Positions 1 through 64,000 of a DNA stretch of 64,000 nucleotides are shown in pieces (position 1 is the first letter of the stretch; the number at the start of each line of letters is the position of its first letter). The notes under the pieces are model-generated. The model was not told the origin of the DNA. It worked only from the letters and a program-made list of their open reading frames with translations, and ran no database searches. The DNA is taken from contig CAYVYJ010000005.1 in the NCBI GenBank assembly GCA_964455085.1, positions 21,239 through 85,238 of the forward strand, read 5' to 3'. The DNA is from an uncultured Planctomycetia bacterium. Lineage in GTDB: Bacteria; Omnitrophota; Gorgyraeia; Duberdicusellales; 4484-171. The translations under genes were made by a program, and so were the position numbers.

Positions 1-248
1 AAGATAATTTTTTCGATACTCGGCTGGCTAAAACTACCTATCTTTTCTTTATCCTTAGCTTCCGGCGGATAATTACAAAAGCTACTTACTCCGATAATCT
101 GATTATCTAACCCTAAACTGAATAAAATTTCGGTTACTGATGGAGCAATTGAAATAATCCTCAACTTCTTTGCCGAATGAGAAGGTATGGGCTGGCTAAA
201 ACAGATAAATATAACTACTAAACTGCTGAATAAAATACTTCTTCTCAT
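1..248 (-). CDS. Periplasmic substrate-binding protein of a cobalamin/Fe-siderophore ABC transporter (BtuF/FecB-like). The gene is 5'-complete and 3'-truncated by the window edge.
   Basis: Manual translation of the minus strand from ATG at 248 gives MRRSILFSSLVVIFICFSQPIPSHSAKKLRIISIAPSVTEILFSLGLDNQIIGVSSFCNYPPEAKDKEKIGSFSQPSIEKII. A signal peptide followed by the 'RIISxAPSxTEILxxLGLxxxxVGVS..C.YP' pattern is typical of BtuF-class binding proteins. The ORF is not in the supplied track because it is partial. Confidence 0.6.
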   Translation of the reverse strand, partial: MRRSILFSSLVVIFICFSQPIPSHSAKKLRIISIAPSVTEILFSLGLDNQIIGVSSFCNYPPEAKDKEKIGSFSQPSIEKII

Positions 249-251
249 CTC

Positions 252-283
252 TAAAATAAAAAAACCCGACTGTTAAGTCGGGG
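252..283 (-). terminator. Intrinsic terminator hairpin forming the expression platform of the upstream riboswitch
   Basis: On the minus strand the stem CCCGACU / AGUCGGG has a 4-nt loop and is followed by a U7 tract. It sits 4 nt upstream of the ATG at 248. Confidence 0.55.
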
Positions 284-354
284 TGCACCCTGATTTCTTG
301 GCCCGGAAAATAAAAATTTTAGGTTATTATTCCGCGTAAAACCTAAAGTTAATT

Positions 355-570
355 CTTTCCGGCAGGTCTTCTGACTTCCTTGCCTCATCCTAGCCACCTT
401 CCCATCAGCCTTAGACTGATAGTGGTTCAAAGCGCTAAGAGAATTTTCTTGACTTATGCCAAGAGCAAGATTACAGCACCGGGAGTGTCTCCGATTCTCA
501 CGGAGTTCCCTATTATGCCTTGCCCGGTTAGAAAAATTTTTCTAACCGGATTTCACGGCACCGAAAAAAA
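355..570 (-). promoter_or_regulatory. Cobalamin (B12) riboswitch aptamer
   Basis: The minus-strand transcript carries several conserved cobalamin-riboswitch elements. These are AAUAGGGAA, the CCGUGAGAAUCGG element (GGUGAAAAUCC-like), CCACU...CUGAUGGGAAGGUGG, and a B12 box AAGUCAGAAGACCUGCCGG at 361..377 that matches rAGYCMGgAgaCCkGCc. The 320-bp region has no credible ORF; the track ORF at 380..580 translates to low-complexity nonsense. Confidence 0.75.
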
Positions 571-639
571 TAATCCTTAACTTCCAAAGAACAGATTTAT
601 TCTATCTTTCTTGATTGTCTTGTCAATATTTTTTTATCC

Positions 640-660
640 TGCGCCCGGGCCGAATCGCAT
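640..660. repeat. Partial duplicate of the tRNA-Arg 3' end, about 18 of 20 nt identical (att-like remnant)
   Basis: tgcgcccgggccgaatcgca at 640..659 versus tgcgcccgggccgactcgaa at 784..803, which is the 3' acceptor/T-arm end of the tRNA. Confidence 0.45.
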
Positions 661-717
661 CCAATCTGCCGAAGGCAGCCCGGTTGAGGCTAAGCCTCAA
701 CCGGCAATATTGGATCC
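657..717. repeat. Structured palindromic intergenic element, copy A. The core is the 24-mer cggttgaggctaagcctcaaccgg at 681..704, with a flanking gccgaaggc hairpin and atccaat/attggat inverted repeats.
   Basis: An identical 24-mer core occurs at 55211..55234 in the opposite orientation, with the same caatct + gccgaaggc flank architecture. Confidence 0.6.
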
Positions 718-783
718 GAGAATAGTCTCTATATTAAACAACGGCTTGTCAGCACAATGAGGCTAACAGATTAGCTAAAACTA

Positions 784-856
784 TGCGCCCGGGCCGACTC
801 GAACGGCCACATCAGCCTTAGGAGGGCCGCGCTCTATCCTGTTGAGCTACGGGCGC
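784..856 (-). tRNA. tRNA-Arg (anticodon CCU). CCA is not encoded.
   Basis: The reverse complement folds as a canonical cloverleaf: acceptor GCGCCCG/CGGGCGC, D-stem GCTC/GAGC, anticodon stem CGGCC/GGCTG with loop CTCCTAA (anticodon CCT), T-stem GGCCG/CGGCC with loop TTCGAGT, 73 nt. Confidence 0.85.
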
Positions 857-871
857 GAATAAGCTATAGAG

Positions 872-1384
872 TCAATATTTAATTAACGAAAATACCGGAT
901 ATTTCTTTAACTTATCTCGCCCTTTGAGAAAGGTCAACTCAATAAGGAAGATAATCGCTGTGACTTCCCCTTCCAGCTCTTCAACCAACTTTGCCGAAGC
1001 TAGAGCAGTTCCTCCGGTAGCCAGCAAATCATCTAAAACCAGAATCTTTGAACCGGGGGGGAAAGCATCACGATGAATTTCTAAGGAATCCTCACCATAC
1101 TCTAAAGAATAGGTATGACGGTAAGTCTCTGCCGGTAGCTTACCGGGCTTTCTTACCGGAACAAATCCGCAATTTAGGCGGTAAGCTAAGGCTGCACCAA
1201 AGATAAATCCCCGAGATTCCGCAGCCACAATATAATCAACAGACTTATCCTTTAACAATTCAGCCAGCTGATCAACTGCTTCTTTAAAAGCAACTTTACT
1301 TTTAAGCAAAGTAGTTATGTCTTTAAACAAGATACCTTTTTTGGGAAAATCCGGGATATCGCGGATATACTTTTCTAAACTCAT
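872..1384 (-). CDS. apt: Adenine phosphoribosyltransferase
   Basis: 170 aa. The PRTase motif VLDDLLATGGT and the APRT-typical AAESRGFIFGAALA are present. Confidence 0.9.
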   Translation of the reverse strand: MSLEKYIRDIPDFPKKGILFKDITTLLKSKVAFKEAVDQLAELLKDKSVDYIVAAESRGFIFGAALAYRLNCGFVPVRKPGKLPAETYRHTYSLEYGEDSLEIHRDAFPPGSKILVLDDLLATGGTALASAKLVEELEGEVTAIIFLIELTFLKGRDKLKKYPVFSLIKY

Positions 1385-1398
1385 ATAATCTCCTATTA

Positions 1399-2220
1399 TT
1401 ATGCCTCTATCTTACGTTTCTGTTGGCTAACCACGTAGTTGCGCAACTTCTTTAAAGCTTCCTTTTCAATTTGCCTAACTCTTTCCCGAGATACTCTGAG
1501 TATTTTTGCCACCTCAGCCAAGGTGCTCGGTCGACCGTCATTTATTCCGAAACGCAGATCTAAAACTTTCCTTTGACGTTCAGTAGCAACTCTAAGCAAT
1601 TCATCTATCCTCTCCCGATTAACAACTTTATCAATATCAGAAGTACTTGTGGTGAAGTCACTACTTTTAAGAAAATCACCTAGTTGCGAGTCTCCACCGC
1701 TGCCTACCGGCGCATCTAAAGATGCTTTCTTCTGAGTCCAGAGTTCAATTTCAGCTATCCTAGCAATTGATACTTTCAGGCGTTTAGCAACTTCGGCCCG
1801 ATTAGGTTCTCGGTTTAACCTCTGACGCAGAGCCTCTTTAGCCCGTTTATGCTTGGCAATAAGTTCACTCATATAGACCGGGACGCGAATAGTCCTGCCT
1901 TGGTCAATGAGCGCCCGGGTTACCCCCTGACGTATCCACCAAGCAGCATAGGTAGAAAAACGGTAACCTCGGCGAATATCAAATTTATCAATCGCCCGCA
2001 TCAGACCGATGTTACCTTCAGCAATTAAATCCATTAAGGGAAGATTGTAGTGAGAGTAATGCTTAGCAATATTTACCACTAACTTTAAGTTACAATTGAT
2101 TATCGTACGACGGGCGACGCGGCTTCCCCGCTTTGCTTTTTGAATAAGTTCGATCTCTTCCTTCTTCTTTAAGATTGGTATTTTTTTTATCCTTTCAAGA
2201 TAAGCTTTAATTGCTTCCAT
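1399..2220 (-). CDS. RNA polymerase sigma factor of the sigma-70 family (short RpoD/RpoS-like, regions 2-4)
   Basis: DLIAEGNIGLMRAIDKFD and YAAWWIRQGVTRAL form region 2, and TLAEVAKILRVSRERVRQIEKEALKKLR forms the region 4 HTH. Confidence 0.85.
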   Translation of the reverse strand: MEAIKAYLERIKKIPILKKKEEIELIQKAKRGSRVARRTIINCNLKLVVNIAKHYSHYNLPLMDLIAEGNIGLMRAIDKFDIRRGYRFSTYAAWWIRQGVTRALIDQGRTIRVPVYMSELIAKHKRAKEALRQRLNREPNRAEVAKRLKVSIARIAEIELWTQKKASLDAPVGSGGDSQLGDFLKSSDFTTSTSDIDKVVNRERIDELLRVATERQRKVLDLRFGINDGRPSTLAEVAKILRVSRERVRQIEKEALKKLRNYVVSQQKRKIEA

Positions 2221-2238
2221 TTTACACCTGGATATCTC

Positions 2239-4926
2239 TTACCTTTTGCTCCTCTCTTTTATCACTATCTGGGCTGCTGCTAAACGGGCAATCGGTACTC
2301 TGAACGGAGAACAACTTACATAATTAAGGCCGGCCTTATGGCAAAACTTAACCGACTCAGGATCTCCCCCATGCTCTCCGCAGATACCGCACTTAAGTTT
2401 TTTATTGGTTCTTCGGCCTAAGTTTACCGCTGTTTTCAGGAGTTGACCGACACCTTCCTGATCAATTGTCTGAAAAGGATCATCGGGTAAGATTTTCTTT
2501 TCTATGTATTCCGGCAGAAAAACTCCGGCATCATCACGGCTATAACCAAAAGTCATCTGAGTAAGGTCATTGGTCCCGAAAGAAAAAAACTCAGCTTTAG
2601 TAGCGACTTTATCAGCAGTTAATGCTGCCCGGGGAATTTCAATCATTGTCCCTACCATGTATTTTACTTTGGACCGTGACTTATCAATAATGCTCCTGGC
2701 TGTCTTGCGAACTATTTCTTCAAGATATCCAAATTCACTGGTTGTTCCAATAAGCGGAATCATGATTTCCGGAAGGACTTTAACCCCTTTCTTAGCCATA
2801 TTGCAAGCTGCTTCAATAATCGCCGTTGTTTGCATCACGCAAAGCTCAGGATAAGTAATTGACAACCGGCAACCGCGATGTCCAAGCATCGGGTTTAACT
2901 CATGCAATTTTTTAACCAGATTCTTTACTTTTGCCGGTGAAATATTCAAACGTTTGGCCATCTCTTTCTGCCCGGCTTGATCATTAGGCAGAAATTCATG
3001 CAGCGGCGGGTCAAGAAGCCGTATTGTTACCGGGAAACCATTCATTTCTTTGAAGATGCCCTCAAAATCTTTTCGCTGATAAGGCAACAGTTTCTTAAGA
3101 GCTGCTTCTCTTGTCTTAAGGTCCTGGGCTAAAATAAACTCCCGAACCGCCCAGATTCTTTCTCCTTCAAAAAACATATGTTCGGTACGGGTAAGTCCGA
3201 TACCTTCGGCACCTAGCTTCCGGGCAGTCATTGAATCTTTAGGCGTATCAGCATTAGTCCGGACCTTAAGTTTCCGGTATTGATCGGCCCATTTCATTAT
3301 CTGGACAAACATCTTATAAATTGAGTCTTTCTTAGCAACAGGATTATTTTCGACAATTCCGGCAATTACCGGACTGGTTGTGGACTTTACATGACCTAGC
3401 ATAACCTCGCCGGTTGAACCGCTCAAGGAAATATAATCACCTTCTTTAATTATGATATCTCCAACTGTTATTTGTTTCATGGAGTAGTTGATATTTAAAG
3501 CGCTGCATCCAGCAACACAGCATTTACCCCAACCCCTGGCAACTACCGCCGCATGGGAAGTCATCCCGCCGGTTGAAGTTAATATTCCTTCGGCAGCATG
3601 CATACCAGCTACATCTTCGGGAGAAGTCTCATGACGAACCAGTATAACCTTTTTTCCTTTTCTCTTCCAGGCCTCAGCATCATCAGCTGTAAATACAACG
3701 TGTCCGGAAGCAGCACCGGGGCCGGCCGGAAGACCTTTAGCTATTTTTTTAGTCTTGTTCTTAGCTACCGGGTCAAAAATAGGAAAAAGAAGCTGGTTAA
3801 GTTGTTCACCCTCGATTCGCATCAGAGCTTCTTCAGGCCTAATCATTTTTTCTTCTACCATATCATAAGCAATTTTAACCGCTGCCAGCCCGGTACGCTT
3901 GCCAGTACGTGTCTGCAGCATAAAAAGCCGACCTTCCTGGATGGTAAATTCTACATCCTGCATATCTTGATAGTGTTGCTCAAGCTTTTCCCTGATATTA
4001 TCAAGTTGTTTATAAATTTTCGGCATTTTTTTCTTAAGATGATCTATCGGCTCAGGAGTTCTTATACCGGCTACCACATCTTCACCCTGGGCATTAATAA
4101 GAAACTCACCAAAAAATTTATTTTCGCCGGTTGAGGGATTACGGGTGAATGCTACACCGGTACCCGAGGTATTACCCATATTTCCGAAAACCATAGCCTG
4201 GACATTAACAGCTGTGCCCAGAAGCCCGGTAATCTTATTTATTCTCCGGTAAATTACAGCTCTTTCCACATTCCATGAGCCAAATACAGCATTGATTGCC
4301 GCCATTAATTGCTCTTTGGCATCAACCGGAAAAGGCTTCTTTACATGCTTCTTGTAGACAAACTTATACTGCTGGACTAATTCCTTAAGCTGAGCAGCTG
4401 TAAGTTCATTATCTTGTGCTGCTTTATACTTTTTCTTAATCAGGGTTAATTTCTCTTCAAAATGCTCATGGTCAACACCCATAACAACATTTCCAAACAT
4501 ATCTACGAAACGCCGATAGGCATCCCAAGCAAGACGCTGGTTTCCGGTTTTTTGGGCCAGACCAGCTACCGTCTTATCATTTAGCCCCAGGTTAAGAACC
4601 GTATCCATCATCCCGGGCATTGAAACAGCAGCACCGCTGCGCACTGAAACCAGCAAAGGATTCTTGGCATCGCCTAATTTTGCCTGCATGCTGTTCTCAA
4701 GCATAGCAATATTAGCGTCGATTTGCTTGGCCAGTTCGACCGGATATTTCTTCCCGTGCTTATAGTAGTAATCGCAAACTTGGGTTGATATCGTGAACCC
4801 CGGAGGTACCGGTATCCCGATGCTACACATCTCAGCCAAATTCGCACCCTTGCCTCCGAGAAGATTTTTCATTTTAGCATTCCCTTCAGACTTACCTTTG
4901 CTGAAAAAATACACGTACTTCGACAT
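2239..4926 (-). CDS. ppdK: Pyruvate, phosphate dikinase
   Basis: About 895 aa. The phosphohistidine region is [22 protein letters not shown] and the PEP-utilising C-terminal motif is [14 protein letters not shown]. The real start is probably MSKYVYFF at 4926, which has a GGAGG RBS 8 nt upstream. The track ORF extends 30 nt further to 4956 and would overlap glyQS. Confidence 0.9.
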
Positions 4927-4948
4927 TTTCCTTTTTCCTCCTTCCAAA

Positions 4949-6286
4949 TTAATCAAATTTTATCTTAGTTTTAAGAAATTCTTTAATCCTGCCGATTTCT
5001 ATTCGCTCCTGATTCATGCTATCCCTCTCCCGGATAGTAGCCTTCCCGTCAGTTAAACTTTCTACATCGACAGTGATACAGAAAGGGGTTCCAATCTCAT
5101 CTTGGCGGCGATAGAGCTTACCGATTGCTGCTGTATCATCGTAGGAGGCAGGTAATTCATTCTTTATATCACAAAAAACTTTTTTTGCAAGTTCAACTAC
5201 CTCAGGTTTATTCTTAAGCAAAGGGAAAACCGCTGCTGAATAAGGGGCTAAATCTGGCTTCAGCTTTAAGACGTTCCGTACCCTGCCCCTTACCTCTTCA
5301 CTGCAAAAAGCATCAGAGATGCAGGCGAAGAAAGTCCGGTCTACTCCAGCCGAAGGCTCAATCACATAAGGAATAAACTTTTTACCGCCTGTTCCGTCAA
5401 AATAAGCTAAATCTTTTTTACTTACTCTGGCGTGCTCACTTAAATCGAAATCTCCCCGGTTAGCTACTCCCTCCAACTCGCTCCAGCCAAAAGAGAAGTT
5501 AAACTCGATATCAGTACAAGCCTTAGCATAGTGGGCTAGCTCATCTTTGGTGTGCTCTCTTAATCGCAAATTCTCCTTATTTAAACCAATCTTCTCAATG
5601 TAGAAATTAAATCTTTCCTTAACCCAATATTTATAAAACTCATCCGCCTCTTTGGGCTGAACAAAGTATTCGATCTCCATCTGATCAAATTCTTTCATCC
5701 GAAATATAAAACTGCCGGTAGTAACCTCATTCCTGAAAGCTTTACCGATTTGAGCTATACCTAAGGGAAGTTTTTTAGCTGTGGTATTGAGAACATTACT
5801 GAAGTTTACGAATATTCCTTGGGCGGTTTCAGGACGTAAATAAGCATAACTAGGTTCATCCTCGGTAGCACTCATGTTAGTCTTAAGCATCAGGTTGAAT
5901 TTCCGGGGTTTAATTTTATTAATATCAATTGTTTGTTTGCACTCGGCGCACTTATAATGACTTTTAGCTGTCTTTGTCAGCTTATCAACCCGGAACCGCC
6001 TCTTACAGTTAGGGCAATCAATTAAAGAATCAGTAAATCCGGTAAGATGCCCGGAAGCTTTAAAGACCGGCTCAGGCATGATTATGCTGCTATCTAAACC
6101 AACAATATCAGGCCTTTTTTCCACGTACTCCTTCCACCAGATGTCTTTAATCCGTTTTTTAAGCCTGGCTCCCAGGGGGCCGTAATCCCAGATGCTAGAA
6201 AGTCCTCCGTAAATCTCCGAACCGCCGAAGATAAATCCCCTTCTTTTACATAAGGATACTATTTTTGCTAATTTATCCTGACTCAT
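4949..6286 (-). CDS. glyQS: Glycine--tRNA ligase, dimeric class II type
   Basis: 445 aa. The N-terminus [25 protein letters not shown] is diagnostic of alpha2 GlyRS, and class II motifs are present. Confidence 0.9.
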
Positions 6287-6353
6287 TTTAGGCTATTATT
6301 ATACCCCAAAAAATTATTTTTTTAAGAGAAATTTTCCTGAAATACCCAGCGGG

Positions 6354-7178
6354 TTATTCTGGCAGTTTAGGAAAGTCTCTTACCTTTGGCTTTGAATCCA
6401 CGGCTTGACTACTCGTCAACTCCTCTATCTTAGCCTTTGCTACCTTATATCTATCCGGGGGCTTAGGGTGACTACGGAGAAATACCGGCATAACACTCAT
6501 CCCGTGCTGCCTTTCAATTTCCCTAAACCGTTCAAAAACTAAAAGCGCAGCTTTAGGATCAAATCCGGCCTGATAAGCATAGGTAACTCCTAAAGAATCA
6601 GCCAGATATTCATCCTTACGGGAAAAACCCAGACTAACATATTTGTCCACTTCAGCAATTAAATTACCAATGGCTTGTTGATTGGGCTGGCCAGCTAAGA
6701 CTGCTAAAATTAACCTTAAGCCAAAAACAGCTTGGAACCGTTTAAAGCCGTGCCGGGCGCAAATGTGACCAACCTCATGGGCCATGACAAAAGATAATTC
6801 CGGCTCAGAAAAGGTATCAATTAACCCTTTATTCACAAAAATATGCCCGCCTAAAAGAGCATAGGCATTTATCTCCTCACTATCAATGATATAAAAGTTA
6901 TAAGCGAGATAATTACGGTGGCTGGCAGCAGTTACTTTTTCACCAATCTCCCTTAGGTAAGCTAACTCTTCAGGGTCATTAACCATCTTGGTTCGAGCGA
7001 TTAGCTGCTTAGCTAAGATATTGCCAAGACTAATTTCATGCTTCTCGCTAAAAAGGTGCCGCTCTCTTTTGCCGGTAGCCGGATTATATATACTTATGCA
7101 ACCGATAAGAAAAATTGCGATCAAAGATAAAATCAAAATACTTTTGGAATGTCTCGATCCCACCTGCCTCTTCGTCAC
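6354..7178 (-). CDS. M48-family zinc metallopeptidase, lipoprotein
   Basis: A lipobox LIGC and the HExxH motif MAHEVGHICARH are present. The family resembles YcaL/LoiP. Confidence 0.75.
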   Translation of the reverse strand: MTKRQVGSRHSKSILILSLIAIFLIGCISIYNPATGKRERHLFSEKHEISLGNILAKQLIARTKMVNDPEELAYLREIGEKVTAASHRNYLAYNFYIIDSEEINAYALLGGHIFVNKGLIDTFSEPELSFVMAHEVGHICARHGFKRFQAVFGLRLILAVLAGQPNQQAIGNLIAEVDKYVSLGFSRKDEYLADSLGVTYAYQAGFDPKAALLVFERFREIERQHGMSVMPVFLRSHPKPPDRYKVAKAKIEELTSSQAVDSKPKVRDFPKLPE

Positions 7179-7945
7179 TATCCTCCTTCTACTACCTCTA
7201 TTTCATGAGGGCTATTAACAATAACCTCTGGTCCATTATACTCACGAATCCTGCCAATTACACTTATTCTCTTCTGATTATAAAAACTTACTGGATCAAT
7301 ACCTTTTTGTCTAAAAGCCTGGAGGGCATTATTAAAAATTACTACTGTGAAGTCGTTCTTGTAATCCTGGCCAAAATTTAAATATAGACATTTTGCTGAC
7401 TTATAGGTAGCTACAACTCTACCCTCAACTCTCCTTATCTGACCAATATATTGATTAGCCTGGGTATGATCAATAGTTAGAAGACTACTCCAAAGACCTC
7501 TCCTGAATCTTCGGGCCTCTTTCTGAGATGCAATAAATAAATCAACATACTTTAGGTTAGGAGGATGAGTGTAGAGAACCCCATAGCCCTCTTCGATTAG
7601 CCTTGCGTTCACAAAGATATCGTCAAGAAAGCAATACCCCAGGAGCCGGTTGTAGCGATCAGTCTTTTCAATATCAAACTCGATCCGGATGTTTTTCCCT
7701 TCGACCAGCTTACGGTTAAATTCTTTAGCTTCTAAACTAAAAGGTGTAGGCGAGTAAATGAAACTGCCATCAGCTGCCTTAACCCTCACCTCAGGAGTAT
7801 CCAGGCCAATGTAACGCAGCAGCCTTCCGTTAGAAAGCTTAAGAGTATCTCCATCAATGGCTTCTAAGACTTTTATTTGGGAATAATCAGACTGGTTACA
7901 GGAGAGAATAAAAAGAAGGCATAAAAAAACTGCTCTTTTTATCAC
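7178..7945 (-). CDS. Secreted thermonuclease (SNase/micrococcal-nuclease family) with a C-terminal extension of about 100 aa
   Basis: The protein has a signal peptide and the SNase-domain start LEAIDGDTLKLSNGRLLRYIGLDTPE. The C-terminal extension is unassigned. Confidence 0.7.
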   Translation of the reverse strand: MIKRAVFLCLLFILSCNQSDYSQIKVLEAIDGDTLKLSNGRLLRYIGLDTPEVRVKAADGSFIYSPTPFSLEAKEFNRKLVEGKNIRIEFDIEKTDRYNRLLGYCFLDDIFVNARLIEEGYGVLYTHPPNLKYVDLFIASQKEARRFRRGLWSSLLTIDHTQANQYIGQIRRVEGRVVATYKSAKCLYLNFGQDYKNDFTVVIFNNALQAFRQKGIDPVSFYNQKRISVIGRIREYNGPEVIVNSPHEIEVVEGG

Positions 7946-8313
7946 TGCAAGTCTGCGACTAATTTTACAAAGACTTTCTGGGCAAATTGGGCTTTGGGCA
8001 TCAAATACTGACGAGCCGTCACTTTTAGCCGCTGGGAGTCAGCACCAATGCTATTTATCTTTACAGTTAGGCTATGCTCCGAGAGCTTAGCTTTTATCAG
8101 CCCCTTAGATTCATCAGAAGACAGTATCTCTGCCTCCATTGTTGTAAGTACATCCAAGCAGAGATCCCACAACACCCGATACTCTACCTTTACATTTCCG
8201 CTAGCCGAGGCATTGCCTAAACTATAACCGGTTACTATGCCGGCACCAATAAAAACTGGAATGCATCCGGTTATTAGAAATAAACCTATAATTAAGCTGA
8301 TAATCTTTCTCAT
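7942..8313 (-). CDS. Hypothetical lipoprotein
   Basis: 123 aa with signal peptide and lipobox LITGC. Its start overlaps the nuclease gene by 4 nt (translational coupling). Confidence 0.5.
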   Translation of the reverse strand: MRKIISLIIGLFLITGCIPVFIGAGIVTGYSLGNASASGNVKVEYRVLWDLCLDVLTTMEAEILSSDESKGLIKAKLSEHSLTVKINSIGADSQRLKVTARQYLMPKAQFAQKVFVKLVADLQ

Positions 8314-8382
8314 GCTATTAACCCCTTTATATTAACTATAGCAAATTTTTCTCATTTTGCAAGCATTGTTGATAGAAAATAA

Positions 8383-9006
8383 TTAACTAAAGTGAGGGAG
8401 TGAAATACCCAGACTATCTAAGTCTCTGAGCAATTGATTAAAACCAGTAAATTGCAGACATTGTAAGTCAAAGTCCTTGGCTTTCATAATCAAATCCTGG
8501 CGATCATCAATATAAATTATATTTTGAAAGTCAGTAGCCGCGATATCGCTTAAGGCCTGATAAATAGCTTTTTCCGGTTTAACTGATTTGATTTTATAAG
8601 AGAGAATCAACTCTTTAAAGTGGCTAAAGACTTGCGGATAGGTTTGGTAAAGATAGTCAAAATGAAGCTGATTTATATTCGAGATAACATACAAAGGATA
8701 AGTGTGCTTAAGGGCGCTTACTAAGGTAATTACCTCATCCTTGGGTGAAAATATTTTACACCAGACATCAGCAAAGTACTCATAGCTTAAACAAGCGCCA
8801 AAAGTGTCATTAAAGTAAGTATAAAAGGTTTGGGAGCTGACTAATCCCTTCTCAAAGCTTAAACCGAAATCATTTTCAAAAAGCTCTTTAACTACCCGCT
8901 CAACCGGTACCTTGATTTTATCTTTAATCTTGGCTAAAGCAATATTGTAGTCAAAGTCAAAAAGAACCCGGCCTAAGTCAAAAGCAAGTACTTGTCTTTT
9001 CTCCAT
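8383..9006 (-). CDS. HAD-superfamily hydrolase
   Basis: The N-terminal motif AFDLGRVLFDFD matches the DxD nucleophile motif I. Confidence 0.65.
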   Translation of the reverse strand: MEKRQVLAFDLGRVLFDFDYNIALAKIKDKIKVPVERVVKELFENDFGLSFEKGLVSSQTFYTYFNDTFGACLSYEYFADVWCKIFSPKDEVITLVSALKHTYPLYVISNINQLHFDYLYQTYPQVFSHFKELILSYKIKSVKPEKAIYQALSDIAATDFQNIIYIDDRQDLIMKAKDFDLQCLQFTGFNQLLRDLDSLGISLPHFS

Positions 9007-9066
9007 AAACTAATTGCCTTTACCCCGTTAGAAGTATCAAGCTCGAAGGAAGAAAGAACAAAACTT

Positions 9067-9996
9067 CTAACGGGGTAAAAAAGATTGCGCGCACCTTTTG
9101 AGACTCTCCCTGGCCCGGAAAGGCGCCTTAAACCCTAAAGATCTTAGTCGCTCTAAACTGTAAACCCGATCCTTGGAGAAAAAATTGATTTTTCTACCCA
9201 GGAAAGGAAGATTTAATAAAAGCGGTTTTAACCAAGCAGGAATATTAAGAGGGGGCTTTACCCCTAGGGTTTCGGCAATGGTGTCGAAGAGATCACCGAC
9301 TGTTAAAACTTCATCGTCGCCAAGGAAGAAAGAACCTTCTAAGGCTTGGTCTTTATCTGCTAAAAAAATCATGGCCTCAACAATATTGCCCAGATAACCT
9401 AAATGTAACTTACTCTGGCCTCGATTGAGTAAAGGAAAAAGACGGTACTTAGTCAGAAAAAACAAGAATGGCATCAGGTGCGGTTCAGCTTCCCCATAGA
9501 CCATCGGCGGACGGACAATTATTGTCTTAAGCCCTGCCTCCCGATATTTAAGCACAATTTTTTCTGCTTCAATCTTAGACTGACCATAGGCATTTGTGGC
9601 CTTAAAGGGTAAACTTTCTGTTAGAGGAACTTGACTATTACCGCTTACTACAGCTACTGAGCTGGTATAGATGAATCTCTCAACTCCTAAACTCAGGGCT
9701 AATTCGCAGATATTTTGACTACCTAAAATATTTACCTTATAGAGGAGTTCCGGATTCTTATTTTCTACACAGGCAGCCAGATGATATAAATATTTGAACT
9801 TATAGTTGCGAAATTTGCTTAATGAGGCTTTTTGGGTAATATCAGCATAAATAAGCTTAACCCCGAAAGGCTCAAGAAGTTTGGCCTTGTGAGGATTTCT
9901 TACCAAACAAAAAATATTCCCCTGCCCCTTCTTAGACAACTCCTCTACCAGATATCTGCCGATAAAACCTGTGGCCCCGGTTATTAATATATTCAT
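9067..9996 (-). CDS. NAD-dependent epimerase/dehydratase (extended SDR)
   Basis: The Rossmann motif ILITGATGFIGRYL is present, and the length is about 309 aa. Confidence 0.75.
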   Translation of the reverse strand: MNILITGATGFIGRYLVEELSKKGQGNIFCLVRNPHKAKLLEPFGVKLIYADITQKASLSKFRNYKFKYLYHLAACVENKNPELLYKVNILGSQNICELALSLGVERFIYTSSVAVVSGNSQVPLTESLPFKATNAYGQSKIEAEKIVLKYREAGLKTIIVRPPMVYGEAEPHLMPFLFFLTKYRLFPLLNRGQSKLHLGYLGNIVEAMIFLADKDQALEGSFFLGDDEVLTVGDLFDTIAETLGVKPPLNIPAWLKPLLLNLPFLGRKINFFSKDRVYSLERLRSLGFKAPFRARESLKRCAQSFLPR

Positions 9997-10013
9997 CCCT
10001 TAACTACATTTAT

Positions 10014-10079
10014 CTGTTTAGGATTCGCCTAAACAGAGGAAGCCGGAAAGGAGCTGCTGTTTAGGCGAATCCTAAACAG
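10014..10079. repeat. Large inverted-repeat element. Its two 23-nt arms (ctgtttaggattcgcctaaacag and its reverse complement) are separated by a 20-nt spacer, and each arm is itself palindromic (tttagg-attcg-cctaaa).
   Basis: The architecture (arm, roughly 20-nt spacer beginning agg, arm) is the same as the element at 43089..43153. Confidence 0.6.
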
Positions 10080-10085
10080 GTCTTT

Positions 10086-11051
10086 CTATTGGTCGATCTT
10101 CTTAACTCTCGCAGCTAAGATAATCTCTATTATTCTTAAATCTTCTTCACTAATCTTCCAATCAGCACTACCTAAGTTATCATATAACTGAGCAAGCTTT
10201 CTGGTTCCCACAATAGCCGAGGTTATGCCTGGCTGGTTATAATTCCAATTCAATACTAGCTGAGCCAGAGTCTTTTTGTACTTATCAGCTATTGCTTTTA
10301 ATTTTAAGAGAGTACTCTTATTTATTGAAAACCGCGGCTCGGATAAATCTTCTCCCTTCATCTTACGATTGAGATCTTGAGGAATTTTTACTTTGCCAAA
10401 GAAAAACTTTCCGGTTAATAACCCGCTATATAAAGGAGCGTAAGCAATGATTCCCAGTGAATTTTCTAAACAATATGGTGCTATATCTTCCTCAATACTC
10501 CGCTCAAACATGCTATACTCTGGCTGTAGACAATGCAGCGGTGAGTACTTTTTAAATTCCTGGATTTGGGCTAAGGAATAGTTGCTTACCCCGATTGCTT
10601 TGATCAGGCCGTCCTGGTAAAATTTATACATTTGCTCAGCAGTTTCACCGATGGGAGTATTGGAATCAGGCCAATGTACCTGATAAAGATCAAAGTAATC
10701 AGTTTGAAGGCGCTTTCGGGAGATATCTAACTCTTCCCTCATCCGCTTGGAAGACAAATCATGTAAAATCTCCCTTCCACGCCAGCCCAGCCCCAACTTG
10801 GTGGCTAAAATTATATTCTTGCGCAGTTTACTCTTGGCAATAAATGAGCCGATAACTTCCTCAGAGCGTCCCCGGCCATATACCGGAGCAGTATCAATAA
10901 AATTTACTCCTCTCCTTACTGCTTCCTCTAATACCGCTAAAGAATCTTTATCTTCTTGATGCCCCCACCACCTATCTCCGCCAAATGCCCAAGTACCCAG
11001 GCAAATTACTGATACCTTAAGCGAAGAATTTCCTAACTGCCGATATTCCAT
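10086..11051 (-). CDS. Aldo/keto reductase
   Basis: The N-terminus YRQLGNSSLKVSVICLGTWAFGG and the length of 321 aa are typical. Confidence 0.85.
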   Translation of the reverse strand: MEYRQLGNSSLKVSVICLGTWAFGGDRWWGHQEDKDSLAVLEEAVRRGVNFIDTAPVYGRGRSEEVIGSFIAKSKLRKNIILATKLGLGWRGREILHDLSSKRMREELDISRKRLQTDYFDLYQVHWPDSNTPIGETAEQMYKFYQDGLIKAIGVSNYSLAQIQEFKKYSPLHCLQPEYSMFERSIEEDIAPYCLENSLGIIAYAPLYSGLLTGKFFFGKVKIPQDLNRKMKGEDLSEPRFSINKSTLLKLKAIADKYKKTLAQLVLNWNYNQPGITSAIVGTRKLAQLYDNLGSADWKISEEDLRIIEIILAARVKKIDQ

Positions 11052-11065
11052 AGGTTTCCCTCTTA

Positions 11066-12565
11066 TTAGAAATAAAGGTCACGGGCGCCCCGCTTAATCC
11101 GCTGATAATAACTTTTAAGCTTTGGGTAAATTTTTGGCATTGAAAACTTTATTGCCTCTAACTCATCTTTGATTACCTTCTCACCTTGCTTTTGAGTTTC
11201 CTCAGTAGCAAAATCATCCAGCCACTCTCTGAAGGTAAGTACCGCATTTAACTTACAAAGCTTTCCCTCTTCCCCGGTCTTTAAGAGTTCCATAATACAC
11301 TTGCCGGTTCTTCCGCAGCGGTAACCAGCCGTACAAAAAGAAGTAATATAGCCTAAAGAAGCTAACTCTCTTATTAGTTCGTCTAAACTGCGGGTATCAC
11401 CTAAGAAAAATTGCTGCCGCTGACCTTCCTGCTCAGCATAACAATCACTGTAAGCACCGATTCCAATCCGGGTCGAAGCATCAGTTTGAGTACAGCCTAA
11501 GGAAATAGTCTCTCTTCGTATTTGGGCACTTTCCCGGGCAGTAAGAATCATCCCGGCATGGGGTATAGCTAATCTGATAACTGTAATTAACTTTTTAAAA
11601 TCCTGATCACTAACTTTATAGCCTGACTCCTGGGTAAAGGGTGTATTAGCCGCTGGTTCAAGTCGCGGGAAAGAAATTGTATGGGGACCTACACCAAAAC
11701 GGTTCTCTAATTCCCGGGAATGCAGGAGAAGGCTTAAGACTTCGAACCGCCAATCGTAAAGACCGAAAAGAACACCAATACCGACATCATCGATTCCAGC
11801 CTCAAAGGCCCGATGCATACAATATAATCGCCACTGATAATCTGCCTTAAGCGTCCCTTGGGGATGAACTTCTTGGTAGGTCTGGGGATGATAAGTCTCC
11901 TGAAACACCTGATAAGTACCTATACCAGCCTGCTTAAGCTGCTTAAGATCTTCAGTTGATAAAGGCGCAGCATTAACATTAACCCGACGAATCTGGCCAT
12001 AGCCTTTTTTGGTCTTGGCCTTTACTCCATAAATTGTTTCAATAGTTGAAGCCATATAATCTATATCAGTCTGAGGATGTTCTCCGTAAACTACGATTAG
12101 ACGCTTATGTCCGATTTGACCAGCTAAAACCTCTGTCTCTCTTCTTACCTCATCCTGACTAAGGACTTTTCTCTGAACCTGTAAATTATCTCTTCTGAAC
12201 CCGCAGTAAAAACAATTATTTAGGCAAAGATTGCCGAGGTATAAAGGGGCAAAGGTAACAATTCGATTATCGTAGACCTTTTTTTTAACTTCTCCGGCAA
12301 CTTCGGCCATCTGGTCCCAAAGCTCTTTATCTTCAACTCTCAGCAAGGTTGCTGTCTGCTCCAAGGTCAGAGTCTGGATAGCTAAGGACTTAGCTAAGAT
12401 ATCCTTAACCTCTCCCTCTGAGACCTTTGATTTAGAGACTAAAGCCCGATTAATTGATTCCTGATCGATAAAGTGTCGACCCTGATTCAGGTATTTCTCT
12501 ATCTGAGCTGGTTTTATCTGCCTTTCGGCCCAGGAATCTAAACTAGTGGTCTTAATCTGCATCAA
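11066..12565 (-). CDS. hydG: [FeFe]-hydrogenase-type radical-SAM maturase HydG (tyrosine lyase family)
   Basis: 499 aa, longer than ThiH. The radical-SAM motif is CLNNCFYCGF. The C-terminal auxiliary-cluster region SFCTAGYRCGRTGKCIMELLKTGEEGKLCKLNAVLTFREWLDDFA resembles the HydG signature (CTAxYRxGRTG..FME...C.xNA). Confidence 0.8.
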   Translation of the reverse strand: MMQIKTTSLDSWAERQIKPAQIEKYLNQGRHFIDQESINRALVSKSKVSEGEVKDILAKSLAIQTLTLEQTATLLRVEDKELWDQMAEVAGEVKKKVYDNRIVTFAPLYLGNLCLNNCFYCGFRRDNLQVQRKVLSQDEVRRETEVLAGQIGHKRLIVVYGEHPQTDIDYMASTIETIYGVKAKTKKGYGQIRRVNVNAAPLSTEDLKQLKQAGIGTYQVFQETYHPQTYQEVHPQGTLKADYQWRLYCMHRAFEAGIDDVGIGVLFGLYDWRFEVLSLLLHSRELENRFGVGPHTISFPRLEPAANTPFTQESGYKVSDQDFKKLITVIRLAIPHAGMILTARESAQIRRETISLGCTQTDASTRIGIGAYSDCYAEQEGQRQQFFLGDTRSLDELIRELASLGYITSFCTAGYRCGRTGKCIMELLKTGEEGKLCKLNAVLTFREWLDDFATEETQKQGEKVIKDELEAIKFSMPKIYPKLKSYYQRIKRGARDLYF

Positions 12566-13221
12566 ATCACCCGATTTTTCTCCGCTCTTCGCTTAGTAAG
12601 AAAAATTAAGCTCTCCAGTTCCGAAGCCATATCCACATCCGATACCGATACAGTTTGAGGAACTTTCAGCACAATCGGTGCAAAATTTAAGATACCTTTT
12701 ATTCCTGATGAGACCAGTTCATCGGCAATCTTCTGAGCAACTTCCGGCGGTGTAGAAATTATGGCAATTTTAATATTTTCTTTTCTGATAATGCGCTGCA
12801 TCTGTTTTACATGGCTAATCTTTACCCCTTTCCTGGCTCTTCTAACTTTATCTTTGTCAATATCAAAGGCCAGAGTTATTTTAAGATTGAATTTGGAAAA
12901 CCCCTCAAAGCCTAAAAGAGCGCTTCCTAATCTTCCTATGCCTACTATAGCAATTCTCCGTTCTTGATCTAGGCCTAAGATAGTTTCAATCTCCTGGGCT
13001 AACCTTTCGACATTATAACCGACACCCCGCTTACCAAAACCACCAAAGAAAGAAAGATCCTTCCTGAACTGCGCCGGACTAACATTAAGAAATTTGGTCA
13101 GTTTAGCGGAAGATATAACATCAGTATTCTGAGCTTTTAACCGCTTTAAATTCCTCAGATAAATACTGAGACGCCTAATCGCCTCTAAGGAAAAATTATT
13201 TTTATTGTTTCGTTTCTTCAT
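12562..13221 (-). CDS. rex: Redox-sensing transcriptional repressor Rex
   Basis: It has an N-terminal wHTH and a C-terminal Rossmann motif IVGIGRLGSALL, and is 219 aa. Its stop overlaps the hydG start as ATGA, and its start overlaps the hydE end. Confidence 0.85.
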   Translation of the reverse strand: MKKRNNKNNFSLEAIRRLSIYLRNLKRLKAQNTDVISSAKLTKFLNVSPAQFRKDLSFFGGFGKRGVGYNVERLAQEIETILGLDQERRIAIVGIGRLGSALLGFEGFSKFNLKITLAFDIDKDKVRRARKGVKISHVKQMQRIIRKENIKIAIISTPPEVAQKIADELVSSGIKGILNFAPIVLKVPQTVSVSDVDMASELESLIFLTKRRAEKNRVI

Positions 13222-14533
13222 CGAGTAATTCCCTACTAACTCCTAAATCTGTAGGCGCCCGACCTAAAGATTTAAGCAAAGATATTGCTTCTTTAATCTG
13301 GATATTTATCAACTCCTTACTATGAGCCTTATTAGGATAAATTTCATAATGCTGGCGGTATTTAATCGGAGTAAGGTTAAGCATCAGGGAATTAGCGCCA
13401 GCTAACAACCCTTCTCTGCGGGCTGTAGGCATCACAGTCTCTAAGGCTGTAGTTATTAAAATCTTAGCTCTTTCTGGATCAATAAACCTTGCTAAAGCCA
13501 AGGTTTTTAAGACTAACTCTGGTGTAGGAGCCTTAAAGCTTCCCAAGGGGGATCTGGGATGGGGCAGGAAAGGTCCCAAGGAATACATCTCAGCTCCTAA
13601 GACTTTAGTCAAATAGATATCATTTATAATATCTTCGGCACTTTGGCCAGGTAGGCCAATAAGAGCCCCAGTCATAATCAAGTAGCCAATTTCAGCGGCT
13701 CGCCTAATATGGGCTAATCTGGTATCTAGTTTCTGTCCGGGATGAAGATCAGCATAAATTTTTGGATTAGAGGTTTCGAAACGCATAAGCATAGCTCTGG
13801 CTCCGGCCTGATAGAGAGTGTCTAGAGCCTCTAATCCTACTTCACCAAAACTGATACAGATTAACACCGCAACTCTTTCTTTAATTCTTCTGATAATTGA
13901 AGCTAATTCTTCAGCAGCCAAATAAGGATCCTCACCGCTCTGTAAGACCAAAGCCTGAAATCCATACTTCTCGACTGCCTCAGTAGCAGTATCAATTATT
14001 TCCTCAGGTCCCATCCGGTAACGCAGAAGTCCTTTATTATCGGCTGATATACCACAATAAGCGCATTGACGCTGGCAATGGTTAGAAATCTCGATTATCC
14101 CGTGAATACAGCAGGAATTTTTATGGTACTTCTGACGCAGGAAATTAGCTGATTTATAAATCAGCTTAAGCGATTGTTGATTATCTAAATTAATTAAGTA
14201 TAATAACTCCTCTTTTTTTAAAGAACGGTTTTCTAAAGCCTTGTCCAGGATAAGCCGTAGTTTCTTATCATCAACTCCTTTATCAAGATCCAGGCGCGAT
14301 AGCCGCAGATCAACATCCTGAAGTTGAAAGAAAAGTTCTTGCCAGGCTTCCAAGATTTCCTTTGCTTCATCTTCCTTAACCTTTTTTATCACAAATCCCC
14401 CCTGGGCACAGATATAATCCCCGCGATTAATATTATAAAACTCATTAATCGCTTTTTTTTCTTGGCCAAAGTAGTCAACAATGACTTGTTTACCTTTAAT
14501 ATCCTTTACCCTTCCGGGAATCGCATAACACAT
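13202..14533 (-). CDS. hydE: Fusion protein: N-terminal HypC/HupF-like domain of about 80 aa plus the radical-SAM maturase HydE
   Basis: The N-terminus MCYAIPGRVKDIKGKQVIVDYFG...GDYICAQGGFVIKKVKEDEAKEIL carries the HypC signature (MCxAIP, essential Cys2, VDFGG, GDYVLVHVGFA). Residues 140-443 align closely with HydE, through IIEISNHCQRQCAYCGISADNKGLLRYRM, VLQSGEDPY, RFETSNP and GLPGQ...GPFLPHP. Confidence 0.8.
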   Translation of the reverse strand: MCYAIPGRVKDIKGKQVIVDYFGQEKKAINEFYNINRGDYICAQGGFVIKKVKEDEAKEILEAWQELFFQLQDVDLRLSRLDLDKGVDDKKLRLILDKALENRSLKKEELLYLINLDNQQSLKLIYKSANFLRQKYHKNSCCIHGIIEISNHCQRQCAYCGISADNKGLLRYRMGPEEIIDTATEAVEKYGFQALVLQSGEDPYLAAEELASIIRRIKERVAVLICISFGEVGLEALDTLYQAGARAMLMRFETSNPKIYADLHPGQKLDTRLAHIRRAAEIGYLIMTGALIGLPGQSAEDIINDIYLTKVLGAEMYSLGPFLPHPRSPLGSFKAPTPELVLKTLALARFIDPERAKILITTALETVMPTARREGLLAGANSLMLNLTPIKYRQHYEIYPNKAHSKELINIQIKEAISLLKSLGRAPTDLGVSRELLDEETKQ

Positions 14534-14545
14534 CTTAGTTCTCCT

Positions 14546-14788
14546 CTATTCACAGTCAAATGCGACAACTTCAATTCTTAAACTAGGGAAGAAAATAATC
14601 TCCAGCTTTGCGTCTTTAAGAATAGTATTCTTAGCCAGTATGGCAAAGGTCTGGCGAAATGAATCTTCCTTAACGCCGGTAAGCTCTCCAATCTTAAGCT
14701 GAACCCGGGTTACGGTTTTTGCTCCTTCTTCTTCAGCATGTTTAGCTATCCCCTTGATGATCGGCACAATCAGATGAGTCTCATGCAT
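14546..14788 (-). CDS. hypA: HypA-like hydrogenase nickel-insertion protein, truncated to the N-terminal Ni-binding domain with no zinc finger
   Basis: It has the MHE N-terminus and a KIGELTGVKEDS core. The ORF ends ...AFDCE with a TAG stop exactly where the first CxxC of the HypA zinc site would begin. The hypC::hydE RBS and start follow 12 nt later. Confidence 0.65.
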   Translation of the reverse strand: MHETHLIVPIIKGIAKHAEEEGAKTVTRVQLKIGELTGVKEDSFRQTFAILAKNTILKDAKLEIIFFPSLRIEVVAFDCE

Positions 14789-15287
14789 TGGATGACTCCC
14801 TAATCAATCTTGCCACTTCCCCTAGGGTCTGCTTCAGGCTAGGTGAAAACTCAGACCCTAACTCGATTGTTTTCGGCTGAACCCCAAGCATATAAATACC
14901 AGCTTCAGTCTCCTTAGTTAAACATTCCATAAACATTGCCGGAGATATGTCATGGGTAGTAAATCCGCACTTTATGATATCATCTTTTTCTAAAATCTCA
15001 TACTCCCCGGGATCTCTTCCTAAATGCACGGCATCAATAATTAAAACTGTATCGGGTTTCTCTTTAATAATCTTACCGATATAATTCTCCGGTGCCGACC
15101 CAGCATCTAAACAAACTGCTTTAGTCTTCCCCTTTATCGCCTCAATAAGAACTGGTCCAAAACCATCGTCGCCGCGGATAATATTACCGATGCCGACAAT
15201 AACAACCTTTCCTTTGAGTATACTTTTCAATTTGTCTTTCATTGTGATTAAGTATTCAGAGTAGTTTCCCGACGGCATCTGGCGCAA
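14781..15287 (-). CDS. hycI: Hydrogenase maturation endopeptidase (HycI/HybD family)
   Basis: The motif VVIVGIGNIIRGDDGFGPVLIEAI is present and the length is 168 aa. Confidence 0.8.
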   Translation of the reverse strand: MRQMPSGNYSEYLITMKDKLKSILKGKVVIVGIGNIIRGDDGFGPVLIEAIKGKTKAVCLDAGSAPENYIGKIIKEKPDTVLIIDAVHLGRDPGEYEILEKDDIIKCGFTTHDISPAMFMECLTKETEAGIYMLGVQPKTIELGSEFSPSLKQTLGEVARLIRESSNA

Positions 15288-15856
15288 AGAATCTTTACCC
15301 GGTCAGAACGTCCCTGATCCTTTAGGACTGATATGATGTTCTCATCGACTATGCCCAGATTTTTTAGGCCGGCGAGATAAAGTGTGGGGCTGGAAAAACT
15401 GAGCTCACCAAGTCTCTGGTTAATCCAATTCAGGTGGTCAGAGCAAGCAATCGTCTCGCCGCAAATCTCACAAAGCTGCAGTTTCTTCTCGATCTGCTCT
15501 GAAGCTTCACTACGGTTAAAAAAGGAAAGTTCCCAATCACCGGATAACTTAATGCCCTGATTATCGGCAATACAAGCAGCTTGGCACTGGCCGCAGAATA
15601 TACAGGTATCAGTATAGTGAATCATAGCTCTGCGGGGGTTATCTTTATCATTAACGATATCAATATTACCAATTGCTTCTACCGGACAAACTTCTTTACA
15701 GGCCAGACAACCAACACATTTATCCTGATCAAATTTAGGTTGACCCCGAAAATTAGGATGAGCTTTGTGGGGCTCAATGGGAAACTTGGAAGTATAGGGA
15801 CCTTTTATAAGAGCTTTTATTGCTTCAATTAACTCTCTAATCTTGGGTAGTTTCAT
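15248..15856 (-). CDS. NuoI/HycF/MbhN-like 2x[4Fe-4S] subunit with an extra C-terminal Cys-rich tail
   Basis: Two cluster motifs are present, CVGCLACKEVCP and CIFCGQCQAAC. An additional CEICGETIACSDH...CARCRRE lies at the C-terminus. Confidence 0.75.
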   Translation of the reverse strand: MKLPKIRELIEAIKALIKGPYTSKFPIEPHKAHPNFRGQPKFDQDKCVGCLACKEVCPVEAIGNIDIVNDKDNPRRAMIHYTDTCIFCGQCQAACIADNQGIKLSGDWELSFFNRSEASEQIEKKLQLCEICGETIACSDHLNWINQRLGELSFSSPTLYLAGLKNLGIVDENIISVLKDQGRSDRVKILCARCRRETTLNT

Positions 15857-15889
15857 TCCACTTCTCGTTTATTTATAACTTACAACAGT

Positions 15890-16252
15890 TTAGGCCTCTC
15901 CCTCTTTATCTTCAAGATACTTATCAACAACACTCCTCTCCCAAAGTTTTACTCCCGACCGATGTGCGCCCCTGGCAATGGCATGGGCTGCAACCGGAGA
16001 AGTTAGTAGGAGAAAAATCATGCATAAGAGGGCTTTCATCCCGGCAGCTGTGGGACCAGCCACAAGAAAGGCCCCAAACAAAATACTACAGGTACCTAGA
16101 GTAACACACTTGGTAGCTGCCTGCAGACGGTTATAGACATCGGGAAGACGCACTAGGCCTAAGGCACCGATAAGATCAAAAACTAATCCTAAACTAATAA
16201 ATATTAAACCAAGAGAACTACTCATCAAAACTCCTTCCTTAAATGAGACCAC
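15890..16252 (-). CDS. mrpG: Mrp antiporter subunit G-like (MbhC-like)
   Basis: The MnhG-like sequence LIGALGLVRLPDVYNRLQAATK is present. The likely true start is MSSSLG at 16225, which follows AAGGAAGGAG. Confidence 0.7.
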   Translation of the reverse strand: MVSFKEGVLMSSSLGLIFISLGLVFDLIGALGLVRLPDVYNRLQAATKCVTLGTCSILFGAFLVAGPTAAGMKALLCMIFLLLTSPVAAHAIARGAHRSGVKLWERSVVDKYLEDKEGEA

Positions 16253-16340
16253 AATTTATGGAACGAAGTGAACATAAATTGTACGGTCGAATTTATCCTG
16301 AGCGAAGCGAAGGATCTTCTATTCATCAAAACTCCTTCCT
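16221..16340. repeat. 20-bp direct repeats (tcatcaaaactccttcctt) at 16221..16240 and 16321..16340 flank an 80-bp insert that contains a perfect 10-bp-stem hairpin at 16251..16282
   Basis: The repeated sequence encodes both the mrpF C-terminus plus stop and the mrpG RBS plus start. The insert forms the acaatttatg-N12-cataaattgt hairpin. Confidence 0.55.
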
Positions 16341-16705
16341 TCTAAATACTTGGAAAATGCTAAGGTGCTTATAAAACTCTGCAAGGCCCAGGCTATTCCA
16401 ATATCAATATACCAAGATCTCTTGGTAGAAATAGTCAACACTGCACATATTCCCACAACCATAATACCTAAAATATCAATAGCTACTATCCTATCAGCAC
16501 CAGTAGGCCCTTTACAAATACGATAAAGACAGAGAAGGCAAGCCAAAATAAGTATGTAGAGAGCGCGACCTAGGAAACCCAAATAAGGAAGGTCGGGACA
16601 AAAAAGGAAAGGAAGTGGCCGGATTATAATCATACCAACAATCCCGGTTAAAACAATTACTCCAATGAACCATGGCTTCTTTATCATCTTATCCCCTTTA
16701 ATCAA
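16319..16705 (-). CDS. mrpF: Mrp antiporter subunit F-like (MbhB-like)
   Basis: The MnhF-like core CLYRICKGPTGADRIVAIDILG is present. Confidence 0.7.
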   Translation of the reverse strand: MIKGDKMIKKPWFIGVIVLTGIVGMIIIRPLPFLFCPDLPYLGFLGRALYILILACLLCLYRICKGPTGADRIVAIDILGIMVVGICAVLTISTKRSWYIDIGIAWALQSFISTLAFSKYLEGRSFDE

Positions 16706-17195
16706 AAATTTTCTCTAATATTTTTTCAAAACGCTGGACAATGATTTCGGTCGCTTCTTGAACATCCTTTGCCTTCACATTAATCCAGTGTATATACAAA
16801 ATACCTTTATCGCGATCAATATCCACACTCATTGTACCGGGAGTTAAAGTTATTGAGTTAGCTAAGAATGTTAAAGCGGTATCGCTCTTTAAAGCTGTCT
16901 TTACTTTAACAATTCCCGGATTTATCGGTAGCTGTGGATGCAAGACTCGATAGGCAACGTCAATATTTGCTTTGATAACTTCCCACAAAAATACTGGCAA
17001 ATAATAGGCGAAGAAATATAGGTAACGTAAAGGATGTTTTAGCAGATGAGGCCGAGTGATAAATAAATCTCCGGTTAAAATAGTTACCAGAACAGCAACA
17101 AAAATTCCGGCTATAAGATGTTGAGTGTCCGGCACCCAACTTAGCAGGGACCAGATTACAAATGCTATTAAAAGTAAAACTACTCTGCTCTTCAT
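16698..17195 (-). CDS. mrpE: Mrp antiporter subunit E-like (MbhA-like)
   Basis: 165 aa with MnhE-like topology and size. It overlaps its neighbours, consistent with translational coupling. Confidence 0.6.
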   Translation of the reverse strand: MKSRVVLLLIAFVIWSLLSWVPDTQHLIAGIFVAVLVTILTGDLFITRPHLLKHPLRYLYFFAYYLPVFLWEVIKANIDVAYRVLHPQLPINPGIVKVKTALKSDTALTFLANSITLTPGTMSVDIDRDKGILYIHWINVKAKDVQEATEIIVQRFEKILEKIFD

Positions 17196-18700
17196 TGATT
17201 TATCTGGGTTAAAACTAAACTACTATATTTACTGCTTTCTAAAAGAACACCTGAGGCCGGCTGCAGAAAAACTTCTTTTACCCCGGAGGCAAACAAAACT
17301 CCTCCTAGCAAACAAATAAATGCTAATATTAGCATCGAGAGCTTCATCAACGCCGGTACTTCTTTCACTTGGCGCCACCTCTGGCTTAAGTTTCCAAAAA
17401 AAGCATATTTCATAACCTTAACATACATAGCTAAAGTTAATACACTAACTAAAACCAGCCAAAAAGCATACCCATAGTGACCAGCTTCTACGGTTGCCAG
17501 TATAATAAATAGCTTGCTCCAGAAACCACTAAAAGGGGGAACACCGGCGACAGACATAGAAGCAGTTAAATTAGTTAGGCAAGTTAAAGGCATCTTTTTT
17601 CCTAAACCGCCCATCTTTTGTAAATCCCGGGTTCCGGTAGCATATTCTACCGCTCCCGAATTTAGGAATAGAAGCGATTTAAATACTGAGTGATTAAAAA
17701 GATGAAAAAGTCCAGCTAATATACCTAAGGGTGTACCTAAGCCAATAGCCAGAACAATATAACCTACCTGGCTTATCGAGGAATAAGCCAAGAGTCGCTT
17801 AAAATCCCATTGTCCTAAAGCCAGTAATCCTCCGACCACCATAGATATTACCCCCAAGAACATTATTATTGAAGATAGTTCTCGGGTCATCCCTAATAGA
17901 TTATAGAATATTCTAATTAAAGCATAGATTCCCAGCGATTTTATCAATACTCCTGAAAGCATGGCTGATATTGGGGCCGGAGCTGAAGGATGAGCATCAG
18001 GCAACCAAGCATGAAAAGGAACCAGGGCAGCTTTAAGACCAAAACCCATTAAAAATAAAACGCTCACCAGAAGAACCAGGTTAGTAGCCGGTTCTTTAGC
18101 TAAAATAGCCCCCATATCAGCAATATTTAAAGTGGAAGTTAAGCCGTACAAAAGGGCAATGCCTAAAAGGATAAACAAAGACCCTACTGTACCCATAATC
18201 GCATATTTAAAAGCAGCTTCTAACTCATGACGTTCAGTTCCAAAAGCAACCAAAGCATAACTTGCCACCGAAGCAATTTCCAAAAATACAAAGAGATTAA
18301 ATATGTCGCCGGTAATAATCACTCCGTTCATTCCAGCCAACATTAAAAAAAAGAGTGAATAGAACTTCCACTTGGAAGTATACTTTTCCATATAATTTAT
18401 TGAATAGATTACGATGATGAATGCCACTAAATTTACAGTCACTAACATAAATGCAGTTAAACCATCCAAAACCAAGCCGATACCTACCGGTGGTTTCCAA
18501 TTTCCCACGCTATAGACAAGAATCCCCTGATTATTACGTAAGAAGACACTTAAAAAAGATAAAATACAGAGAACAAAAGCAGCTAAAACTCCTAATAGAT
18601 CCGGTGCTGGTTTTATTTTCTTTCCCAGAAGAGAAGTTAAAAAGGCTGCTCCCAAAGGTATAACTACAAATAATGGTATTATGTTAGCTGACGGATTCAT
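17192..18700 (-). CDS. Mrp subunit D / NuoM/N-like proton-pumping antiporter subunit
   Basis: 502 aa and polytopic. The NuoN/MrpD-family GGLAL...HAWLPDAH region is present. Confidence 0.8.
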   Translation of the reverse strand: MNPSANIIPLFVVIPLGAAFLTSLLGKKIKPAPDLLGVLAAFVLCILSFLSVFLRNNQGILVYSVGNWKPPVGIGLVLDGLTAFMLVTVNLVAFIIVIYSINYMEKYTSKWKFYSLFFLMLAGMNGVIITGDIFNLFVFLEIASVASYALVAFGTERHELEAAFKYAIMGTVGSLFILLGIALLYGLTSTLNIADMGAILAKEPATNLVLLVSVLFLMGFGLKAALVPFHAWLPDAHPSAPAPISAMLSGVLIKSLGIYALIRIFYNLLGMTRELSSIIMFLGVISMVVGGLLALGQWDFKRLLAYSSISQVGYIVLAIGLGTPLGILAGLFHLFNHSVFKSLLFLNSGAVEYATGTRDLQKMGGLGKKMPLTCLTNLTASMSVAGVPPFSGFWSKLFIILATVEAGHYGYAFWLVLVSVLTLAMYVKVMKYAFFGNLSQRWRQVKEVPALMKLSMLILAFICLLGGVLFASGVKEVFLQPASGVLLESSKYSSLVLTQINQ

Positions 18701-19041
18701 CCTCTTAACTCCCGAATTTTAGTAATATCAAAAGTACCATATTTCTCATATATCCTCATGGCAATAGCAACTAGTAAGGCAGTAGTAGCCAGACCAATAA
18801 CAATAGCCGTGAGCACCAAAGCATGGGGCAGGGGATCAACCATATTAGAGGCAGAAATATCTCCTTGGGGAGAAAATATCGGCGCTCTACCTTTGATACG
18901 ATAAGCTACCAAGATAAAAAACAAATTAGCGGCATACTCAGATATGATCACCCCGACAATAATCTTAATTATATTACGCTTCCTTAAAATACAATAAAGA
19001 CCGACACAAAAAAGCCCTAAACAAAGTAAATATACAATCAT
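18697..19041 (-). CDS. Mrp subunit C / NuoK-like (MbhG-like)
   Basis: 114 aa with three TM helices; similar to MnhC. Confidence 0.7.
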   Translation of the reverse strand: MIVYLLCLGLFCVGLYCILRKRNIIKIIVGVIISEYAANLFFILVAYRIKGRAPIFSPQGDISASNMVDPLPHALVLTAIVIGLATTALLVAIAMRIYEKYGTFDITKIRELRG

Positions 19042-19541
19042 TCTTTCTTCTCCGGTTCTAGCTTTAACAAAACTAAAGCAACGAATATTGCAAAAAGCCC
19101 GGCGCCGACCTTAAGGCATATCGCTATATTACAAAGAGGGATTATGCCGGCCGAGAATAAACTAAAAACTTTGCCCTTAGCTATGAAATTTAAGAAAAAA
19201 TAACCCCCAGTAAATCCAAGCAGAGCTATGGTCAAAAATAATAAGGCACCGGTGCTTTCAAAAAACGAGACTGCTTTCTTTGGTAAACGCTTAAAAACTA
19301 CCTCTTTACCGTAAGCAAGCATAAGATGAATAAAAGAAAGAGCAATAATAACCCCTCCAGCAAACCCTCCTCCCGGTGATAGATGACCATGGGTAACTAT
19401 ATAAATACCATAAAGAAGTATTAACCCCACCGTAAGACGAGTAATTGTTTTAACAATAACTGACATGCCTTTTTCGTGTTCTCTACTCATCTTCTTCCTC
19501 TGGCGCCTCCCCCGGTCTCCTCCTGCCGATTCTGCGCACAA
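19038..19541 (-). CDS. MnhB-domain membrane subunit (MbhE/F-like)
   Basis: The MnhB motif HLSPGGGFAGG is present. The true start is probably the internal MSVIVK near 19466; the N-terminal 25 aa of the track ORF overlap the upstream gene. Confidence 0.6.
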   Translation of the reverse strand: MCAESAGGDRGRRQRKKMSREHEKGMSVIVKTITRLTVGLILLYGIYIVTHGHLSPGGGFAGGVIIALSFIHLMLAYGKEVVFKRLPKKAVSFFESTGALLFLTIALLGFTGGYFFLNFIAKGKVFSLFSAGIIPLCNIAICLKVGAGLFAIFVALVLLKLEPEKKE

Positions 19542-20031
19542 TAGCTAAAACACCAATTACAGCAGTGAACAATATCGTAGCCTCCCCCAGGGTATCATAA
19601 GCTCTAAAATCCAATATCACTGAAGAAACAACATTAGCTGCCCCGGTTTGAGATAAGCCTTGGTTAAGATAAGCTCTTGCAACCTTCATAACGGGATATC
19701 CGAATTCCGGCAATTCCCTTAAAGCTTTGACCGATATAAACAAAAATACAGCAATAAAAGCTGTAACGATAAAAGTGTTCAGTAACCATCTCCCGGTTGT
19801 TGAAAAAGGAATATCTTTTCTCAAAGTAGCTCTAATCAAAATAATCAAACACAATATCTCAACAACCAGCTGGGTAATGGCTACATCCGGTGCTTTAAGT
19901 ATTAAAAAGACTATGGAAAGCCCTAAACCTACAGCTCCCACAGCTATTACTGAGGAAAGAAGATCCTTTAACTCAGTGGCAACAATTGCCCCAACAATCA
20001 TAAATATTAGTAAAATATATAACTCAAACAT
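19483..20031 (-). CDS. MrpB-like subunit (DUF4040 plus MnhB domain; MbhD/E-like)
   Basis: The MnhB domain VVSSVILDFRAYDTLGEATILFTAV is present. Confidence 0.65.
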   Translation of the reverse strand: MFELYILLIFMIVGAIVATELKDLLSSVIAVGAVGLGLSIVFLILKAPDVAITQLVVEILCLIILIRATLRKDIPFSTTGRWLLNTFIVTAFIAVFLFISVKALRELPEFGYPVMKVARAYLNQGLSQTGAANVVSSVILDFRAYDTLGEATILFTAVIGVLAIVRRIGRRRPGEAPEEEDE

Positions 20032-20034
20032 TGT

Positions 20035-21690
20035 TTAGCCCCGTAAAATGTAAAAAATCATTATCATAGCTAAAAGACACCAAGCCAAATATGTAGGAAG
20101 TACGCCATTGTGAACGTAACGTAATATCCTGATAAAAACAAAAGTTACCCTTCTGCTTAAATCGTAAAGATCGAAAACTTTTTTCTCAGCTAATTTATAA
20201 ATGGCCTTTAAAATCCCTATTTCCTGGATTGTATTGTAAAACTCAGTTCCTGAAACCCGCATATCTAGGTGTCTTCTTAAATCCTCACCGCCTACAAAGC
20301 CTGCTGTTTCCCTTATTTTGGCAGCTTTGCCTAAAAGATAGATTACCATCCCAATTGCAATTCCCACAATTATTAATAACGTGGCTAAGCTTACGTTCCA
20401 GATACCAAGAAATTCTACCCCGCCCCCTAAACTGGGGAAAATAAACATCTTAAGCGGAATCTGATAGGCAAAAACTCCAAAAATAACACAGAGTGAGGCT
20501 AAGAAGACTTGAGGAAACCACATATTTGGTCCAACATCCTTTAGGACTTTACCAGCGATCCCTGACTCTGAAGACGGCTGGCCTAAAAATACAGCATGGA
20601 TTAATTTCATAAAACTAGCTAAAGTAAGGGCGCTACCAAACATAGCCGCGGTTAGCCAAATTACCCATAGGTATCCTCCGCTCTTGGCGGTTTCAATTAT
20701 GCCCTGATAAATCATCCACTTAGAAGCAAATCCATTAAAAGGTGGTACTCCTGATATAGCTAAGGACGCTAACAAGAAGGCTCCAAAAGTAATCGGCATA
20801 ACTTTAGCCAAACCACCTAATTTTTCTAAATCACTTGTTCCAGCTTTCTTTTCTACCGCCCCACCGCCCAAAAAGAGACAAGATTTATAAATAGTATTAT
20901 TGAGCATATGAAACAGGCCCCCAGCAATACCCAAGAGACTGCCGGTACCAATACCCAAAACCATATACCCCACCTGACTTACGGCATGATAACCTAAGAG
21001 TCGTTTTAGGTCATGTTGAATTAAGGCCATCATAACTGCCGCCACAATAGTAATACTACCTACCAGCATTAAAAAAGTATTCATACCTTTATCCATCTGA
21101 AAAATATTTAAAGACAATCTGACTAAGAAGTAAATACCCAGAAGCTTATCTAGAGAAGCTGGCAGAAAGGCAGCCACCGGAGTCGGCGCATCTTCGGCGG
21201 TATCAGGCACCCAGGTATGAAAAGGCATAGCGCCAGCTTTAGCAAAAGCACCGGCAGCCAGACAAAGATAAGCCCAGACAGCTATCTTACTATCTAAAGC
21301 AATGTTTAACGTATCCATCTGCGCTACTCCTGATAGCTTCCAAACCAAGGCTAAACCCAAAAGCATAAAAGCGTCAGTGCCACCGATTATTATAAAAGCC
21401 TTTTTTGCCGTAGCCGGAGTCTTATCGCTCTTACCAAAACTGATTAAAAGGTATAAGAGTAAACCTAAGAAACCCCAGAAGACCATAAACAAAATAAGAT
21501 TGTTAGAAAAGACAGCACCTAAGGAAACAATAAAGGTAAGCACTATATATAGGTAATAACGAAACAGTCCTTTGCTTCCACGCATAAAGCCTAATGAGTA
21601 GCTAACCGTAAGGATAGTGAATATCCCGATAAATATACCTACAAAACCGGAAAGTTTATCGATCTTAAATAACTCGCCTGCTAAGTTCAT
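20035..21690 (-). CDS. MrpA/D / NuoL-like antiporter subunit (MbhH-like)
   Basis: 551 aa and polytopic. The NuoL/MrpD-family core (HTWVPDTAEDAPTPV) is present. Confidence 0.8.
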   Translation of the reverse strand: MNLAGELFKIDKLSGFVGIFIGIFTILTVSYSLGFMRGSKGLFRYYLYIVLTFIVSLGAVFSNNLILFMVFWGFLGLLLYLLISFGKSDKTPATAKKAFIIIGGTDAFMLLGLALVWKLSGVAQMDTLNIALDSKIAVWAYLCLAAGAFAKAGAMPFHTWVPDTAEDAPTPVAAFLPASLDKLLGIYFLVRLSLNIFQMDKGMNTFLMLVGSITIVAAVMMALIQHDLKRLLGYHAVSQVGYMVLGIGTGSLLGIAGGLFHMLNNTIYKSCLFLGGGAVEKKAGTSDLEKLGGLAKVMPITFGAFLLASLAISGVPPFNGFASKWMIYQGIIETAKSGGYLWVIWLTAAMFGSALTLASFMKLIHAVFLGQPSSESGIAGKVLKDVGPNMWFPQVFLASLCVIFGVFAYQIPLKMFIFPSLGGGVEFLGIWNVSLATLLIIVGIAIGMVIYLLGKAAKIRETAGFVGGEDLRRHLDMRVSGTEFYNTIQEIGILKAIYKLAEKKVFDLYDLSRRVTFVFIRILRYVHNGVLPTYLAWCLLAMIMIFYILRG

Positions 21691-22871
21691 TTAATACCCA
21701 ATTTACTTTTTATCTTTGCGGTCTTCTCCTGAGAGAGCCGGATTAAGTCTTCTCCGCCATAGAGCTTCTTACCCCTGGTATCACGCACAGCCATCCTTTC
21801 GGTACAACAATAGCAAGGATCAATAGCGGCAAAAATTATCGTAGCATCAGCTATAGTCTGGCCAACAACAGTTGATTTATAAGTTGGTAGATTCATAAAG
21901 GTTGGTGCCCGTATCTTATGGCGAGCCGGCCGGTTAGTGCCGTCACTGACCAGATAATGAAAACACTCTCCTCGGGGAGCCTCAATCTGGCCGATTCCTT
22001 CTCCGGGAGGAATACTTTTAATATTCGCGTCAATATCACCTCCAGGCAGATTTAGGAGACAGTGTTTTATTATCTTTACTGACTCAAAAGTCTCTAAAAT
22101 CCTTACTACAGCTTTATCAAAAACATCACCGTTTGAGGTCACGATCATCTTCCAATCAACTTGATCATAAGCTCCGTAAGGGCAATCTTTTCTTAAGTCT
22201 TTGGCTACTCCTGAGGCCCGGGAAGTTGGCCCGAGAGCTGAATAATCTATGGCTTCTTCTTTAGTGAGAACACCGACCCTCTTGGTTCGGGCATGCAGGA
22301 CCGGATCGTCAATAACTGCCTTTTTAAGCATTGTCAATGTCGGTATAATTGAATCGATTTTCTTAATAACCCCGGGGATATCACTGGATTTTATATCTCT
22401 TCTTACCCCTCCTGGTTTAAACATAGCGTAATTATTTCTATTACCCGCTAAAACCTCCATTGCATCCAAGATCTCTTCTCTTAACTTCCAGGCCCACATA
22501 TAAACAGTATTGTAGCCTAAGAAGTGACCGGCTAAACCCAACCACAAAAGATGTGAGTGTATTCTCTCGCCCTCAGCAATTATGGTCCGAATATACTTAG
22601 CCCGCGGTGGTACTTCTATCGGTATCACATCCTCAACGGCCCGGGTATAAGCAAAAGGGTGACTGGTAGAGCAAATACCGCAGATTCTTTCGACAACAAA
22701 AGTAGATTGGTCAAAGGTCTTCATCTCAGAGAGTTTTTCAATACCCCGGTGATTATAACCAACCTCGACATCAACCCCTACGATTTTCTCACCTTCTACA
22801 GTAAGAGTGAAAAACTCCGGTTCTTCCTGCAGGGGATGATAAGGCCCTATCGGTACTATTGTTCTAGCCAT
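21687..22871 (-). CDS. [NiFe] hydrogenase large subunit, group 4 (NuoD-like; MbhL/EchE/HycE-type)
   Basis: Both metal-binding motifs are present: N-terminal RICGICSTSH (RxCGxCxxxH) and C-terminal DPCYCCTER (DPCxxCxxR, the group-4 variant). The length is 394 aa. Confidence 0.85.
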   Translation of the reverse strand: MARTIVPIGPYHPLQEEPEFFTLTVEGEKIVGVDVEVGYNHRGIEKLSEMKTFDQSTFVVERICGICSTSHPFAYTRAVEDVIPIEVPPRAKYIRTIIAEGERIHSHLLWLGLAGHFLGYNTVYMWAWKLREEILDAMEVLAGNRNNYAMFKPGGVRRDIKSSDIPGVIKKIDSIIPTLTMLKKAVIDDPVLHARTKRVGVLTKEEAIDYSALGPTSRASGVAKDLRKDCPYGAYDQVDWKMIVTSNGDVFDKAVVRILETFESVKIIKHCLLNLPGGDIDANIKSIPPGEGIGQIEAPRGECFHYLVSDGTNRPARHKIRAPTFMNLPTYKSTVVGQTIADATIIFAAIDPCYCCTERMAVRDTRGKKLYGGEDLIRLSQEKTAKIKSKLGIK

Positions 22872-23344
22872 TACACTCCTCTATCCCTAATTGCATTCTT
22901 ATCCCACTCTTGATAATCCCGACGCAAAGGATACACGCCTTCCGGCCAATCATCAGGCAAAAGCAGCCTTTTTAAGTCCGGATGACCCTTAAATTTTATC
23001 CCTAACATCTCGTAAATTTCTCGTTCAATCCAATTAGCAGCTTTAAATATCGGAGCAAGAGAAGCAATTTCCAGTTTACTTTTATCAAGTTTTATTCGTA
23101 AAGAAAGTACGAAATTCATAGCATCAAAGGTAAAGTGATAGAGAATCTCCATGTGCGAACGGGCATCTAGACCCGAGGCGATGCTAAACCTGGCTCCTAA
23201 GTCTTTAAAGGTATAGCTGGCTATTTTAGTTAAAGCAGCAGGTTTAATCTCCAGATATACCCGTTTAGAAGATTTATCGTTAAGCTCAATAATATCTTCC
23301 TTAAATCTTTGGCTTATGTTCTTTAAAACCGCGTCTTTATCCAT
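22871..23344 (-). CDS. NuoC-like subunit (MbhK/HycE N-domain-like)
   Basis: 157 aa, belonging to the 30-kDa-subunit family. Confidence 0.7.
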   Translation of the reverse strand: MDKDAVLKNISQRFKEDIIELNDKSSKRVYLEIKPAALTKIASYTFKDLGARFSIASGLDARSHMEILYHFTFDAMNFVLSLRIKLDKSKLEIASLAPIFKAANWIEREIYEMLGIKFKGHPDLKRLLLPDDWPEGVYPLRRDYQEWDKNAIRDRGV

Positions 23345-23784
23345 TATTTACCCTTTTCTTCAATCGTGCTTTCAACCTTTCCGATCAGCTTAACTACACC
23401 GGCAATAATTGCTTCTGGTTTAGGTGGACAACCAGGGATGTAAACATCAACAGGAATAATCTTATCCACCGGAACCGGACAATTATAACTGTGAATGAAC
23501 ATCCCCCGGGACAAAGAGCACTCTCCGATTGCCACCACCAGACAAGGCTTAGGTATCTGCTCATATAACCTCTTCACCCTCTCCATTGACTTTCGGTTAG
23601 CTGAACCAGTAACTAAAAGAACGTCAGCGTGTCTTATGCTCCCGGCTAAAATCATTCCAAATCTTTCAATATCAAACCGGGGAGTAAGACAATCCAATAT
23701 CTCAATATCACAATTATTACAGCTTCCAGTAGCAAGATGGAAGACCCAAGGTGATTTTAATAGTGCTTTTAATTTTAGGCTCAT
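23344..23784 (-). CDS. [NiFe] hydrogenase small subunit, group 4 (NuoB-like; MbhJ/HycG)
   Basis: The four cluster cysteines are present: ATGSCNNCDIE, GECSLSRGMF and YIPGCPPKPEAI. Confidence 0.8.
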   Translation of the reverse strand: MSLKLKALLKSPWVFHLATGSCNNCDIEILDCLTPRFDIERFGMILAGSIRHADVLLVTGSANRKSMERVKRLYEQIPKPCLVVAIGECSLSRGMFIHSYNCPVPVDKIIPVDVYIPGCPPKPEAIIAGVVKLIGKVESTIEEKGK

Positions 23785-23785
23785 T

Positions 23786-24709
23786 TTACTTTCCGTTTAA
23801 GGCTAAAATCACCGCTAACCCAGCAATTATAGTCATTGGACCCCAAAAGAACCGCATTGCTTGACCAATTTTTACCCGCGGGTTAGTATTTCTAATAACT
23901 GTTATCAGTGCTACTAATCCCAGGTACTTTAAGGCTCCCAGAATTAAACCTATCCCAGTGAATTTTAAACCGCCCATAAGAAGAATCATTATGAAAAAAG
24001 GTAAGACAAATAAAAGCATATTTTTAGTAAGTCGATAGAGGGCTAAGGCGGTACCGGAATACTCGATTAAAGGTCCGCCGATTATCTCGGTCTCAGCCTC
24101 TGGGATATCAAAAGGGACTAAAGCTAACTTTGCCTGCATACAAATTATAAGAACAATAAACGCCAATACCCCGGATAGATTCCCCAAGATTACTCCCTGT
24201 TGAGCTTGAAAAGTTATAATCTGGCCTAAACTTAAAGAATAATTGGATTTTATAACCGGGACTAATATTGCTAAAACAAAGGGAAGCTCATAGCTTAAGA
24301 TCAGCTTCATCTCCCGCGATGCCCCGATACTTGCTAAGGGATTACGCGAAGCAAAACCACCCAGAATAATGCTCATCGAAGGGATGGTTAATAAATACAA
24401 TACTACAATCAAATCTCCCAAAAAGCTCTTATCCGGCCAAATATTGTTTAACCAAAGAAGAGTCGATACTAAAATTACACTGGCAAAACCAATAACTGGA
24501 GCAATTAAAAAAGTTAACTTTGACGAACCAACCGGTACCAGAGTCTCCTTACCAAGAAGTTTTACGATATCGATCAATGGCTGCAACAGAGGCGGACCAA
24601 CTCGATATTGAATCCGGGCAGTGACCTTCCGGTCGACCCAACTAGCTAAAAGCCCGATAATGACCGTTGATGCAAACCCCAGCACTATAAAATAAAATAA
24701 GTAGATCAT
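23786..24709 (-). CDS. NuoH/HycD/MbhM-like membrane subunit
   Basis: 307 aa. The N-terminal NuoH-family motif is RKVTARIQYRVGPP. Confidence 0.8.
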   Translation of the reverse strand: MIYLFYFIVLGFASTVIIGLLASWVDRKVTARIQYRVGPPLLQPLIDIVKLLGKETLVPVGSSKLTFLIAPVIGFASVILVSTLLWLNNIWPDKSFLGDLIVVLYLLTIPSMSIILGGFASRNPLASIGASREMKLILSYELPFVLAILVPVIKSNYSLSLGQIITFQAQQGVILGNLSGVLAFIVLIICMQAKLALVPFDIPEAETEIIGGPLIEYSGTALALYRLTKNMLLFVLPFFIMILLMGGLKFTGIGLILGALKYLGLVALITVIRNTNPRVKIGQAMRFFWGPMTIIAGLAVILALNGK

Positions 24710-25272
24710 GCTTTTTCTCTATCCCAGTGGGTTGAATGGACAATTAGATTCTCTCCCACTAAGAAGGTATTTGAATCAAGCTCAACGTCGCCTGGTTTTA
24801 AACTTAAGGCACCGTAGCTGCAAGTCTTTATACATAAAGGTTCCTGGTCAAGATCCCTGCGATCTAAACAAAAGTCACAATTATGGATTAAGTAAGGGAC
24901 GTTTTCAGGATATATCGATCCATAAGGACAGGCATGAGAACAGGATTTACAACTTACACAACGCATATTATGCCGGATGAGAAGCTTATCTTTATCTTGC
25001 TGTTGTTCTAAGGCTTCAAAGGGACAGGCTCCGACACAATGCGGTTCTTCGCAGCGGCGGCAGACTAAAGCATAGGTGGCTAGCTCAGCTACCGAGATAA
25101 TACCGTTGTTGCCGGGATCTTGAGGATGATAAAAATAACTGCACTCAATCAAACAATCCTTACATTGGCCAGAAGCGCAGACGTCCAGATCAATAAATAG
25201 CCGCCTGTCTCTTCCTCTCCCAGCTTTTAAATTTAATTTACCTTGGTGTAGTTGTTCAGCGCTTGAGCTCAT
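24706..25272 (-). CDS. HycB/HydN-like polyferredoxin (multiple 4Fe-4S motifs)
   Basis: 16 cysteines arranged as CxxCxxCxxxCP-type repeats (CRRCEEPHCVGACP, CVSCKSCSHACP, CDFC...CIKTCSYGAL). Confidence 0.7.
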   Translation of the reverse strand: MSSSAEQLHQGKLNLKAGRGRDRRLFIDLDVCASGQCKDCLIECSYFYHPQDPGNNGIISVAELATYALVCRRCEEPHCVGACPFEALEQQQDKDKLLIRHNMRCVSCKSCSHACPYGSIYPENVPYLIHNCDFCLDRRDLDQEPLCIKTCSYGALSLKPGDVELDSNTFLVGENLIVHSTHWDREKA

Positions 25273-25273
25273 T

Positions 25274-26098
25274 TTAGTCCCAAATTTCGTGAAAATCTTT
25301 TATCTTATCGTAAGTAAAGACCGGACCGTCTTTGCAAGCATAGTAAGTCCCAATCCGGCAATGCCCGCACTTACCAATACCACAAGACATGTTCTTCTCC
25401 ATTGAAAGGTAAATATTCTCATCCTTAAACCCTGATTCCAAGAGCTTAAAAGTAACGAATTTCATCATTATCGGCGGTCCGCAAACCACAGCAACTCCTC
25501 TTTCACAGTCCATGGCTAAACCATCCAGAATTGTGGTTACCAGTCCCACATGGCCCTTCCACTTCTCATCACCCTTATCTACGGTAAGCCTTAAATCTAA
25601 ATCGTCTCGCTTTGCCCAATCGCTGACTTCACGCTTATAAACCAACTCCTGAGGGTTTCGACAACCACCTCGAAACAATAGTTTTTTAATTTCCCCTCTT
25701 ATTGTAAAAAGAGTATAGATAAGACTGCGTAAAGGAGCAAAACCAACCCCACCACCAATAACCAAAACTTCCCGGTCTTTAAACTTATCCAGTGGGTAAC
25801 CCAGACCTAAGGGACCTCTTACTCCGATAGAGGTGCCTTTCTTAAGTTCATGAATCTTATCGGTAACCTTACCAACCTTCATTACAGTTATTTCCATCGT
25901 ATCCTTTACTGATGGCTTTGAAGAGGGAGTAAAAGGGGCTTCTCCTACGCCAGGGATAGTCACTTCGATGAATTGACCAGTAGAAAAGCTTAGCGCTTCT
26001 TTAGGTTTAAATTTTATAGTCTTTATGGTCGGTGTCTCATCAATAACCTCAAGAACCTTAGCTTCGATCGAACGATAAGGATTTTTACATTTAGACAT
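25274..26098 (-). CDS. AsrB/PyrK/sulfhydrogenase-gamma-like FAD/NAD(P)-binding oxidoreductase with a C-terminal 2Fe-2S
   Basis: It has an FNR-like fold with the motif VIGGGVGFAPL and a terminal CGIGKCGHCRIG...CKDGPVF. Confidence 0.75.
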   Translation of the reverse strand: MSKCKNPYRSIEAKVLEVIDETPTIKTIKFKPKEALSFSTGQFIEVTIPGVGEAPFTPSSKPSVKDTMEITVMKVGKVTDKIHELKKGTSIGVRGPLGLGYPLDKFKDREVLVIGGGVGFAPLRSLIYTLFTIRGEIKKLLFRGGCRNPQELVYKREVSDWAKRDDLDLRLTVDKGDEKWKGHVGLVTTILDGLAMDCERGVAVVCGPPIMMKFVTFKLLESGFKDENIYLSMEKNMSCGIGKCGHCRIGTYYACKDGPVFTYDKIKDFHEIWD

Positions 26099-27131
26099 CG
26101 GATACCAATTTATTTAATACTTTTCTAATATCGATCTTTGCCGGACAAGCCGAAATACAGCGGCCGCAACCAGTACAAGCATAAATGCCGGCAACTTTGG
26201 GAAAAAAATCAAATTTTTTCTCAAATCTGTTCCGCAACCGCATCCAGAGCTTCTCCCGGGGATTAGCTCCTCCGGCAACCCGGGCAAAATCTTTTATCAT
26301 ACATGAATCCCAGATTCGCAGCCGAGCCATACGCTGTTGATCTTTTTGGTCATAAAGAAGAAAACAGTGACAAGTAGGACATATGGTATTACAAGCTCCA
26401 CACTCAAGGCAAGTTTTAGCCTCATCAGCCCAGATACTAGAATCATATTTCTTTTCAATAATGCCCTCAAAAGCCTCTTGGTTGGATAAACTATTATCTT
26501 TAATATTTTTATCGACCATATTTTTAATTGCAAGCCGCTGTTGGTCTCTCTGGGCAATAAGCTGGCTACTACCAGCTTCAAAGAATGAAGAATTTTTAGC
26601 TATGAGCTCACGGCCCTTTTCGGAACCAGATTCGATAATAAAACCACCTTTGACTTCTGAAAGATTAAGGTCAAAATCACCTTGAGGATAAGGCATCAAA
26701 CCTAAAGCCAGACAAAAACAAGTATCAATTACACAAGTGCAATCTGCGGCAATAATAAGGTTCCTCTTCCGGGCGGTAAAGTAGAAAGGATCTTGACACT
26801 CCTGCTCATCTCCTGAAGAAGCGGAAAATACGTAATCTTGAACCTTAAAGCCTTTTAAATCGCAAGCCTTAGCTCCGACAATCGCTAACGGCTTGCCCTT
26901 AGTTTGAGGAAGCTGGTCCTTAAAATCTTCAGCTACTACTTCTCGAGCCCGGTAAAAGAATGATTTTAAAGGCTCATAAGCCCTTACTTCTCCGATAGTG
27001 ATATCCGCATCAGAACCCTCATATTTTTTATAGAAACGCTGCTGACCCTTTTTTATCGGCAGATAGACAGAATAGTCTTGGCTTAAATTATCTAAAAACT
27101 TAGCAAAATTACCTAAGGAGATATAATTCAT
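26091..27131 (-). CDS. AsrA/sulfhydrogenase-beta-like FeS subunit
   Basis: CLECGACNTICPTCHC and CTGCGRCISACP are present. The length is 346 aa and the cysteine spacing matches AsrA. Confidence 0.7.
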   Translation of the reverse strand: MNYISLGNFAKFLDNLSQDYSVYLPIKKGQQRFYKKYEGSDADITIGEVRAYEPLKSFFYRAREVVAEDFKDQLPQTKGKPLAIVGAKACDLKGFKVQDYVFSASSGDEQECQDPFYFTARKRNLIIAADCTCVIDTCFCLALGLMPYPQGDFDLNLSEVKGGFIIESGSEKGRELIAKNSSFFEAGSSQLIAQRDQQRLAIKNMVDKNIKDNSLSNQEAFEGIIEKKYDSSIWADEAKTCLECGACNTICPTCHCFLLYDQKDQQRMARLRIWDSCMIKDFARVAGGANPREKLWMRLRNRFEKKFDFFPKVAGIYACTGCGRCISACPAKIDIRKVLNKLVSDV

Positions 27132-27189
27132 CCTAATTAAATTTTAAATTGTTAATAGTGGAAAGCTTCTCAAGAAAAACCATATTACT

Positions 27190-27207
27190 TTGTGAATAAA
27201 ATCACAA
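27190..27207. promoter_or_regulatory. Predicted Rex operator TTGTGAATAAAATCACAA in the promoter region of the hydrogenase operon
   Basis: 17 of 18 positions match the TTGTGAA-N4-TTCACAA Rex consensus. It lies 59 bp upstream of the asrA-like start in an AT-rich 170-bp intergenic region, and rex is encoded in the same operon. Confidence 0.65.
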
Positions 27208-27301
27208 TCGTAATAAATAATCGTACCATACAAGAATAAGCTTGTCAAACAATTTTTATTAATTAATCAAGCTGACTACTAAAAATATACAGATTGGGGA
27301 T

Positions 27302-27613
27302 TTAAGCTCTAGTAACTTTCGCGGAACACCTTCTGGCGTCCAGATAACTATTAAGGGTAGGATTAATTTTACTCAACAACAACACTACCCCCCACAATAA
27401 GATTGTGGCAATAGTGATAACTACCCCTAGCAATAAGTCATCGAGGATTTTCCCGGAAATAGGCAATAACTCCCCGTTCCAAAGATGGTCGATTACTCCA
27501 AATAAGGCACCACCGTAAAACATCAGAGTTAACCAACCGGTTTTTATGTTCTTAGTTCTCCTCCAAACCAACGAGGTAACTATTGCTCCGGCTACCGGCA
27601 CTGCATAACACAT
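27302..27613 (-). CDS. Small hypothetical membrane protein
   Basis: 103 aa with three predicted TM segments; no recognisable family. Confidence 0.4.
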   Translation of the reverse strand: MCYAVPVAGAIVTSLVWRRTKNIKTGWLTLMFYGGALFGVIDHLWNGELLPISGKILDDLLLGVVITIATILLWGVVLLLSKINPTLNSYLDARRCSAKVTRA

Positions 27614-27646
27614 CTACTCCACCTCCTTCTTATTTAAAAACAACCG

Positions 27647-28684
27647 CTATTTTTTATCGGCTTTGAGTAATTCAATTGCCTTCTTGGCTACCTCATAAGG
27701 ACTGACCGCTATAAGACAAAGAAATCCCTTGAGACAATTATGAGCTAGACACTTAGTGCAACCAGCATCTTTATGAAAATAAAAAGCTTCCTTCCCCAGC
27801 GGACCCCACCTTAACGGGGAAAGTCCAGGATCGCCTCTTCCCAAGATAGAAATTAGCGGAATATTAAGGCTTGAAGCTATATGGACCGGGCCCGAGTCGT
27901 TGGAGATAAAAAGCGCGGTTCGCCTGAACAAGGCTCCCAGCTCAGCAATAGTTAAAACACCTCGTAAATCAATAGCACCGCCCTCCTCAACCAGTCTTCT
28001 TCCGAATTCTCTCTCCGATCTTGAGGTAATTACGACTATCTTAAGGCTGATCTCTTTTTTTAATAATTTAATCAGTTCTAGGAAATGAGTTTGCGGCCAA
28101 CGCTTAGAGGGACAAGATGCTGAAGAATGAATAACAATAAATTTTTCGTCTTCGCCTATGCCCTTAATCTTAAGTATCTCCACCACTCTGCCCCTAGCAT
28201 TGCTGGAAACTGGAAAGTAAGTATCTTTGCATTTAATCGGAATATTTAAGGCTCTTAAAATATCTAAAGTATAATCCAGCTCATGCTTTAAGCCTTCTTG
28301 CTTTCTATGAGGAATCTTTTTGGTAAGTAAAAAACTTAACTTTTTATCCCATCCCACTCGTTCGGGAATCCTAGCTAAAAAAGTAATTAAGTGCGCCCGA
28401 TTTGTGGGGTGCAAAATAAGCGCAAGATCAAAATTCTTCTTACCTAGATAAGCGGAAAATCTAATTGAGGCTCCAAAGCTCTTATCGCGGCCATACTTAT
28501 CATAGGTAATGACCTCATCTAAATAGGGGTTCCCTTCCAAAGCATCCCGGGTATAAGGTCTGCAGAGAAAAGCAATAAAAGATTGGGGTAAAGCCAATCT
28601 TAAGTTTTTAATTACCGGGGTGGAAAGAATAACATCTCCTAAGCGGTCAGTTCGCACGATTAGAATTCGCTTAAAATTAACCAT
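27647..28684 (-). CDS. GT9 ADP-heptose:LPS heptosyltransferase
   Basis: RILIVRTDRLGDVILSTPV... and the C-terminal GT9 fold with ...FISNDSGPVHIA are present. Confidence 0.8.
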   Translation of the reverse strand: MVNFKRILIVRTDRLGDVILSTPVIKNLRLALPQSFIAFLCRPYTRDALEGNPYLDEVITYDKYGRDKSFGASIRFSAYLGKKNFDLALILHPTNRAHLITFLARIPERVGWDKKLSFLLTKKIPHRKQEGLKHELDYTLDILRALNIPIKCKDTYFPVSSNARGRVVEILKIKGIGEDEKFIVIHSSASCPSKRWPQTHFLELIKLLKKEISLKIVVITSRSEREFGRRLVEEGGAIDLRGVLTIAELGALFRRTALFISNDSGPVHIASSLNIPLISILGRGDPGLSPLRWGPLGKEAFYFHKDAGCTKCLAHNCLKGFLCLIAVSPYEVAKKAIELLKADKK

Positions 28685-29615
28685 TAGCCAAAACCTTCTT
28701 TATTGCTTCCACCACTTCTTCCGGTCTTACCCTAGGCGGACAAAGTTTTCCTGCACCGGTATCTTTACTGCGCAGTACCTGCGAGTTTCTTGACCAGGGA
28801 CCGTAGATGGCCGGATTAGTCGGGCCAAAGATAGCAACAATCGACAGGTTAATATAACTGGCCAGATGCATAAGACTTGAATCAACACAGAGAAGTATCT
28901 GGGCATAATTGGCCAGCAAATAAAAAACCTCAACTACCGTGGTCTTGCCTACTAAATCAACTACTCCTTTTAGAGTTAGGATATCTTTATAATATTCCCG
29001 GTCCCGCTCCTCACCTAGAATAACTAATTTATAGCTACTCCCTAATTTCTTGACTACCGAAATTAAATACTGATAAGGATATTGTTTAAGCTGCGAGTGT
29101 GAGGAACAAGCGATGAATATAGACTTTTTTAAATTTTGAGCCTGCCAGCGTGCCTGCTCAGATCCAGTAAGACTGAAACTACTCCTTACTTTAGCCTTGG
29201 CCGGAGCAATTTTGTGGATAAGCTTAAGGTATCTATCCTTAACGTGCATATCTTTAGAGGTCGGCCGCCAAAAAGGTGTCCTGCGCCATAGACCTAAGAC
29301 AACCGGGAGAAATGAGTTCTTTAAATCAACAATTAAGTCATACTTACCTCTTAGTTTAAAACAAAATCGGATCTTCTCTGCAGGGCTAAAGGACTTCTTA
29401 TATAAAATAGTTTGATCAATAAGGTTATTGCTGAACAAAAAATCATCAGTTTTCGGTGAGCTAATAGCCGAAATTTTAGCTTGAGGATAGTTAGCCTGTA
29501 ACCGGTCTAAGACCGGTAAGCCAATAATTGCATCACCCAAATTGGTGGGAAAATTTATTATTATCTTTTTAACCATTGACCAGTATCCTCTTAACTGCTG
29601 AATAAACTTGATCAA
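28677..29615 (-). CDS. GT9 heptosyltransferase-family glycosyltransferase
   Basis: The GT9 core ...VDSSLMHLASYIN..IVAIFGPT is present. Confidence 0.75.
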   Translation of the reverse strand: MIKFIQQLRGYWSMVKKIIINFPTNLGDAIIGLPVLDRLQANYPQAKISAISSPKTDDFLFSNNLIDQTILYKKSFSPAEKIRFCFKLRGKYDLIVDLKNSFLPVVLGLWRRTPFWRPTSKDMHVKDRYLKLIHKIAPAKAKVRSSFSLTGSEQARWQAQNLKKSIFIACSSHSQLKQYPYQYLISVVKKLGSSYKLVILGEERDREYYKDILTLKGVVDLVGKTTVVEVFYLLANYAQILLCVDSSLMHLASYINLSIVAIFGPTNPAIYGPWSRNSQVLRSKDTGAGKLCPPRVRPEEVVEAIKKVLANG

Positions 29616-30579
29616 CGCTTAAGCCTTTTAGGCAAATATTATCTTTGCAATCTAACTTATAACAGGGAATCTGGCAATCAACTTCGTTCCGAATTACCTT
29701 TACCTTTCTGCCTCTAGGTGAGGTAGCTTCCGGTGAAGTAGGCCCAAAGATGATTAAGGTATTTACCTCAAGAGCTGCGGCCAGATGTCCCGGGCCAGAG
29801 TCATTAGAGATAAAAAGTTCCATATTCCTAATCAAAGCTCCTAGCTCCTTAAGTGTAGTCTTACCGCAGAAGCTAAAAGACTTCTCTTTCATCTTGGCTT
29901 GAACCGCCTCAATAACTGATCGCTGGTTTTCTTCTCCCACAAAGATAATCGCCGCTCCTAAATCTCTAGCTAAACAGTCGGCCAAGGCCGCAAAGTAGCT
30001 CCCTGGCCAACGCTTAAGCTCCCAATTAGCTGAAGGGTTTATGCCGATCAAATAAGCATGGCTGGTACGTATTGATTTTAAATTATCAATGATCTTTTCT
30101 TTAATTTCTCTAGGCATAAAAAACTGGGGATACCTATCGCTAATCACAATACCGGCTTGTTCAAAAAGATAAAGATAGTGATCCTGACGGTGGGTTAAGG
30201 ATTTCTGAGGTTTTATCTTTCGATTAAGAATAAAAGCATTCTTCAGGCGCAGATAACCAATCCTTAATTTTATCCCGGCCAAAAAACAAATCAGGGCCCG
30301 GGTAAATGAGCGATGAACAAAAAAGACTGTATCAAATCTGCTTTTCTTCAAAAACTTAATCAATCTTAATTTAGCTAAAAACCCTTTATGTTGACCTCGC
30401 TCATCAAAAACTATCACCTGATCAATGTAGGGATTATCCTCAAATACTTCCTTTACCCTTTCTACGACCATAATCCCTAAGTAGGATGCCGGGAATTTTT
30501 TCTTTAAGGCTTTAAATGCCGGAGTGATCAGTAAGGAGTCCCCCAACCAGTTTACGCCTACTACTAATATTCGTTTCAT
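29569..30579 (-). CDS. GT9 heptosyltransferase-family glycosyltransferase
   Basis: MKRILVVGVNWLGDSLLITPAF... and ...FISNDSGPGHLAAAL..IIFGPTSP are present. Confidence 0.8.
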   Translation of the reverse strand: MKRILVVGVNWLGDSLLITPAFKALKKKFPASYLGIMVVERVKEVFEDNPYIDQVIVFDERGQHKGFLAKLRLIKFLKKSRFDTVFFVHRSFTRALICFLAGIKLRIGYLRLKNAFILNRKIKPQKSLTHRQDHYLYLFEQAGIVISDRYPQFFMPREIKEKIIDNLKSIRTSHAYLIGINPSANWELKRWPGSYFAALADCLARDLGAAIIFVGEENQRSVIEAVQAKMKEKSFSFCGKTTLKELGALIRNMELFISNDSGPGHLAAALEVNTLIIFGPTSPEATSPRGRKVKVIRNEVDCQIPCYKLDCKDNICLKGLSVDQVYSAVKRILVNG

Positions 30580-30596
30580 GATTTAATCTATAGTAA

Positions 30597-31367
30597 TTAA
30601 TAAGGTTTTTTTGGCTTGCGAAAGACATTGTAGAATCCACTTAATTTGGCCCAGAGTCTAAACCCTAAATCGCGATTAGTAACCTTGATTCTTCTTAAAG
30701 CAAACGGTTCTACTTCCCGGGAGAAGCCCCGATTGGTAGTGCAGGCGCAGAGATAGCCAGCTCGCTGAACCTCATCTAAGAGTGTCTGATTAAAACCCCC
30801 TATAGGATAAGAGATTACTTTTATATTTTGCGGGAAATATTCTTCCAGTAGTTTTTTTGATTGAAAGACCTCCCTTTGCATCCTGGCTATCCCCTGATCC
30901 GGTAGATAAGCATGGGTTAAAGTATGTGAACCGATACTACCACCGCTACTTTTAATAAGGGAACGAATATCTTCTTTAGATAAATATCCCTCTTCTCCAA
31001 TTCTATCAGCAATTAAAAAAAATATTGCTGGATAATCGAATTCGTTTAGTATTTTTATTGCTTTAAGATTATCCTTATAGCCATCATCAAATGTTATTAC
31101 TACTAAATTTCGGGGAATTGGTTGGGAGCTCTTAAGTAATTGACAATAACGTCTCAAAGAAATTACCTTGTGCCCGCCGGTTCTAATAAATTCCATCTGT
31201 TGTTGAAACACTTCGGGGTCTACGGCAGCATAAGTTTCTACACGGGCTTTATCTAGAGAGTGGTACATTAATATCGGAGTTGTGTAATTCTGATTAAGAT
31301 AAATTCTAAATGAGCTGAATAAGGCAGCAGGCAGGAGTAAAAATATTACCAGTTTTTTCATTAGCAA
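30597..31367 (-). CDS. Polysaccharide deacetylase (CE4, NodB-like)
   Basis: A signal peptide and the motif ITFDDGYKDNL..AIFFL are present. Confidence 0.75.
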   Translation of the reverse strand: MLMKKLVIFLLLPAALFSSFRIYLNQNYTTPILMYHSLDKARVETYAAVDPEVFQQQMEFIRTGGHKVISLRRYCQLLKSSQPIPRNLVVITFDDGYKDNLKAIKILNEFDYPAIFFLIADRIGEEGYLSKEDIRSLIKSSGGSIGSHTLTHAYLPDQGIARMQREVFQSKKLLEEYFPQNIKVISYPIGGFNQTLLDEVQRAGYLCACTTNRGFSREVEPFALRRIKVTNRDLGFRLWAKLSGFYNVFRKPKKPY

Positions 31368-32431
31368 ACCTCTTGATAGACTCCTTCGGTATCGATTGCC
31401 ATTCGGGATGCTGAGAAGTAACCAGCATCTTTGGCGGCCTGATTTACAATTTTTCTCACCAACTCCGGATTAGTAATAATCTCTTCTATCGCTCCGGCTA
31501 AAGTAAAACTATTATAGTGATAGAATAAAAATCCGTTCTCACGATTCTTTATAATCTCAGCAATCCCTCCGGTATTGTAACCAATCACCGGAACCCCCTT
31601 AATAAAAGCCTCAATAATAGAATAACCAAAACCTTCTTTCCGGGAAGGTACCAGGAGTAGATCTACAATATCAAGAAATTGGTTAGGTTGACAATTAATA
31701 AACTTAACTCTTTCTTCTACCCCTACTTTTTTTAAATATTCTCTGAGATTATTCTCATACTTACCCTTACCGGAAACCAAAAGATAGATATTTTGATACT
31801 TAGGCTTAAGTTTAGCAATTGCTTCGGCAGCCAAAAAATGTCCTTTTTCTGCAGAAATCCTACTTAAAATTCCAATCAAGTAATCATCTTTGCTAAAACC
31901 CCAGTCGCCCCTTTTAGCTTCTTTGATCAAAAAATCATCTTGATTAATGCCGTTATAAACAACTTTTATCTTCTCCCTGGCTATATCTAAATCTCTTACT
32001 AAATGTTCAGCTACTGCCTCACTTACAGCAATAGCTATTGTGCCAGAGAATTTAAGCCGGCGCCGAAAGATTGAGGGGCGGTAAAAACCATGATAGGCAC
32101 TGATATAAGGAATTTTGAATCGTTTAGAGATAAGAAAACCTAAAAATTGAGTCACCCGGGTGTTGCAATGCACTAGATCGATCTTTTCTTGAGTGATAAA
32201 TTTAGCTAAGGCTTTGAATGATAAAAGAATTTTTATGCTGCAAATAGACTTGGTTTTAATCGGAATCTGCTTGTAACCCACGTCGCTACTATTTAACTTA
32301 CCCACCCACTCGCCCCCAGAACAGGCCACCCAAACACTATGCTTTTGTCGCTTAAGGGCACAACTTAAGTTAAGAACATAACGGGAAATACCTCCGGGAT
32401 TAAGGTGGGTGGTGAGAATTAAAATATTCAT
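31361..32431 (-). CDS. Glycosyltransferase family 4 (GT-B)
   Basis: MNILILTTHLNPGGISRYV... and the C-terminal EGFGYSIIEAFIKGVPVI are present. Confidence 0.8.
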   Translation of the reverse strand: MNILILTTHLNPGGISRYVLNLSCALKRQKHSVWVACSGGEWVGKLNSSDVGYKQIPIKTKSICSIKILLSFKALAKFITQEKIDLVHCNTRVTQFLGFLISKRFKIPYISAYHGFYRPSIFRRRLKFSGTIAIAVSEAVAEHLVRDLDIAREKIKVVYNGINQDDFLIKEAKRGDWGFSKDDYLIGILSRISAEKGHFLAAEAIAKLKPKYQNIYLLVSGKGKYENNLREYLKKVGVEERVKFINCQPNQFLDIVDLLLVPSRKEGFGYSIIEAFIKGVPVIGYNTGGIAEIIKNRENGFLFYHYNSFTLAGAIEEIITNPELVRKIVNQAAKDAGYFSASRMAIDTEGVYQEVC

Positions 32432-34485
32432 CGTTTAAGTATTTCCTTAACTTTTGTAAACACTCTCTGGGGTGATATTTTGGCCAAACAACTATTCTGC
32501 TCCCCTAATCCGCATTTTGGCCTGTAGCAGAAAGAACAAGGCATTTTTTCACAAAAAACATAGAGGTTACTACTTTTAACTGTGTGACGTTGCGGCGATG
32601 TCGGGCCAAAAAGGGCAATAGTAGGAGTACCTAAAGCTAAAGCTAAATGCAAAGCAGCAGTATCAGGGGTAATAAATACTCTTAATCTTTTAATTACCTG
32701 AGGTAAGGTACGTAAAGTAGTCTTCCCGCAAAGATTAAGTGCTGGCGGCAAAACAGATTTTTCGATTTTTCTTGCTTCTTCCTCTGCCGTCTTATCACCG
32801 AGAAGAACTGCCCGAGAGCCGGGAAAGTTTTTATGAATTAAATCAACTAACTTTAAAATATGTTCGCGAGGCCAGTTTTTTGACTGCCACTTCCGAGAAG
32901 CTGCTATATTTATTCCAATAAGTTCAAGCTGCGGCAAGACAATCGGCTGTTCCGGCTCCTGAGGCCAGAAAACTAACTTTTTCTCAGCAAATTTAATGCC
33001 CAGAAACTGTAATACCCTCTCTTGAGAAACCAGGGGAGAGTCCTGACGGTTAAACCTGGCTCTTTTGGTAAGTAAAAACCCGCACTTTTTGGCATAACCA
33101 AAGGAGTAGCGGGGAAAACTTAAAAAAGCTATTAGATGTGAAGAACGACTGTTCTGCAAATCCACTATGTAATCAAAGGAACGACGCTGCAAATTACCCA
33201 CGATCTTAAGAATATTCTTAAACTTTTTATATTTTTCTTCCAGAGTAATAACCTCATCAATATAGGGACAATCATAGAAAAGAGCGTGGTATTTCTTTAA
33301 AGTTAGAAGAGCGATGGAGCTTTGCGGGAATTTATCGCGTATCTCTTTTAAAGAAGGTAAGCTTAAAATTAAATCACCTAAAGAAGAAATCTTAATTACT
33401 AAAATCCTCTGGGTATTTAAGGTCTTAGTATAAACTTCTTCGGTCTTATGTAAACACTCATCCATAGTATACTTTTGCTCTACTTTCTGTCGGGCTTCTT
33501 TTACTAACCCTTGGGCAAGGTTAGTGTCGTTGAGTATCCTTAAAATAGCGTCGGCTATAGCCTCACTATTGCCAGCCTCAACTAAAAGACCATCCTTGGC
33601 CTCATCAATTATCTCCTTGAATCCTCCCACAGCCGTAGCAACAACCGGAACCCCACAGGCAAAAGCTTCAATAACTACTCTTCCGAAAGACTCCTCGATC
33701 ACCGAAGGTGCAACCAAAATACGGGCCCCGGCCAAGACTTGCCCAACATCTGGGGTAAAACCCACAAATTCCACATTATAATTTAGAGAGAAGCGGCTAA
33801 CCAGAGTCTTTAAGTGCTCTAAATACCTTAATTTTGACTTATCGGCCGCACCGACTATCTTTAATTTCAAATAAGGATTAAACCTGACCACTTTTTTAAA
33901 CCCTTTGATTAAATGTTCATAACCCTTGGTGGGAGAAATCCGTCCGATACTAACGATATTATTGAGCTCTTTGCGATTCTTATAATCAATAAAATTAAAA
34001 TTATCTAAATCAACCCAACGGCTGATAATTCTTATCTTCTCTTCGGGAACTCCGAATCGGGTTTTCATCTGACGGACCACTACCTGAGAAGGAGCAATAA
34101 CAAATTTTCCCCAACCCATAACCTCACTAAATAAACGATTTTTATAAATCCCATGGGCGGTAGTAATAAAATGGCTGAGCGTGGCCCGTGAGGCAAAAAA
34201 GCTTATCCAACCCGGTACCCGGCTGCGGGCATGAACAATATCTATTTTTTCATCCTTGATAATCTTCTTCAAACGCCCGACAAGAAACAACCCCAGAGGT
34301 GATTTTCGATAAACCGGTAAAGTATAGTGCTTAATCCCCATAGCCTCTAACTCGCGGGCTAATTGGCCTCCTCCACTGACGATAATAGTGGTAAGACTCT
34401 TTCCCTTGAAAAACTTTGCCAAATCATAAACTCCTCGCTCAACACCCCCGACATCCATCCGTGGAAGAACCTGCAATACTCTCAT
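32428..34485 (-). CDS. Bifunctional fusion of GT4 (N-terminal half) and GT9 heptosyltransferase-like (C-terminal half)
   Basis: Residues 1-350 read MRVLQVLPRMDVGGVERGV...ESFGRVVIEAFACGVPVVAT, a GT4 domain. Residues 355-685 read ILVIKISSLGDLILSLPSLKEI...FITPDTAALHLALALGTPTIALFGPT, a GT9 domain. Confidence 0.75.
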   Translation of the reverse strand: MRVLQVLPRMDVGGVERGVYDLAKFFKGKSLTTIIVSGGGQLARELEAMGIKHYTLPVYRKSPLGLFLVGRLKKIIKDEKIDIVHARSRVPGWISFFASRATLSHFITTAHGIYKNRLFSEVMGWGKFVIAPSQVVVRQMKTRFGVPEEKIRIISRWVDLDNFNFIDYKNRKELNNIVSIGRISPTKGYEHLIKGFKKVVRFNPYLKLKIVGAADKSKLRYLEHLKTLVSRFSLNYNVEFVGFTPDVGQVLAGARILVAPSVIEESFGRVVIEAFACGVPVVATAVGGFKEIIDEAKDGLLVEAGNSEAIADAILRILNDTNLAQGLVKEARQKVEQKYTMDECLHKTEEVYTKTLNTQRILVIKISSLGDLILSLPSLKEIRDKFPQSSIALLTLKKYHALFYDCPYIDEVITLEEKYKKFKNILKIVGNLQRRSFDYIVDLQNSRSSHLIAFLSFPRYSFGYAKKCGFLLTKRARFNRQDSPLVSQERVLQFLGIKFAEKKLVFWPQEPEQPIVLPQLELIGINIAASRKWQSKNWPREHILKLVDLIHKNFPGSRAVLLGDKTAEEEARKIEKSVLPPALNLCGKTTLRTLPQVIKRLRVFITPDTAALHLALALGTPTIALFGPTSPQRHTVKSSNLYVFCEKMPCSFCYRPKCGLGEQNSCLAKISPQRVFTKVKEILKR

Positions 34486-36290
34486 AATAATTTCCTCAAA
34501 GCCTTCTTTACCGTTTTCTTATTCCGGTCAAAAATTAACGATGTCTTTAATTTTACTGAATCTAAATCAAATGGCTTCCTTAAAAAGCTAATTTCTTCTT
34601 CCATTGACCCTAGAAAAACTTTCCGTTTATCATCTTCAGGCTCTAAAGACACACAGACACAAGGTTTCTGCAAAGAAGCGATCTCTGAAACCATTGAAAC
34701 ACTCTCACTGCTTACCAGAACGATATCAGCTAGACCTCCGAACCCCTCAAAAACAAAATCGTAATTATTCCTATTAGCTATGACCAAGGCTTCTAAGTTT
34801 TTAAAATTGGCTAATTCCTCTTCCAGGTAATTTTCCGCCTCCTTGGGTGTACGTCTAGAGGTACTAATCAAAAGTTTATAGCCCTTTTTTAAGGAAAATT
34901 CCTTTAGTTTGGGTATAAGAATCCGTAAATTATCGATAAAACTCTCTGGCTCGGATACCGGACCACCAAGAAAGAACGAAATCTTCTTACCGCTACTTAG
35001 GTTAAAAAATTCCCGGCACTTTTTCATTTTAGCCTGAAAATCATCTGGATAAAAGAGTGCGCCTTTAATCATTGTTGCGCTGTCAGCCTGAATCCGATCA
35101 TGTTCGGGAATAATTGCTAAATCAAATTTGCGTAAAGATGTATTGGGCCGTAAGATTGTAACTGATTTTGCCCCCAAGTATGATGAAAAGAGATTATTTA
35201 TCGGTGCAATAAAACTTCCGGCACTTACTACGATATCAGCCGAGATTCGATCCAATGCCTGCCAACTCTCCTGATCCAGCAAATAAGTTAAGAATTTACC
35301 ACAACTTAAACAATTTTTAGGAGCAAAATAAACAGCAATATCAGCAAGCATGCGCTTAAATTTATCTTTATACCTGACTTCGATAATCTTACTCCTTATC
35401 GGCTGCCCTTCTTCAATCAACAACGACAGAAAAGCTTTTGCTTGCTTAAGATGCCCTGGTTTACCGTCACTTATTATTAAAACATCACGATTTATCTTAC
35501 GCTTGAACCGTTTGTAGTACCAAAAATACTCCCAGGGATATTTACGCAAAATATTCTCATAAATTTTATTTAATTCAGTTAAAATCTCTCGATCATCTTT
35601 ATTCCCAACATCAATAGCGCTGTTTATCTCTAAACTGTGCGAAAAGTTTTTCTTACGCCGGCAAAAGGTTGTGTATATTTTCTTATTAAATTTGCGGGCC
35701 AGGTAAACTGCTCCTTTAGGGGTGGGAACCAAGTGGGAGAAAAACTCTATCTCTAAGGCGTCAGCCTCAGCTCCATGGTCTATCACTACACCGACCATGC
35801 CATCTTGACGTAAAACCTTAATCAACTCCTTTAAGGTAAAACATACTTTGATTTTTTCTCCTTGTCGCAGTTGATTTAAGAATTTATCTAATCCGCTGTG
35901 CTTTTGCTGCTGGGCAAAAACAGCAAATTTATGTCTCTGGGCCCAACAGGAAATTGCCAGTTCCCAATTTCCGGCATGAATCCCTACGAATATCCCACCG
36001 CCAGGATAAAGGTTTGTTTTCTGATCCAGGTTAATGTACTCATATATACGGGGGATGATCAAACTCTCAATTACCGTTAAGCCAAAGTGGTTAAAACTTT
36101 TTTTCAAAATCGAATCTATTTCCCGTTTAGTCTTATCCGGAAAGGCTGACTTGATATTTCGAAAGGCAACCCCTCTTTTGCGTCCGTTACAATAGAAAAA
36201 CAGACCAATTAACCGGGCAGCCAAAAGCGCAGCCCCTAAGGGTAATCTTAATAAAATTAGTCGTATTAGTTTCAACAGCTGATATATCAT
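34482..36290 (-). CDS. Fusion of a lipid A late acyltransferase (LpxL/HtrB-like, N-terminal) with an ELM1/DUF1022-like GT-B domain (C-terminal)
   Basis: The N-terminus has a TM anchor and the LPLAT motif GIHAGNWEL. The C-terminal roughly 300 aa begin VLIISDGKPGHLKQ, typical of the ELM1-family domain often found in lipid A/Kdo clusters. Confidence 0.6.
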   Translation of the reverse strand: MIYQLLKLIRLILLRLPLGAALLAARLIGLFFYCNGRKRGVAFRNIKSAFPDKTKREIDSILKKSFNHFGLTVIESLIIPRIYEYINLDQKTNLYPGGGIFVGIHAGNWELAISCWAQRHKFAVFAQQQKHSGLDKFLNQLRQGEKIKVCFTLKELIKVLRQDGMVGVVIDHGAEADALEIEFFSHLVPTPKGAVYLARKFNKKIYTTFCRRKKNFSHSLEINSAIDVGNKDDREILTELNKIYENILRKYPWEYFWYYKRFKRKINRDVLIISDGKPGHLKQAKAFLSLLIEEGQPIRSKIIEVRYKDKFKRMLADIAVYFAPKNCLSCGKFLTYLLDQESWQALDRISADIVVSAGSFIAPINNLFSSYLGAKSVTILRPNTSLRKFDLAIIPEHDRIQADSATMIKGALFYPDDFQAKMKKCREFFNLSSGKKISFFLGGPVSEPESFIDNLRILIPKLKEFSLKKGYKLLISTSRRTPKEAENYLEEELANFKNLEALVIANRNNYDFVFEGFGGLADIVLVSSESVSMVSEIASLQKPCVCVSLEPEDDKRKVFLGSMEEEISFLRKPFDLDSVKLKTSLIFDRNKKTVKKALRKLL

Positions 36291-36310
36291 CGCATTCCTT
36301 GCAGAAAACT

Positions 36311-37354
36311 TTAATTAACTCTTCTGGTTAATCTCTTCTCTGCTGCCGCCAAAAATCCCGCTTCATCTTCTATCTCCAAATCAACCTCAAGAATAAAAAT
36401 GTTTAGCCGGTGAGCTAGAGTTGGAAGATGGAATTTATCTTTATAGGTAATCACCAAATCATTAATTGAATTTTTGATCAAACTATCCTCGAGTTTGCGA
36501 AATTCAGAAAAGCTTAATTGATGATGATCAGGATAAACTATTTTCTGCACTAAGTTTAAATTAAGCTCTCTTAACTTATTAAAGAATCCTTGAGGGTAAC
36601 CTGTAGCCGTAAATACTCCTAAGCGCCGGTTGGCTAGAAAATCAATCCCAAACTTATTGCCGGATAAATCTATAAATCCCTTAGGTTTATATTGTGAAAA
36701 ATAAACCTTAAGCTCCGGGGCAATCTTTAAAACTGCCCCCTTAACAGCCTCACGGTCACTCATTTCCTCGCTGTAATTTAAAATTAAAATATCGGCTCTC
36801 TTTAATGAACTCAAGGGTTCACGAAAAAAATAAGCTGGGATTAATCTTTGTTTTCCATAGAAATCCCGTGAACTCATTACAACAATATCAACCTCTCTTC
36901 CAAGACTGCGGTGCTGGAAGCCGTCGTCAAGAATAAAAAGGTCAAAGGAGCCTTCTAATTGCTTAGCTAGTTTACTCCGCTTGGGCCCTGAGAAAACACC
37001 CGAAACAGCCGGCCGGTTAGAAGTGGCTATCTTTTCTTTAAGCAACTTGCCTTCATCTTCTCCATAACCACGACGCAATATTGCTACCTTACGCTCAAGA
37101 CATAGACGATTATAAAGCCATAGACAGAGGGAAGTTTTCCCGGAACCAGACCAGGAGAGGCCTCCCACACTAATAACCTTTGCCCGGGAGAAGAAAACCG
37201 GAATAATTTTTCGCTGATAGAGAAAATTTCGCAAAAATACTATTGCCCCATAAATCCAGGAGAAAAAACAAAGCAGGGCATAAGCCAGTATCTCGAAAAC
37301 ATTTTTTTTGTCTTTATCTATGAAGGTTAAATAACCTTGCTTTAGCTTCGACAT
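36311..37354 (-). CDS. lpxK: Tetraacyldisaccharide 4'-kinase
   Basis: The P-loop VISVGGLSWSGSGKT and the LpxK-family architecture are present. Confidence 0.8.
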   Translation of the reverse strand: MSKLKQGYLTFIDKDKKNVFEILAYALLCFFSWIYGAIVFLRNFLYQRKIIPVFFSRAKVISVGGLSWSGSGKTSLCLWLYNRLCLERKVAILRRGYGEDEGKLLKEKIATSNRPAVSGVFSGPKRSKLAKQLEGSFDLFILDDGFQHRSLGREVDIVVMSSRDFYGKQRLIPAYFFREPLSSLKRADILILNYSEEMSDREAVKGAVLKIAPELKVYFSQYKPKGFIDLSGNKFGIDFLANRRLGVFTATGYPQGFFNKLRELNLNLVQKIVYPDHHQLSFSEFRKLEDSLIKNSINDLVITYKDKFHLPTLAHRLNIFILEVDLEIEDEAGFLAAAEKRLTRRVN

Positions 37355-37378
37355 TAGATTATTCTTTCCGCTTAAACC

Positions 37379-38653
37379 TCAAGCTAAACACTTTGAAATT
37401 ATAGCTAAGTTATTTTCTAAGCTCTTTTTCTCTCCCTCAAATACTTGATTACAGCGATTATTTAAATTATTCTTTAAAGCCACATCATTCACAAGGCTCA
37501 GTAATATTTCCCCCAGCTCCTCACGGCTCCTTACTTTAATTCCGGCACCTTTGGCCAAAACAATCTCTTCCACATCAGGAAAATTGTCCATATTGGGACC
37601 AAAAATAGTGGGTTTACGAAAGTATACCGGCTCTAAAATATTATGCCCGCCGTCATTAGATAAACTTCCCCCCACGAAACAAATATCAGCAATGCTATAA
37701 AAGTATAATAATTCACCGATGGTATCCGCTATAAAAATACTTCGTCGATCCTCGAGAGTCTCCCCAACCTTACTCATTCGTACCGGATTAAAACCGGCCA
37801 GACGAACGATCTTTTCAATCTGAGGAGCTCGTTCGGGATGACGCGGAGCAATCAGCAAAGTAACCCCTCCCAGTTCTTTAAAGACATCTTTATAGATATC
37901 AATAATGATTTCTTCTTCAGGTTCATGGGTACTGGCTGCAATCAGGAGTTGATTATCTCCTTTTTTTAATATCGGAACGTAACGTTCTCTCTTGTCCCGA
38001 AAAGTCTCCTCATCCACAAAGATACTCTCAAACTTCATGTTACCGCTAACCACAATTTTATTGGGGTCAGCACCAAGAAAGAGAAATCTCTCTTTATAGA
38101 GCGCATTTTGAACGCCGATATAATCACACCCCTTAAGGACTCGCTTCATCAGAGGCCTTATTAACCGATAGCGCTTAAAAGCTGTATCGGAAATTCTTCC
38201 GTTAATAATAACTATCGGTATATTCCTTTTATTCAAACGATAGAAGAGATTGGGCCAGATTTCAGTTTCAACTGCAATAAATATTTTTGGCTTAATAATC
38301 TTTAGTGCCTGCTCAAGCACAATGGAAAGATCAAAGGGGAAGAAAATTATTTTTGCAAGATGTGAATATTTTTGTCTTGCTATTCTATTGCCGGTTAAGG
38401 TTGTAGTTGAAATTATTATCGGGCAATTATAAGTTTTCTTTAGCCGTAACAACAAATTCCCGATTAAATTTGCTTCGCCAACGCTTACTACCTGTATCCA
38501 GATAGACTCCTTTCTCTCGCCCAGACCAATAAGCCCCAGCTTCTCTTTTAAAGCCCGGGCAGTCATCTTCCTCCGCCAAAGATGTATAGGAAGATATCCT
38601 ATTAACCCCAAGCAAAAAATAAAATCATAAATTAAAAATAATATTTCGTTCAT
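37379..38653 (-). CDS. waaA: 3-deoxy-D-manno-octulosonic acid (Kdo) transferase
   Basis: GT30, 424 aa. VSVGEANLIGNLLLRL matches the WaaA N-domain motif. Confidence 0.8.
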   Translation of the reverse strand: MNEILFLIYDFIFCLGLIGYLPIHLWRRKMTARALKEKLGLIGLGERKESIWIQVVSVGEANLIGNLLLRLKKTYNCPIIISTTTLTGNRIARQKYSHLAKIIFFPFDLSIVLEQALKIIKPKIFIAVETEIWPNLFYRLNKRNIPIVIINGRISDTAFKRYRLIRPLMKRVLKGCDYIGVQNALYKERFLFLGADPNKIVVSGNMKFESIFVDEETFRDKRERYVPILKKGDNQLLIAASTHEPEEEIIIDIYKDVFKELGGVTLLIAPRHPERAPQIEKIVRLAGFNPVRMSKVGETLEDRRSIFIADTIGELLYFYSIADICFVGGSLSNDGGHNILEPVYFRKPTIFGPNMDNFPDVEEIVLAKGAGIKVRSREELGEILLSLVNDVALKNNLNNRCNQVFEGEKKSLENNLAIISKCLA

Positions 38654-39531
38654 TTTGCTCTTGGATGGGCCTTCTGATAAACACTCTTAAGCGAATCGAT
38701 AGTTAAATGAGTATAGACCTGGGTAGTCGATATACTGGAATGCCCCAGAAGCTCCTGCACGCTACGCAAATCCGCCCCTCTATTAAGAAGGTGAGTGGCA
38801 AAAGAATGACGAAAGGTATGGGGAGATATCTTCAAAACCTGAGCTGCCTTTCGCATATATTTATAAATAATATCCCTCACCCCCCGATCAGTCAAAGTCC
38901 CGCTTCGCTTGTTTACGAACAATGAAGAGTTGTTATCAATGCGTTTATCTAAATATTTTTTCAAACTCCTCAAGGCTGGCTCACCCAAAGGAAGCAGGCG
39001 CTCCTTCCTCCCCTTTCCCATAACTTTAGCAATTCCGCTTATAAAATCTATATTCTCCTTGTTTAAAGCAACCATCTCAGCGACCCTGGCTCCGCTAGAA
39101 TAGAGAAATTCCAGAATTGCCTTATCCCTCAAATCCAGAAGCTCCCCTCCTTTAGGCATCCTAAGAATATTGCTAACTTCTTTTTCAGTTAAAAACTTGG
39201 GCAACGGTTTATCTAACCGGGGATAAATTAAAGAAGCAGCGGGATTACTTTTTGCCAATCCTTCTCTAAGGATAAATCTAAAAAAGCTCTTTAAGGTAGA
39301 GATTTTTCGGGAAATGCTTCTTTTGTTCAATTTTTTCTCACTCAGCACACTCAAGAACTTCCGTAGCAGAAAATAATCAATCCGCTTAATGTCCTTTCCG
39401 CCCCGAGAATCCAGGAATTCTCCGAATTCCCGAAGATCGGCTGCATAATTGTTGATGGTATGCGAGGAATAATTCTTCTCGATATTTAAGTAATTTAAAA
39501 ACTTATCAATATAGTGAGTAAATGGGATCAT
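38650..39531 (-). CDS. xerC: Tyrosine site-specific recombinase XerC/XerD
   Basis: The catalytic R..HxxR..Y region HTFRHSFATHLLNRGADLRSVQELLGHSSISTTQVYTH is present. The gene sits in the dprA-topA-xerC context. Confidence 0.85.
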   Translation of the reverse strand: MIPFTHYIDKFLNYLNIEKNYSSHTINNYAADLREFGEFLDSRGGKDIKRIDYFLLRKFLSVLSEKKLNKRSISRKISTLKSFFRFILREGLAKSNPAASLIYPRLDKPLPKFLTEKEVSNILRMPKGGELLDLRDKAILEFLYSSGARVAEMVALNKENIDFISGIAKVMGKGRKERLLPLGEPALRSLKKYLDKRIDNNSSLFVNKRSGTLTDRGVRDIIYKYMRKAAQVLKISPHTFRHSFATHLLNRGADLRSVQELLGHSSISTTQVYTHLTIDSLKSVYQKAHPRAK

Positions 39532-39534
39532 CTC

Positions 39535-41493
39535 TTACCCTTCTTCCTTCTCAGTCTCTGCTTCCGGTAATGTACGATTTGTGTAGGTACATCCAGGGAA
39601 TTTACTACACCCGTAAAAATTTTGTCCTCTTCTGTTTCTTCTTTCAACCAACTGACCTTCATTGCACTCAGGACAGGAAACCCCGGTAGTAATACTCTCG
39701 GCATAACGACAGCGGGGAAAATGTTCACAGCTTAAAAAACGTCCTCTTCGGGACCACTTCATTACTAATCTTCCCTGACACTGTGGACAGGTCTTATCCG
39801 AGTATTCTATCTCTTTCTTAACCAGTTTTAAGGTCTTCTCCACCTTTTTATCGAAGTCTGGATAAAAATCCTCTAAAACTTTATGCCACTCAAGTTTACC
39901 CCTCTCAACTATATCCAGCTTCTCCTCTAAAGAAGCAGTAAACCCCTCATCCATAACCTGAGGGAAAAACTTTACTAAGAGATCGCTAACCTTTATACCC
40001 AGTTCAGTAGGCCAAAATGCTCTTTTTTCTCTACGGGCATAATTTCTTCTAAAGAGAGTATAAAGAATTGGAGCATAAGTAGACGGTCGGCCAATACCTT
40101 TTTCTTCCAGCAACTTTACTAAAGAAGCATCATTATAACGCGGGGGCGCCTTAGTGGTATGTTCGGTAACTACTAAATCTTCCAGAATAACTTCCTGGCC
40201 CTGCTTAAGCGGAGGGAGCGGATTCTCCTCCCCGCCCAGACCCAAAATCTTTAAAAATCCTTCAAATAAAATCCTCTTGCCTACAGCTTCAAATTCCCCT
40301 TCCTTTGATACTATCCGGGCTTTACTGGACTCCAGTATTGCCTCCTTCATCAATCCAGCTGCAAATCTTCGCCAAATTAATTCGTATAATTTAGCTTCGT
40401 CAGCAATAACCAGCTTTGCTATATCCTGAGGCCGACGAAAAATACTGGTTGGCCTTATTGCCTCATGAGCTAACTGAGCACCTTTTTTCTTCCGGTGATG
40501 GTATTCACGTAAAGATAGGTAGTTCTCGCCGAACTCACTCTTAATGAATTCTCTGGCTTCTTCTCTGGCGGCTCCACTTATATGAAAAGAATCAGTACGC
40601 ATATAAGTAATAAGTCCTACACTTTTATTCCCAATCTGAATTCCTTCATAAAGTTTCTGAGCTAAAAACATTGTCTTCTGGGCCGGCAACCTTAAACGGT
40701 TAAAGGCTTCTTGCTGAAGCAGGGAGGTAATAAAAGGTGGCGGGGGTTTGCGTTTAATTTCCTTTCTGGTCAGCTCTTTTATCAAAAAACTCTCTTCTTT
40801 TAGTTTTTTAAGGCACTCTTCTGCCTCCTTCCTGCTTTCAAAGATTTTTTTCTTTTTTCTACATTTACTAAGTTTTGCCTTAAATAAACTGGAACCAACC
40901 CTGAATGTCGCCTCCAATGAAAAGCTAGTCTTGGGCAGGAAATTCCTAATCTCCTTTTCTCTCTCAACGATAAATTTTAAAGCAATTGACTGTACTCTTC
41001 CTGCAGATAAACCTCGCACTATTCTTTTCCAAAGAAGCGGCGATAAGCGATACCCCACTATTCTATCTAAGACCCTGCGGGCTATTTGAGAATTAACCTT
41101 GTGGGTATCTATATGGCTGTGCTTCTTAAATGCCTTGACTAAGGCCTCCTCGGTTATCTCATGAAAAACAACCCGATAAAACTTCATGTTTTTAGCTGCT
41201 AATCTCCCCTTTATATGCCAGCTAATAGCCTCGCCTTCTCGATCAGGGTCAGTGGCTAGATAAATAGCTTTTTTACCCTTAGCTTTTTTCTTTAACTGGT
41301 TAATTGTCTTCTCTTTTCCAGGAATAATCCGATAGACCGGTTCAAATCTATTTTCAACATCAACCGAGAGTTTATTGGTTGGTAGGTCAATTAAATGCCC
41401 CATGGAAGAGACTACTTCATATTCTTTACCCAGTATCGAAGAAATCGTCTTGGCTTTAGTTGGTGATTCAACAATTACTAAGTATTTACTCAT
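39535..41493 (-). CDS. topA: DNA topoisomerase I
   Basis: The TOPRIM N-terminus KYLVIVESPTKAKTI is present, along with C-terminal C4 zinc ribbons (CPQCQGR, CPECNEG). Confidence 0.9.
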   Translation of the reverse strand: MSKYLVIVESPTKAKTISSILGKEYEVVSSMGHLIDLPTNKLSVDVENRFEPVYRIIPGKEKTINQLKKKAKGKKAIYLATDPDREGEAISWHIKGRLAAKNMKFYRVVFHEITEEALVKAFKKHSHIDTHKVNSQIARRVLDRIVGYRLSPLLWKRIVRGLSAGRVQSIALKFIVEREKEIRNFLPKTSFSLEATFRVGSSLFKAKLSKCRKKKKIFESRKEAEECLKKLKEESFLIKELTRKEIKRKPPPPFITSLLQQEAFNRLRLPAQKTMFLAQKLYEGIQIGNKSVGLITYMRTDSFHISGAAREEAREFIKSEFGENYLSLREYHHRKKKGAQLAHEAIRPTSIFRRPQDIAKLVIADEAKLYELIWRRFAAGLMKEAILESSKARIVSKEGEFEAVGKRILFEGFLKILGLGGEENPLPPLKQGQEVILEDLVVTEHTTKAPPRYNDASLVKLLEEKGIGRPSTYAPILYTLFRRNYARREKRAFWPTELGIKVSDLLVKFFPQVMDEGFTASLEEKLDIVERGKLEWHKVLEDFYPDFDKKVEKTLKLVKKEIEYSDKTCPQCQGRLVMKWSRRGRFLSCEHFPRCRYAESITTGVSCPECNEGQLVERRNRRGQNFYGCSKFPGCTYTNRTLPEAETEKEEG

Positions 41494-41522
41494 AGTTTAT
41501 ACTCACAATTTACACTTAGCGG

Positions 41523-42395
41523 TTACCTTACCCCTGCTATATCCAACTCTGCCAATATATCTTCTACGCAATCAACCAACTTTGCCCCTTCCTTGATTAA
41601 AATATGTGTGCCCTTACTCAAGGGGGAGTTTAGGCTCCCGGGAATAGCAAAAACCTCTCGATTCTGCTCACAAGCTAGGTGGGCAGTTATCAGCGCGCCG
41701 CTACGCGAACTAGCTTCGACAACTAATACGCCCCGGGACATCCCGCTTACGATTCTGTTCCGACGGGGAAAGTTTTCCTTCGACGGTGCCGCAAGCATGG
41801 GGAATTCCGAAATAACTGCACCTTTGGCAGCAATTTCATCAACTAATCCTTTATTTTCCCGAGGATAAATATTCAACAAACCACTACCGAGAACAGCTAT
41901 AGTTTCCCCGTCTTGGATTGCTTGACGATGAGCAACAGTATCTATTCCTTTAGCTAAACCCGATATGATAACCATACCCTTTTGGCAAAGTTGAGCCGTA
42001 AAATCTTTAGTTATCGAGATACCGTAACCGGTAGGCTTGCGACTACCCACAATAGCGAAGGAAAATTTATTCAAAATCGCACGACTACCCTTAAGATAAA
42101 GGACTATTGGTGGGTTACTTATTTCTTTCAGCAGCTGGGGATAATCAGAATCAAAGATATCGAGGCAATCTATCTTTTCTTTAGCAATTAAATCCAATTC
42201 CCGGCTAAGAATCGTTGAAGCTCTCAAAGTCAATATTCTTTCAATGTCTTTATCCGGAAGGTAAGCAATACTCTTAAAATCACTAACCCCAACCTTAAAT
42301 ATCCTGTCAATATCTTCGAAGTGATAAAGAATACCAGAAATCTTCCCGGGGCTTAAATTTAAGAGGTTGAGCAGAATTGTACCCTTCTTAGCCAT
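41523..42395 (-). CDS. dprA: DNA-processing protein DprA (Smf)
   Basis: The Rossmann-like DprA core AIVGSRKPTGYG...VVEASSRSGALITA is present. Confidence 0.85.
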   Translation of the reverse strand: MAKKGTILLNLLNLSPGKISGILYHFEDIDRIFKVGVSDFKSIAYLPDKDIERILTLRASTILSRELDLIAKEKIDCLDIFDSDYPQLLKEISNPPIVLYLKGSRAILNKFSFAIVGSRKPTGYGISITKDFTAQLCQKGMVIISGLAKGIDTVAHRQAIQDGETIAVLGSGLLNIYPRENKGLVDEIAAKGAVISEFPMLAAPSKENFPRRNRIVSGMSRGVLVVEASSRSGALITAHLACEQNREVFAIPGSLNSPLSKGTHILIKEGAKLVDCVEDILAELDIAGVR

Positions 42396-42894
42396 TGTTT
42401 AAAATCGATATAATTCTATTAGCAATTTCTTCCGGGGATAGGTTATCAGTATCAATTGAGTAGTGAGCCTGGGCATAATAAGGAGCTCTTTCTTCAAGCA
42501 ATTGCTTAATCTTCTCTTGGGGATTGTCAACATTGAGAATCGGACGATGAGTATGTTTGTTTATCCTTTCATAAGTTGTTAAAGCCGATGCCTTAAGGCA
42601 AAATACGGTTCCGGTCTCTCTAAGCCGCTTTAAATTCTCCTTATCACAAATAAGCCCGCCTCCGCAACTAATTACCAAATCCTCCTTGGCTGACAACTCT
42701 TTAAGCAATTCCCGCTCCAGCTTGCGGAAGTAAACCTCACCCTTCTTGGCAAAAATATCTACTATTCTCAAACCTTCCCGCTCGGCAATGACCGCATCCA
42801 TTTCCAGAAACTCCTTGGCCAGACGTTCAGCCAGGATTCCAGCGACAGTAGTCTTACCACTACCCATAAACCCTACTAAATAAATATTTTTCAT
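42388..42894 (-). CDS. aroK: Shikimate kinase
   Basis: The P-loop GFMGSGKTTV is present and the length is 168 aa. Confidence 0.85.
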   Translation of the reverse strand: MKNIYLVGFMGSGKTTVAGILAERLAKEFLEMDAVIAEREGLRIVDIFAKKGEVYFRKLERELLKELSAKEDLVISCGGGLICDKENLKRLRETGTVFCLKASALTTYERINKHTHRPILNVDNPQEKIKQLLEERAPYYAQAHYSIDTDNLSPEEIANRIISILNNG

Positions 42895-43055
42895 CGCTTA
42901 CCTACAATGGTTCTTCTATGCTCTTATTGCCTCTTTCCCTCATTTTAAGACTTTGTTGTCCAGCACTGGTAATGATGGATATAATATATTATTGAGGCTT
43001 CGCCTCAATAAACTTGCTGCGCAAGATTATATACATCGCTTACCTATAATGGTTC
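42892..43055. repeat. 22-bp direct repeats (catcgcttacctacaatggttc at 42892..42913 and catcgcttacctataatggttc at 43034..43055) flank a 120-bp insert that contains the palindrome attgaggcttcgcctcaat at 42991..43009
   Basis: The first copy includes the aroK start codon. The palindrome belongs to the ttgagg-N5-cctcaa family seen at 681 and 55211. Confidence 0.55.
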
Positions 43056-43066
43056 ATTCTGCTTAT

Positions 43067-43153
43067 CGGTTTAGGCTTCTCTGCTTATCGGTTTAGGCTT
43101 CGCCTAAACCGAGGCCCCCAGAAGAAACTACGGTTTAGGCGAAGCCTAAACCG
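43067..43153. repeat. Inverted-repeat element: a partial arm at 43067..43088, then cggtttaggcttcgcctaaaccg (43089..43111), a 19-nt spacer, and its reverse complement (43131..43153)
   Basis: It has the same arm/spacer/arm design as 10014..10079 and an arm core tttagg-N5-cctaaa. Confidence 0.6.
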
Positions 43154-43296
43154 CCTTGTTAATCGAATCGTCAAGACAGTATTAGTATTATCAAGGCAAT
43201 TGGCGAGTTTGTCAAGCTGGATGGCACTAAAAGCTTCTATAGCTTTAAAAATAAGCTTTCAGACCGCGAAAAAGGAGTGATTTTTAAGGATTTTGG

Positions 43297-44460
43297 CTAT
43301 TTCCCGTACTTCTTGATCAAATTAAGGGCAATAATGTTCCGCTGAATTTGATTGGTGCCTTCGTAGATCTGGGTTATTTTTGCATCCCGCATGAACTTCT
43401 CAATCGGATAATCTCGCATATAACCGTAGCCACCGTAAATCTGGACCGCATTAGTGGTTACCTCCATTGCTACATCAGAGGCAAACATCTTTGCCGCTGC
43501 ACTGGCCGGGCCGACATTTTTAATCCCTCTATCAACCATTGAAGCAACGCTGTAAACTAAGCTTCTTGCCGCTTCAATCTTGGTAGCCATATCAGCCAGC
43601 ATCCATTGTATCCCCTGGAAAGAACTTATCGGTTTGCCGAATTGAATCCTCTGATGGGCATAAGCAGTAGCCAGCTCTAAAGCCCCTTGTCCGATCCCCA
43701 CAGCTTGGGCGGCAACTCCCGGACGGGATTGATCAAAGGTCTTCATGGTAGAGATAAAACCAATACCTTCTTTTGCGCCTAAAAGATTCTCTTTGGGTAC
43801 CTTGACATCAGTAAAGATCAACTCACCGGTTGACGATGCCCTTATGCCCAATTTTTCTTCCTTTTTGCCAAAAGTAAAACCCTCCATCCCCTTCTCAAGG
43901 ATAAAAGCTGACACACCACGGGGACCTTTGTTCTTATCAGTAACTGCGATTACAGTATAAATTTCAGCATCTCCGCCATTAGTGATAAAGTGCTTAGTTC
44001 CGTTTAAAATATAATAATCGCCGTCCTTCTTAGCCGTAGTCTTTACTGCCGCCGCATCCGAACCAGCCTCAGGCTCAGTTAAACCAAAGGCAGTCAATTT
44101 TTTCCCGGAAGCTATATCCGGCAAATACTTTTTCTTTTGTTCCTCGGTACCGTTAATCAGAATAGGAAACATCCCCAAATAGGAAGCAGCGAAAGCGGTA
44201 GCAACTCCTCCGTCAACACGGGAAATTTCCTCGGTGGCAATACATAAATCCATAAGGTTACCACCCATTCCCCCGTAGCTTTCAGGTATGCATAGAGAGA
44301 AAAGATCAGCTTGACCTAAAGCCTTGATAATATCAGCCGGAAATTCTTCCTTTTCATCAAGCTCTTTTGACTGCGGTCTTATTTTTTCCTCAGCAACTTG
44401 GCGACATAAATCGCGTAACATTTCTTGATCTTCAGTTAAGGGATAATTAACTAATGACAT
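43297..44460 (-). CDS. Acyl-CoA dehydrogenase (short/branched-chain type)
   Basis: 387 aa with ACAD-family motifs (GLTEPEAGSDAAA, YEGTNQIQR). Confidence 0.85.
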   Translation of the reverse strand: MSLVNYPLTEDQEMLRDLCRQVAEEKIRPQSKELDEKEEFPADIIKALGQADLFSLCIPESYGGMGGNLMDLCIATEEISRVDGGVATAFAASYLGMFPILINGTEEQKKKYLPDIASGKKLTAFGLTEPEAGSDAAAVKTTAKKDGDYYILNGTKHFITNGGDAEIYTVIAVTDKNKGPRGVSAFILEKGMEGFTFGKKEEKLGIRASSTGELIFTDVKVPKENLLGAKEGIGFISTMKTFDQSRPGVAAQAVGIGQGALELATAYAHQRIQFGKPISSFQGIQWMLADMATKIEAARSLVYSVASMVDRGIKNVGPASAAAKMFASDVAMEVTTNAVQIYGGYGYMRDYPIEKFMRDAKITQIYEGTNQIQRNIIALNLIKKYGK

Positions 44461-44477
44461 TTAGATCCTCCTTCCTC

Positions 44478-45743
44478 TTAATCTTGTTTCTGTCTGTCGA
44501 CAGCCAGCTGAGAATTTAAAAGCTGGGGTATAATTTCCGAAAGTGTGGGATGAATAAAAAGACATCTCTTCAAACTATCTAAGCTTAGATTATTCCTGAT
44601 ACAAAGGGAAAATATACTGATAAGCTCAGCCGAAGCCTGCGAGATTATCCCGGCACCAATAATCTTATTCCTTTTGTCAATAAGAACTTCAATCAAACCA
44701 TCAGTATCGCCATAAACATAGGCTGAAGAGAATCTCAGGAAATTTGACTTTATCAGCCTATATTTTATACTTCTAGTTTTAGCCTCCTCCTCTAATATTC
44801 CTACTTTAGCTAAACCAGGAGAAGAAAACACACACTCACTAAGTCCCCTATAGTCCTCTTTACGCTTCTTGCCCTTAATGTTGTTAATGCAGATACCGGC
44901 TTGATATTCTGCTACATAAGCAAGAAGTTTTCTGCCGGTAATATCACCACAAGCATAAATATTGTTGATATTTGTCCTTAAATACTTGTTGGTCGCAAGC
45001 CATCCTTGGGGACTCTTGGCTAAACCAATTGCTTCAGCTCCCAAACCCTCTAAATTAGGGACTCTTCCCACTGCTGAGATAACCAGATCAAAGTCACCTA
45101 AATTATAGCCATTAATGTCCTGACCGGTGGCAATATTTATTCCTTTTCTTTCTAAAATTACCCTCAGGCGCTGGGCCAGGTAAGGGTCAAAAGAAGGTAA
45201 GATCTGCTCTTCCTTTTCTACCAAATAAACACTCTTGCCAAACCCATGCAGCAGTGATGCGGTCTCTACACCAATATAACCGGCACCAATAATCAGAATC
45301 TTATCCCCCAAAGTTTCTTTAGAAAACATCTCCTCAGCAAAAATAACCCGGGGGTTTTTAAGGCTTGGCTTAGGAGAAGAACCAGTAGCAATGATAATAT
45401 TTTTTGCCTTTATAGTCTTACCAGCTACGACTAAACTATTTTTGTCTAAAAAACGTGCACTTCCCCAAACGATATCAATCCCTCGCGTCTCTAATAGCAT
45501 CAATAAGGATGACTTAATCTTTTTAGTAAGTGCCTGGCTCTCTTGAAAAGTATCCAGCCAGGTTTTGTGAGCCTGGGACGATTTAAGAAAAAACTTGGTA
45601 GGAATACAGCCTTTATTAAGACAAGTTCCACCTAAACTATTCTTTTCTTTTTCAATTAAAACTGTCCGTAACCCTGCTCTTATTGCTTCTTTAGCGCAGG
45701 CAACACCGGCAGCTCCACCACCAATTATTGCTAATTCATACAT
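44478..45743 (-). CDS. Class I pyridine nucleotide-disulfide oxidoreductase (dihydrolipoyl dehydrogenase-like)
   Basis: The FAD motif IIGGGAAG and the redox-active disulfide GGTCLNKGCIPTK are present. At 421 aa it is short. Confidence 0.7.
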   Translation of the reverse strand: MYELAIIGGGAAGVACAKEAIRAGLRTVLIEKEKNSLGGTCLNKGCIPTKFFLKSSQAHKTWLDTFQESQALTKKIKSSLLMLLETRGIDIVWGSARFLDKNSLVVAGKTIKAKNIIIATGSSPKPSLKNPRVIFAEEMFSKETLGDKILIIGAGYIGVETASLLHGFGKSVYLVEKEEQILPSFDPYLAQRLRVILERKGINIATGQDINGYNLGDFDLVISAVGRVPNLEGLGAEAIGLAKSPQGWLATNKYLRTNINNIYACGDITGRKLLAYVAEYQAGICINNIKGKKRKEDYRGLSECVFSSPGLAKVGILEEEAKTRSIKYRLIKSNFLRFSSAYVYGDTDGLIEVLIDKRNKIIGAGIISQASAELISIFSLCIRNNLSLDSLKRCLFIHPTLSEIIPQLLNSQLAVDRQKQD

Positions 45744-46654
45744 TGCTTAAAGAGTTTAGCGGCCTTTCTTAATTCTTTCTTCTCCTGGACGCTTAATTTA
45801 GTTTCCACAATTCTGTCGGCACCCTTGCGATTGATTATGCAGGGAACACCTAAGCAAATGTTATTTAACTCGTACTCACCTCGTAAGCGGACCGAGACCG
45901 GTATTATTACATTGGCATCTTTTATAATTGCTTCAATCAAGGAACAACAAGATAAGGCCGGAGCAAAGTTAGCGCTTTTATTTCTTAGGAACCCGACGAT
46001 TTCCGCTCCTCTCTGCTGAGTACGCTCTCGTATCAGTCTAGACTCCTTAGCCTTCAAAACTTTAGAAAGCTGTTTGCCTCTGACCTTTATTCTCTGTAGA
46101 GGCACAATCATATCTTTGCTGTGCGGTCCGTAAGCAAAACCTTCTAAAGAAGCTACCGGAACTTTGGTCGCCTTATAAAGAATATTAAGAAGACGGCTGG
46201 TATCTAAAGATGAACCCATCCCAATTACTCTCTGGCGCTTAAATCTAGTTTCACGGGCGATGAGGTAGGTGATAAAGTCTAAAGGGTTAGTTACTACGAT
46301 TACTATAGCAGCCGGCGCATACTTTTTTATTTTCTGGGATACATCTTTGGCAACTTGAGAATTAATCCTTAAAAGATCTAAACGGGTCATCCCTTTTTTC
46401 CGGGCAATACCGGCAGTAAATACTACTATGTCTGAATTCCTAATTAAAGAGTAGTCTTCTCCGCCCCTTATCCGGGTAGTAAAATTTAAAAACCCCCGGG
46501 TATCTTCTAAATCTAAACTAATTCCCTTAGCCAAGCCTTTAGAGATATCAACTAGGGCTAGCTCCCCGGGAGCCAGCCAGGCCAGAACATTAAAGGCTAA
46601 GCTTGAACCAACACCGCCGGTGCCGATTATAGATATTTTTTTGACTGCCTTCAC
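45731..46654 (-). CDS. mdh: Malate dehydrogenase (LDH-like family)
   Basis: IIGTGGVGSSLAF is present. AGIARKKGMTRLDL carries Arg at the substrate-specificity position, which indicates MDH rather than LDH. Confidence 0.8.
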   Translation of the reverse strand: MKAVKKISIIGTGGVGSSLAFNVLAWLAPGELALVDISKGLAKGISLDLEDTRGFLNFTTRIRGGEDYSLIRNSDIVVFTAGIARKKGMTRLDLLRINSQVAKDVSQKIKKYAPAAIVIVVTNPLDFITYLIARETRFKRQRVIGMGSSLDTSRLLNILYKATKVPVASLEGFAYGPHSKDMIVPLQRIKVRGKQLSKVLKAKESRLIRERTQQRGAEIVGFLRNKSANFAPALSCCSLIEAIIKDANVIIPVSVRLRGEYELNNICLGVPCIINRKGADRIVETKLSVQEKKELRKAAKLFKQCMN

Positions 46655-47745
46655 TTTTGTAGCTCCTTAACCCTCTGAACAATTGCCAAAGCAGCTTCTT
46701 TAGTTCCTACGGCAGTAGGGTCGTCTCGGGTCGGTTTAAGATCATAGGTTACAGCCAGGCCCTCCCTGATTACGTCCGCGATAGCTGTTTCTAAAATTTT
46801 TGCTGACCTTTGCTCACCAATATGTTTAAGCATCAGGCAAGCCGAAAGGATAGTAGCAATAGGATTCACCCGGTTTTTACCGCGATACTTAGGTGCACTG
46901 CCGTGAGTTGGCTCAAAAACAGCTATTTTTTCCCCGATATTGGCTCCGGCAGCTAACCCTAACCCGCCAATGAGCCCTGCACTTAAATCGGAAATTATAT
47001 CCCCGTACAAATTAGGTAAGACTAAAATATCAAAATTCTCGGGCCGTTTAGTCAGCTGCATTGATAAATTATCAACGATAACGTCATTGACTTCAACCCT
47101 TCCAGCATATTTTTTGGCTACTGCATAAAAAGTACTTAAAAATAAACCATCTGTATACTTCATTATGTTGGCTTTATGCACACAGCTCACTTTCTTTCTA
47201 TTATTCTTTATGGCATAGTCAAAAGCAAACCGGGAAATTCGCTCCGATGCAAAGTGCGATATCGGCTTAATCGATAGAGCGCTGCCCTTACGAATCTTTT
47301 TTTCGGATAAAGAATTCAATAATTTAATTATTTTTTCAGTCTGAGGATTATTATCAGCAAACTCGATTCCAGCATAAAGATCTTCAGTGTTTTCCCGCAT
47401 TATTATCATATCCACATTTTTGTGGAAAGCAGTAGGGATACTAAAAGATTTAACTGGCCGCATACAGACATAAAGCTCAAATATTTGTCTTATAGCAACA
47501 TTAACCGAACGGAATCCTTTACCTACCGGAGTGGTAATCGGACCTTTAAGGGCAACTTTGTTCTTAGCTATGGAAGCTAAAGTTTCATCGGGAAGTAGTT
47601 TTCCGTAAGCTTTCAAAGCACACTCACCGGCATCAACTCTCTCCCACTTAATATCTACACCTAAAGCTTCAATACAGCTTAGGGCCGCATCAGTTACTTC
47701 CGGGCCAATACCGTCACCGGGAATTAAGGTAATTTTATAACTCAT
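46651..47745 (-). CDS. Isocitrate/isopropylmalate dehydrogenase-family enzyme (probably iso/homoisocitrate dehydrogenase)
   Basis: The N-terminus ITLIPGDGIGPEV is typical of the family. The GSAPKYRGKNRVNP motif is closer to Icd (TAPKYAGQDKVNP) than to LeuB. Confidence 0.7.
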   Translation of the reverse strand: MSYKITLIPGDGIGPEVTDAALSCIEALGVDIKWERVDAGECALKAYGKLLPDETLASIAKNKVALKGPITTPVGKGFRSVNVAIRQIFELYVCMRPVKSFSIPTAFHKNVDMIIMRENTEDLYAGIEFADNNPQTEKIIKLLNSLSEKKIRKGSALSIKPISHFASERISRFAFDYAIKNNRKKVSCVHKANIMKYTDGLFLSTFYAVAKKYAGRVEVNDVIVDNLSMQLTKRPENFDILVLPNLYGDIISDLSAGLIGGLGLAAGANIGEKIAVFEPTHGSAPKYRGKNRVNPIATILSACLMLKHIGEQRSAKILETAIADVIREGLAVTYDLKPTRDDPTAVGTKEAALAIVQRVKELQK

Positions 47746-47757
47746 AGTTAACCTACT

Positions 47758-48249
47758 TTAAAAACCTTTGTTTTTTTTAAGATAACTTAAAATTCCCCCA
47801 GATTTAATTAATTCTTTACGAAACTTATCCCAAGGTTTAAACTTTATCGAACTCCCCCCTTCTTTCCTAATTACCCCTTTATCAAAATCAATACTTATGG
47901 TTTCCTTCTCTTTTAAAGAAGAGGTATCAGCCTCTATTAGAGCCAAGCCAATATTGAAAGCATTACGGTAGAAGATCCGGGCAAAACTCTTTGCTATTAC
48001 GCAAATTACTCCCGCCTCTTTTATAACCCAAGGAGCTTGTTCCCGCGAAGAACCCATGCCAAAATTCTCTCCGGCAACGATTATTGATTTACCGGAAATT
48101 AACTCCTGGTAAAAGTTTGGCCGAATATCCTCGAAAAGATATTGAGAAAGTTTCTTCATGTCAGTGATTGAAAACTTATACCTTCCCGAAATTATCCAGT
48201 CAGTATTAATATTATCGCCAAACTTAAATACTCGACCCTTTAAAACCAT
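47758..48249 (-). CDS. leuD: 3-isopropylmalate/homoaconitate dehydratase small subunit (LeuD-like, short form)
   Basis: 163 aa. [16 protein letters not shown] is present. Confidence 0.75.
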
Positions 48250-48251
48250 AA

Positions 48252-49301
48252 TTATAAACTATCAAATTCGCTGATACTCTTAACTTTTCCCAGCGCAGTA
48301 TCTTTGGTGATAATGCCTTTTTTATAGAGCATTTTTAGAGATTTATCCATAGCATGCATTCCCTGTCGAGCTCCCATCTGAAGCAAAGAAGGCATCTGTG
48401 CGATATCATTTTCCCTGATTAAATTTCGTATCCCAGGAGTCGAAACCATAACTTCTGTTGCCAAAATTCTCCCCTTAGTATCAGCCCGGGGAACCAACAC
48501 CTGAGAAATTACCCCTTGCAGACATTCAGCAAGCTGAACAGTAACTTGCCGCTGCTGGTGGGGAGGAAAAACATCGATTATTCTTTGAATAGTCTGAGGT
48601 GCATCAGGCGTATGCAAAGTAGCTAAAACTAAATGCCCGGTCTCAGCAGCAGTAAGGGTAGTAGCAATCGTGCTTAAATCCCTCATCTCGCCTACAACGA
48701 TTACATCCGGGTCCTGGCGAAGGGTTCTTTTTAAAGCCTCGGGAAAAGAATGAGTATCGGAATATAGCTCGCGTTGCTTTATGATGCTCTTATTATTAGT
48801 GTAAATAAATTCAAGCGGATCTTCAATGCAAACAATTAACTCTTGACGTGATTCATTAATAAAATTAATCATTGCAGCCAAGGTTGTACTCTTGCCGGTT
48901 CCTGTGGGTCCGGTAACCAAAACTAAACCGTTGGGTTTTTGAATAAAATCATAAACTACATCCGGCAATCCCAACTCATCAATCACCGGAAGCTTTCGGG
49001 GAACCCGCCTTAGAGCTGCTTCAGTATTGCCCTTTTGAAGATGAATATTTACTCTGAACCGATCCATATTCTGCAAGGAGAAAGAAAAATCTAATTCTTT
49101 ATCCCGCTCAAAAATAGCTTTTTGTTCATCGTTCAACATACTGTAGACTAAATTCCTGGTTGCTTCCTTATCCAAAGCAGGTGAATCAACAACCGTAAGC
49201 TCCCCGTCGATACGCAATACTGGCGAATTATCCACAGTTATATGCAAATCACTGGCACCCTTCTCTTGGGCCATTTTAAGTAAAGCAGCCATATTGGCCA
49301 T
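48252..49301 (-). CDS. pilT: Type IV pilus retraction ATPase PilT
   Basis: Walker A GPTGTGKSTT is present and the length is 349 aa. Confidence 0.8.
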   Translation of the reverse strand: MANMAALLKMAQEKGASDLHITVDNSPVLRIDGELTVVDSPALDKEATRNLVYSMLNDEQKAIFERDKELDFSFSLQNMDRFRVNIHLQKGNTEAALRRVPRKLPVIDELGLPDVVYDFIQKPNGLVLVTGPTGTGKSTTLAAMINFINESRQELIVCIEDPLEFIYTNNKSIIKQRELYSDTHSFPEALKRTLRQDPDVIVVGEMRDLSTIATTLTAAETGHLVLATLHTPDAPQTIQRIIDVFPPHQQRQVTVQLAECLQGVISQVLVPRADTKGRILATEVMVSTPGIRNLIRENDIAQMPSLLQMGARQGMHAMDKSLKMLYKKGIITKDTALGKVKSISEFDSL

Positions 49302-49366
49302 CTTATTTACCTCCTTTGCTTATTTCTCTTATATCTTACTTATAAAATACAAAAACACTAGTAAAT

Positions 49367-50617
49367 TTACAAATATTTCCTCGGATCAGCAATCTTCCCC
49401 TTTATCGCCGAAGCCACGACTGTCGCCGGTGAAGCAAGATAAATAAAACTTTTGGGATTGCCCATCCGGCCTTTGAAATTCCGATTAGCTGTAGAAATTG
49501 TCACCTCTTTATCGGCCGGTACCCCCTGGTGTGTCCCCACACAAGGACCACAGCCAACCGGCAAAATGATTGCTCCGGCTTCAATAAATACTTTTATTAT
49601 ACCTTTGCGCAAAGCCGTTAAAAAAATCTCCCTTGAAGCCGGTGCGACTAACAATTTGATATCCCTGTGCACCTTTTTGCCCTTTATAATTTTAGCTCCA
49701 ATTTCTAAATCTTCTAAGCGGCCGTTAGTACAGGTACCTAAAAAAGCCTGATTAATCTTCACGCCTTCAACTTCTTCAACAGAAGCTCCATTATCTACCG
49801 AGTGTGGTTTCGCCACCCGTGGTGATAGCTTAGAGAAATCAAACTCAATCTCTTTCTCATAAATACAATTCTTATCAGGATAAACCGGCTGGTACCTCCT
49901 TTGCAGACGTTTTTTAAGAAATGCTAAAACTTTTTTATCCGGTGCGATCAAGCCACACTTGGCGCCAAACTCAATAGTCATATTAGTGATAGTAAATCTT
50001 GCATCTAAAGATAATCCTTCAATCACCTCGCCAGAGAACTCGACCGACTTATAAGTTGCCCCGTTAGCGCCAAGATTGTTGATAATGTTAAGAATAATAT
50101 CCTTGCTGTAAACTCCCTTGGGTAGCTTACCCTTGATAATTATTTTTTGAGTCGGAGGAACTTTAAACCAATTCTTGCCGGTAGTAAGGGCAACAGCTAA
50201 ATCAGTAGAACCAACTCCCAAGCTAGCCGCGCCGATTGCGCCGGCAGTTGAGGTATGAGAGTCAGCCCCCAGGATAAGTGCTCCTGGCCAGGCAAATCCT
50301 TGTTCAATTACTAATTGGTGAGATATCCCGCAACCAACATCGAACAATAAATTTTTATTTTTCTTTGCAAACTTACGCATCTGGGAGTGAATTCTCGATA
50401 CTCCCAGATTCGGAGAGGGGCTACTGTGATCAATGAACATAGCGTATTTTTTAGGTTTAAGAAGAGTTTTTTTTGATTCACTAATGCTGTCCAAAACCAA
50501 TGAAGTTGTTCCATCCTGAGAAAAACAAAAATCAACCTTACATATCCCTACATCATCTGCACGCAAAGAAGAGTTTGCATGGCGGGAAAGTATCTTTTCG
50601 ATTATTGTCTTAGGCAT
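49367..50617 (-). CDS. leuC: Aconitase-family dehydratase large subunit (LeuC-like, short type)
   Basis: 416 aa. GIxHQ (CGISHQLVIEQG), GADSHT and the FeS cysteines PVGCGPCVG are present. Confidence 0.75.
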   Translation of the reverse strand: MPKTIIEKILSRHANSSLRADDVGICKVDFCFSQDGTTSLVLDSISESKKTLLKPKKYAMFIDHSSPSPNLGVSRIHSQMRKFAKKNKNLLFDVGCGISHQLVIEQGFAWPGALILGADSHTSTAGAIGAASLGVGSTDLAVALTTGKNWFKVPPTQKIIIKGKLPKGVYSKDIILNIINNLGANGATYKSVEFSGEVIEGLSLDARFTITNMTIEFGAKCGLIAPDKKVLAFLKKRLQRRYQPVYPDKNCIYEKEIEFDFSKLSPRVAKPHSVDNGASVEEVEGVKINQAFLGTCTNGRLEDLEIGAKIIKGKKVHRDIKLLVAPASREIFLTALRKGIIKVFIEAGAIILPVGCGPCVGTHQGVPADKEVTISTANRNFKGRMGNPKSFIYLASPATVVASAIKGKIADPRKYL

Positions 50618-50632
50618 ATCTTGAATATCTAG

Positions 50633-51787
50633 TTACAACTCTTTTAAAAACTTTCCTATTCGCTCAATACCCTTGGCAATTTGCTCCAGGGAAGTTGAGA
50701 AACTAAGACGCACATATCCCTCTTGCCCAAAAGCATCGGCAGGTATACAAGAAATGAGTGCCTCTTCTAACAGTTTAGTCGAAAAATCAAAAGATTTCAT
50801 TCCAGTTCCACGGATATCGCAAAACATATAAAATGTACCTTGAGGCTTAAGCGGTTCCAACTCACTAAACCCTGATAAACCTTCCCATAAAACATCACGC
50901 CTTTTCTGGAATTTACTCCTTATTTCGTCTTGCCATTGATCGTTACCAAAAGCAGCTAGAGCTGCACTCTGAGATATGGAAGATGCACAAGAAGTAGTAT
51001 GATCGATTATTTTTGAAGCCTGATCAATTATTTTTTGATCTCCGGCCAAATAACCAATACGCCAGCCGGTCATCGAAAATGTCTTTGAGAAACCATTTAT
51101 AGTTATAGTTGAGGTGAATGCCTCCGGTAAAGCGGCAAAACTTATGTGTTTACGGCCATCATAAGTTAGAACTTCATAAATCTCGTCACTAAGAACAAAA
51201 ATATTGTTCTCTTTAACTACTTTTAAAATATCCTCTAATTCCTGGCCAGAATAAGTTGCTCCGGTAGGGTTACTGGGATAGTTAAGAATTAAAAGCTTAG
51301 TTTTAGTGGTTATAACTTTTTTTAACTCTTCCTTATCAATCTTAAAGTTATCTGAACTCTTAGTTGGCAAGAACACTGCTTTTGCCCTGGCTAACTTAGC
51401 AATCTGTGGGTAACTTACCCAGTAAGGCGCAGGAATTATTACCTCATCACCAGGGGCCAGGAGAGTAAACATGGCAGTAAATATTGCATATTTTGCTCCT
51501 GAAGTAACAATTATATTACTAGCGGAAGTCTTGATCTTATTCTCCCGCTGTAACTTAGCAGCTATTGCTTCTTTTAGCTCAACTCTTCCAGCTGAAGGGG
51601 TATACTTGGTGAGCCCTTGATCAATGGCGGCTTTAGCTGCATCTTTCGCAAAAGAAGGAGTATCAAAGTCTGGTTCACCGGCAGCAAAATTTACCACATC
51701 TTTGCCTTCGCGGATTAATTTCTTGGTTAGGGCGGTTATCTTTAAGGTAGCAGACTTATCAAGTGATGAAACATGAGGGTTAATCAT
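50633..51787 (-). CDS. Class I/II PLP-dependent aminotransferase (aspartate aminotransferase-like)
   Basis: 384 aa with the GFSKTFSMTGWRIGY lysine region. Confidence 0.8.
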   Translation of the reverse strand: MINPHVSSLDKSATLKITALTKKLIREGKDVVNFAAGEPDFDTPSFAKDAAKAAIDQGLTKYTPSAGRVELKEAIAAKLQRENKIKTSASNIIVTSGAKYAIFTAMFTLLAPGDEVIIPAPYWVSYPQIAKLARAKAVFLPTKSSDNFKIDKEELKKVITTKTKLLILNYPSNPTGATYSGQELEDILKVVKENNIFVLSDEIYEVLTYDGRKHISFAALPEAFTSTITINGFSKTFSMTGWRIGYLAGDQKIIDQASKIIDHTTSCASSISQSAALAAFGNDQWQDEIRSKFQKRRDVLWEGLSGFSELEPLKPQGTFYMFCDIRGTGMKSFDFSTKLLEEALISCIPADAFGQEGYVRLSFSTSLEQIAKGIERIGKFLKEL

Positions 51788-51839
51788 TGTTATCCTCCCT
51801 TATCAACTATTATTCCAAGGTTAAACACCTACCTGGTTT

Positions 51840-52376
51840 CTAAAGAGCATCTCTTTCTTTTTTAAAGATCTTTCTTACTCCGGAAACAAACCCCTTCTTG
51901 GGTTTTTCAACTTTCTTGGGAGGAATTCTTTCGTGCTTTTCTTCTTTAGGGGTTTCTGCACTCTCAGTATCTTTGGGTTTGCCCCCACTAATCTTTTTCT
52001 TATTTACCTTCTCTTTCTTTACAATCTTTGTTAACTCAATAAGGGAAAGGGAAGCTCCATCACCCTTACGGTTACCCATCCGTAATATCCGGGTATATCC
52101 ACCATTTATGCCTTTAAAACGTGGCCCGATATCATTAAAAAGCCTCTTTACCAGAGCATGGTCTTCCAAGAGACGATAGACTAAGCGCTTACTGGATAAA
52201 GTTCCTTTTTTAGCCCAAGTAATCAGCTTATCAATCTGGCCTCTTATGTACTTAGCCCGAGAGGTGGTGGTAATTATCCGCTCATTGATAACTAAAGCTC
52301 TTATCAACGATTTAACTAAGGCTTTTTTCTGGGCCCGTGGACGCGAGAGTCTTTCACTTTTCTTTCTGTGTCTCAT
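51840..52376 (-). CDS. rplQ: 50S ribosomal protein L17 with a Lys/Glu-rich C-terminal extension of about 55 aa
   Basis: The L17 core occupies the first 120 aa; a charged tail, PKDTESAETPKEEKHERIPPKKVEKPKK, follows. Confidence 0.85.
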   Translation of the reverse strand: MRHRKKSERLSRPRAQKKALVKSLIRALVINERIITTTSRAKYIRGQIDKLITWAKKGTLSSKRLVYRLLEDHALVKRLFNDIGPRFKGINGGYTRILRMGNRKGDGASLSLIELTKIVKKEKVNKKKISGGKPKDTESAETPKEEKHERIPPKKVEKPKKGFVSGVRKIFKKERDAL

Positions 52377-53359
52377 ACCATATTCAGTTTATTCCGATCG
52401 ATTTTTGTTCCTAAAGAAAGTCCCATAGTCTTAAGAAGCGCCGCAACTTCATTTAGAGACTTTTTACCGAAGTTTCTGTAAGCTAGAATCTCCGGCTCTG
52501 TCTTCTCTACCAAATCAACTAAAGTCTTGATATTCGCCTCACGTAAGCAATTATTGCTACGCACCGATAACTCTAGCTCGGAAACCGGAAGCTTCAGCTT
52601 CTCATAAAGAGAAACTTCTTCCGGGGTCAATTCTTCATACTCTTCTTCGGGAAGTTCACCAAGTGTGAAGAAAAGTTCTAAGTGCTTATTCATTGCCTTT
52701 GCCGCATAGATTAAAGCTTCTTTGGGTTCAATACTGGCATTAGTAAAAATTTCTAAAATTAGCTTATCATAGTCGGTTCGTTTACCTACGCGGGTATTTT
52801 CGACCTTAAAAGCTATTCTCTTAACTGGAGTAAAAATAGAATCAATAGGAATAACCCCCAAAGGCATTCCTTCACGTTTGTTAACCTCAGCCGGAACAAA
52901 CCCTCGCCCTCTACCTACTTCCATCTCAATATTGAGTTTAGCTTTCTTGGAAGTAATGGTCGCGATATGTAAATCGGGATTTATAACTTCTGTGGTTTCG
53001 TCGGTTATTATATCTTTGGCCTTTATTTCCTTAACACCCTCTTCCTTGATATGAATCTTCTTGGGAGAACGTGAGTAGGACCGTAAAACAAGATTCTTGA
53101 TATTCAGAATAATCTCCGGGATGTCCTCCAAAACTCCCTCTACGGCTGAGAACTCATGAGATACCCCCTCTATTCTCACTGAAGTTACTGCCGCACCCTC
53201 GATTGAAGAAAGGAGAATTCTCCTTAAGGTATTGCCTAAAGTTACCCCGTAACCCCTTTCCAGTGGCTCAGCAATGATTTTACCGTAATCAGGCCTATAT
53301 GACTCTTGATCAACTACAATTCGCTTAGGAAATTGAAAATCCCGCCAGGTTATTCCCAT
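52373..53359 (-). CDS. rpoA: DNA-directed RNA polymerase alpha subunit
   Basis: 328 aa with NTD and CTD (ELSVRSNNCL). Confidence 0.9.
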   Translation of the reverse strand: MGITWRDFQFPKRIVVDQESYRPDYGKIIAEPLERGYGVTLGNTLRRILLSSIEGAAVTSVRIEGVSHEFSAVEGVLEDIPEIILNIKNLVLRSYSRSPKKIHIKEEGVKEIKAKDIITDETTEVINPDLHIATITSKKAKLNIEMEVGRGRGFVPAEVNKREGMPLGVIPIDSIFTPVKRIAFKVENTRVGKRTDYDKLILEIFTNASIEPKEALIYAAKAMNKHLELFFTLGELPEEEYEELTPEEVSLYEKLKLPVSELELSVRSNNCLREANIKTLVDLVEKTEPEILAYRNFGKKSLNEVAALLKTMGLSLGTKIDRNKLNMV

Positions 53360-53460
53360 CGTTTACCTCCTCAATGAGACTTACATTTTTTTACTAAAAA
53401 ATGTTTAGTCGAATTGATACTGCGGTCATGAAATGACCGAAGTATCTTTATTTTTTCTAT

Positions 53461-54093
53461 CTACTTAGAATAAAGCTCCACGATTAATTGCTCATCAACC
53501 GCGATAACTAAATCTTCCTTTTCCGGAAAACGTATAATCTTTATCTTAAGATTATTCTTATCGACCTGCATCCAGGTAGGAACGCTTCTTTCTTTTGAGT
53601 TTATCTCAACACCTTCCTTTAAACCTGTTTTTATGCTGTCTTTTGCTCTTATCACAACAGTTTGGCCCTCCTTAACTATATATGACGGTATATTTACTCT
53701 CTTCCCGTCAATAAACACAAACCCATGCTGCACCACCTGCCGGGCATGGTTGCGCGAAAAGGCAAAAAGTGAACGATAAATAACATTGTCTAATCGTCTC
53801 TCTAGTAATTGAATCAATACTCTACCGGTAACTCCCCGGGTTTTATGGGCCATCATAAAAAATCGCTTAAATTGTCTCTCAAGCATCCCATAGATTCTCT
53901 TTACCTTCTGCTTTTCTTTCAACTGCAAAGCATAGTTGGTTGGTTTTGACCGAAATCGGCGGGTAGAAGTCCCCGGAGGTGCAGGGCGCTTAGCGAATGC
54001 GCACTTTTCTGTTATACATCTAGGCCCTTTTAAAAATAACTTCGCCCCGGCTCTACGGCATAATCGGCATTTCGCGTCGACATATCTTCCCAT
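53461..54093 (-). CDS. rpsD: 30S ribosomal protein S4
   Basis: Alpha-operon position; RYVDAKCRLCRR N-terminus. Confidence 0.9.
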   Translation of the reverse strand: MGRYVDAKCRLCRRAGAKLFLKGPRCITEKCAFAKRPAPPGTSTRRFRSKPTNYALQLKEKQKVKRIYGMLERQFKRFFMMAHKTRGVTGRVLIQLLERRLDNVIYRSLFAFSRNHARQVVQHGFVFIDGKRVNIPSYIVKEGQTVVIRAKDSIKTGLKEGVEINSKERSVPTWMQVDKNNLKIKIIRFPEKEDLVIAVDEQLIVELYSK

Positions 54094-54177
54094 TTTTATC
54101 TTTTCTCCTAATTTACCTGATTGTGCTCAAAACATACTTGTGCCCATGAGGGTATAACTTACGCTTTAAAACTGTTA

Positions 54178-54570
54178 TTAGACCCTCCGCTTCTTCTTTG
54201 GTCTACATCCATTATGCGGCATAGGAGTAATATCCTTTATTTTTTTCACGCTTAAACCGGCAGCCTGTAAAGACCTGATTGCTGATTCTCTCCCCGGACC
54301 AGGCCCTTTAACTAAGACTTCTAATTCTCTCAATCCCATCTCTCTAGCCTGTTTAGCAGCATTTAAAGAAGCAAGCTGGGCGGCATAAGGAGTAGATTTT
54401 TTAGCCCCTTTGAATCCTACTGCTCCAGCTGAAGACCAAGTCAAAACATTTCCCTTTAAGTCAGTTATTGAAACTATTGTATTGTTAAAGGTAGCTTTAA
54501 TGTGAGCTATCCCGATATTAGATAAGAGTGGTGCCTTTTTCTTTCTGTCTTTTTTCTTCTTTTTTGCCAT
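54178..54570 (-). CDS. rpsK: 30S ribosomal protein S11
   Basis: S11 core with a Lys-rich N-terminus. Confidence 0.9.
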
Positions 54571-54585
54571 TTTTTACTCCTAATA

Positions 54586-54954
54586 TTACTTCTTAATTCC
54601 GCCCACTCTTGGCTTAGGACCCTTACGGGTACGGGCGTTACAGCGAGTACGCTGTCCCCGAACTGGAAGACCTTTTTTGTGGCGGATACCCCGATAACTG
54701 CTTATATCGATTAACCTACGTATATTTTGAGTGTTTTCCCGGCGTAATTCCCCTTCGATTCTATAATGTGCCTGGACAAATGAGGCAATTTGAGAAACCT
54801 CCTCTTCACTCAAGTCAGAAGCCTTTTTCTCGGGATCAATTCCGATATCATTAAGAATCTTGATCGAAGTTGTTGGACCAATCCCATAAATATATCTTAG
54901 GGCAATCTTTATCCTCTTATCCTTAGGAATGTCTACACCGAAAATTCTTGGCAT
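54586..54954 (-). CDS. rpsM: 30S ribosomal protein S13
   Basis: MPRIFGVDIPKDKRI. Confidence 0.9.
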   Translation of the reverse strand: MPRIFGVDIPKDKRIKIALRYIYGIGPTTSIKILNDIGIDPEKKASDLSEEEVSQIASFVQAHYRIEGELRRENTQNIRRLIDISSYRGIRHKKGLPVRGQRTRCNARTRKGPKPRVGGIKK

Positions 54955-55003
54955 CTTATTTTCTCCTTATCCCTTTCTTATCTAACCCTTATCGGTTACG
55001 ATT

Positions 55004-55117
55004 TTAACCCTGTCTTTGCTTATGCTTAGGGTTTTTACAGATAATCCTTACAATTTTTTTCCTCTTTATTATCTTACATTTATCACAAATTCGCTTAACT
55101 GACGCTTTAACTTTCAT
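55004..55117 (-). CDS. rpmJ: 50S ribosomal protein L36
   Basis: Manual translation gives [37 protein letters not shown]. It is not in the ORF track because it is only 37 aa. Confidence 0.85.
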
Positions 55118-55197
55118 CTCTTACCTACACTAGTTTTGTTCTGCTATATTATCTTTTACTTTCCTTTAAAACTTTATTGTCGATCAACGACAATGAT

Positions 55198-55260
55198 GGA
55201 TGCAATTTATCGGTTGAGGCTAAGCCTCAACCGGCTCCGCCTTCGGCGGAGATTGCATAC
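55198..55260. repeat. Structured palindromic intergenic element, copy B, carrying the same 24-mer core (55211..55234) as 681..704 in the opposite orientation
   Basis: ggatgcaat...CORE...ccgccttcggcgg...attgcatac. The reverse complement aligns with copy A (caatct + g/ccgaaggc hairpin + core). Confidence 0.6.
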
Positions 55261-55284
55261 ATCTTAATCAGCCTCTTCTAATAT

Positions 55285-55503
55285 CTATTTCTCGCGATAA
55301 GTTATTCTTCCTCTGGTTAAATCGTAAGGAGAAAGCTCTAACTTCACCTTGTCTCCGGGAAGAATCCTGATAAAATGCATTCGCATCTTACCAGAAACAT
55401 GAGCCAAAACAATATGCCCATTCTCCAGCTTCACCCTAAACATTGCATTCGGTAAAGCTTCTACGATCTCACCTTCAACTGCGATTAATTCTTCTTTTGC
55501 CAT
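55285..55503 (-). CDS. infA: Translation initiation factor IF-1
   Basis: 72 aa, S1-like. Confidence 0.9.
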
Positions 55504-55516
55504 ATTTTTATTTAAA

Positions 55517-56263
55517 CTAACGGGTTAATACTTCAAACCCATTTTTGGTTACTGCTATAGTATGCTCAAAGTGAGCGGCTAAAGAATTATCTTTAGTCCT
55601 AGCGGTCCAACCATCGTCTAGGATGTCTACCGCGGAACTACCGGCTGCAACCATTGGTTCAACAGCAATAACACAACCTTCCAACAATTCACTTCCCTTA
55701 CCGGCGTCGCCAAAATTAGGAATTTCCGGTGGCAGGTGCAAGCTCCGACCTATTCCGTGACCTACGAATCTCCGAATCACTGAAAAGCCGTTTTTTTCAA
55801 CACATTTCTGAATGGCTGAACTCACGTCTCCTACGCTCCGGCCGGATTTTATCCGCCTTATCCCTGCCTTGAGTGATTGCCGGGTAACTTTTACTAACCT
55901 TTTGGCCAAAAGGGAAGCTTTACCTATAATATAGGTATAAGCAGTATCCACAAACAAGCCCTTATACTTAATCCCCAAATCTACGCTCACCAAATCTCCG
56001 TCATTAACTACCTGCTGCGAAGGAATTCCGTGGATTATCTCTTGATTAACCGAGACACAGCATGAGGCTGGATAACCCTTAAACCCCTTAAAGGCTGCTT
56101 CCATTCCCGGATACCGGTCAATTTCACGCTCAAAGAACTCTTCGATGTTCTTGGTTAAAATTCCTGGTTTTATAAAACCGTTTAGTTTCTTCAAAATTGC
56201 TGACGCCACCCGACCAGCCTTGCGCATCGTTATTAATTCTTGGCGGCTCAAAGGCTCATTCAT
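55517..56263 (-). CDS. map: Methionine aminopeptidase type I
   Basis: 248 aa with metal ligands D..D..H..E..E. Confidence 0.9.
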
Positions 56264-56889
56264 TGCAGTTCATTTTTTATTCTTTCAAAGACCTCTTTAA
56301 TCTTCCCCTTAGCGTCAACTTTAACTAGTTTATTTTTTTTCTGGTAAAAATCCAAAACTTTACTAGCTTCCTGAGAAAATACCTGCCAACGGTTTTTTAT
56401 GACTTCCGGGTTATCATCATCTCTTTGTGCCAGCTCGCCGCCGCATTTATCACAGATACCGGCATTCTTTGAAGGCAGACTTACTAAATGATAGTTAGCT
56501 CCGCAAGACTTGCAAACTCTTCTTTTGGAAAGACGGTCAACTATTATCTGCTGATCAATATCTAAATAAATAACAATATCTACATCGCTATTGTTTTTAT
56601 TTAAAATTTCATCCAGTTTTCTAGCCTGGCTTAGGTTCCTCGGATAGCCATCAAGGAGAAACCCTTCTTGGTCAATATTTTCTTCAATCACCCGGGAGAC
56701 TAACTCATCGGGAACCAAGACACCTCGCTCCATATAGCTCTTCACTTCCTGGCCTAAATTACTCTCCTTTTTAACCTCTTCTCGTAAAATGTCTCCCAAT
56801 GATATTTTCCTGACCCCTAAGGAGTCTGCTAACAGCATTGCCTGCGTACCTTTACCTGAACCGGGTGAACCAAAAAGAATTACTCGCAT
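56260..56889 (-). CDS. adk: Adenylate kinase
   Basis: The true start is MRVILFGSPGSGKGTQA at 56889, with a GGGAGA RBS. The track ORF is extended upstream into secY. A Zn-lid CxxC...CxxC is present. Confidence 0.9.
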   Translation of the reverse strand: MRVILFGSPGSGKGTQAMLLADSLGVRKISLGDILREEVKKESNLGQEVKSYMERGVLVPDELVSRVIEENIDQEGFLLDGYPRNLSQARKLDEILNKNNSDVDIVIYLDIDQQIIVDRLSKRRVCKSCGANYHLVSLPSKNAGICDKCGGELAQRDDDNPEVIKNRWQVFSQEASKVLDFYQKKNKLVKVDAKGKIKEVFERIKNELQ

Positions 56890-56890
56890 C

Positions 56891-58246
56891 TTATTTTCTC
56901 CCCTTAAGGGTGCCACCTTTGATAAAACCGTCGTAGTTGCGGACAAGCAATTGTCCCTCAATCTGTTTCATGGTGTCCAAGATCACTCCAACCATAATCA
57001 AAAGGGTAGTTCCGCCAAAAAGTGAAACCAAGGCATAAGAAGGCACCTTAAACATATGCATAACAATGTTGGGAAAGATAGCAATAAAACCAATATAGAT
57101 AGCACCGATAAAAACAATTCGCGAGGCGACAAAATCAAGATAATTTGCCGTAGGCCGGCCTGGTCTTATTCCGGGAATAAACCCTCCGTATTTCTTCAAA
57201 TTATTACCTATCTCTAAAGGATTAAATACCATAGCAGTATAGAAATACATAAAAAACATAATCAAAGCAACAAAAATGAGGTTATACCACACTCCCCTTT
57301 GCTGGACTATCATCTGTAAGAAATTAATAAATGCTCCCTTTTGACGAAAAAACATTAATATTGTAGCTGGAAAAGAAATCAGGGCGCTAGCAAAAATTAT
57401 GGCAATTACTCCTGACATATCTATTTTTATCGGTAAGTAAGTACTCTGGCCGCCATAAACACGTCTACCAACAACTCTTTTTCCGTATTGAATCGGGATT
57501 CTCCGCTGAGCCTGCGTAAAGAGGACTACTGCCGTAATCATTGCGAAAAATAAGACTATCAAGGCAATTATTATCGGAGTGGGAATCTGTCGTTTGGAAG
57601 GATCAAAGGGAGAGTAAAGTATCCAAAGTTGGCTTAACGAAGAAGGGATACGCGAAATAATACTGGTAGTAATGATTATTGATATCCCGTTACCAATACC
57701 TCTCTCCTGGATTTGTTCTCCTAACCACATAACAAAAATTGTCCCACAAGTTAAGGTAAGTATAGTTATTAGCTTAAACACTAAACCGGGATTAGGAACT
57801 ATGATAATATTATTAAAATTCGCCGGATTCTCCAACCATAACGACAAGAATAATCCCTGGACCGCGCATAATGCAAAGGTAAGATATCTGGTATATTGGT
57901 TTATCTTTTCATAACCGGCCTTACCTTCTTTAGCAATCCGCTCAAGAGCTGGCAAGACTCCGGTAAGAAGCTGCATAATAATTGATGCGGAAATATAAGG
58001 CATGATCCCTAAAGAAAAGATGCTCAAACGAGTTAGGGCCCCACCAGTAAAAAGATTAACCATACCCAAGAGGCCCTGACCTTGAGTTTTAGCAAGCTTA
58101 TCAAAAAACTGGGTCAAAGCAAAAGTATCTACCCCAGCAGTAGGAATAAAACAACCTGCACGATAGACAATCAACAACGACAAAGTTATAAAAATCTTTC
58201 GCCTTAACTCCTTTATTTTAAATATATTACTTATCGACCCAAACAC
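56891..58246 (-). CDS. secY: Preprotein translocase SecY
   Basis: 451 aa with 10 TM segments. Confidence 0.9.
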   Translation of the reverse strand: MFGSISNIFKIKELRRKIFITLSLLIVYRAGCFIPTAGVDTFALTQFFDKLAKTQGQGLLGMVNLFTGGALTRLSIFSLGIMPYISASIIMQLLTGVLPALERIAKEGKAGYEKINQYTRYLTFALCAVQGLFLSLWLENPANFNNIIIVPNPGLVFKLITILTLTCGTIFVMWLGEQIQERGIGNGISIIITTSIISRIPSSLSQLWILYSPFDPSKRQIPTPIIIALIVLFFAMITAVVLFTQAQRRIPIQYGKRVVGRRVYGGQSTYLPIKIDMSGVIAIIFASALISFPATILMFFRQKGAFINFLQMIVQQRGVWYNLIFVALIMFFMYFYTAMVFNPLEIGNNLKKYGGFIPGIRPGRPTANYLDFVASRIVFIGAIYIGFIAIFPNIVMHMFKVPSYALVSLFGGTTLLIMVGVILDTMKQIEGQLLVRNYDGFIKGGTLKGRK

Positions 58247-58689
58247 TCTATGCGTCCTCCAGCGGCTTCAATCAGCTCTTTAGCTTTTAAAGAGAATTTA
58301 TCGACTTTGACCACTAACTTCTTGGATAACTCTCCTTCTACAACAGCCAAAACCTTAACCGGTTTCTTCTCGTCTTTTATTAAGTTCAGTTTCTTTAAGG
58401 CTTTAGGGGTGACTTCGCTTATGTCCTTTACCCGCTTCTGAATATCCCTTAAATTAACTATTTGATACTCTGTCTTCCGTAAGGGTGTAAAACCCCGTTT
58501 GGGAAGCACTCTGGTTAAAGGGAGGTTACCGCCTCTAAACCCAGCATAAGGAAGTTTTTTTCCTTTACGCTGGCCAGCTCCTTTGTGGCCCCGTCCAGAA
58601 GTTTTACCCCTACCGGTTCCTGCCCCACGACCTAATCGTTTGGGTTTTTTATTCTTTTTGCCTATTTTTTTAATATTTGATAAATCCAT
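58231..58689 (-). CDS. rplO: 50S ribosomal protein L15
   Basis: Gly/Arg-rich N-terminus. It directly follows S5; there is no L30 gene between them. Confidence 0.9.
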   Translation of the reverse strand: MDLSNIKKIGKKNKKPKRLGRGAGTGRGKTSGRGHKGAGQRKGKKLPYAGFRGGNLPLTRVLPKRGFTPLRKTEYQIVNLRDIQKRVKDISEVTPKALKKLNLIKDEKKPVKVLAVVEGELSKKLVVKVDKFSLKAKELIEAAGGRIECLGR

Positions 58690-58691
58690 TC

Positions 58692-59165
58692 CTAACCCTT
58701 TAAACTCTTTAAGCCTTCAAAAGCCGCTTTAACCACATTTACCGGATTGGTTGAATTTTTTATATTCTTAGTCAAAATATCCTTTATCCCCGCGCATTCA
58801 CAAACTGCCCTTACCGGAGAACAAGCAATAACACCGGTTCCTTCTGCTGCTGGTTTAAACAAAATACCAACTGCGCCAAACCTTCCAACTACCTTGTGAG
58901 CAATGGTTGTTCCCTTCTTCTTAATAAGGGTCACTTCCTTTTTGGCCTTATTTATTCCTTTTCGTATAGCATCAGCAACTTCATTAGCTTTACCTAAAGC
59001 AAATCCAGCCCGGGATTCACCATCTCCGACAACTACTAGTGCTGTGAAACTTAAGTTTTTACCTCCTTTAGTAACCTTGGTGGTTCGATTTATAAAAAGA
59101 ACTTTTTCGATAAAGGCTTCCCCTTTCTTCTCTGCTTCTTTGTTCTCGTTCGGCTGGTTCCTCAA
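58692..59165 (-). CDS. rpsE: 30S ribosomal protein S5
   Basis: Family motifs. Confidence 0.9.
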   Translation of the reverse strand: MRNQPNENKEAEKKGEAFIEKVLFINRTTKVTKGGKNLSFTALVVVGDGESRAGFALGKANEVADAIRKGINKAKKEVTLIKKKGTTIAHKVVGRFGAVGILFKPAAEGTGVIACSPVRAVCECAGIKDILTKNIKNSTNPVNVVKAAFEGLKSLKG

Positions 59166-59515
59166 AACTTCAATCCTCCTTCTCTTGCACCTTCAGCTAA
59201 TTTTTTTACTCTTCCGTGGTATTTATAACCACCTCGATCAAAACAGACATTTTTAACCCCTAACTTTTGTGCTTTCTCAGAAATCATCTTACCCACCTCA
59301 TTGGCCCCTTCTTGATTAGTAGCCTTCATCTTCTTAGCCTTGAATTCCTTATGTAAGGTAGAAAATTCTGCTATTACTTTTCCCAAGGCATCATCAATTA
59401 TCTGAGCATAAATATGCTTTTTGCTCCTGAAAACTACCAGACGTGGCCGGGAGGCACTGCCCCTAACTCTATGGGCAATACTCTTGTGTCTTCTTTTTCT
59501 TCCTATCCGCTTCAT
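59162..59515 (-). CDS. rplR: 50S ribosomal protein L18
   Basis: Family motifs. Confidence 0.9.
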   Translation of the reverse strand: MKRIGRKRRHKSIAHRVRGSASRPRLVVFRSKKHIYAQIIDDALGKVIAEFSTLHKEFKAKKMKATNQEGANEVGKMISEKAQKLGVKNVCFDRGGYKYHGRVKKLAEGAREGGLKF

Positions 59516-60063
59516 TTCGCTAATGCCTTTCCTAACTTCTTGCGTACCTCTTCCCCGAGGTACCTTATGCCTTTGCCCTTATAGGGCTCAGGTGGGTATA
59601 TCCGTCTTAGTTTAGCGGCAAACTCACCGACTTTCTGCTTATCAATCCCCTCAATCACAATGCGGGTGGGGGCAGGAGTAGAAACCTTTAACTCTGGCAA
59701 TACATCTATCTCAACTGGATGGGAAAAACCTACGCTTAAAGAAAGTTTACTCCCTTTCATCTGAGCTTTGTACCCCACACCAATTATTTCCAGCTCTTTC
59801 TTAAACCCTTTAGTTATACCTTCAATCATATTAGCAATTAAAACTCGTATTGTTCCGTGAAGGCTCTTTAATTGCTTAGAATCATTATCTCGTTTAACCG
59901 TCAAAGTATCACCGGACAACTCTAATTTAATGCCATTGGGAATAACCAACTCTAATTTCTGTTTAGAGCCCTCCACAAGACAGGAGTTTCCTTCAATCTT
60001 AACTTTAATCTCTTTAGGCACTACTAATGGTTGTTTCCCTACTCGTGACATGGTAATTACCAA
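59512..60063 (-). CDS. rplF: 50S ribosomal protein L6
   Basis: Family motifs. Confidence 0.9.
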   Translation of the reverse strand: MVITMSRVGKQPLVVPKEIKVKIEGNSCLVEGSKQKLELVIPNGIKLELSGDTLTVKRDNDSKQLKSLHGTIRVLIANMIEGITKGFKKELEIIGVGYKAQMKGSKLSLSVGFSHPVEIDVLPELKVSTPAPTRIVIEGIDKQKVGEFAAKLRRIYPPEPYKGKGIRYLGEEVRKKLGKALAK

Positions 60064-60452
60064 ATTATTCCGATAACTTCTCCACCAATTCCTTTTTCAC
60101 GAGCTACCCTTTCAGTAATAATCCCTACCGAAGTCGAAACTAAAGTTATTCCGTAGCCACCGAGAGCAGTAGGAATACTCTTTCTCTTAGCATAGACTCT
60201 TCTTCCCGGTGAAGAAACTCTCTCCAGCTGGCTAATAGCGCTGGCTTTCCCTTCATATTTCAAATAAACCTTTATTTTTTTAAATCTTTCCAGATCGACT
60301 TCTTTAAAATTTTCCAAATACCCCTCTTCTTTTAAAATTTCACAAATCCTCAATACGGATTTAGAGTAAGGAACATAAGCTTCATCTTTCTTTGCCCTTG
60401 CAGCATTTCTTATTACTGTAAAAGCATCACTAATTAAATCTGTTCTACTCAT
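60057..60452 (-). CDS. rpsH: 30S ribosomal protein S8
   Basis: Family motifs. Confidence 0.9.
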   Translation of the reverse strand: MSRTDLISDAFTVIRNAARAKKDEAYVPYSKSVLRICEILKEEGYLENFKEVDLERFKKIKVYLKYEGKASAISQLERVSSPGRRVYAKRKSIPTALGGYGITLVSTSVGIITERVAREKGIGGEVIGIIW

Positions 60453-60481
60453 ATCTAATACCTCTTAACTTATACGATTTT

Positions 60482-60676
60482 TTACCAGCTGGCTTTTTTT
60501 ACGCCGGGAATTAACCCCTGCCAGGCAAGCTGTCGGAAGCAAATTCGACAAAGTTCAAAATCCCGGATATATCCCCTAGGTCTACCACATAGACGACAAC
60601 GATTTTTATAACGGGTAGAAAATTTTGATTTTATCTTCTCACGCTTCCACTTCTCAATTTTAGCTGTAGTGGCCAT
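60482..60676 (-). CDS. rpsZ: 30S ribosomal protein S14, type Z (zinc-binding)
   Basis: CRLCGR...CRIC gives four Zn-ligand Cys; 64 aa. Confidence 0.9.
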
Positions 60677-60677
60677 T

Positions 60678-61256
60678 CTACCTCCTAAAAGGAAACCCGA
60701 ACGACTTAAGCAGCTCCATTGCCTCTTCGTCGCTCTTGGCGCTGGTATTAATACAAATGTTCATGCCTTGAGTTCTACTTATCTTATCAAGGTTAAGTTC
60801 GGGAAAAATGCCTTGCTCCAGCAATCCAAAGGTATAATTCCCGTTTCCATCAAAAGATTTTGCCGAAAATCCCCTAAAATCACGAATCCGGGGCATTGCT
60901 ATTGTAATAAGACGGTCGAAAAACTCATACATCATATTCTTTCGTAAAGTCACACAACAACCTATGGCCTGACCCTTCCTTAGCTTAAAGTTGGATATTG
61001 GTTTACGGGAACGACATATCTTGGCCTTCTGCCCGGTAATTAAAGCCAGCTCCTCAGCTGCCTTCTCCGCAATCTTTGAGTCAGAAGTTGCCTCGCCAAG
61101 ACCCATATTTATGACAATCTTTATTAAGCGGGGCACAGCAAGGCTATTCTTATAATGGAGTTTTTCCCTAAGCTGTGGAATGATTTCTTCCCGGTAAATC
61201 TTAAGTAAACGTGGTGGTGGTTTTTTTTCTAAATTGGCCTCTGACATCTCTTGCAA
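60678..61256 (-). CDS. rplE: 50S ribosomal protein L5
   Basis: Family motifs. Confidence 0.9.
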
Positions 61257-61543
61257 ATCCTTACCTTACTCTTATCATCGGATATTTTCACCCCAAATCT
61301 TATTCCTTTATTACAATTGCTACAAAATAAAGCTACATTGGAGCGGTTAATGCTTTGGGGGATATCTTTTATTCCTCCGGTCTCAGCCTCCGAGCGACGC
61401 CGGATGTGCTTTTTGACTAAGTTAACACCTTCAACAATCACCCGCTTCGACTTGGAATCAGCCTGTAAAACCTTACCAACCTTTCCCTTATTTCTACCAG
61501 CAATGACTGCTACCTTATCGCTTTTCTTTATTTCTAAGCCCAT
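61229..61543 (-). CDS. rplX: 50S ribosomal protein L24
   Basis: KOW motif. Confidence 0.9.
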   Translation of the reverse strand: MGLEIKKSDKVAVIAGRNKGKVGKVLQADSKSKRVIVEGVNLVKKHIRRRSEAETGGIKDIPQSINRSNVALFCSNCNKGIRFGVKISDDKSKVRICKRCQRPI

Positions 61544-61546
61544 TGA

Positions 61547-61912
61547 TTATATCACCTCTGGAGCTAAAGATAATATCTTGCTAAATCTATCTCTTAACTC
61601 ACGGGCTACCGGACCAAATACTCTTGTTGCCCGGGGGTTACCTTGCTTATCAATGATTACGCAAGCATTCTTATCAAACCTAATCGCCAAACCATCCCTT
61701 CTCTTAATTGGATAGTGAGTTCTCACTACTACAGCCCTTACAACCTCTCCTTTCTTTATCGGGGCATTAGGTGCAGCTATTTTTACGCTAGCGGTAATCA
61801 CATCACCAATATCAGCATGATCCTTATTCTTCCTGCCAATGACACTAATAAAAGCAACTTTTCTTGCTCCGCTGTTATCAGCCACATCTAATTTACTTCG
61901 AAGATAAATCAT
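61547..61912 (-). CDS. rplN: 50S ribosomal protein L14
   Basis: Family motifs. Confidence 0.9.
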
Positions 61913-62148
61913 TTTATAATCTCAACTAATTTAAAATATTTATTTTTGGAAAAAGGACGTGATTCAATTATTCTTACTCTGTCGCCAACTTTTGCTTGGT
62001 TCTTGACATCATGGACCCGAAACTTTTTCTTCTTTGCCAGCGGTCGCTTGTACAGCTGATGTGAAAATTTCATTTTTACTAAAACCGTAATGGTCTTATC
62101 ACAGGCATCAGAAACCACCAGGCCTTCTAAAATTTTACCTTTTTTCAC
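61909..62148 (-). CDS. rpsQ: 30S ribosomal protein S17
   Basis: Family motifs. Confidence 0.9.
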
Positions 62149-62338
62149 TATCAGCTCCTTGTTTTTGGTTTAAAACCGTAAAAATACGGGCAATATCTCT
62201 CTTTACCACTTTAAAAAGGTGTGGTTTCTCCACGCTGCTGCGGCGCTTGAATTGTAATTCCATAAGCTGTTTACTCAAATCCTCTAATTTATCCTCTAAT
62301 TCTTGTTTTGATAATCCCAGTAATTCTTTAGTTTTCAT
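62135..62338 (-). CDS. rpmC: 50S ribosomal protein L29
   Basis: Family motifs. Confidence 0.85.
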   Translation of the reverse strand: MKTKELLGLSKQELEDKLEDLSKQLMELQFKRRSSVEKPHLFKVVKRDIARIFTVLNQKQGADSEKR

Positions 62339-62345
62339 CTCTTAA

Positions 62346-62756
62346 CTACCTTTTTCTGGTTACAAACATAGTTTTAAACGGTAACTTATAGGCAATCAAC
62401 CGGAAAGATGCCCGGGCATAATCCTCAGGAACCCCTCCTAATTCAAAAAGAACTTTACCTCTTCTTACAACCGCTACCCAGTTCTCAACTTCACCCTTAC
62501 CCTTGCCTTGCCGGGATTCTGCGGGTTTTTTAGTTACTGGTTTATCCGGAAAAACTCTTATCCAAAGCTTGCCACCCCTTCTCAGACGCCGAGTCAAAAT
62601 AATTCTTGCGGCCTCAATTACCGTATTTTTGAGCCATCCTACACCCAAAGCCTTTATCCCGTATTCACCAAAATTAACGGTAGAACCACTGACTGCAAGA
62701 CCCTTACGTCTTCCCCTTTGGGCCTTTCTGTATTTTACTCTTTTAGGAATAAGCAT
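62346..62756 (-). CDS. rplP: 50S ribosomal protein L16
   Basis: Family motifs. Confidence 0.9.
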
Positions 62757-62770
62757 AATTAATGTTTTTG

Positions 62771-63433
62771 CTATTCTTCTTCTCTAATCAAATAATGTCC
62801 TAATCTCTTCTCGCCCTTATAAATCCACACTTTAACTCCAATCGTACCGTAAGTAGTCTTGGCGATGTGAAATCCGTAATCTATATCAGCCCGAAATGTT
62901 TGCAGCGGTACTTTACCATACTTATAAGATTCTTTGCGCGCGATTTCTACTCCCCCTAAGCGGCCGGAACACTTTAGCTTTATCCCCTCACCACCAGAGG
63001 CAATCACTTGTTGTATCGCTTTTTTCATTGCTCTTCTGAAGTTTATCCGGCGAATAAGCTGGAATCCGATCATCTCCGCTACTAACTGTGCTTCTAGGGC
63101 CGGATCAATAACCTCTTCAACATCGATAATGATTTCTTTGTTGGTTAATCTATTCAATTCTGACTTTACCCGTTCGATATCTTGACCGCGTCTGCCGATG
63201 ATGACACCGGGACGAGAAGTTCGTATCCGGATTCTCACAATCCCCGAAGATACCCTTTCAATAATTATTGTTGCTACTGAACCCCGAGAATAACTTTTCT
63301 TGATATGTTCTCTTATCCGGATATCTTCCTCTAGGAACGAGGCAAATTCACTTTTCTTAGAAGAAAACCAACGCGAAAGCCAATCTTTGCCAAACCCAAT
63401 CCTTAGAATGTAAGGGTGAACTTTTTGTCCCAT
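62771..63433 (-). CDS. rpsC: 30S ribosomal protein S3
   Basis: KH domain. Confidence 0.9.
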
Positions 63434-63437
63434 AACT

Positions 63438-63815
63438 TTACCTTGTTTTTACTCCTTTACTCATTTTCGTTTCTTTAATTAATTTTTCTGAACTTCCCAG
63501 CTCGATCAAAATGTGTGATGTACGTTTGCGTATCATTGTTGCCCGGCCAAAAGAAGCTGCTCGATATCGCTTTAAGGTTGGGCCGGGATTGGCTACAACT
63601 TTGGAGATAAACAGTTTATCTTCCTGGTATCCTTTATTCTTTGCATTAGCTAAAGCTGATTTTAATACCTTATTTAGGTAATAAGCACCTCTTTTATTAA
63701 TCAAAGTCAACTCCGAAATTGCTCCGGCCACCTTCTTATTCTTCACTAAAGCGATAACCGGTCTAACTTTTGTCGGAGAAATTCTAATATATTTTGCTTC
63801 AGCTCTGGCTACCAT
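63438..63815 (-). CDS. rplV: 50S ribosomal protein L22
   Basis: Family motifs. Confidence 0.9.
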   Translation of the reverse strand: MVARAEAKYIRISPTKVRPVIALVKNKKVAGAISELTLINKRGAYYLNKVLKSALANAKNKGYQEDKLFISKVVANPGPTLKRYRAASFGRATMIRKRTSHILIELGSSEKLIKETKMSKGVKTR

Positions 63816-63826
63816 TTTCTCAAAAT

Positions 63827-64000
63827 TTACTTTTTAGCTATTGCTTTTTTAGCCTTTATTCCCCCGTGCTGCTTAAATGTCCGAGTGGGCACAAGTTCAC
63901 CCAAACGATGCCCAACCATAGCCTCGGTTACAAAAACCGGAACATGTTTCTTACCGTTATGCACAGCAAAGGTAAGACCCACGAACTCCGGATCAATCAT
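63827..64000 (-). CDS. rpsS: 30S ribosomal protein S19, C-terminal part (5' end lies outside the window)
   Basis: Manual translation gives ...[40 protein letters not shown], with stop codon at 63827..63829. Confidence 0.8.

Follow-up and report, generated by a model that had tools for sequence, protein, structure and literature searches.

A Probable REP of an IS200-Like RAYT in Omnitrophota, Nested in a Small Carrier Element beside tRNA and Start-Codon Sites

RESULTS AND DISCUSSION

A 24-nt palindrome found at two loci of a 64-kb stretch of DNA (the window) from a Candidatus Omnitrophota MAG is probably the REP of a single-copy, domesticated, IS200-like Omnitrophota RAYT, nested in a separate carrier insertion element. 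Behind this reading stand a repeat family with a conserved fold, a link to a RAYT gene, an extragenic bias, direct repeats around the carrier, and empty sites and variant swaps in relatives.

A family of palindromic hairpins in the window

The 24-mer CGGTTGAGGCTAAGCCTCAACCGG occurs exactly at 681-704 and 55211-55234, as the sequence-only reading had reported, and was recovered in 0 of 100 dinucleotide-preserving shuffles with up to 3 mismatches tolerated. The core is a perfect palindrome of 24 to 25 nt, and both its RNA and its DNA fold into a hairpin; the loop has 3 nt, the middle one being T or A depending on the copy. A rule tying the loop (TAA or TTA) to the gene strand was rejected, being inconsistent between loci. 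When relaxed to TTNAGGC-N3-GCCTNAA, the core has 8 sites in the window versus 0.37 expected, two perfect inverted doublets included, and the hairpins of the REP family in the window number 7. The expectation that such sites keep to intergenic DNA held for 41 of 42 hairpins from the window and related MAG loci, which lie beyond ORFs of at least 150 aa. A search of IMG/VR for a phage origin gave 0 hits to the core.

The doublets and an adjoining duplication are located as follows (no strand assigned).

10014-10079: second REPIN-like doublet, CTGTTTAGGATTCGCCTAAACAG and its exact reverse complement with a 20-nt spacer (inverted-repeat pair)
43058-43101: tandem duplication of 22 nt, present twice, made of the outer half of the neighboring REP and 9 nt of flank (sequence)
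43089-43153: REPIN-like doublet, the 23-nt CGGTTTAGGCTTCGCCTAAACCG and its exact reverse complement with a 19-nt spacer (inverted-repeat pair)

In both doublets the two 23-nt arms are complementary at 100% of positions, those of the loop among them. The doublets are built of a sister hairpin of the 24-mer, not of the 24-mer itself. The one at 10014-10079 has an aldo/keto reductase gene on one side and an epimerase gene on the other. The one at 43089-43153 folds with −50.1 kcal/mol (z = −9.4), and its hairpin variant also flanks the RAYT orthologue at loci L160 and L161. Tandem duplications at a REP edge, similar to that at 43058-43101, were found at L067 and L072.

The 24-mer is one arm of a Y-shaped module

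At both sites the 24-mer belongs, as arm 2, to a palindromic module of 66 nt shaped like a Y. An outer stem of 11 bp, in which a Y·C mismatch is invariant, encloses a small hairpin and the hairpin of the 24-mer. A covariance model of this unit scored 72.8 bits at 655-719 on the plus strand (element A) and 93 bits at 55196-55262 on the minus strand (element B), in line with the earlier claim of one larger architecture placed in opposite orientations. A third match of 63.1 bits was obtained at 42975-43036 on the minus strand (element C), and the search of the window gave no other match with a comparable score. The recurrence at 42991-43009, first noticed as a core match, is therefore part of a complete unit, the third in the window. 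The caatct tract, the small hairpin with its GAA loop, and the outer inverted repeat described for two loci are present in every copy. The parts of the three elements and their surroundings are given below.

640-657, minus strand: far direct repeat of element A, 18 nt, 17/18 identical to the tRNA-Arg 3' end (compared with 784-801)
655-719, plus strand: Y core of element A (covariance model, folding, covariation)
680-704, no strand: REP hairpin of copy A, containing the 24-mer; perfect stem of 11 to 12 bp, 3-nt loop
720-783, plus strand: body of element A, ending in the family-terminal AAAACTA, which abuts the tRNA (sequence comparison)
784-856, minus strand: tRNA-Arg(CCT), intact (ARAGORN; Rfam tRNA, 61.9 bits)
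42892-42974, minus strand: body and tail of element C, ending in TTGTAGGTAAGCG and ATG (sequence comparison)
42975-43036, minus strand: Y core of element C, whose hairpin 2 (42989-43011) is a diverged REP, TTATTGAGGCGAAGCCTCAATAA (covariance model)
43034-43060, minus strand: left direct repeat of element C, agaatgaaccattataggtaagcgATG, a 26/27 match to its own tail
55115-55195, minus strand: body and tail of element B (sequence; the tail is shared with elements elsewhere)
55196-55262, minus strand: Y core of element B (covariance model, folding)
55211-55234, no strand: REP hairpin of copy B, which is the 24-mer (exact sequence match)
55260-55284, minus strand: native infA-rpmJ spacer with the original RBS and ATG, atattagaagaggctgattaagATG (empty-site comparison)

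In element A the outer stem pairs 655-665 with 709-719 (C·C mismatch) and encloses hairpin 1 (666-678) and hairpin 2, the REP (680-704). Element B pairs 55252-55262 with 55196-55206 (T·C mismatch) around hairpin 1 (55235-55251) and hairpin 2 (55211-55234), and the outer stem pairs of element C show compensatory changes. Folding of the units gave one three-way junction common to all three copies, as RNA (z = −3.7 to −7.5) and as single-stranded DNA (z = −5.6 to −9.2). In 16 copies compared across genomes, 96.9% of the cells of the Y fold are paired and 9 pairs show compensatory changes, values that were reached in 0 of 500 shuffle controls. The Y·C mismatch is present in 16/16 of these copies.

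Fortuitous similarity among ordinary intrinsic terminators, or a chance match between two copies, has next to no prospect of explaining the hairpins, and the shuffles, the covariation, and the terminator scan refute both. The hairpins are G+C-rich stem-loops in intergenic DNA; unrelated single hits of the genome scan (L025, L036, and L042) are clear terminators flanked by A and T runs, and the scan listed terminator-like sites at element C and in one arm of the doublet at 43 kb. The scan was nevertheless empty at A and at B, which are therefore no ordinary terminators. Element B moreover lies inside a ribosomal protein operon, element C and one doublet lie in a 5' UTR with a promoter upstream, and sixteen copies across genomes have the 66-nt architecture in common.

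A second explanation takes the units to be primarily structured RNA elements, that is, cis-regulatory leaders, small RNAs, or signals for processing or decay, whose conservation would reflect a function in the transcript such as shielding the secY-adk-map-infA message from 3' exonucleases and setting rpmJ translation. Copies B and C are certainly transcribed, in operons or 5' UTRs, their folds are very stable with covarying helices, and REPs are known to stabilize upstream mRNA and to attenuate transcription (PMC3733652). We consider this explanation very unlikely. Copy A and all tRNA-linked copies run opposite to the local transcript, in contrast with the start-codon copies, and both orientations to transcription are found. 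The non-Watson-Crick cells comprise 6 G·U versus 5 A·C, which is no excess, and a strand bias of wobble pairs was rejected on this count. As DNA, the units fold equally well on either strand. Rfam gave nothing at the elements at the gathering threshold or at E ≤ 5, the only passing matches in the window being a cobalamin riboswitch and tRNA. Furthermore, the infA-rpmJ unit is absent in five relatives whose InfA is 92 to 100% identical, and the core hairpin borders a transposase gene. The small structured RNA motif that had been offered as an alternative to a repeat family is not favored, given both orientations, the lack of G·U bias, and the empty Rfam result. A role in RNA processing or decay inside the ribosomal operon, suggested at the same time, is possible as a side effect, and any effect on mRNA stability or rpmJ translation would be a by-product.

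The hairpin flanks a RAYT-like gene in relatives

In the related MAG JBDRJF01, whose SecY clusters with that of the window at 90% identity, an ORF at locus L072 gave a weak match to Pfam Y1_Tnp (25.8 bits versus a cutoff of 23) and carries HUH (NHFHLLL) and Tyr (YIQVKNP) motifs. The hairpin GGTTGAGGCTWAGCCTCAACC lies within 10 to 20 nt of this RAYT-like ORF on both sides. The same flanking was found at L094, where the RAYT-like protein is 83% identical, and in two Logan contigs (L170 and L171). At all four loci the flanking hairpin is identical to that of copy A. L170 is from run SRR8146440, in which this organism and the exact InfA of the window are likewise present, and L171 comes from a sister run. 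Orthologues at 77%, 67%, and 59% identity have co-varying hairpins of the GTTTAGG...CCTAAAC type, one of which is the variant seen in the doublets of the window. Over all orthologues, those at 100/83% identity included, the hairpins differ but retain the form GTT[TG]AGG...CCT[AC]AAC.

The RAYT-like gene has 633 homologues, most of them on only 1 to 8 contigs, and its synteny is kept in the order SpoVG-RAYT-DprA-ComM. The protein belongs to a divergent clade of Omnitrophota and Patescibacteria that is encoded beside dprA-comM. The hairpin has at least 14 sites in JBDRJF01 and at least 13 in CAZHVO01; with such further copies in relatives, the family is no two-copy coincidence. We regard the core as a REP because the same hairpin flanks a single-copy Y1 gene, co-varies with its orthologues, and is extragenic at nearly all sites. 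The REP/MITE-like dispersed palindromic family proposed from the letters alone is supported by the RAYT flanking, the copy number, the extragenic position, and the empty sites described below.

No RAYT gene was found in the 64-kb window by tblastn; from the close relative and the co-occurrence in the same runs we infer that it is present in the source genome. Element C was rejected as the syntenic site of the RAYT, since the DprA encoded at 41523-42395 is just 43% identical to the RAYT-linked one and is a paralogue. The second, classical RAYT of JBDRJF01 (L057) was rejected as the owner of hairpin 1, being flanked by an unrelated repeat. Matches of a 21-nt pattern of the hairpin in other phyla (Opitutae, Terriglobia, Bacteroides, Saccharibacteria, and others) were also set aside, as their flanks are those of terminators or of REP-like families without relation to this one; with only about 9 nt of independent information in the palindrome, 596 Gb of sequence should contain such matches.

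By analogy with the REP/RAYT systems of E. coli and Pseudomonas, the RAYT would move the REP, a single-stranded DNA hairpin that the vertically inherited Y1/HUH transposase would recognize and copy around the genome. It occurs singly, as inverted doublets (REPINs), or nested within other repeats. The likeness to the REP/REPIN systems of E. coli, Pseudomonas, and Stenotrophomonas extends to a short, perfect, and extragenic palindrome that is multi-copy in relatives, to the presence of singlets and inverted doublets, to identical copies that flank a single-copy, syntenic, vertically inherited Y1/HUH gene, and to a hairpin that co-varies with the transposase orthologue. Nesting in other palindromic repeats has parallels in T. 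roseum and H. neapolitanus (PMC3733652). Unlike in those systems, the stem here is perfect over 11 to 12 bp with a 3-nt loop and a central T or A, and the RAYT-like protein is of a divergent clade with a weak Pfam score. A further difference is that the conserved GTAG or CGTC tag is absent at the flanks of the singlet and nested REP copies; this tag marks two large REP superfamilies and not all REPs (PMC3733652). A search of a literature collection for RAYT or REPIN together with Omnitrophota or Patescibacteria found no paper.

The carrier lies at genes that remain intact

The Y module stands at the head of a noncoding carrier of 126 to 145 bp; the window holds 3 copies, and the related loci examined hold at least 17. 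At 655-719, 55196-55262, and 42975-43036 the REP-bearing module would be the head of a non-autonomous element. Since Y-element variants that lack the REP exist (L117 and L062), the REP is a nested module. The carrier begins with TATNCAATCT and ends in AAAACTA (plus a tail); it has no terminal inverted repeats, the inverted repeat being the internal Y stem. Direct repeats of the interrupted sequence (a tRNA 3' end, or the RBS and ATG of rpmJ and aroK) flank it, and it would lie between two copies of the host sequence that it interrupted. In every case the junction is preceded by [A/T]TG or TCG.

One target would be the T-loop of tRNA genes, with an 18-nt repeat up to the discriminator base. Copy A indeed lies beside tRNA-Arg(CCT), 64 nt from the gene at 784-856 on the minus strand. 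Its repeat spans the discriminator to T-loop position 56, and 784-801 within the tRNA gene is the near copy. Repeats of 18 nt from a tRNA 3' end were found at eight tRNA sites, that of the window included, and the span from the discriminator to position 56 recurs at six other tRNA-linked copies in related MAGs.

The other target would be a start codon, with the new RBS and ATG supplied by the tail of the carrier. Copy B was confirmed to lie between rpmJ (55004-55117) and infA (55285-55503), inside the ribosomal protein operon. Downstream of its Y core follow CCATCATT, hairpin 3 (55176-55194), AAAGTTTTAAA, an A-rich stretch, and the tail CTAGTGTAGGTAAGAG (55118-55133), and its terminal ATG (55115-55117) is the working start codon of rpmJ. 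The original ATG of the native spacer now opens an 11-codon frame that runs into element B. A sigma-70 scan gave no promoter inside the element on the coding strand. Its tail is conserved at other genes and in other genomes. Element C likewise ends in an ATG (42892-42894), which is the start codon of the shikimate kinase gene aroK (Pfam SKI, E = 1.7e-44), and 9/9 long-form copies end in an ATG that opens a real ORF. As the repeat or tail restores the interrupted tRNA end or the RBS and ATG, tRNA-Arg, rpmJ, and aroK are intact.

In five relatives this site is empty. The infA-rpmJ spacer measures 12 to 13 nt at L008, L113, L114, L115, and L116 versus 167 nt in the window, and the five relatives concerned encode an InfA that is 92 to 100% identical. 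The stretch GATTAAGATG in the native spacer matches the empty-site spacer AGGTAGATTAAAATG of L008, L113, and L115; the empty site of L114 has an element-type tail in place of the native spacer. The flank of element B is kept in JBDRJF01. Differing variants occupy the same site between conserved flanks in the window versus JBDRJF01, at L117, and at L020 versus L062. An exact look-up of rpmJ, meant to find relatives, gave no record.

How the carrier may move

The similarity of the two repeats is uneven, being near perfect at tRNAs and at element C (26/27) and about 9/16 at element B. The repeats are not uniform, and therefore no single rule, be it target duplication or an element-borne copy, fits every copy. 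Base pairing joins the final 3 nt of the repeat to the 3' end of the Y core, and these 3 nt covary with the type of target. No recombinase was found inside the elements or linked to them, and no integrase beside the copies examined. A literature search on tRNA-targeting miniature elements with long duplications returned nothing relevant.

It is possible, though we hold it to be less than probable, that the carrier is an att-flanked, CIME-like miniature integrative element mobilized in trans by a tyrosine recombinase, with the RAYT uninvolved. The crossover would then fall in the tRNA T-loop or at the ATG, and the tail of 16 to 18 nt would rebuild the target as an identity block. The repeat spans exactly the T-loop to the discriminator, which we assign to the class of integrase sites with a T-loop sublocation (Williams 2002, Nucleic Acids Res). 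The repeat span and the intact tRNA are those of the T-loop tyrosine-integrase class. The tail is element borne and kept across loci and genomes, whole elements are swapped between conserved flanks, L114 looks as expected after integration and excision, and the covarying last 3 nt of the repeat also fit. The resemblance to tRNA-integrating islands and CIMEs includes the direct repeats from the T-loop to the tRNA 3' end, an element-borne copy that rebuilds the interrupted gene, and reuse of one site by differing variants. On the other hand, the carrier of about 130 bp has no integrase or other gene, and no integrase gene was found in or beside any copy examined; a double-stranded excision circle of 126 to 145 bp would be very small; many tRNAs, each with a perfectly matching repeat, would need many specialized lineages; and a full-length parent island with the same ends was not found. 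Unlike in the islands, a conserved three-way palindromic module sits at the crossover and one subfamily is placed at an RBS and ATG instead of at tRNAs.

Insertion through staggered cuts of about 18 bp, by a transposase with long target site duplications or a Cas1/casposase-like integrase, or SINE-like retroposition from a tRNA 3' trailer RNA, appears unlikely. Locus-specific repeats are perfect or nearly so at eight tRNAs, L022, L074, and element C, the far repeat of L013 and L057 has an extra CCA that the adjacent tRNA genes do not encode, and empty tandem duplications of 17 to 22 nt begin in REP loops. These observations are countered by the left and right repeats of element B, L044, L052, and L108, which are dissimilar and of which the right one fits the family consensus, by the absence of terminal inverted repeats, by the lack of a linked Cas1 or reverse transcriptase, and by L098, where the CCA pattern is reversed.

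A further reading, which we find rather doubtful, is that the carrier represents an undescribed structure-guided, site-specific element whose tail both sets and rebuilds the target, and which moves as folded single-stranded DNA cut at the base of the Y stem, beside the invariant mismatch, by the RAYT to which the nested REP belongs or by a recombinase. From a tail that rebuilds its target it would follow that essential genes, the ribosomal operon included, can be colonized harmlessly. Returning to the REP nested in a separate carrier, we suggest that the carrier would be moved in its folded DNA form, the site-specific recombination taking place at the foot of the Y stem beside the same mismatch, with the tail of 16 to 18 nt acting as an att-like identity block.

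Relation to other small elements

Correia/NEMIS elements of Neisseria and RPEs of Rickettsia are likewise non-autonomous, multi-copy MITEs of about 100 to 170 bp with internal inverted repeats, and are co-transcribed with flanking genes. Like other bacterial MITEs, which are tolerated near or in genes because expression is preserved (RPEs are in frame, and Correia elements can supply promoters), the carrier is small, noncoding, multi-copy, and polymorphic in its insertions. It differs in having no terminal inverted repeats, its inverted repeat being internal, and no short target duplication of fixed length; its repeats are gene specific and 16 to 18 nt long or longer, versus a fixed 2- to 10-bp duplication. 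It also targets tRNA T-loops and start codons and brings its own RBS and ATG.

Similarity with integron attC sites and the attP of CTX phage lies in palindromic DNA conserved in fold and not in sequence, in an invariant unpaired position that makes the strands differ, and in a crossover near the stem base. The carrier, however, has no GTTRRRY/RYYYAAC core sites, cassette array, or intI, forms a three-way junction and not a single bulged hairpin, and lies in housekeeping operons. An attC site was rejected by inspection, as GTTGAGG has a G where Y is required and the hairpin has 24 nt versus at least about 57.

To our knowledge, work on REP/RAYT systems has been confined almost wholly to Proteobacteria, and one is now seen in Omnitrophota, with orthologues in Patescibacteria. 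The fixed place of the RAYT beside dprA and comM prompts the idea that REP biology may be tied to the processing of single-stranded DNA. Of more interest is the carrier, which occupies sites that are normally untouchable, such as tRNA genes and the start of rpmJ, leaves the interrupted gene intact, and is swapped for other family members at the same sites. If the tail truly sets the target, this would be a compact natural case of programmable, nondisruptive insertion. In practical terms, short-read assemblies of these genomes break predictably at the repeats; element B is present in independent assemblies, and Logan contigs break there.

Fold and conservation of the repeat unit

The window is compact, has a G+C content of 40.5% and carries all of its called genes on the minus strand. 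The 24-mer CGGTTGAGGCTAAGCCTCAACCGG was found in it by exact matching at 681-704 (copy A) and 55211-55234 (copy B), and no 24-mer-like match appeared in any of 100 dinucleotide-preserving shuffles with up to three mismatches allowed. The gene calls place copy A 64 nt from tRNA-Arg(CCT) and copy B between infA and rpmJ, as the sequence-only reading had proposed. The shared surroundings that it described in opposite orientations (a caatct tract, a small hairpin with a GAA loop and an outer inverted repeat) are present at both sites, and the core that it saw recurring at 42991-43009 belongs to a complete third copy of the whole unit (copy C). The units and the neighboring tRNA gene are as follows.

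655-719, plus strand, Y-shaped unit A
42975-43036, minus strand, Y-shaped unit C
55196-55262, minus strand, Y-shaped unit B
784-856, minus strand, tRNA-Arg(CCT)

The fold at each site is a three-way junction, in which an 11-bp outer stem with one mismatch carries hairpin 1 (5 to 7 bp) and hairpin 2 (10 to 12 bp), the latter being the 24-mer. In copy C, hairpin 2 has diverged through compensatory changes. A covariance model built on 16 copies from the window and related genomes matched exactly three units in the window, with 93, 72.8, and 63.1 bits. Among the 16 copies, standard pairs make up 96.9% of the pair cells and compensatory changes occur in nine pairs, values that were reached by none of 500 shuffles. 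All 16 share a pyrimidine·C mismatch at one position of the outer stem.

The earlier reading left a choice between a REP/MITE-like family and small structured RNA motifs. The Y fold is equally good on either strand, with z values of −5.9 to −7.5 as RNA (A and B) and −7.2 to −9.2 as DNA. Moreover, the non-Watson-Crick cells comprise six G·T and five A·C, and therefore neither strand is favored. Such pairing argues for conservation as DNA rather than as an RNA, and against the second option. Across the alignment of all Y elements, the central loop base of hairpin 2 is TAA or TTA about equally often among copies in the same orientation; this flip explains why A and B are identical on the plus strand despite their mutual inversion.

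An ordinary terminator was ruled out, since a terminator scan listed no terminator-like site at A or B, and such sites listed for element C and for one arm of a hairpin doublet near 43 kb are situated in a 5′ UTR, past a promoter. An integron attC site was also ruled out, by inspection of the core sites and their context. Rfam gave no family match for the Y units, and the core hairpin was not found in viral contigs.

The 24-mer as a probable REP with its RAYT

SecY of the window and SecY of JBDRJF010000001.1 (“Candidatus Omnitrophota bacterium”) fall in one 90%-identity cluster. In this related metagenome-assembled genome (MAG), JBDRJF01, four hairpins occur within 4 kb, and two of them bracket a 236-amino-acid open reading frame (ORF) at 10 and 20 nt. 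The ORF matches Pfam Y1_Tnp (IS200-like) above the curated cutoff and contains an HUH motif and a tyrosine motif; it is here called RAYT-like (RAYT, REP-associated tyrosine transposase). A protein 83% identical to it in the related MAG CAZHVO01 is likewise bracketed by hairpins. A protein of the same 90% cluster as the JBDRJF01 one was found on Logan contigs of SRR8146440 and SRR31802796, where its gene has CGGTTGAGGCTTAGCCTCAACCG on the upstream side and CGGTTGAGGCTAAGCCTCAACCG on the downstream side, that is, the 24-mer core. The exact InfA of the window was also recovered from SRR8146440 and from sister runs of SRR31802796. Around orthologues with 77%, 67%, and 59% identity, the flanking hairpins are related to this core but differ from it, and one of them is the hairpin C[GT]GTTTAGG...CCTAAAC[CA]G of two inverted doublets in the window:

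10014-10079, sister-hairpin inverted doublet, arms exact reverse complements including the loop
43089-43153, sister-hairpin inverted doublet, arms exact reverse complements including the loop

When GGTTKAGGCNNNGCCTMAACC was scanned in one genome per species, with counts to be read as lower bounds, the matches listed included many in JBDRJF01, in two other Omnitrophota MAGs and in three MAGs labeled Planctomycetia that share these elements. Matches in other phyla were set aside on their flanks as unrelated palindrome families (loci L009-L112, from Opitutae CAIYFD01 and from Terriglobia and Acidobacteriota MAGs). CAIYFD01 has the same 21-nt palindrome pattern, but in GTAG-tagged REP doublets of an unrelated multicopy family, and the unrelated family of Terriglobia has a three-hairpin unit (cggaaaggc..gcctttccg, ggttgaggc..gcctcaacc, ggcgaggc..gcctcgcc).

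In the window and related loci, 41 of 42 hairpins lie outside ORFs of at least 150 amino acids. The further copies, the RAYT flanked by the core and the extragenic siting thus uphold the REP/MITE-like reading: the 24-mer is most likely a REP (repetitive extragenic palindrome) with its RAYT, and the defining properties are present except for a RAYT gene within the 64-kb window and the GTAG/CGTC tag. The RAYT-flanking hairpin and extragenic siting are shared with known REP/RAYT systems, whereas this tag, which marks the two large REP superfamilies (PMC3733652), is absent from the REP. The system belongs to a phylum for which the literature searched gave no description of REP/RAYT systems.

The RAYT-like protein has 633 homologues (E ≤ 1e-5) in Omnitrophota and Patescibacteria, mostly on few contigs each, and the neighborhood SpoVG-RAYT-DprA-ComM is kept. 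With YraN added, this order is fixed across Omnitrophota (JBDRJF01 RAYT locus L072, 179-4243; L160, L162, L164, and L170), and the gene also adjoins DprA-ComM in a contig with a protein annotated as Paceibacterota. Between spoVG and the upstream REP there is a conserved hairpin, ATTGGGGGTTATCCAYAAAGGAYACCCCCAAT. The window itself has a DprA paralogue at 41523-42395 on the minus strand (Pfam DNA_processg_A, 264 bits), two genes downstream of element C; its identity to the DprA that neighbors the RAYT in the close relative is only 43%. JBDRJF01 also has a second, classical RAYT (L057, 4186-4758; Y1_Tnp, 64 bits; HVHLL and YIELNPVRAG motifs), flanked by another inverted repeat, GGGGACGGTTCTC / GAGAACCGTCCCC.

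A carrier element at tRNA genes and start codons

Alignment of the copies with their flanks resolved two subtypes of a separate insertion element, the carrier, which is headed by the Y unit. The tRNA type, which includes copy A, lies just downstream of a tRNA gene and reads, in the tRNA direction, as the intact tRNA, TAGTTTT, a variable body of about 60 nt, the Y core and an 18-nt copy of the tRNA 3′ end, spanning T-loop position 56 to the discriminator. This repeat agrees at 18/18 positions for tRNA-Glu, tRNA-Leu(CAA), and tRNA-Val of related MAGs, at 17/18 for tRNA-Arg of the window (640-657 versus 784-801) and two other sites, and at 15 to 16/18 for two further sites, where the far copy has an added CCA. 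Such a CCA is seen at L013 (~3840) and L057 (~2090), though the adjacent tRNA genes encode none (L098 is reversed). The far repeat of element A is followed directly by the promoter of a downstream riboswitch, which places the element between tRNA-Arg and the next transcription unit:

344-580, minus strand, cobalamin riboswitch (Rfam, 92.6 bits)
599-626, minus strand, riboswitch promoter, near-consensus TTGACA-16-TAGAAT

The start-codon type, which includes B and C, begins directly after an ATG preceded by a host-like ribosome-binding site and consists of the Y core, a third covarying hairpin, an A-rich stretch and an CTATTGTAGGTAAGAG-ATG end. In all nine cases a real gene uses the terminal ATG as its working start codon; in the window these genes are rpmJ and shikimate kinase. 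The tail is conserved across unrelated loci and genomes and therefore belongs to the element. The left repeat ends in a triplet (ATG, TTG, or TCG) that covaries with target type and pairs with the 3′-terminal bases of the Y core (CAT, CAA, or CGA), which locates the junction at the Y-stem base, beside the invariant mismatch.

Element B sets a very stable structure 23 nt past the infA stop and substitutes its own ribosome-binding site for the tight 12-nt infA-rpmJ coupling; stabilization of the upstream message or changed rpmJ translation are plausible side effects. Logan contigs with the infA of the window (L001-L006 and L167-L169) end 52 to 66 nt past the gene, inside element B; these repeats break short-read assemblies at predictable points. 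One of the few long intergenic regions of the window (27132-27301, 170 nt) contains the hexamer TTGACA, and the repeat family is absent from it.

A classical MITE was ruled out, because the carrier lacks the terminal inverted repeats and short fixed duplication of such elements. No exact precedent was found in the literature searched for the composite of Y-shaped head, gene-specific flanking repeats, tRNA T-loop or start-codon targets, and own ribosome-binding site and ATG.

Mobility and possible mechanism

Relatives were fetched via the neighboring map gene, and their infA-rpmJ spacers were compared. The spacer measures 12 to 13 nt in five relatives, one with InfA and L36 identical to those of the window, 1 to 31 nt in many other bacteria of the compared set, and 167 nt in the window and an independent Logan assembly (L007). 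At this site, the more distantly related L117 carries an element of 177 nt in which a non-REP sequence replaces hairpin 2. The JBDRJF01 element at this site shares the left flank of the window but has a decayed Y core and a quite different body and tail; element B is near the family consensus. At tRNA-Val, one MAG has a REP-containing variant and another a REP-less one between conserved flanks. In L114, one of the empty sites, the native spacer aggtagattaaa is replaced by the element-type tail gtgtaggtaaaag. These comparisons show insertion and replacement, and probably loss, of elements at fixed sites. The REP is thereby shown to be nested in a carrier that can exist without it; REPs nested in other palindromic repeats have been described before (PMC3733652).

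By the standard RAYT mechanism, assumed by analogy with studied systems, a REP hairpin formed on single-stranded DNA would be bound by the Y1/HUH enzyme, nicked and copied to new extragenic sites. For the carrier, the best fit is that folded DNA undergoes site-specific recombination at the Y-stem base. The 16- to 18-nt tail would be an att-like identity block from which the target is rebuilt, which would account for the survival of tRNAs and reading frames, the conservation of the tail, the whole-element swaps between fixed flanks and the element-type spacer in L114. Perfectly matching repeats at so many different tRNAs are, however, not easily explained in this way. A true 18-bp target duplication would explain them, but not element B, where only about 9 of 16 positions match between the left and right repeats. 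Each model of insertion leaves cases unfitted, and therefore the carrier may be moved by a tyrosine recombinase, the RAYT acting in trans, a long-stagger integrase or tRNA-trailer retroposition.

Tandem duplications of 17 to 22 nt were seen in three independent cases (43058-43101 in the window, ~4230 in L067, and ~2170 in L072). They start in the REP loop and cover the 3′ half of the hairpin plus 7 to 9 nt of flank, and could be footprints of hairpin cleavage or excision.

Follow-up and report, generated by a model that had tools for sequence, protein, structure and literature searches.

A HypC-HydE' fusion and HydG encoded with a [NiFe] hydrogenase in Omnitrophota: a candidate hybrid maturation module

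[quoted passage not shown] For the H-cluster of [FeFe] hydrogenases, maturation is performed by HydE, HydF and HydG. The literature was searched for a role of HydG or HydE in [NiFe] maturation and nothing was found except one passing mention of a protein fusion: an 'unusual HydE-HypC fusion' is counted among the 'full maturation machinery' of Ca. Centrionella anaeramoebae, with no mention of HydG, of missing HypDEF, of distribution or of mechanism (bioRxiv 10.64898/2026.04.11.717937).

The DNA analysed here (the window, 64 kb over its full length) belongs to a Candidatus Omnitrophota MAG. On its minus strand, at 11066-15287, five ORFs were found exactly where an earlier note on this DNA had placed them. 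They encode HycI, a HypA without the zinc domain, a fusion of HypC with a HydE-like radical SAM domain (HydE'), Rex and HydG. This block is packed at the 3' end of an Mbh/Mrp-type [NiFe] hydrogenase operon (15248-27131, same strand). According to family matches, the electron-input genes at 24706-27131 encode an AsrA-like Fer4_22 protein, an AsrB-like FAD/NAD(P) protein and a HycB-like 4Fe-4S protein. The hydrogenase core follows at 21687-24709 with NuoH-like membrane, NuoB-like small and NuoC-like subunits and the [NiFe] large subunit (21687-22871), and the Mrp/Mbh-type membrane module at 15248-21690 comprises two MrpD-like proteins, MbhD/E, MnhB, a NuoK-like protein, MnhE, MnhF, MnhG and a NuoI/HycF-like Fe-S subunit (15248-15856). 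The large subunit carries the motifs RICGICSTSH and DPCYCCTER and a C-terminal extension of 33 aa, which identifies a true [NiFe] hydrogenase; both CxxC motifs, the NuoB-like small subunit and the Mrp-type membrane subunits place it in the membrane-bound group 4 of the Mbh/Mrp type. An aldo/keto reductase gene (10086-11051, minus strand) begins 14 nt downstream of hydG and may be cotranscribed with it. Its membership of the system is doubtful; the AKR-SDR-HAD synteny is preserved in L001, L003, L004, L013, L026 and L027.

The genes of the block are tightly joined. The hycI and hypA genes overlap by 8 nt (ATGCATGA), and the gap between hypA and hypC::hydE' is 12 nt and holds GAGGAG. Between hydE' and rex the overlap is 20 nt, as the earlier note had it; the ATGA it gave for rex/hydG needs a minor correction, the junction being TGATG with a 1-nt overlap when the ATG at 12562 is used, or TTGA when the TTG start of hydG is taken. 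An internal promoter and terminator dividing the block, which would have spoken against a functional link of its two halves, were considered and rejected: 18 terminator-like matches (18.3 expected) and 48 promoter-like matches (43 expected) in the block correspond to chance level, and the hypA-hypC gap, because it measures only 12 nt, leaves no room for either element.

The first two genes encode factors known from [NiFe] maturation. The HycI-type endopeptidase for the C-terminus of the large subunit (14781-15242, minus strand; ORF to 15287 with an upstream start) belongs to PF01750, scores 108.9 bits with TIGR00072 (cutoff 47) and is 38% identical to E. coli HycI; translation likely begins at an ATG (15242 or 15278) rather than at the TTG (15287). 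HypA (14546-14788, minus strand, 80 aa) consists of the N-terminal nickel domain only and matches positions 1-66 of the 112 positions of PF01155. Its N-terminal MHE motif is present (MHETH) and is conserved in all 14 short HypAs, and the zinc-binding domain with its two CxxC pairs is cleanly absent, giving 58 bits with TIGR00100 (cutoff 88). The 80-aa form also occurs in 13 other loci, plus L057 and L058.

The fusion gene spans 13202-14533. The HypC domain with its linker helix (residues 1-79; 14297-14533, minus strand) is recognised over residues 1-64 by PF01455 (49.4 bits, cutoff 28.5) and by TIGR00074 (48.9 bits, cutoff 48), and matches the HypC structures 2z1c and 3vyr. In the model of the fusion, residues 1-52 form the HypC beta-barrel and residues 54-79 a helix. 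The N-terminus reads MCYAIPG with an invariant Cys2, the essential iron-ligand Cys of HypC. At the position of E. coli HypC His51, aligned by eye, the Omnitrophota branch has an invariant Gln44, and no His was found there in the CPR branch either; since this conserved His is missing, the fused domain may not bind iron in the way HypC does.

The remainder of the fusion (13202-14296, minus strand) is the HydE' domain, with HydE fold and the radical SAM motif CX3CX2C in the form CQRQCAYC. Its TIGR03956 score of 245 bits is just below the equivalog cutoff of 254.6, and its AF2 model (pLDDT 88.7, pTM 0.88) superposes on 3CIW with an rmsd of 1.5 A over 336 columns. In T. maritima HydE numbering, Q107, R159, E161, R180, M224, T268, T269 and Y306 are retained, and the substitutions are R54H, T134C and R155A (H144, C226 and A247 in the window). 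The role given to R54, T134 and R155 comes from one computational study, according to which these residues and T269 would contact CN ligands during Fe(I) dimerisation in HydE (PMC11826987). The residues at R54/T134/R155/V289 are RTRV in 51/60 non-fusion loci of the metagenome set. All fused proteins (41/41, and 20/20 in an independent set) have H / F,C,I / G,A / S,A,T at these sites, with two odd sequences at position 289 among the 41 (one Gly, one gap). Every fused HydE' differs from canonical HydE at the R54, T134 and R155 sites. Unfused proteins with the HydE' signature also follow [NiFe] genes (L059, L078). Two other ways of delimiting the group were tried and given up. The extra Cys in RTGxC occurs in 99/120 homologues, but L057 has a His at this position and is nevertheless linked to Mbh, HycI, HypA and the fusion. 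A UPGMA clustering on identities placed 28/41 fusions in one pure cluster and the divergent CPR-type fusions apart, near a few unfused proteins; because the fusions were left split and monophyly was not recovered, the case is built on the residue signature and not on a tree.

HydG (11066-12562, or to 12565 with the TTG start, minus strand) is a tyrosine-lyase-type radical SAM enzyme with 454 bits for TIGR03955 (cutoff 312.15), and its alignment with the T. italicus HydG structure 4WCX gives 456 bits and 47% identity. The N-terminal CX3CX2C motif reads CLNNCFYC and is invariant in all 23 HydGs of the loci. At the C-terminus, CTAGYRC...C is found instead of CTACYR...C (CX2CX22C), i.e. the second Cys is replaced by Gly and a new Cys stands three residues further on. 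A His is present at the position which we take to be that of the dangler-iron ligand. The motif CTAGYRC was rejected as a [NiFe]-specific signature; the same CX5C occurs in the HydGs of Ca. Kaelpia, Thermodesulfovibrio hydrogeniphilus and P0291, which belong to TM1266/HydF/HydE/HydA clusters. As it is present in HydGs of true HydF/HydE/HydA clusters, it is a natural variant and does not disqualify the protein. With these three HydGs the window protein shares 65-72% identity. By sequence, it is indistinguishable from HydGs serving [FeFe] hydrogenases and is not [NiFe]-specialised.

The association with [NiFe] genes was assessed by a comparison of 119 loci, with HydE' in 58 and canonical HydE in 59. 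A [NiFe] marker accompanies HydE' in 39/58 loci and canonical HydE in 0/59. HydG was found in 38/58 and HydF in 0/58 of the HydE' loci, whereas HydF is present in 23/59 and any [FeFe] marker in 28/59 of the canonical ones. The separation is significant (Fisher p = 5.5e-17). The fusion is conserved in Omnitrophota, CPR/Patescibacteria and other MAGs. In 27 species genomes, it comes after genes for a HycI-type protease and a [NiFe] hydrogenase. At least four [NiFe] architectures stand beside it: Mbh/Mrp, 3b-like AsrAB-SSU-LSU, a group-1-like Tat-dependent enzyme with full HypA and HypB (L007), and Ech-like. In three lineages, HypC, HydE' and HydG form a single protein (L006, 921 aa; P0123, 906 aa; P0129, 881 aa). 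In three loci (L008, L010, L023), HydE' belongs to the [NiFe] cluster, and a canonical HydE, encoded separately with TM1266-HydG, belongs to an [FeFe] cluster, which makes HydE' a distinct paralogue; co-location alone is ambiguous there because the [FeFe] hydrogenase is about 5 kb away. The fusion occurs without a hydrogenase or without HydG within 10 kb in L025, L064, L072, L058 and L080. Taken together, the conserved fusion, the varied [NiFe] neighbours, the triple fusions and the statistical split from canonical HydE strongly support the functional link of HydE/HydG-type genes to the [NiFe] hydrogenase for which the earlier note had argued, mostly on grounds that were not available to that note.

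Several partners of the known pathways were searched for and not found. With E. coli queries, tblastn detected no HypD, HypE or HypF, either in the window (64 kb) or in the 862 kb surrounding HydE' genes, and the window contains no HypB, no HydF and no [FeFe] hydrogenase (HydA). HypD/E/F, HydA and HydF could be encoded elsewhere in these genomes. For Ace Lake, each Omnitrophota MAG is reported to have one hydrogenase type only (PMC8542988), so MAGs with a group 4g or 3b enzyme are without an [FeFe] enzyme; no hyp or hyd gene tables were found in the supplements of that paper.

The operon appears to be controlled by Rex. Its best sigma-70-like promoter (27220-27248, minus strand; TTGACA, 17 nt, TG-TACGAT; 10/12 matches with an extended -10 TG) is predicted within the 170-nt gap that precedes the operon's first gene. 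The predicted Rex operator TTGTGATTTTATTCACAA (minus strand; 27190-27207) begins 12 nt downstream of this -10 element and has one mismatch to TTGTGAA-N4-TTCACAA. It is the sole site with ≤ 2 mismatches in 64 kb (0.31 expected); N6 spacing gave chance matches only, N4 being the correct spacing. Comparable boxes precede the 3b-type operon and rex in L023 and L009-L011. The near-perfect box next to the best -10 element supports the Rex-controlled promoter that had been suggested for the [NiFe] operon. Rex itself (12562-13221, minus strand), the NADH/NAD+-sensing repressor, scores 255 bits with NF003995 (cutoff 126) and has the winged-helix N-domain and the Rossmann domain, with a cognate operator at the operon promoter. 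Its location between the two radical SAM genes is real, as noted earlier, but does not serve as support for the link: rex stands between hydE' and hydG only in L001, L003, L004, L012, L013, L026 and L027 and is missing there in many relatives. Since this is a lineage-specific insertion and rex also adjoins [FeFe] operons in sister Omnitrophota, its position is in itself no evidence for a [NiFe] connection.

We interpret the block as a hybrid module devoted to the maturation of the [NiFe] hydrogenase whose genes lie upstream, in which an Fe-CO/CN unit would pass from HydG to HydE', then to HypC and to the large subunit, and assign this reading a probability of about 0.6. The chemical steps that we infer are as follows. 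A rising NADH/NAD+ ratio would release Rex from the operator at the operon promoter, and structural genes, maturases and rex would be transcribed together. As it does for [FeFe] enzymes, HydG would cleave tyrosine, its C-terminal cluster serving as the site where an Fe-carbonyl-cyanide unit is assembled. HydE' would accept this unit and process it to a mononuclear species; the product may stay mononuclear because the catalytic site is kept but the cavity residues modelled on the cyanides of two Fe units during dimerisation are lost. Cys2 of the tethered HypC domain could then take over the Fe(CO)(CN)x fragment and insert it into the apo large subunit. HypC would thereby be the carrier, as HydF is in the [FeFe] pathway, and HydG and HydE' would be the builders in place of HypD, HypE and HypF of the canonical [NiFe] pathway. 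Nickel would be provided by the zinc-less HypA, and HycI would finally cut off the 33-residue C-terminal extension. The known HydG synthon is Fe(CO)2(CN)(Cys) and the product required for [NiFe] enzymes is Fe(CO)(CN)2; because the two differ, an exchange of CO for CN must be assumed.

The same linkage counts fit equally well with an accessory role, in which HypD, HypE and HypF encoded elsewhere make the cyanides, and HydG and HypC::HydE' give only the carbonyl or an alternative iron-loading route, which would make the module the anaerobic equivalent of HypX. CO production by HydG is proven, the anaerobic CO source is the main unsolved step of [NiFe] maturation (PMC12134894), and HypD/E/F are often encoded at a distance from the structural genes, hence absence from flanks of 10 kb on each side is no proof. 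We nevertheless consider this explanation unlikely. Near these hydrogenases, HypC-like sequence occurs only as part of the HydE' fusion, although hypC usually travels with hypD, and the clusters encode HypA, HypB and the protease, but HypD/E/F in 0/58 loci. The maturation set listed for the closed symbiont genome is also without HypD/E/F, and a separate cyanide route would be redundant, as HydG yields cyanide besides CO.

It is very improbable that HydG and HydE' are ordinary maturases of an [FeFe] hydrogenase encoded elsewhere, located beside the [NiFe] operon only through a shared Rex-controlled regulon of hydrogen metabolism. The HypC domain has no role in [FeFe] maturation, the residue signature of HydE' is fixed, and the distributions of HydF and of [NiFe] markers given above are opposite to what is seen with canonical HydE. 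Such a role would agree with the equivalog-level score of HydG and its high identity to HydGs of true [FeFe] clusters, with the occurrence of Rex beside [FeFe] operons in Omnitrophota, and with the nearby [FeFe] cluster in L008, L010 and L023; yet genomes with an [FeFe] cluster retain a separate canonical HydE, and no [FeFe] hydrogenase accompanies the group 4g or 3b enzymes of Omnitrophota MAGs (PMC8542988). A different target, be it another metal site built or repaired, e.g. in the AsrA/AsrB-like subunits, or a small-molecule sulfur product of HydE' unrelated to the hydrogenase active site, deserves even less credence. It is true that AsrA/AsrB-like genes are found with the window operon as well as at the 3b-type loci, that the biochemical function of HydE was uncertain for a long time, and that some loci carry the fusion without a nearby hydrogenase. 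However, L007, L024 and L059 tie the module to [NiFe] enzymes with no AsrA/AsrB homologue in the locus DNA examined, HypC, HypA and HycI are all specific factors of the large subunit, and the partnership with HydG, including the triple fusions, indicates Fe-CO/CN chemistry.

If the hybrid module does serve the [NiFe] hydrogenase, nature has recombined two maturation systems that were regarded as unrelated. It offers a testable answer to the question of CO origin: in these lineages, the ligands may derive from tyrosine via radical SAM chemistry. A further-reaching claim, for which we would not offer even odds, is that of a complete Fe(CN)2CO pathway in which HypD/E/F are dispensable, with CO and CN- from tyrosine via HydG, a HydE-derived enzyme tailoring the iron unit and a fused HypC delivering it, and that this pathway is widespread in small-genome anaerobes (Omnitrophota, CPR/Patescibacteria, a Legionellales endosymbiont). 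The three replaced HydE residues hint at a natural 'monomer versus dimer' switch and could inform studies of the HydE mechanism, and a compact module of two genes or one could ease heterologous production of [NiFe] hydrogenases.

Compared with the HydE/HydF/HydG system of H-cluster maturation, the module shares a full-scoring HydG with the radical SAM motif and a HydE' with the HydE fold (1.5 A) and kept residues, encoded adjacently or fused as expected for consecutive steps. It differs in that HydE' carries HypC as a fusion partner and has R54, T134 and R155 replaced, and in that neither HydF nor HydA is found at the locus or elsewhere in the window; moreover, the module is linked to a [NiFe] hydrogenase, an enzyme that requires a mononuclear Fe(CN)2CO rather than a dithiomethylamine-bridged [2Fe] subcluster. 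With the HypABCDEF and endopeptidase system it shares HycI, the nickel domain of HypA and a HypC-type domain bearing the essential N-terminal Cys, whose genes directly follow those of the structural subunits. The large subunit likewise shows the usual pairs of CxxC motifs and an extension that can be cleaved off. Unlike in that system, HypD/E/F were not found in the window or related loci nor HypB in the window, HypC is not free-standing and has Gln for His51, HypA is without its zinc domain, and two radical SAM enzymes stand in place of hypDEF. HypX, which produces CO aerobically from formyl-THF, is similar in being an extra, non-universal maturase whose purpose is to supply the [NiFe] site with a diatomic ligand, but its protein family, chemistry and oxygen regime are unrelated, and it acts together with HypCDEF. 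The fusion of Ca. Centrionella anaeramoebae (bioRxiv 10.64898/2026.04.11.717937) is of the same kind and is likewise located inside a [NiFe] operon, together with the protease, HypA and HypB.

The five open reading frames of the maturase block were confirmed on the minus strand at 11066-15287 by ORF check and profile searches, and every gene of the region has this orientation. They encode HycI (14781-15242/15287), an 80-residue HypA consisting of the nickel-binding N-domain alone (14546-14788), a 443-residue fusion of HypC (residues 1-64) to a HydE-like radical SAM domain (13202-14533), Rex (12562-13221) and HydG (11066-12562; TIGR03955, 454 bits against a cutoff of 312). The HydE-like part reached 245 bits with TIGR03956, slightly under the cutoff of 254.6. 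The tight, overlapping packing described in the earlier note holds, including the 20 nt shared by hydE and rex, except that rex and hydG overlap by 1 nt (TGATG) and not literally by ATGA. The overlap of hycI and hypA is 8 nt, and hypC::hydE is preceded by a 12-nt gap with a Shine-Dalgarno sequence.

Upstream of the block, the genes at 15248-27131 specify a true [NiFe] hydrogenase of the Mbh/Mrp type, with both cysteine motifs and a cleavable extension of 33 residues in its large subunit. Ahead of the hydrogenase genes lie those for three electron-input proteins; the AsrA-like, AsrB-like (FAD/NAD(P)) and HycB-like genes (24706-27131, minus strand) open the operon. The AsrA/AsrB-like pair is shared with 3b-type enzymes, pointing to a group 4 complex coupled to NAD(P)H. 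Downstream of hydG, genes for an aldo/keto reductase, an SDR epimerase-like protein and a HAD hydrolase follow at very short gaps (8383-11051, minus strand), a synteny kept in six related genomes (loci L001, L003, L004, L013, L026 and L027). Elsewhere in the window, Pfam scans detected no HydA, HydF or Hyp genes.

The sole good promoter is located at 27248-27220. A predicted Rex operator with one mismatch, the window's single site of this kind, lies 12 nt past it (27190-27207). The block was also checked for an internal split, and promoter- and terminator-like matches inside it occurred at chance frequency. Directly upstream of the promoter, a hydrophobic ORF of 103 aa (27302-27613, minus strand) has no Pfam match; its start, MCYAVP, resembles the MCYAIPG of the HypC domain, which may be coincidence. 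In Omnitrophota, Rex genes and Rex boxes are found beside [FeFe] and [NiFe] operons alike (L056, 3325-4095; L023, 989-1006 and 7036-7053; L009-L011). Several Omnitrophota rex genes have a predicted upstream box of their own, suggesting autoregulation.

Close cluster representatives of the fusion number more than 120 and derive almost entirely from Candidatus Omnitrophota MAGs; both PF01455 and PF04055 were found in 118 of 120. A scan of species-representative genomes gave 27 loci, in which a HycI-type protease and a [NiFe] hydrogenase almost always precede the fusion and HydG mostly adjoins it or lies near. The hydrogenase type differs: Mbh/Mrp as in the window, a 3b-like AsrA/AsrB/small/large-subunit enzyme, an Ech-like enzyme (L024) or a Tat-dependent group-1-like enzyme (L007), the cluster of which also contains full-length HypA and HypB. 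In L007, the 660-aa small subunit (12855-14837) carries C-terminal bacterial Ig-like (Big_6) repeats, and TatC is encoded in the same cluster. A divergent second branch of the fusion, starting MCLTIPGK, occurs in CPR/Patescibacteria (Parcubacteria, Falkowbacteria, Peregrinibacteria, Portnoybacteria) and some Deltaproteobacteria MAGs. Genes for a ferritin-like protein and a PLP enzyme of the D-cysteine desulfhydrase family adjoin the fusion in L080 (11316-13022), and a NikA-like nickel-binding protein gene does so on a 0.8-Mb contig (L064, 8196-9797).

In three different lineages, HypC, the HydE variant and HydG form a single ORF of 881-921 aa: 921 residues on the closed 1.5-Mb chromosome CP070797.1 (L006, 10001-12766), and 906 and 881 residues in other [NiFe] clusters (L046, 10001-12721; L049, 10001-12646).

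The AlphaFold model of the window fusion is confident (pLDDT 88.7, pTM 0.88): a long linker helix joins the HypC beta-barrel to a second barrel, which superposes on Thermotoga maritima HydE at 1.5 Å. This variant, termed HydE', keeps nearly all conserved residues of canonical HydE, including Q107, R159, E161, R180, M224, T268, T269 and Y306 (T. maritima numbering). Four positions differ systematically: R54 is replaced by H, T134 by F, C or I, R155 by G or A, and V289 by S, A or T. Every fused sequence carried the replacements at positions 54, 134 and 155, 41/41 in one set and 20/20 in an independent metagenome set; at position 289, two of the 41 were odd (one Gly, one gap). Of the 60 metagenome loci without the fusion, 51 had the canonical RTRV pattern. 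[quoted passage not shown] Three of these four contacts are thus lost in HydE' and the primary site is retained. Such a loss would be expected if the HydE' product must stay mononuclear, as the [NiFe] site requires, an argument built on this one computational paper.

The metagenome scan provided an unplanned control set, with 20 fusion loci and 60 loci lacking the HypC domain. Pooling gave 119 loci, which were classed by residue signature into 58 with HydE', 59 with canonical HydE and 2 unclassifiable. HydG was encoded in 38/58 HydE' and 26/59 canonical loci, and an [FeFe] marker (HydA, HydF or TM1266-like) in 3/58 and 28/59, respectively. HydE' proteins without a fusion are likewise encoded behind [NiFe] genes: the gene immediately before the one in L059 ends in the large-subunit C-terminus (DPCMSCAAH), and L078 contains large subunit, small subunit and HydG. 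A [NiFe] marker was present in 39/58 HydE' loci and 0/59 canonical loci (Fisher's exact test, p = 5.5e-17), and HydF in 0/58 and 23/59. Moreover, in L008, L010 and L023, the HydE' loci in which an [FeFe] marker was present, the fusion is at the [NiFe] cluster, and a trimeric [FeFe] hydrogenase about 5-8 kb away has its own TM1266-like gene, HydG and separate canonical HydE. Ordinary [FeFe] maturases that are merely co-located with a [NiFe] operon are therefore improbable, and some other target is still less probable. The functional link to the [NiFe] hydrogenase proposed in the earlier note is supported by the neighbour counts, the triple fusions and the HydE' signature.

The window HydG shows 47% identity to T. 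italicus HydG, for which a crystal structure exists, and retains the radical SAM motif, as well as a His at what we take to be the dangler-iron ligand position. Its C-terminal motif is CX5C, replacing CX2C. CX5C was rejected as a [NiFe] specialisation, as it also occurs in HydGs of 65-72% identity from ordinary TM1266/HydF/HydE/HydA clusters of Ca. Kaelpia aquatica, Thermodesulfovibrio hydrogeniphilus and another Omnitrophota MAG; an additional Cys was not diagnostic either. Bona fide [FeFe] maturation clusters with a CX5C HydG are L054 (T. hydrogeniphilus, 8335-13997), L052 and L056; in T. hydrogeniphilus, an aspartase/fumarase-type lyase gene lies between the TM1266-like gene and hydG. Because HydGs of [FeFe] clusters share CX5C and the partners of the fusion fall into at least two HydG clades, HydG appears to be generic, with the adaptor function in HypC::HydE'.

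Using E. coli queries, tblastn found no HypD, HypE or HypF in the 64-kb window or in any HydE'-bearing locus (862 kb in total). The hyp-type genes at these loci are those for the protease, HypA, the fused HypC and, in 3/58, HypB (among the 27 genome loci, L007). HypA has cleanly lost its zinc domain in 14 loci, and the essential Cys2 is retained in the HypC domain.

A hybrid pathway is the best-supported general model (probability about 0.6). The product of HydG would pass to the HydE' domain, then to Cys2 of the HypC domain and on to the apo large subunit; HypA-N would supply nickel, HycI would cleave the large subunit, and Rex would control the whole operon. The strong version, with no HypD/E/F at all, falls somewhat short of even odds. 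The hybrid pathway faces difficulties in the CO2CN to CO(CN)2 stoichiometry, in a HypC domain with Gln at the position of the conserved E. coli His51, and in loci where the fusion stands alone. In closed genome CP070684.1 (L058, 8335-11500), the genes for short HypA, the fusion and HydG stand by themselves behind a 38-residue hycI remnant. The 8 kb upstream are free of hydrogenase genes; the structural genes may have moved elsewhere or been lost. An accessory module delivering CO only, with HypDEF encoded elsewhere, is unlikely, if clearly less so than co-location.

Two reviews from 2025 attribute cofactor synthesis in all [NiFe] hydrogenases to six Hyp proteins, describe the anaerobic CO source for the [NiFe] cofactor as unknown and do not mention HydG (PMC12130793, PMC12134894). 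Ace Lake Omnitrophota MAGs (76-93% complete) have one hydrogenase type each, and therefore some have group 4g or 3b without an [FeFe] hydrogenase (PMC8542988). A preprint on Ca. Centrionella anaeramoebae, which mentions in passing an unusual 'HydE-HypC fusion' within a [NiFe] hydrogenase operon that also encodes a protease, HypA and HypB, contains nothing on HypD/E/F or HydG (bioRxiv 10.64898/2026.04.11.717937), and the literature searched proposes no mechanism for the fusion. The hybrid system bears directly on the long-standing question of the anaerobic CO source. As a hybrid of the known maturation machineries for hydrogenases, it is essentially undescribed; HypC would take the place of HydF as carrier, and HydG and HydE' that of HypD/E/F as builders.

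Follow-up and report, generated by a model that had tools for sequence, protein, structure and literature searches.

A HypC-like domain fused to a HydE-type radical-SAM enzyme and its HydG partner in [NiFe] hydrogenase operons: candidates for assembly or delivery of the Fe–CO/CN unit

The stretch of DNA analyzed here (64 kb; hereafter, the window) encodes a 443-residue protein (13202..14533, minus strand) in which an N-terminal HypC-like domain is connected by a helical linker to a complete radical-SAM barrel of the HydE-like type. Together with the HydG encoded two genes downstream, this fusion protein probably builds or delivers the Fe–CO/CN unit for the [NiFe] hydrogenase of the same Rex-controlled operon, a reading to which we assign a probability of roughly 0.55. 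The anaerobic source of the CO ligand of [NiFe] hydrogenases is the most pressing open question according to a 2025 review of their maturation, in which neither HydG nor radical-SAM chemistry is mentioned; among anaerobic enzymes, HydG alone is known to produce Fe-bound CO and CN.

Both parts of the fusion are recognized by family profiles. Pfam HupF_HypC matches residues 1–64 (E = 5.2e-13; 49.4 bits against a cutoff of 28.5), NCBIfam hypC_hupF (TIGR00074) is passed marginally (48.9 bits, cutoff 48), and a HypC in the PDB, 2Z1C, matches the N-terminal domain with E = 1e-10. Pfam Radical_SAM covers residues 147–304, and the HydE model TIGR03956 scores 245 bits on residues 96–406—a near miss of its equivalog cutoff of 254.6—with the rival profiles PylB (148 bits) and BioB (106 bits) scoring far lower. 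T. maritima HydE aligns with the radical-SAM part from end to end (E = 5e-68), and a Foldseek comparison of the AF2 model with HydE structures gave TM scores of 0.91–0.96. The single-chain model is confident (pTM 0.89), suggesting that the HypC-like domain and the barrel form one unit. The sequence-only reading had proposed a HypC domain joined to a complete HydE: the N-terminal domain does score as HypC and the remainder as a HydE-type radical-SAM protein, and the full-length fold is indeed present, but the barrel is not a typical HydE, belonging instead to a distinct subtype described below. The features of the operon are collected in Table 1.

Table 1. Features of the operon in the window (positions are those of the window; a point marks a feature given without strand).
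Feature	Position	Strand	Evidence and remarks
HydG-type radical-SAM tyrosine lyase	11066..12565	-	TIGR03955 454 bits, cutoff 312; variant auxiliary-cluster motif FCTAGYRCGRTGKCIM...C
Rex redox-sensing repressor	12562..13221	-	NCBIfam Rex 255 bits; overlaps fusion gene by 20 nt and HydG gene by 4 nt
HydE-like radical-SAM barrel, fusion residues 96–443	13202..14248	-	C153-x3-C157-x2-C160; C-H-R-S subtype (C142, H144, R246, S382)
Helical linker, fusion residues 65–95	14249..14341	-	Conserved; W64, F68, L71, D75, and S79 invariant; modeled helix 54–78
HypC-like beta-barrel, fusion residues 1–64	14342..14533	-	Invariant N-terminal MCYAIPG (Cys2); invariant Gln44 replacing HypC His51
80-residue HypA, N-terminal Ni-binding half only	14546..14788	-	Pfam HypA positions 1–66 of 112, E = 1.9e-15
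HycI-type large-subunit C-terminal endopeptidase	14781..15287	-	Pfam HycI E = 2.5e-14; TIGR00072 108.9 bits, cutoff 47.45
Mrp/Mbh-type membrane subunits and NuoI-like 2x[4Fe-4S] protein (15248–15856)	15248..21690	-	ORFs; Pfam labels of identical gene order in L001–L004, L006, and L178
Group-4 [NiFe] hydrogenase core	21687..24709	-	NuoH-like 23786–24709; small subunit 23344–23784; NuoC-like 22871–23344; large subunit 21687–22871
Electron-input module	24706..27131	-	Fer4_22 26091–27131; FAD/NAD and DHODB-type Fe-S 25274–26098; Fer4_11 24706–25272; Pfam
Rex operator-like palindrome TTGTGAATAAAATCACAA	27190..27207	.	About 60 nt upstream of first operon gene, downstream of TTGACA/TATGGT promoter-like pair

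No other site in the 64 kb comes within one mismatch of TTGTGAAnnnnTTCACAA, and the palindrome probably functions as a Rex operator; the genes behind this single putative operator are tightly packed, with overlaps of 4–20 nt. The hydrogenase of the operon belongs to the group-4 membrane-bound [NiFe] type: its large subunit, with NiFeSe_Hases and Complex1_49kDa domains, carries the Ni–Fe ligand motifs RICGIC and DPCYCCTER followed by a C-terminal extension of about 35 residues, and HycI is encoded nearby. The Mrp/Mbh-type set includes two MrpD-like antiporter subunits, MbhD/E, MnhB, a NuoK-like protein, MnhE, MrpF, and MnhG, and the three electron-input genes also precede the hydrogenase in three of the loci recovered (L178, L179, and L181). 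HypA retains its MHE start and lacks the zinc-finger half (CxxC...CxxC), scoring 58.1 bits on TIGR00100, below the cutoff of 88.1. In these respects, the Pfam and NCBIfam assignments agree with the neighbors first named from the letters alone (HycI, a zinc-finger-less HypA, Rex, HydG, and the [NiFe] structural genes). Likewise, no hypB, hypD, hypE, hypF, hydF, or hydA gene, of which all except hypB had already been noted as missing, was detected by Pfam among the ORFs scanned between positions 872 and 58246 (all but a few small ones; the last ~6 kb is a ribosomal-protein region).

With T. maritima HydE (PDB 3CIX/7O1O), the barrel shares its fold, 38% sequence identity, the CX3CX2C cluster motif, and HydG as a partner. 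It keeps 36 of the 38 HydE positions conserved at 90% or more across the family, as well as Met224 and Met291, a degree of conservation that fits unchanged HydE chemistry and counts against the reading favored here. The fusion differs from the T. maritima enzyme in its N-terminal HypC-like domain, in the absence of the second-cluster cysteines, and in a C-H-R-S signature, found in 120 of 128 fused proteins at the positions corresponding to residues 52, 54, 154, and 289 of T. maritima HydE, where canonical HydE has x-R-D-V with Arg54, Asp154, and Val289 near-invariant. Unlike canonical HydE, moreover, the fusion resides in [NiFe] operons, with no HydF detected in the loci screened. A complete, unfused HydE with the C-H-R-S signature is encoded between HydG and the gene for a [NiFe] large subunit. 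A precedent for the recruitment of a HydE/BioB-like paralogue to the cofactor pathway of another hydrogenase class comes from the HmdB/HcgA-type radical-SAM proteins, which take part in the biosynthesis of the [Fe]-hydrogenase (Hmd) cofactor; the fusion itself is distinct from HmdB, scoring 70.5 bits on the HmdB model (cutoff 320.9) and having no hmd context.

The HypC-like domain resembles HypC, HybG, and HupF in being a small beta-barrel with the essential N-terminal Cys2 (MCxxxPG) and a subsequent C-terminal helix, and in being encoded alongside [NiFe] structural genes, HypA, and an endopeptidase; presumably, it likewise supplies the apo large subunit with its Fe unit. The N-terminal cysteine is preserved throughout: MCYAIPG is invariant in all 117 complete N-termini, the Cys2 motif is also kept in type-2 fusions and in the triple fusions described below, and the domain is always N-terminal. 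The differences are that it is covalently joined to a radical-SAM enzyme, that the C-terminal helix is lengthened into the conserved linker, that no HypD/E/F genes were found in the neighborhood, and that the conserved histidine of HypC (E. coli His51, in the GDWVLVHVGFA core) is replaced, by an invariant Gln44 in type 1 and by Thr or Tyr in type 2. The sequence-only reading, which had described a HypC match in full including a GDYVLVHVGFA core, was in error at precisely this residue, the corresponding stretch being GDYICAQGGFV. All three solved HypC/HupF proteins compared with the fused domain have histidine here, and mutation of His51 in HypC abolishes the cofactor content in the HypCD system (PMC12134894). 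Because His51 is lost, the fused domain is unlikely to be an ordinary partner of HypD.

The HydG of the window aligns over its full length with T. italicus HydG (PDB 4WCX; E = 1e-135), sharing the radical-SAM tyrosine-lyase domain, the C-terminal cluster domain, and the histidine of the dangler Fe. It differs in the auxiliary-cluster motif, where the canonical CX2CX22C with three cysteines is rearranged into C-x5-C-x5-C-x13-C with four, the second motif cysteine being replaced by Gly and two new cysteines appearing. This variant is conserved in most group-4 loci; it is not universal to the system, since most group-3b loci keep the CX2C arrangement, as do the triple fusions. In the latter, HypC, HydE, and HydG are joined in one polypeptide (P0123 and P0129); both adjoin group-3b-type [NiFe] genes, with no [FeFe] gene nearby. 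Furthermore, the HydG-like gene of one distant locus (L183) adjoins HypA, a [NiFe]-type partner.

The fusion was found in at least 401 GTDB species-representative genomes and more than 537 JGI metagenome contigs, recurring in over 120 clusters at 58–100% identity. A sequencing or assembly frameshift merging hypC and hydE, which the sequence-only reading had allowed for, is refuted by this recurrence across hundreds of assemblies, by an identical protein on three independent contigs, by the conserved linker, and by the single-chain model. Among the 56 loci in which the fusion is flanked by at least 6 kb on either side, 53 contain a [NiFe] large subunit and 39 contain HydG; [FeFe] HydA occurs in 8, each time together with a [NiFe] large subunit, leaving 45 loci in which the [NiFe] large subunit is unaccompanied by an [FeFe] gene and three without any hydrogenase nearby. 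In the usual gene order, the fusion directly follows HycI and the short HypA and is in turn followed by Rex and HydG; among 80 GTDB loci, HycI is present in 59, Rex in 41, and the 80-residue HypA in 37–49. Three unrelated [NiFe] architectures are linked to the fusion, namely the group-4 Mbh/Mrp type, a four-subunit group-3b type, and a Tat-associated enzyme whose locus (L059/L007) contains HypA and HypB and lacks HypC/D/E/F. The fusions thus co-occur with [NiFe] hydrogenases, including group-4 enzymes, in related genomes as well. Look-ups seeded with the hydrogenase recovered the fusion in two of three cases, with one Elusimicrobia Mbh operon showing no fusion within the sequence available. 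A large-subunit search for sister operons with canonical hyp genes returned relatives that all fall within a clade of 82–100% identity.

Outside the window, seeds from E. coli HypD, HypE, and HypF gave no match in 160 loci (~2.0 Mb of flanks), although those from HypA and HypC of the same species picked up the short HypA and the fused domain. Screening of the 80 GTDB loci, 8 of which have an adjacent HydA, revealed neither a HydF-like GTPase nor a HydF motif. A search for [FeFe] HydA on the large contigs of window-type fusions found none, although this was a weak check that recovered only 3 of 8 positive controls. In the KO table of an Omnitrophota survey (about three genomes), canonical hypACDEF was found in at least one genome: genome 231 has hypACDEF and no HydG- or HydE-like KOs, and genome 58, which appears to be FeFe-only, shows the reverse, a contrast that is suggestive. 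We estimate that a substantial fraction of the fusion-bearing genomes lack HypD/E/F.

The chemistry that we infer for HydG and the fusion, including the dispensability of HypD/E/F, would run as follows. HydG would cleave tyrosine and assemble an Fe–carbonyl–cyanide unit on its own auxiliary cluster. The HydE-type barrel would accept this unit and, like canonical HydE, remove the carrier ligand by 5′-deoxyadenosyl-radical chemistry, yielding a mononuclear Fe(CO)x(CN)y species. Rather than being dimerized and passed to HydF, the fragment would be caught by the free Cys2 of the attached HypC-like domain, which, in the manner of HypC, would pass it on to the apo large subunit; the 80-residue HypA would then insert nickel, and HycI would trim the C-terminal extension. 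The canonical product of HydG is Fe(CO)2(CN), whereas [NiFe] hydrogenases require Fe(CO)(CN)2, and an extra ligand-exchange step must therefore be assumed, a point against this scheme. Like HypX, the enzyme of aerobic CO synthesis, the module would be an accessory route by which the Fe site of [NiFe] enzymes obtains a diatomic ligand, beside the core Hyp proteins; it differs in being radical-SAM based and strictly anaerobic, HypX being an unrelated, formyl-THF/CoA-dependent enzyme of oxic conditions.

In the sequence-only reading, radical-SAM chemistry was likewise proposed to supply the large subunit through the HypC-like domain, in a hybrid route replacing or supplementing HypCDEF. The functional tie between the fusion, HydG, and the [NiFe] hydrogenase in that proposal has held up: gene linkage, the triple fusions, the unfused C-H-R-S HydE, the loss of His51, and the failure to find HypD/E/F in the ~2 Mb of flanks or HydF in the 80 GTDB loci together constitute comparative sequence evidence that strongly supports it. 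A complete route independent of HypD/E/F—with both CO and CN derived from tyrosine via HydG, processed by a specialized HydE, and delivered by a fused, His-less HypC-like domain—is less likely than not. Several observations stand against the assembly or delivery of the [NiFe] Fe unit by HydG and the fusion, namely a group-A6 [FeFe] hydrogenase gene that follows the fusion at a distance of a few genes in 13 of 155 loci, hosts with both types of enzyme, the canonical hypACDEF of the Omnitrophota genome, the fusion-less Elusimicrobia Mbh operon, and the three loci without a nearby hydrogenase. In some hosts, the module may serve both [NiFe] and [FeFe] enzymes.

An unlikely, though not negligible, alternative is that the protein performs two independent jobs, with the barrel and HydG maturing an [FeFe] enzyme with the help of a HydF from another part of the genome, the N-terminal domain acting as HypC for the neighboring [NiFe] hydrogenase with HypD/E/F from elsewhere, and the fusion and its operon position reflecting only a shared Rex-dependent regulation of hydrogen metabolism. 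The group-A6 HydA of the 13 loci, the frequency of both hydrogenase types in the host phyla, the conserved HydE core, a HydG that scores as a true HydG, and the canonical Hyp genes known in the phylum are all in its favor. In Atribacteria, NiFe 3b and FeFe A3 enzymes nearly always occur together, and V. archaeovorus has 4g and A3; as owners of [FeFe] enzymes, these organisms therefore need HydE and HydG in any case. Two independent jobs would, however, leave unexplained why no fused domain has kept His51, the subtype-specific C-H-R-S signature, the unfused C-H-R-S protein between a [NiFe] large subunit and HydG, and the triple fusions, whose neighbors include [NiFe] but no [FeFe] genes. The lack of HydF in the 80 GTDB loci and of HypD/E/F in the 160 loci also argues against it, hypC being normally contiguous with hypDEF in canonical systems. 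In addition, Ace Lake Omnitrophota MAGs with a 4g or 3b enzyme, in which the fusion is unconfirmed, are reported to have no second hydrogenase; an Ace Lake contig, Ga0208648_1000132 (L159), is among the fusion loci recovered and is missing from the supplements of the Ace Lake papers.

It is improbable that HydG and the fusion merely supplement the Hyp pathway by giving anaerobic CO, or a pre-carbonylated Fe, to HypD/E/F encoded elsewhere, with the cyanides coming from carbamoyl phosphate. Such a supply would fill the acknowledged gap of the Hyp pathway with chemistry that does produce CO, and would avoid the problem of CO:CN stoichiometry, but it would require a HypC-like domain without His51 to be used in a HypCD complex, and no HypD/E/F gene lies near any of the 160 loci. 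Most [NiFe] organisms, moreover, manage without HydG. Least probable among the functional alternatives, and very much so, is that the HypC-like domain replaces HydF or passes the HydE product to HydA, the [NiFe] neighborhood being incidental: the absence of HydF even beside the 8 adjacent HydA genes and the prediction of the two domains as one unit (pTM 0.89) are consistent with such a carrier, but the 45 of 56 well-flanked loci where only a [NiFe] large subunit, without an [FeFe] gene, is present, the position of the fusion after HycI and HypA (both [NiFe]-specific maturation genes), and the HydG-like gene adjoining HypA in L183 argue against it.

To our knowledge, all current models have the NiFe(CN)2CO cofactor made by six Hyp proteins. 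Our literature search for HydE or HydG in [NiFe] maturation, or for a HypC–HydE fusion, found no earlier description. The fusion and HydG in [NiFe] operons offer a concrete, testable candidate for the anaerobic origin of CO, which would be derived from tyrosine, as perhaps would CN; if this is true, two hydrogenase maturation systems regarded as unrelated become linked. Caldatribacterium saccharofermentans, one of the fusion hosts, is reported to have been isolated, which would make experiments feasible. If the route independent of HypD/E/F is true, hundreds of anaerobic lineages (Omnitrophota, Margulisiibacteriota/Saganbacteria, Elusimicrobia, Atribacterota, and others) would be reaching the [NiFe] active site by a second pathway, based on radical-SAM chemistry, that bridges [FeFe] and [NiFe] maturation in evolution. 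The accessory set needed to make [NiFe] hydrogenases in a heterologous host could shrink to the fusion, HydG, the short HypA, and HycI, and the inference of hydrogenases from metagenomes, in which the genes concerned are now labeled "biotin synthase," "HydE," or "HypC," would change.

The sequence-only reading had described a 443-aa product joining a HypC-like domain to a HydE-like radical-SAM protein, and the ORF does encode the quoted protein. Residues 1–64 match the Pfam HupF_HypC profile (E 5.2e-13; 49.4 bits against a cutoff of 28.5), and the NCBIfam hypC_hupF model gives 48.9 bits (cutoff 48). The Radical_SAM domain covers residues 147–304 (Pfam); among the subfamily models that had been named for comparison, HydE (TIGR03956) scores 245 bits over residues 96–406, just below its equivalog cutoff of 254.6, with PylB at 148 and BioB at 106 (NCBIfam). 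Thermotoga maritima HydE aligns end to end with the radical-SAM part (E 5e-68), and in this alignment the second-cluster cysteines of HydE are absent at the corresponding position. The AlphaFold2 model (45 homologues; mean pLDDT 90.3, pTM 0.89) consists of a five-stranded barrel (7–52), a long helix (54–78), a weaker segment (81–90), and then the HydE barrel, with the two halves predicted to form a rigid unit; its top Foldseek match is T. maritima HydE (target-normalised TM 0.91–0.96, 38% identity). Public labels for the fusion are 'HypC/HybG/HupF chaperone', 'HydE', 'radical SAM protein', and 'biotin synthase'.

The neighboring genes are also as that reading had them (Pfam/NCBIfam), with the HycI, HypA, Rex, and HydG genes following those of a group-4 Mbh/Mrp-type [NiFe] hydrogenase. 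Junctions overlap or leave gaps of 12–14 nt, and the operon, spanning ~27131 to 11066, is flanked by LPS-biosynthesis genes on one side and housekeeping genes on the other. No hypD/E/F, hydF, or hydA, as had been claimed, and no hypB was found among the Pfam-annotated ORFs from 872 to 58246, a scan that covered all but a few small ORFs and ended before the last ~6 kb (short ORFs, ribosomal-protein region). A near-perfect Rex operator-like site (TTGTGAATAAAATCACAA, 27190–27207) separates a TTGACA/TATGGT promoter-like pair from the first gene of the operon. Since rex itself belongs to the operon, lying between the genes for the fusion and HydG, this arrangement implies that expression of hydrogenase and maturases is autoregulated and redox-sensed.

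Coordinates of features in the window and of one example from a related locus
Feature	Position	Strand	Remarks
HypC-like/HydE-like fusion	13202..14533	-	443 aa
HycI	14781-15287		
HypA	14546-14788	-	80 aa; matches N-terminal 66 of 112 model positions only
Rex	12562-13221		
HydG	11066-12565	-	454 bits, cutoff 312
Group-4 Mbh/Mrp-type [NiFe] large subunit	21687-22871		RICGIC and DPCYCCTER ligand motifs; C-terminal extension
Cobalamin riboswitch	344-580	-	92.6 bits
tRNA-Arg(CCT)	784-856	-	
[FeFe] group A6 hydrogenase	L065:8790-10601		TSCSPGW example

A predicted membrane protein of 103 aa (27302–27613, minus strand; no Pfam match) is encoded immediately upstream of the operon promoter. Its start, MCYAVPVAG..., resembles that of the fusion (MCYAIPG), possibly by coincidence; at the equivalent position, locus L178 has a 97-aa ORF without Pfam matches. 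The cobalamin riboswitch and tRNA are the window's only Rfam/ARAGORN matches and are unrelated to the operon. A row of tyrosine recombinase (XerC/D-like), topoisomerase I, and DprA genes (38650–42395, minus strand), flanked by the LPS genes and shikimate kinase, is ordinary housekeeping synteny. Nothing there points to a mobile element near the hydrogenase operon, and GC content is flat (0.37–0.43) throughout the window.

Linkage to [NiFe] hydrogenases was surveyed by clustering, without prior labels, the ORFs of 80 GTDB loci, followed by a seed census over these and 80 metagenome loci. The commonest gene order is [NiFe] structural genes, HycI, 80-aa HypA, fusion, (Rex), (HydG). Where at least 6 kb flanked the fusion on each side (n = 56), a [NiFe] large subunit was present in 53 loci (29 four-subunit group-3b type, 23 group-4, 1 other) and HydG in 39, while [FeFe] HydA appeared in eight, each time together with a [NiFe] large subunit. 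Individual look-ups placed the module beside group-3b-type enzymes and also next to a Tat-associated [NiFe] enzyme accompanied by full-length HypA and HypB. Of three look-ups seeded with the hydrogenase, two recovered the fusion and HydG, and in the other the contig stops 1 kb past HypA. One distant MAG, labelled Pseudomonadota, has the fusion alone, with a HydG-like gene 4.5 kb off, adjoining HypA. Two HypC-HydE-HydG triple fusions, P0123 (L008:10001-12721, 906 aa) and P0129 (L011:10001-12646, 881 aa), both adjoin group-3b-type [NiFe] genes. A HydE-HydG fusion without a HypC domain (P0143, 803 aa) carries the canonical H-x-R signature.

Escherichia coli HypD, HypE, and HypF seeds matched nothing in ~2.0 Mb of flanking DNA; since the E. 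coli HypA and HypC seeds find the short HypA and the fused domain, the seeds have adequate sensitivity. HypD motifs were not seen in six-frame translations of the 80 GTDB loci, nor a HydF motif or HydF-like GTPase among their ORFs, and HypB is lacking in 159 of 160 related loci. The 80-aa HypA keeps its N-terminal, Ni-binding half but has no zinc-finger half; this minimal Ni-insertion set recurs in 37–49 of the 80 GTDB loci. A 98-aa ORF with a HypA-like N-terminus (MHDTHLL...; cluster c42) lies upstream of the Fer4_22 gene in group-3b-type operons (L073:5136-5432 and four other loci), and a recurring ~240-aa membrane protein (cluster c39) with an HxxxxDH-like motif looks nickel-permease-like by eye.

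Both halves of the fusion differ from their canonical counterparts. MCYAIPG, DYFG, and GDY(I/V)xAQGG are invariant in the fused HypC-like domain, which is strongly constrained. Of the full HypC match proposed earlier, the invariant Cys2 stands, but the complete core does not, as the conserved HypC histidine (E. coli His51) is replaced by an invariant Gln in type-1 and by Thr/Tyr in type-2 fused proteins; all three solved HypC/HupF proteins have His at the equivalent position. In HypC, C2 is described as essential, and the conserved H51 as possibly ligating Fe when HypC is in complex with HypD; mutating these residues abolishes activity and cofactor content (2025 review, PMC12134894). Comparison of the HydE halves of 128 fused proteins with 104 stand-alone HydE-like proteins showed that 36 of the 38 positions with ≥90% conservation are kept, including Met224 and Met291, and revealed four clean switches, with C-H-R-S in 120/128 against the canonical x-R-D-V (T. 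maritima 52/54/154/289). From its sequence, the protein is a HypC-like domain joined to a HydE-like one, yet each family has one defining test that it fails: it lacks the His51 expected of HypC and, on the HydE side, misses the x-R-D-V signature and the equivalog cutoff. A complete unfused C-H-R-S HydE, P0142 (L175:1-2693), begins at, and overlaps, the stop codon of the gene for a [NiFe] large subunit (...YDPCMSCAAH...); a HydG-like gene comes next, and no HypC domain is visible on the 4.5-kb contig. This indicates that the HydE subtype itself, and not only the fusion, tracks [NiFe] enzymes.

The full length of the window HydG aligns with its T. italicus counterpart, and the dangler-Fe His is retained, but its auxiliary-cluster motif reads FCTAGYRCGRTGKCIM...C rather than CX2CX22C. 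In the variant motif, FCTAGYRC(G/N)RTG(K/E)CIM...C, Gly takes the place of the second Cys and there are two additional Cys, four in all against three. Carriers besides the window include L004, L006, L007, and 20+ GTDB loci; the variant is mainly restricted to group-4 loci, where 12 of 13 have it, along with some others, while CX2C is kept in most group-3b loci and both triple fusions. In the window's clade, the partner HydG lacks the canonical cluster motif; four Cys could provide full cluster ligation, or a protein thiolate replacing the free-cysteine bridge to the dangler Fe.

The main rival explanation, that a bifunctional fusion serves an [FeFe] enzyme elsewhere, is considered less likely, although a group-A6 [FeFe] hydrogenase does lie just downstream of the fusion in 13 loci, in the set Rex, histidine kinase, GltD, HydA, NuoE-like, response regulator, and HydG. 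No HydF was found near the downstream [FeFe] hydrogenases with the L1 motif TSCSPGW (NCBI 'group A6', GltD-like partner; L035, L040, L046, L063, L065, L075, L082, L089). Prototypical [FeFe] enzymes have TSCCP in this motif; in TSCSPGW the proton-relay Cys would be a Ser. NiFe 3b and FeFe A3 almost always occur together in Atribacteria, as do 4g and A3 in V. archaeovorus; with [FeFe] enzymes beside or within fusion-host lineages, HydE/HydG must serve them in some hosts, possibly additionally. Pointing the other way, Ace Lake Omnitrophota MAGs with a 4g or 3b enzyme, possible fusion carriers, were reported to have no second hydrogenase. In the per-genome KO counts of supplementary file 6 of PMC10066038, covering few Omnitrophota genomes, at least one (genome 231) has a canonical hypA/C/D/E/F set, the protease KO, and Mrp without K03150 (ThiH/HydG-like) or K01012 (BioB/HydE-like), and genome 58 has K03150, K01012, and HndD without hyp KOs, which hints at mutually exclusive maturation sets. 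An assembly or frameshift artefact is ruled out: three independent contigs carry the identical protein, and the architecture recurs in >120 clusters (58–100% identity, mostly Omnitrophota MAGs), in ~20 representatives at the 50% clustering level (lowest identity 37%; exhaustive search of 1.84 billion representatives), in >537 further JGI metagenome matches, and in 401 genomes from a one-genome-per-GTDB-species scan queried with the fusion-specific N-terminal region only, labelled hosts including Omnitrophota, Margulisiibacteriota/Saganbacteria/WOR-1, Elusimicrobia, Caldatribacterium (Atribacterota), Auribacterota, and Brevinematales.

HydG is established to produce [Fe(Cys)(CO)2(CN)], and HydE to adenosylate the cysteine sulfur and remove the carbon backbone, leaving mononuclear Fe(CO)2(CN)S on a Met thioether, whose later fate is described as an open puzzle. 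The HypC N-terminal cysteine carries Fe(CN)2CO to the apo large subunit (PMC12134894). The fusion places such a cysteine and a HydE barrel on one polypeptide, in an order that always leaves the cysteine N-terminal. In the simplest reading, Cys2 would capture the mononuclear HydE product and pass it on to the [NiFe] large subunit, leaving the last maturation steps to short HypA and HycI, and the single Rex operator would control the whole operon. Canonical HydG yields CO and CN in the inverse of the ratio that [NiFe] requires. The new C-x-H next to the radical-SAM loop, Asp-to-Arg, Val-to-Ser, and the rearranged HydG motif may adapt hand-over or ligand stoichiometry. That HydG and the HydE-subtype/HypC-like fusion take part in [NiFe] Fe-CO/CN assembly is given a probability of about 0.55. 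The earlier observation is confirmed and its hybrid-maturation interpretation partly supported: [NiFe] linkage and specialised halves favor involvement, but the absence of HypD/E/F, HydF, and HydA is a neighborhood-level result, and there are FeFe/Hyp counter-cases. A fully independent radical-SAM pathway is given about a one-in-three chance. Across 8 million papers and preprints to mid-2026, neither the fusion nor HydE/HydG in [NiFe] maturation was found to be described, and the 2025 review of [NiFe] cofactor biosynthesis mentions neither. The module is judged a previously undescribed variation on known maturation systems; an independent radical-SAM route to the [NiFe] cofactor, if true, would be a major finding.
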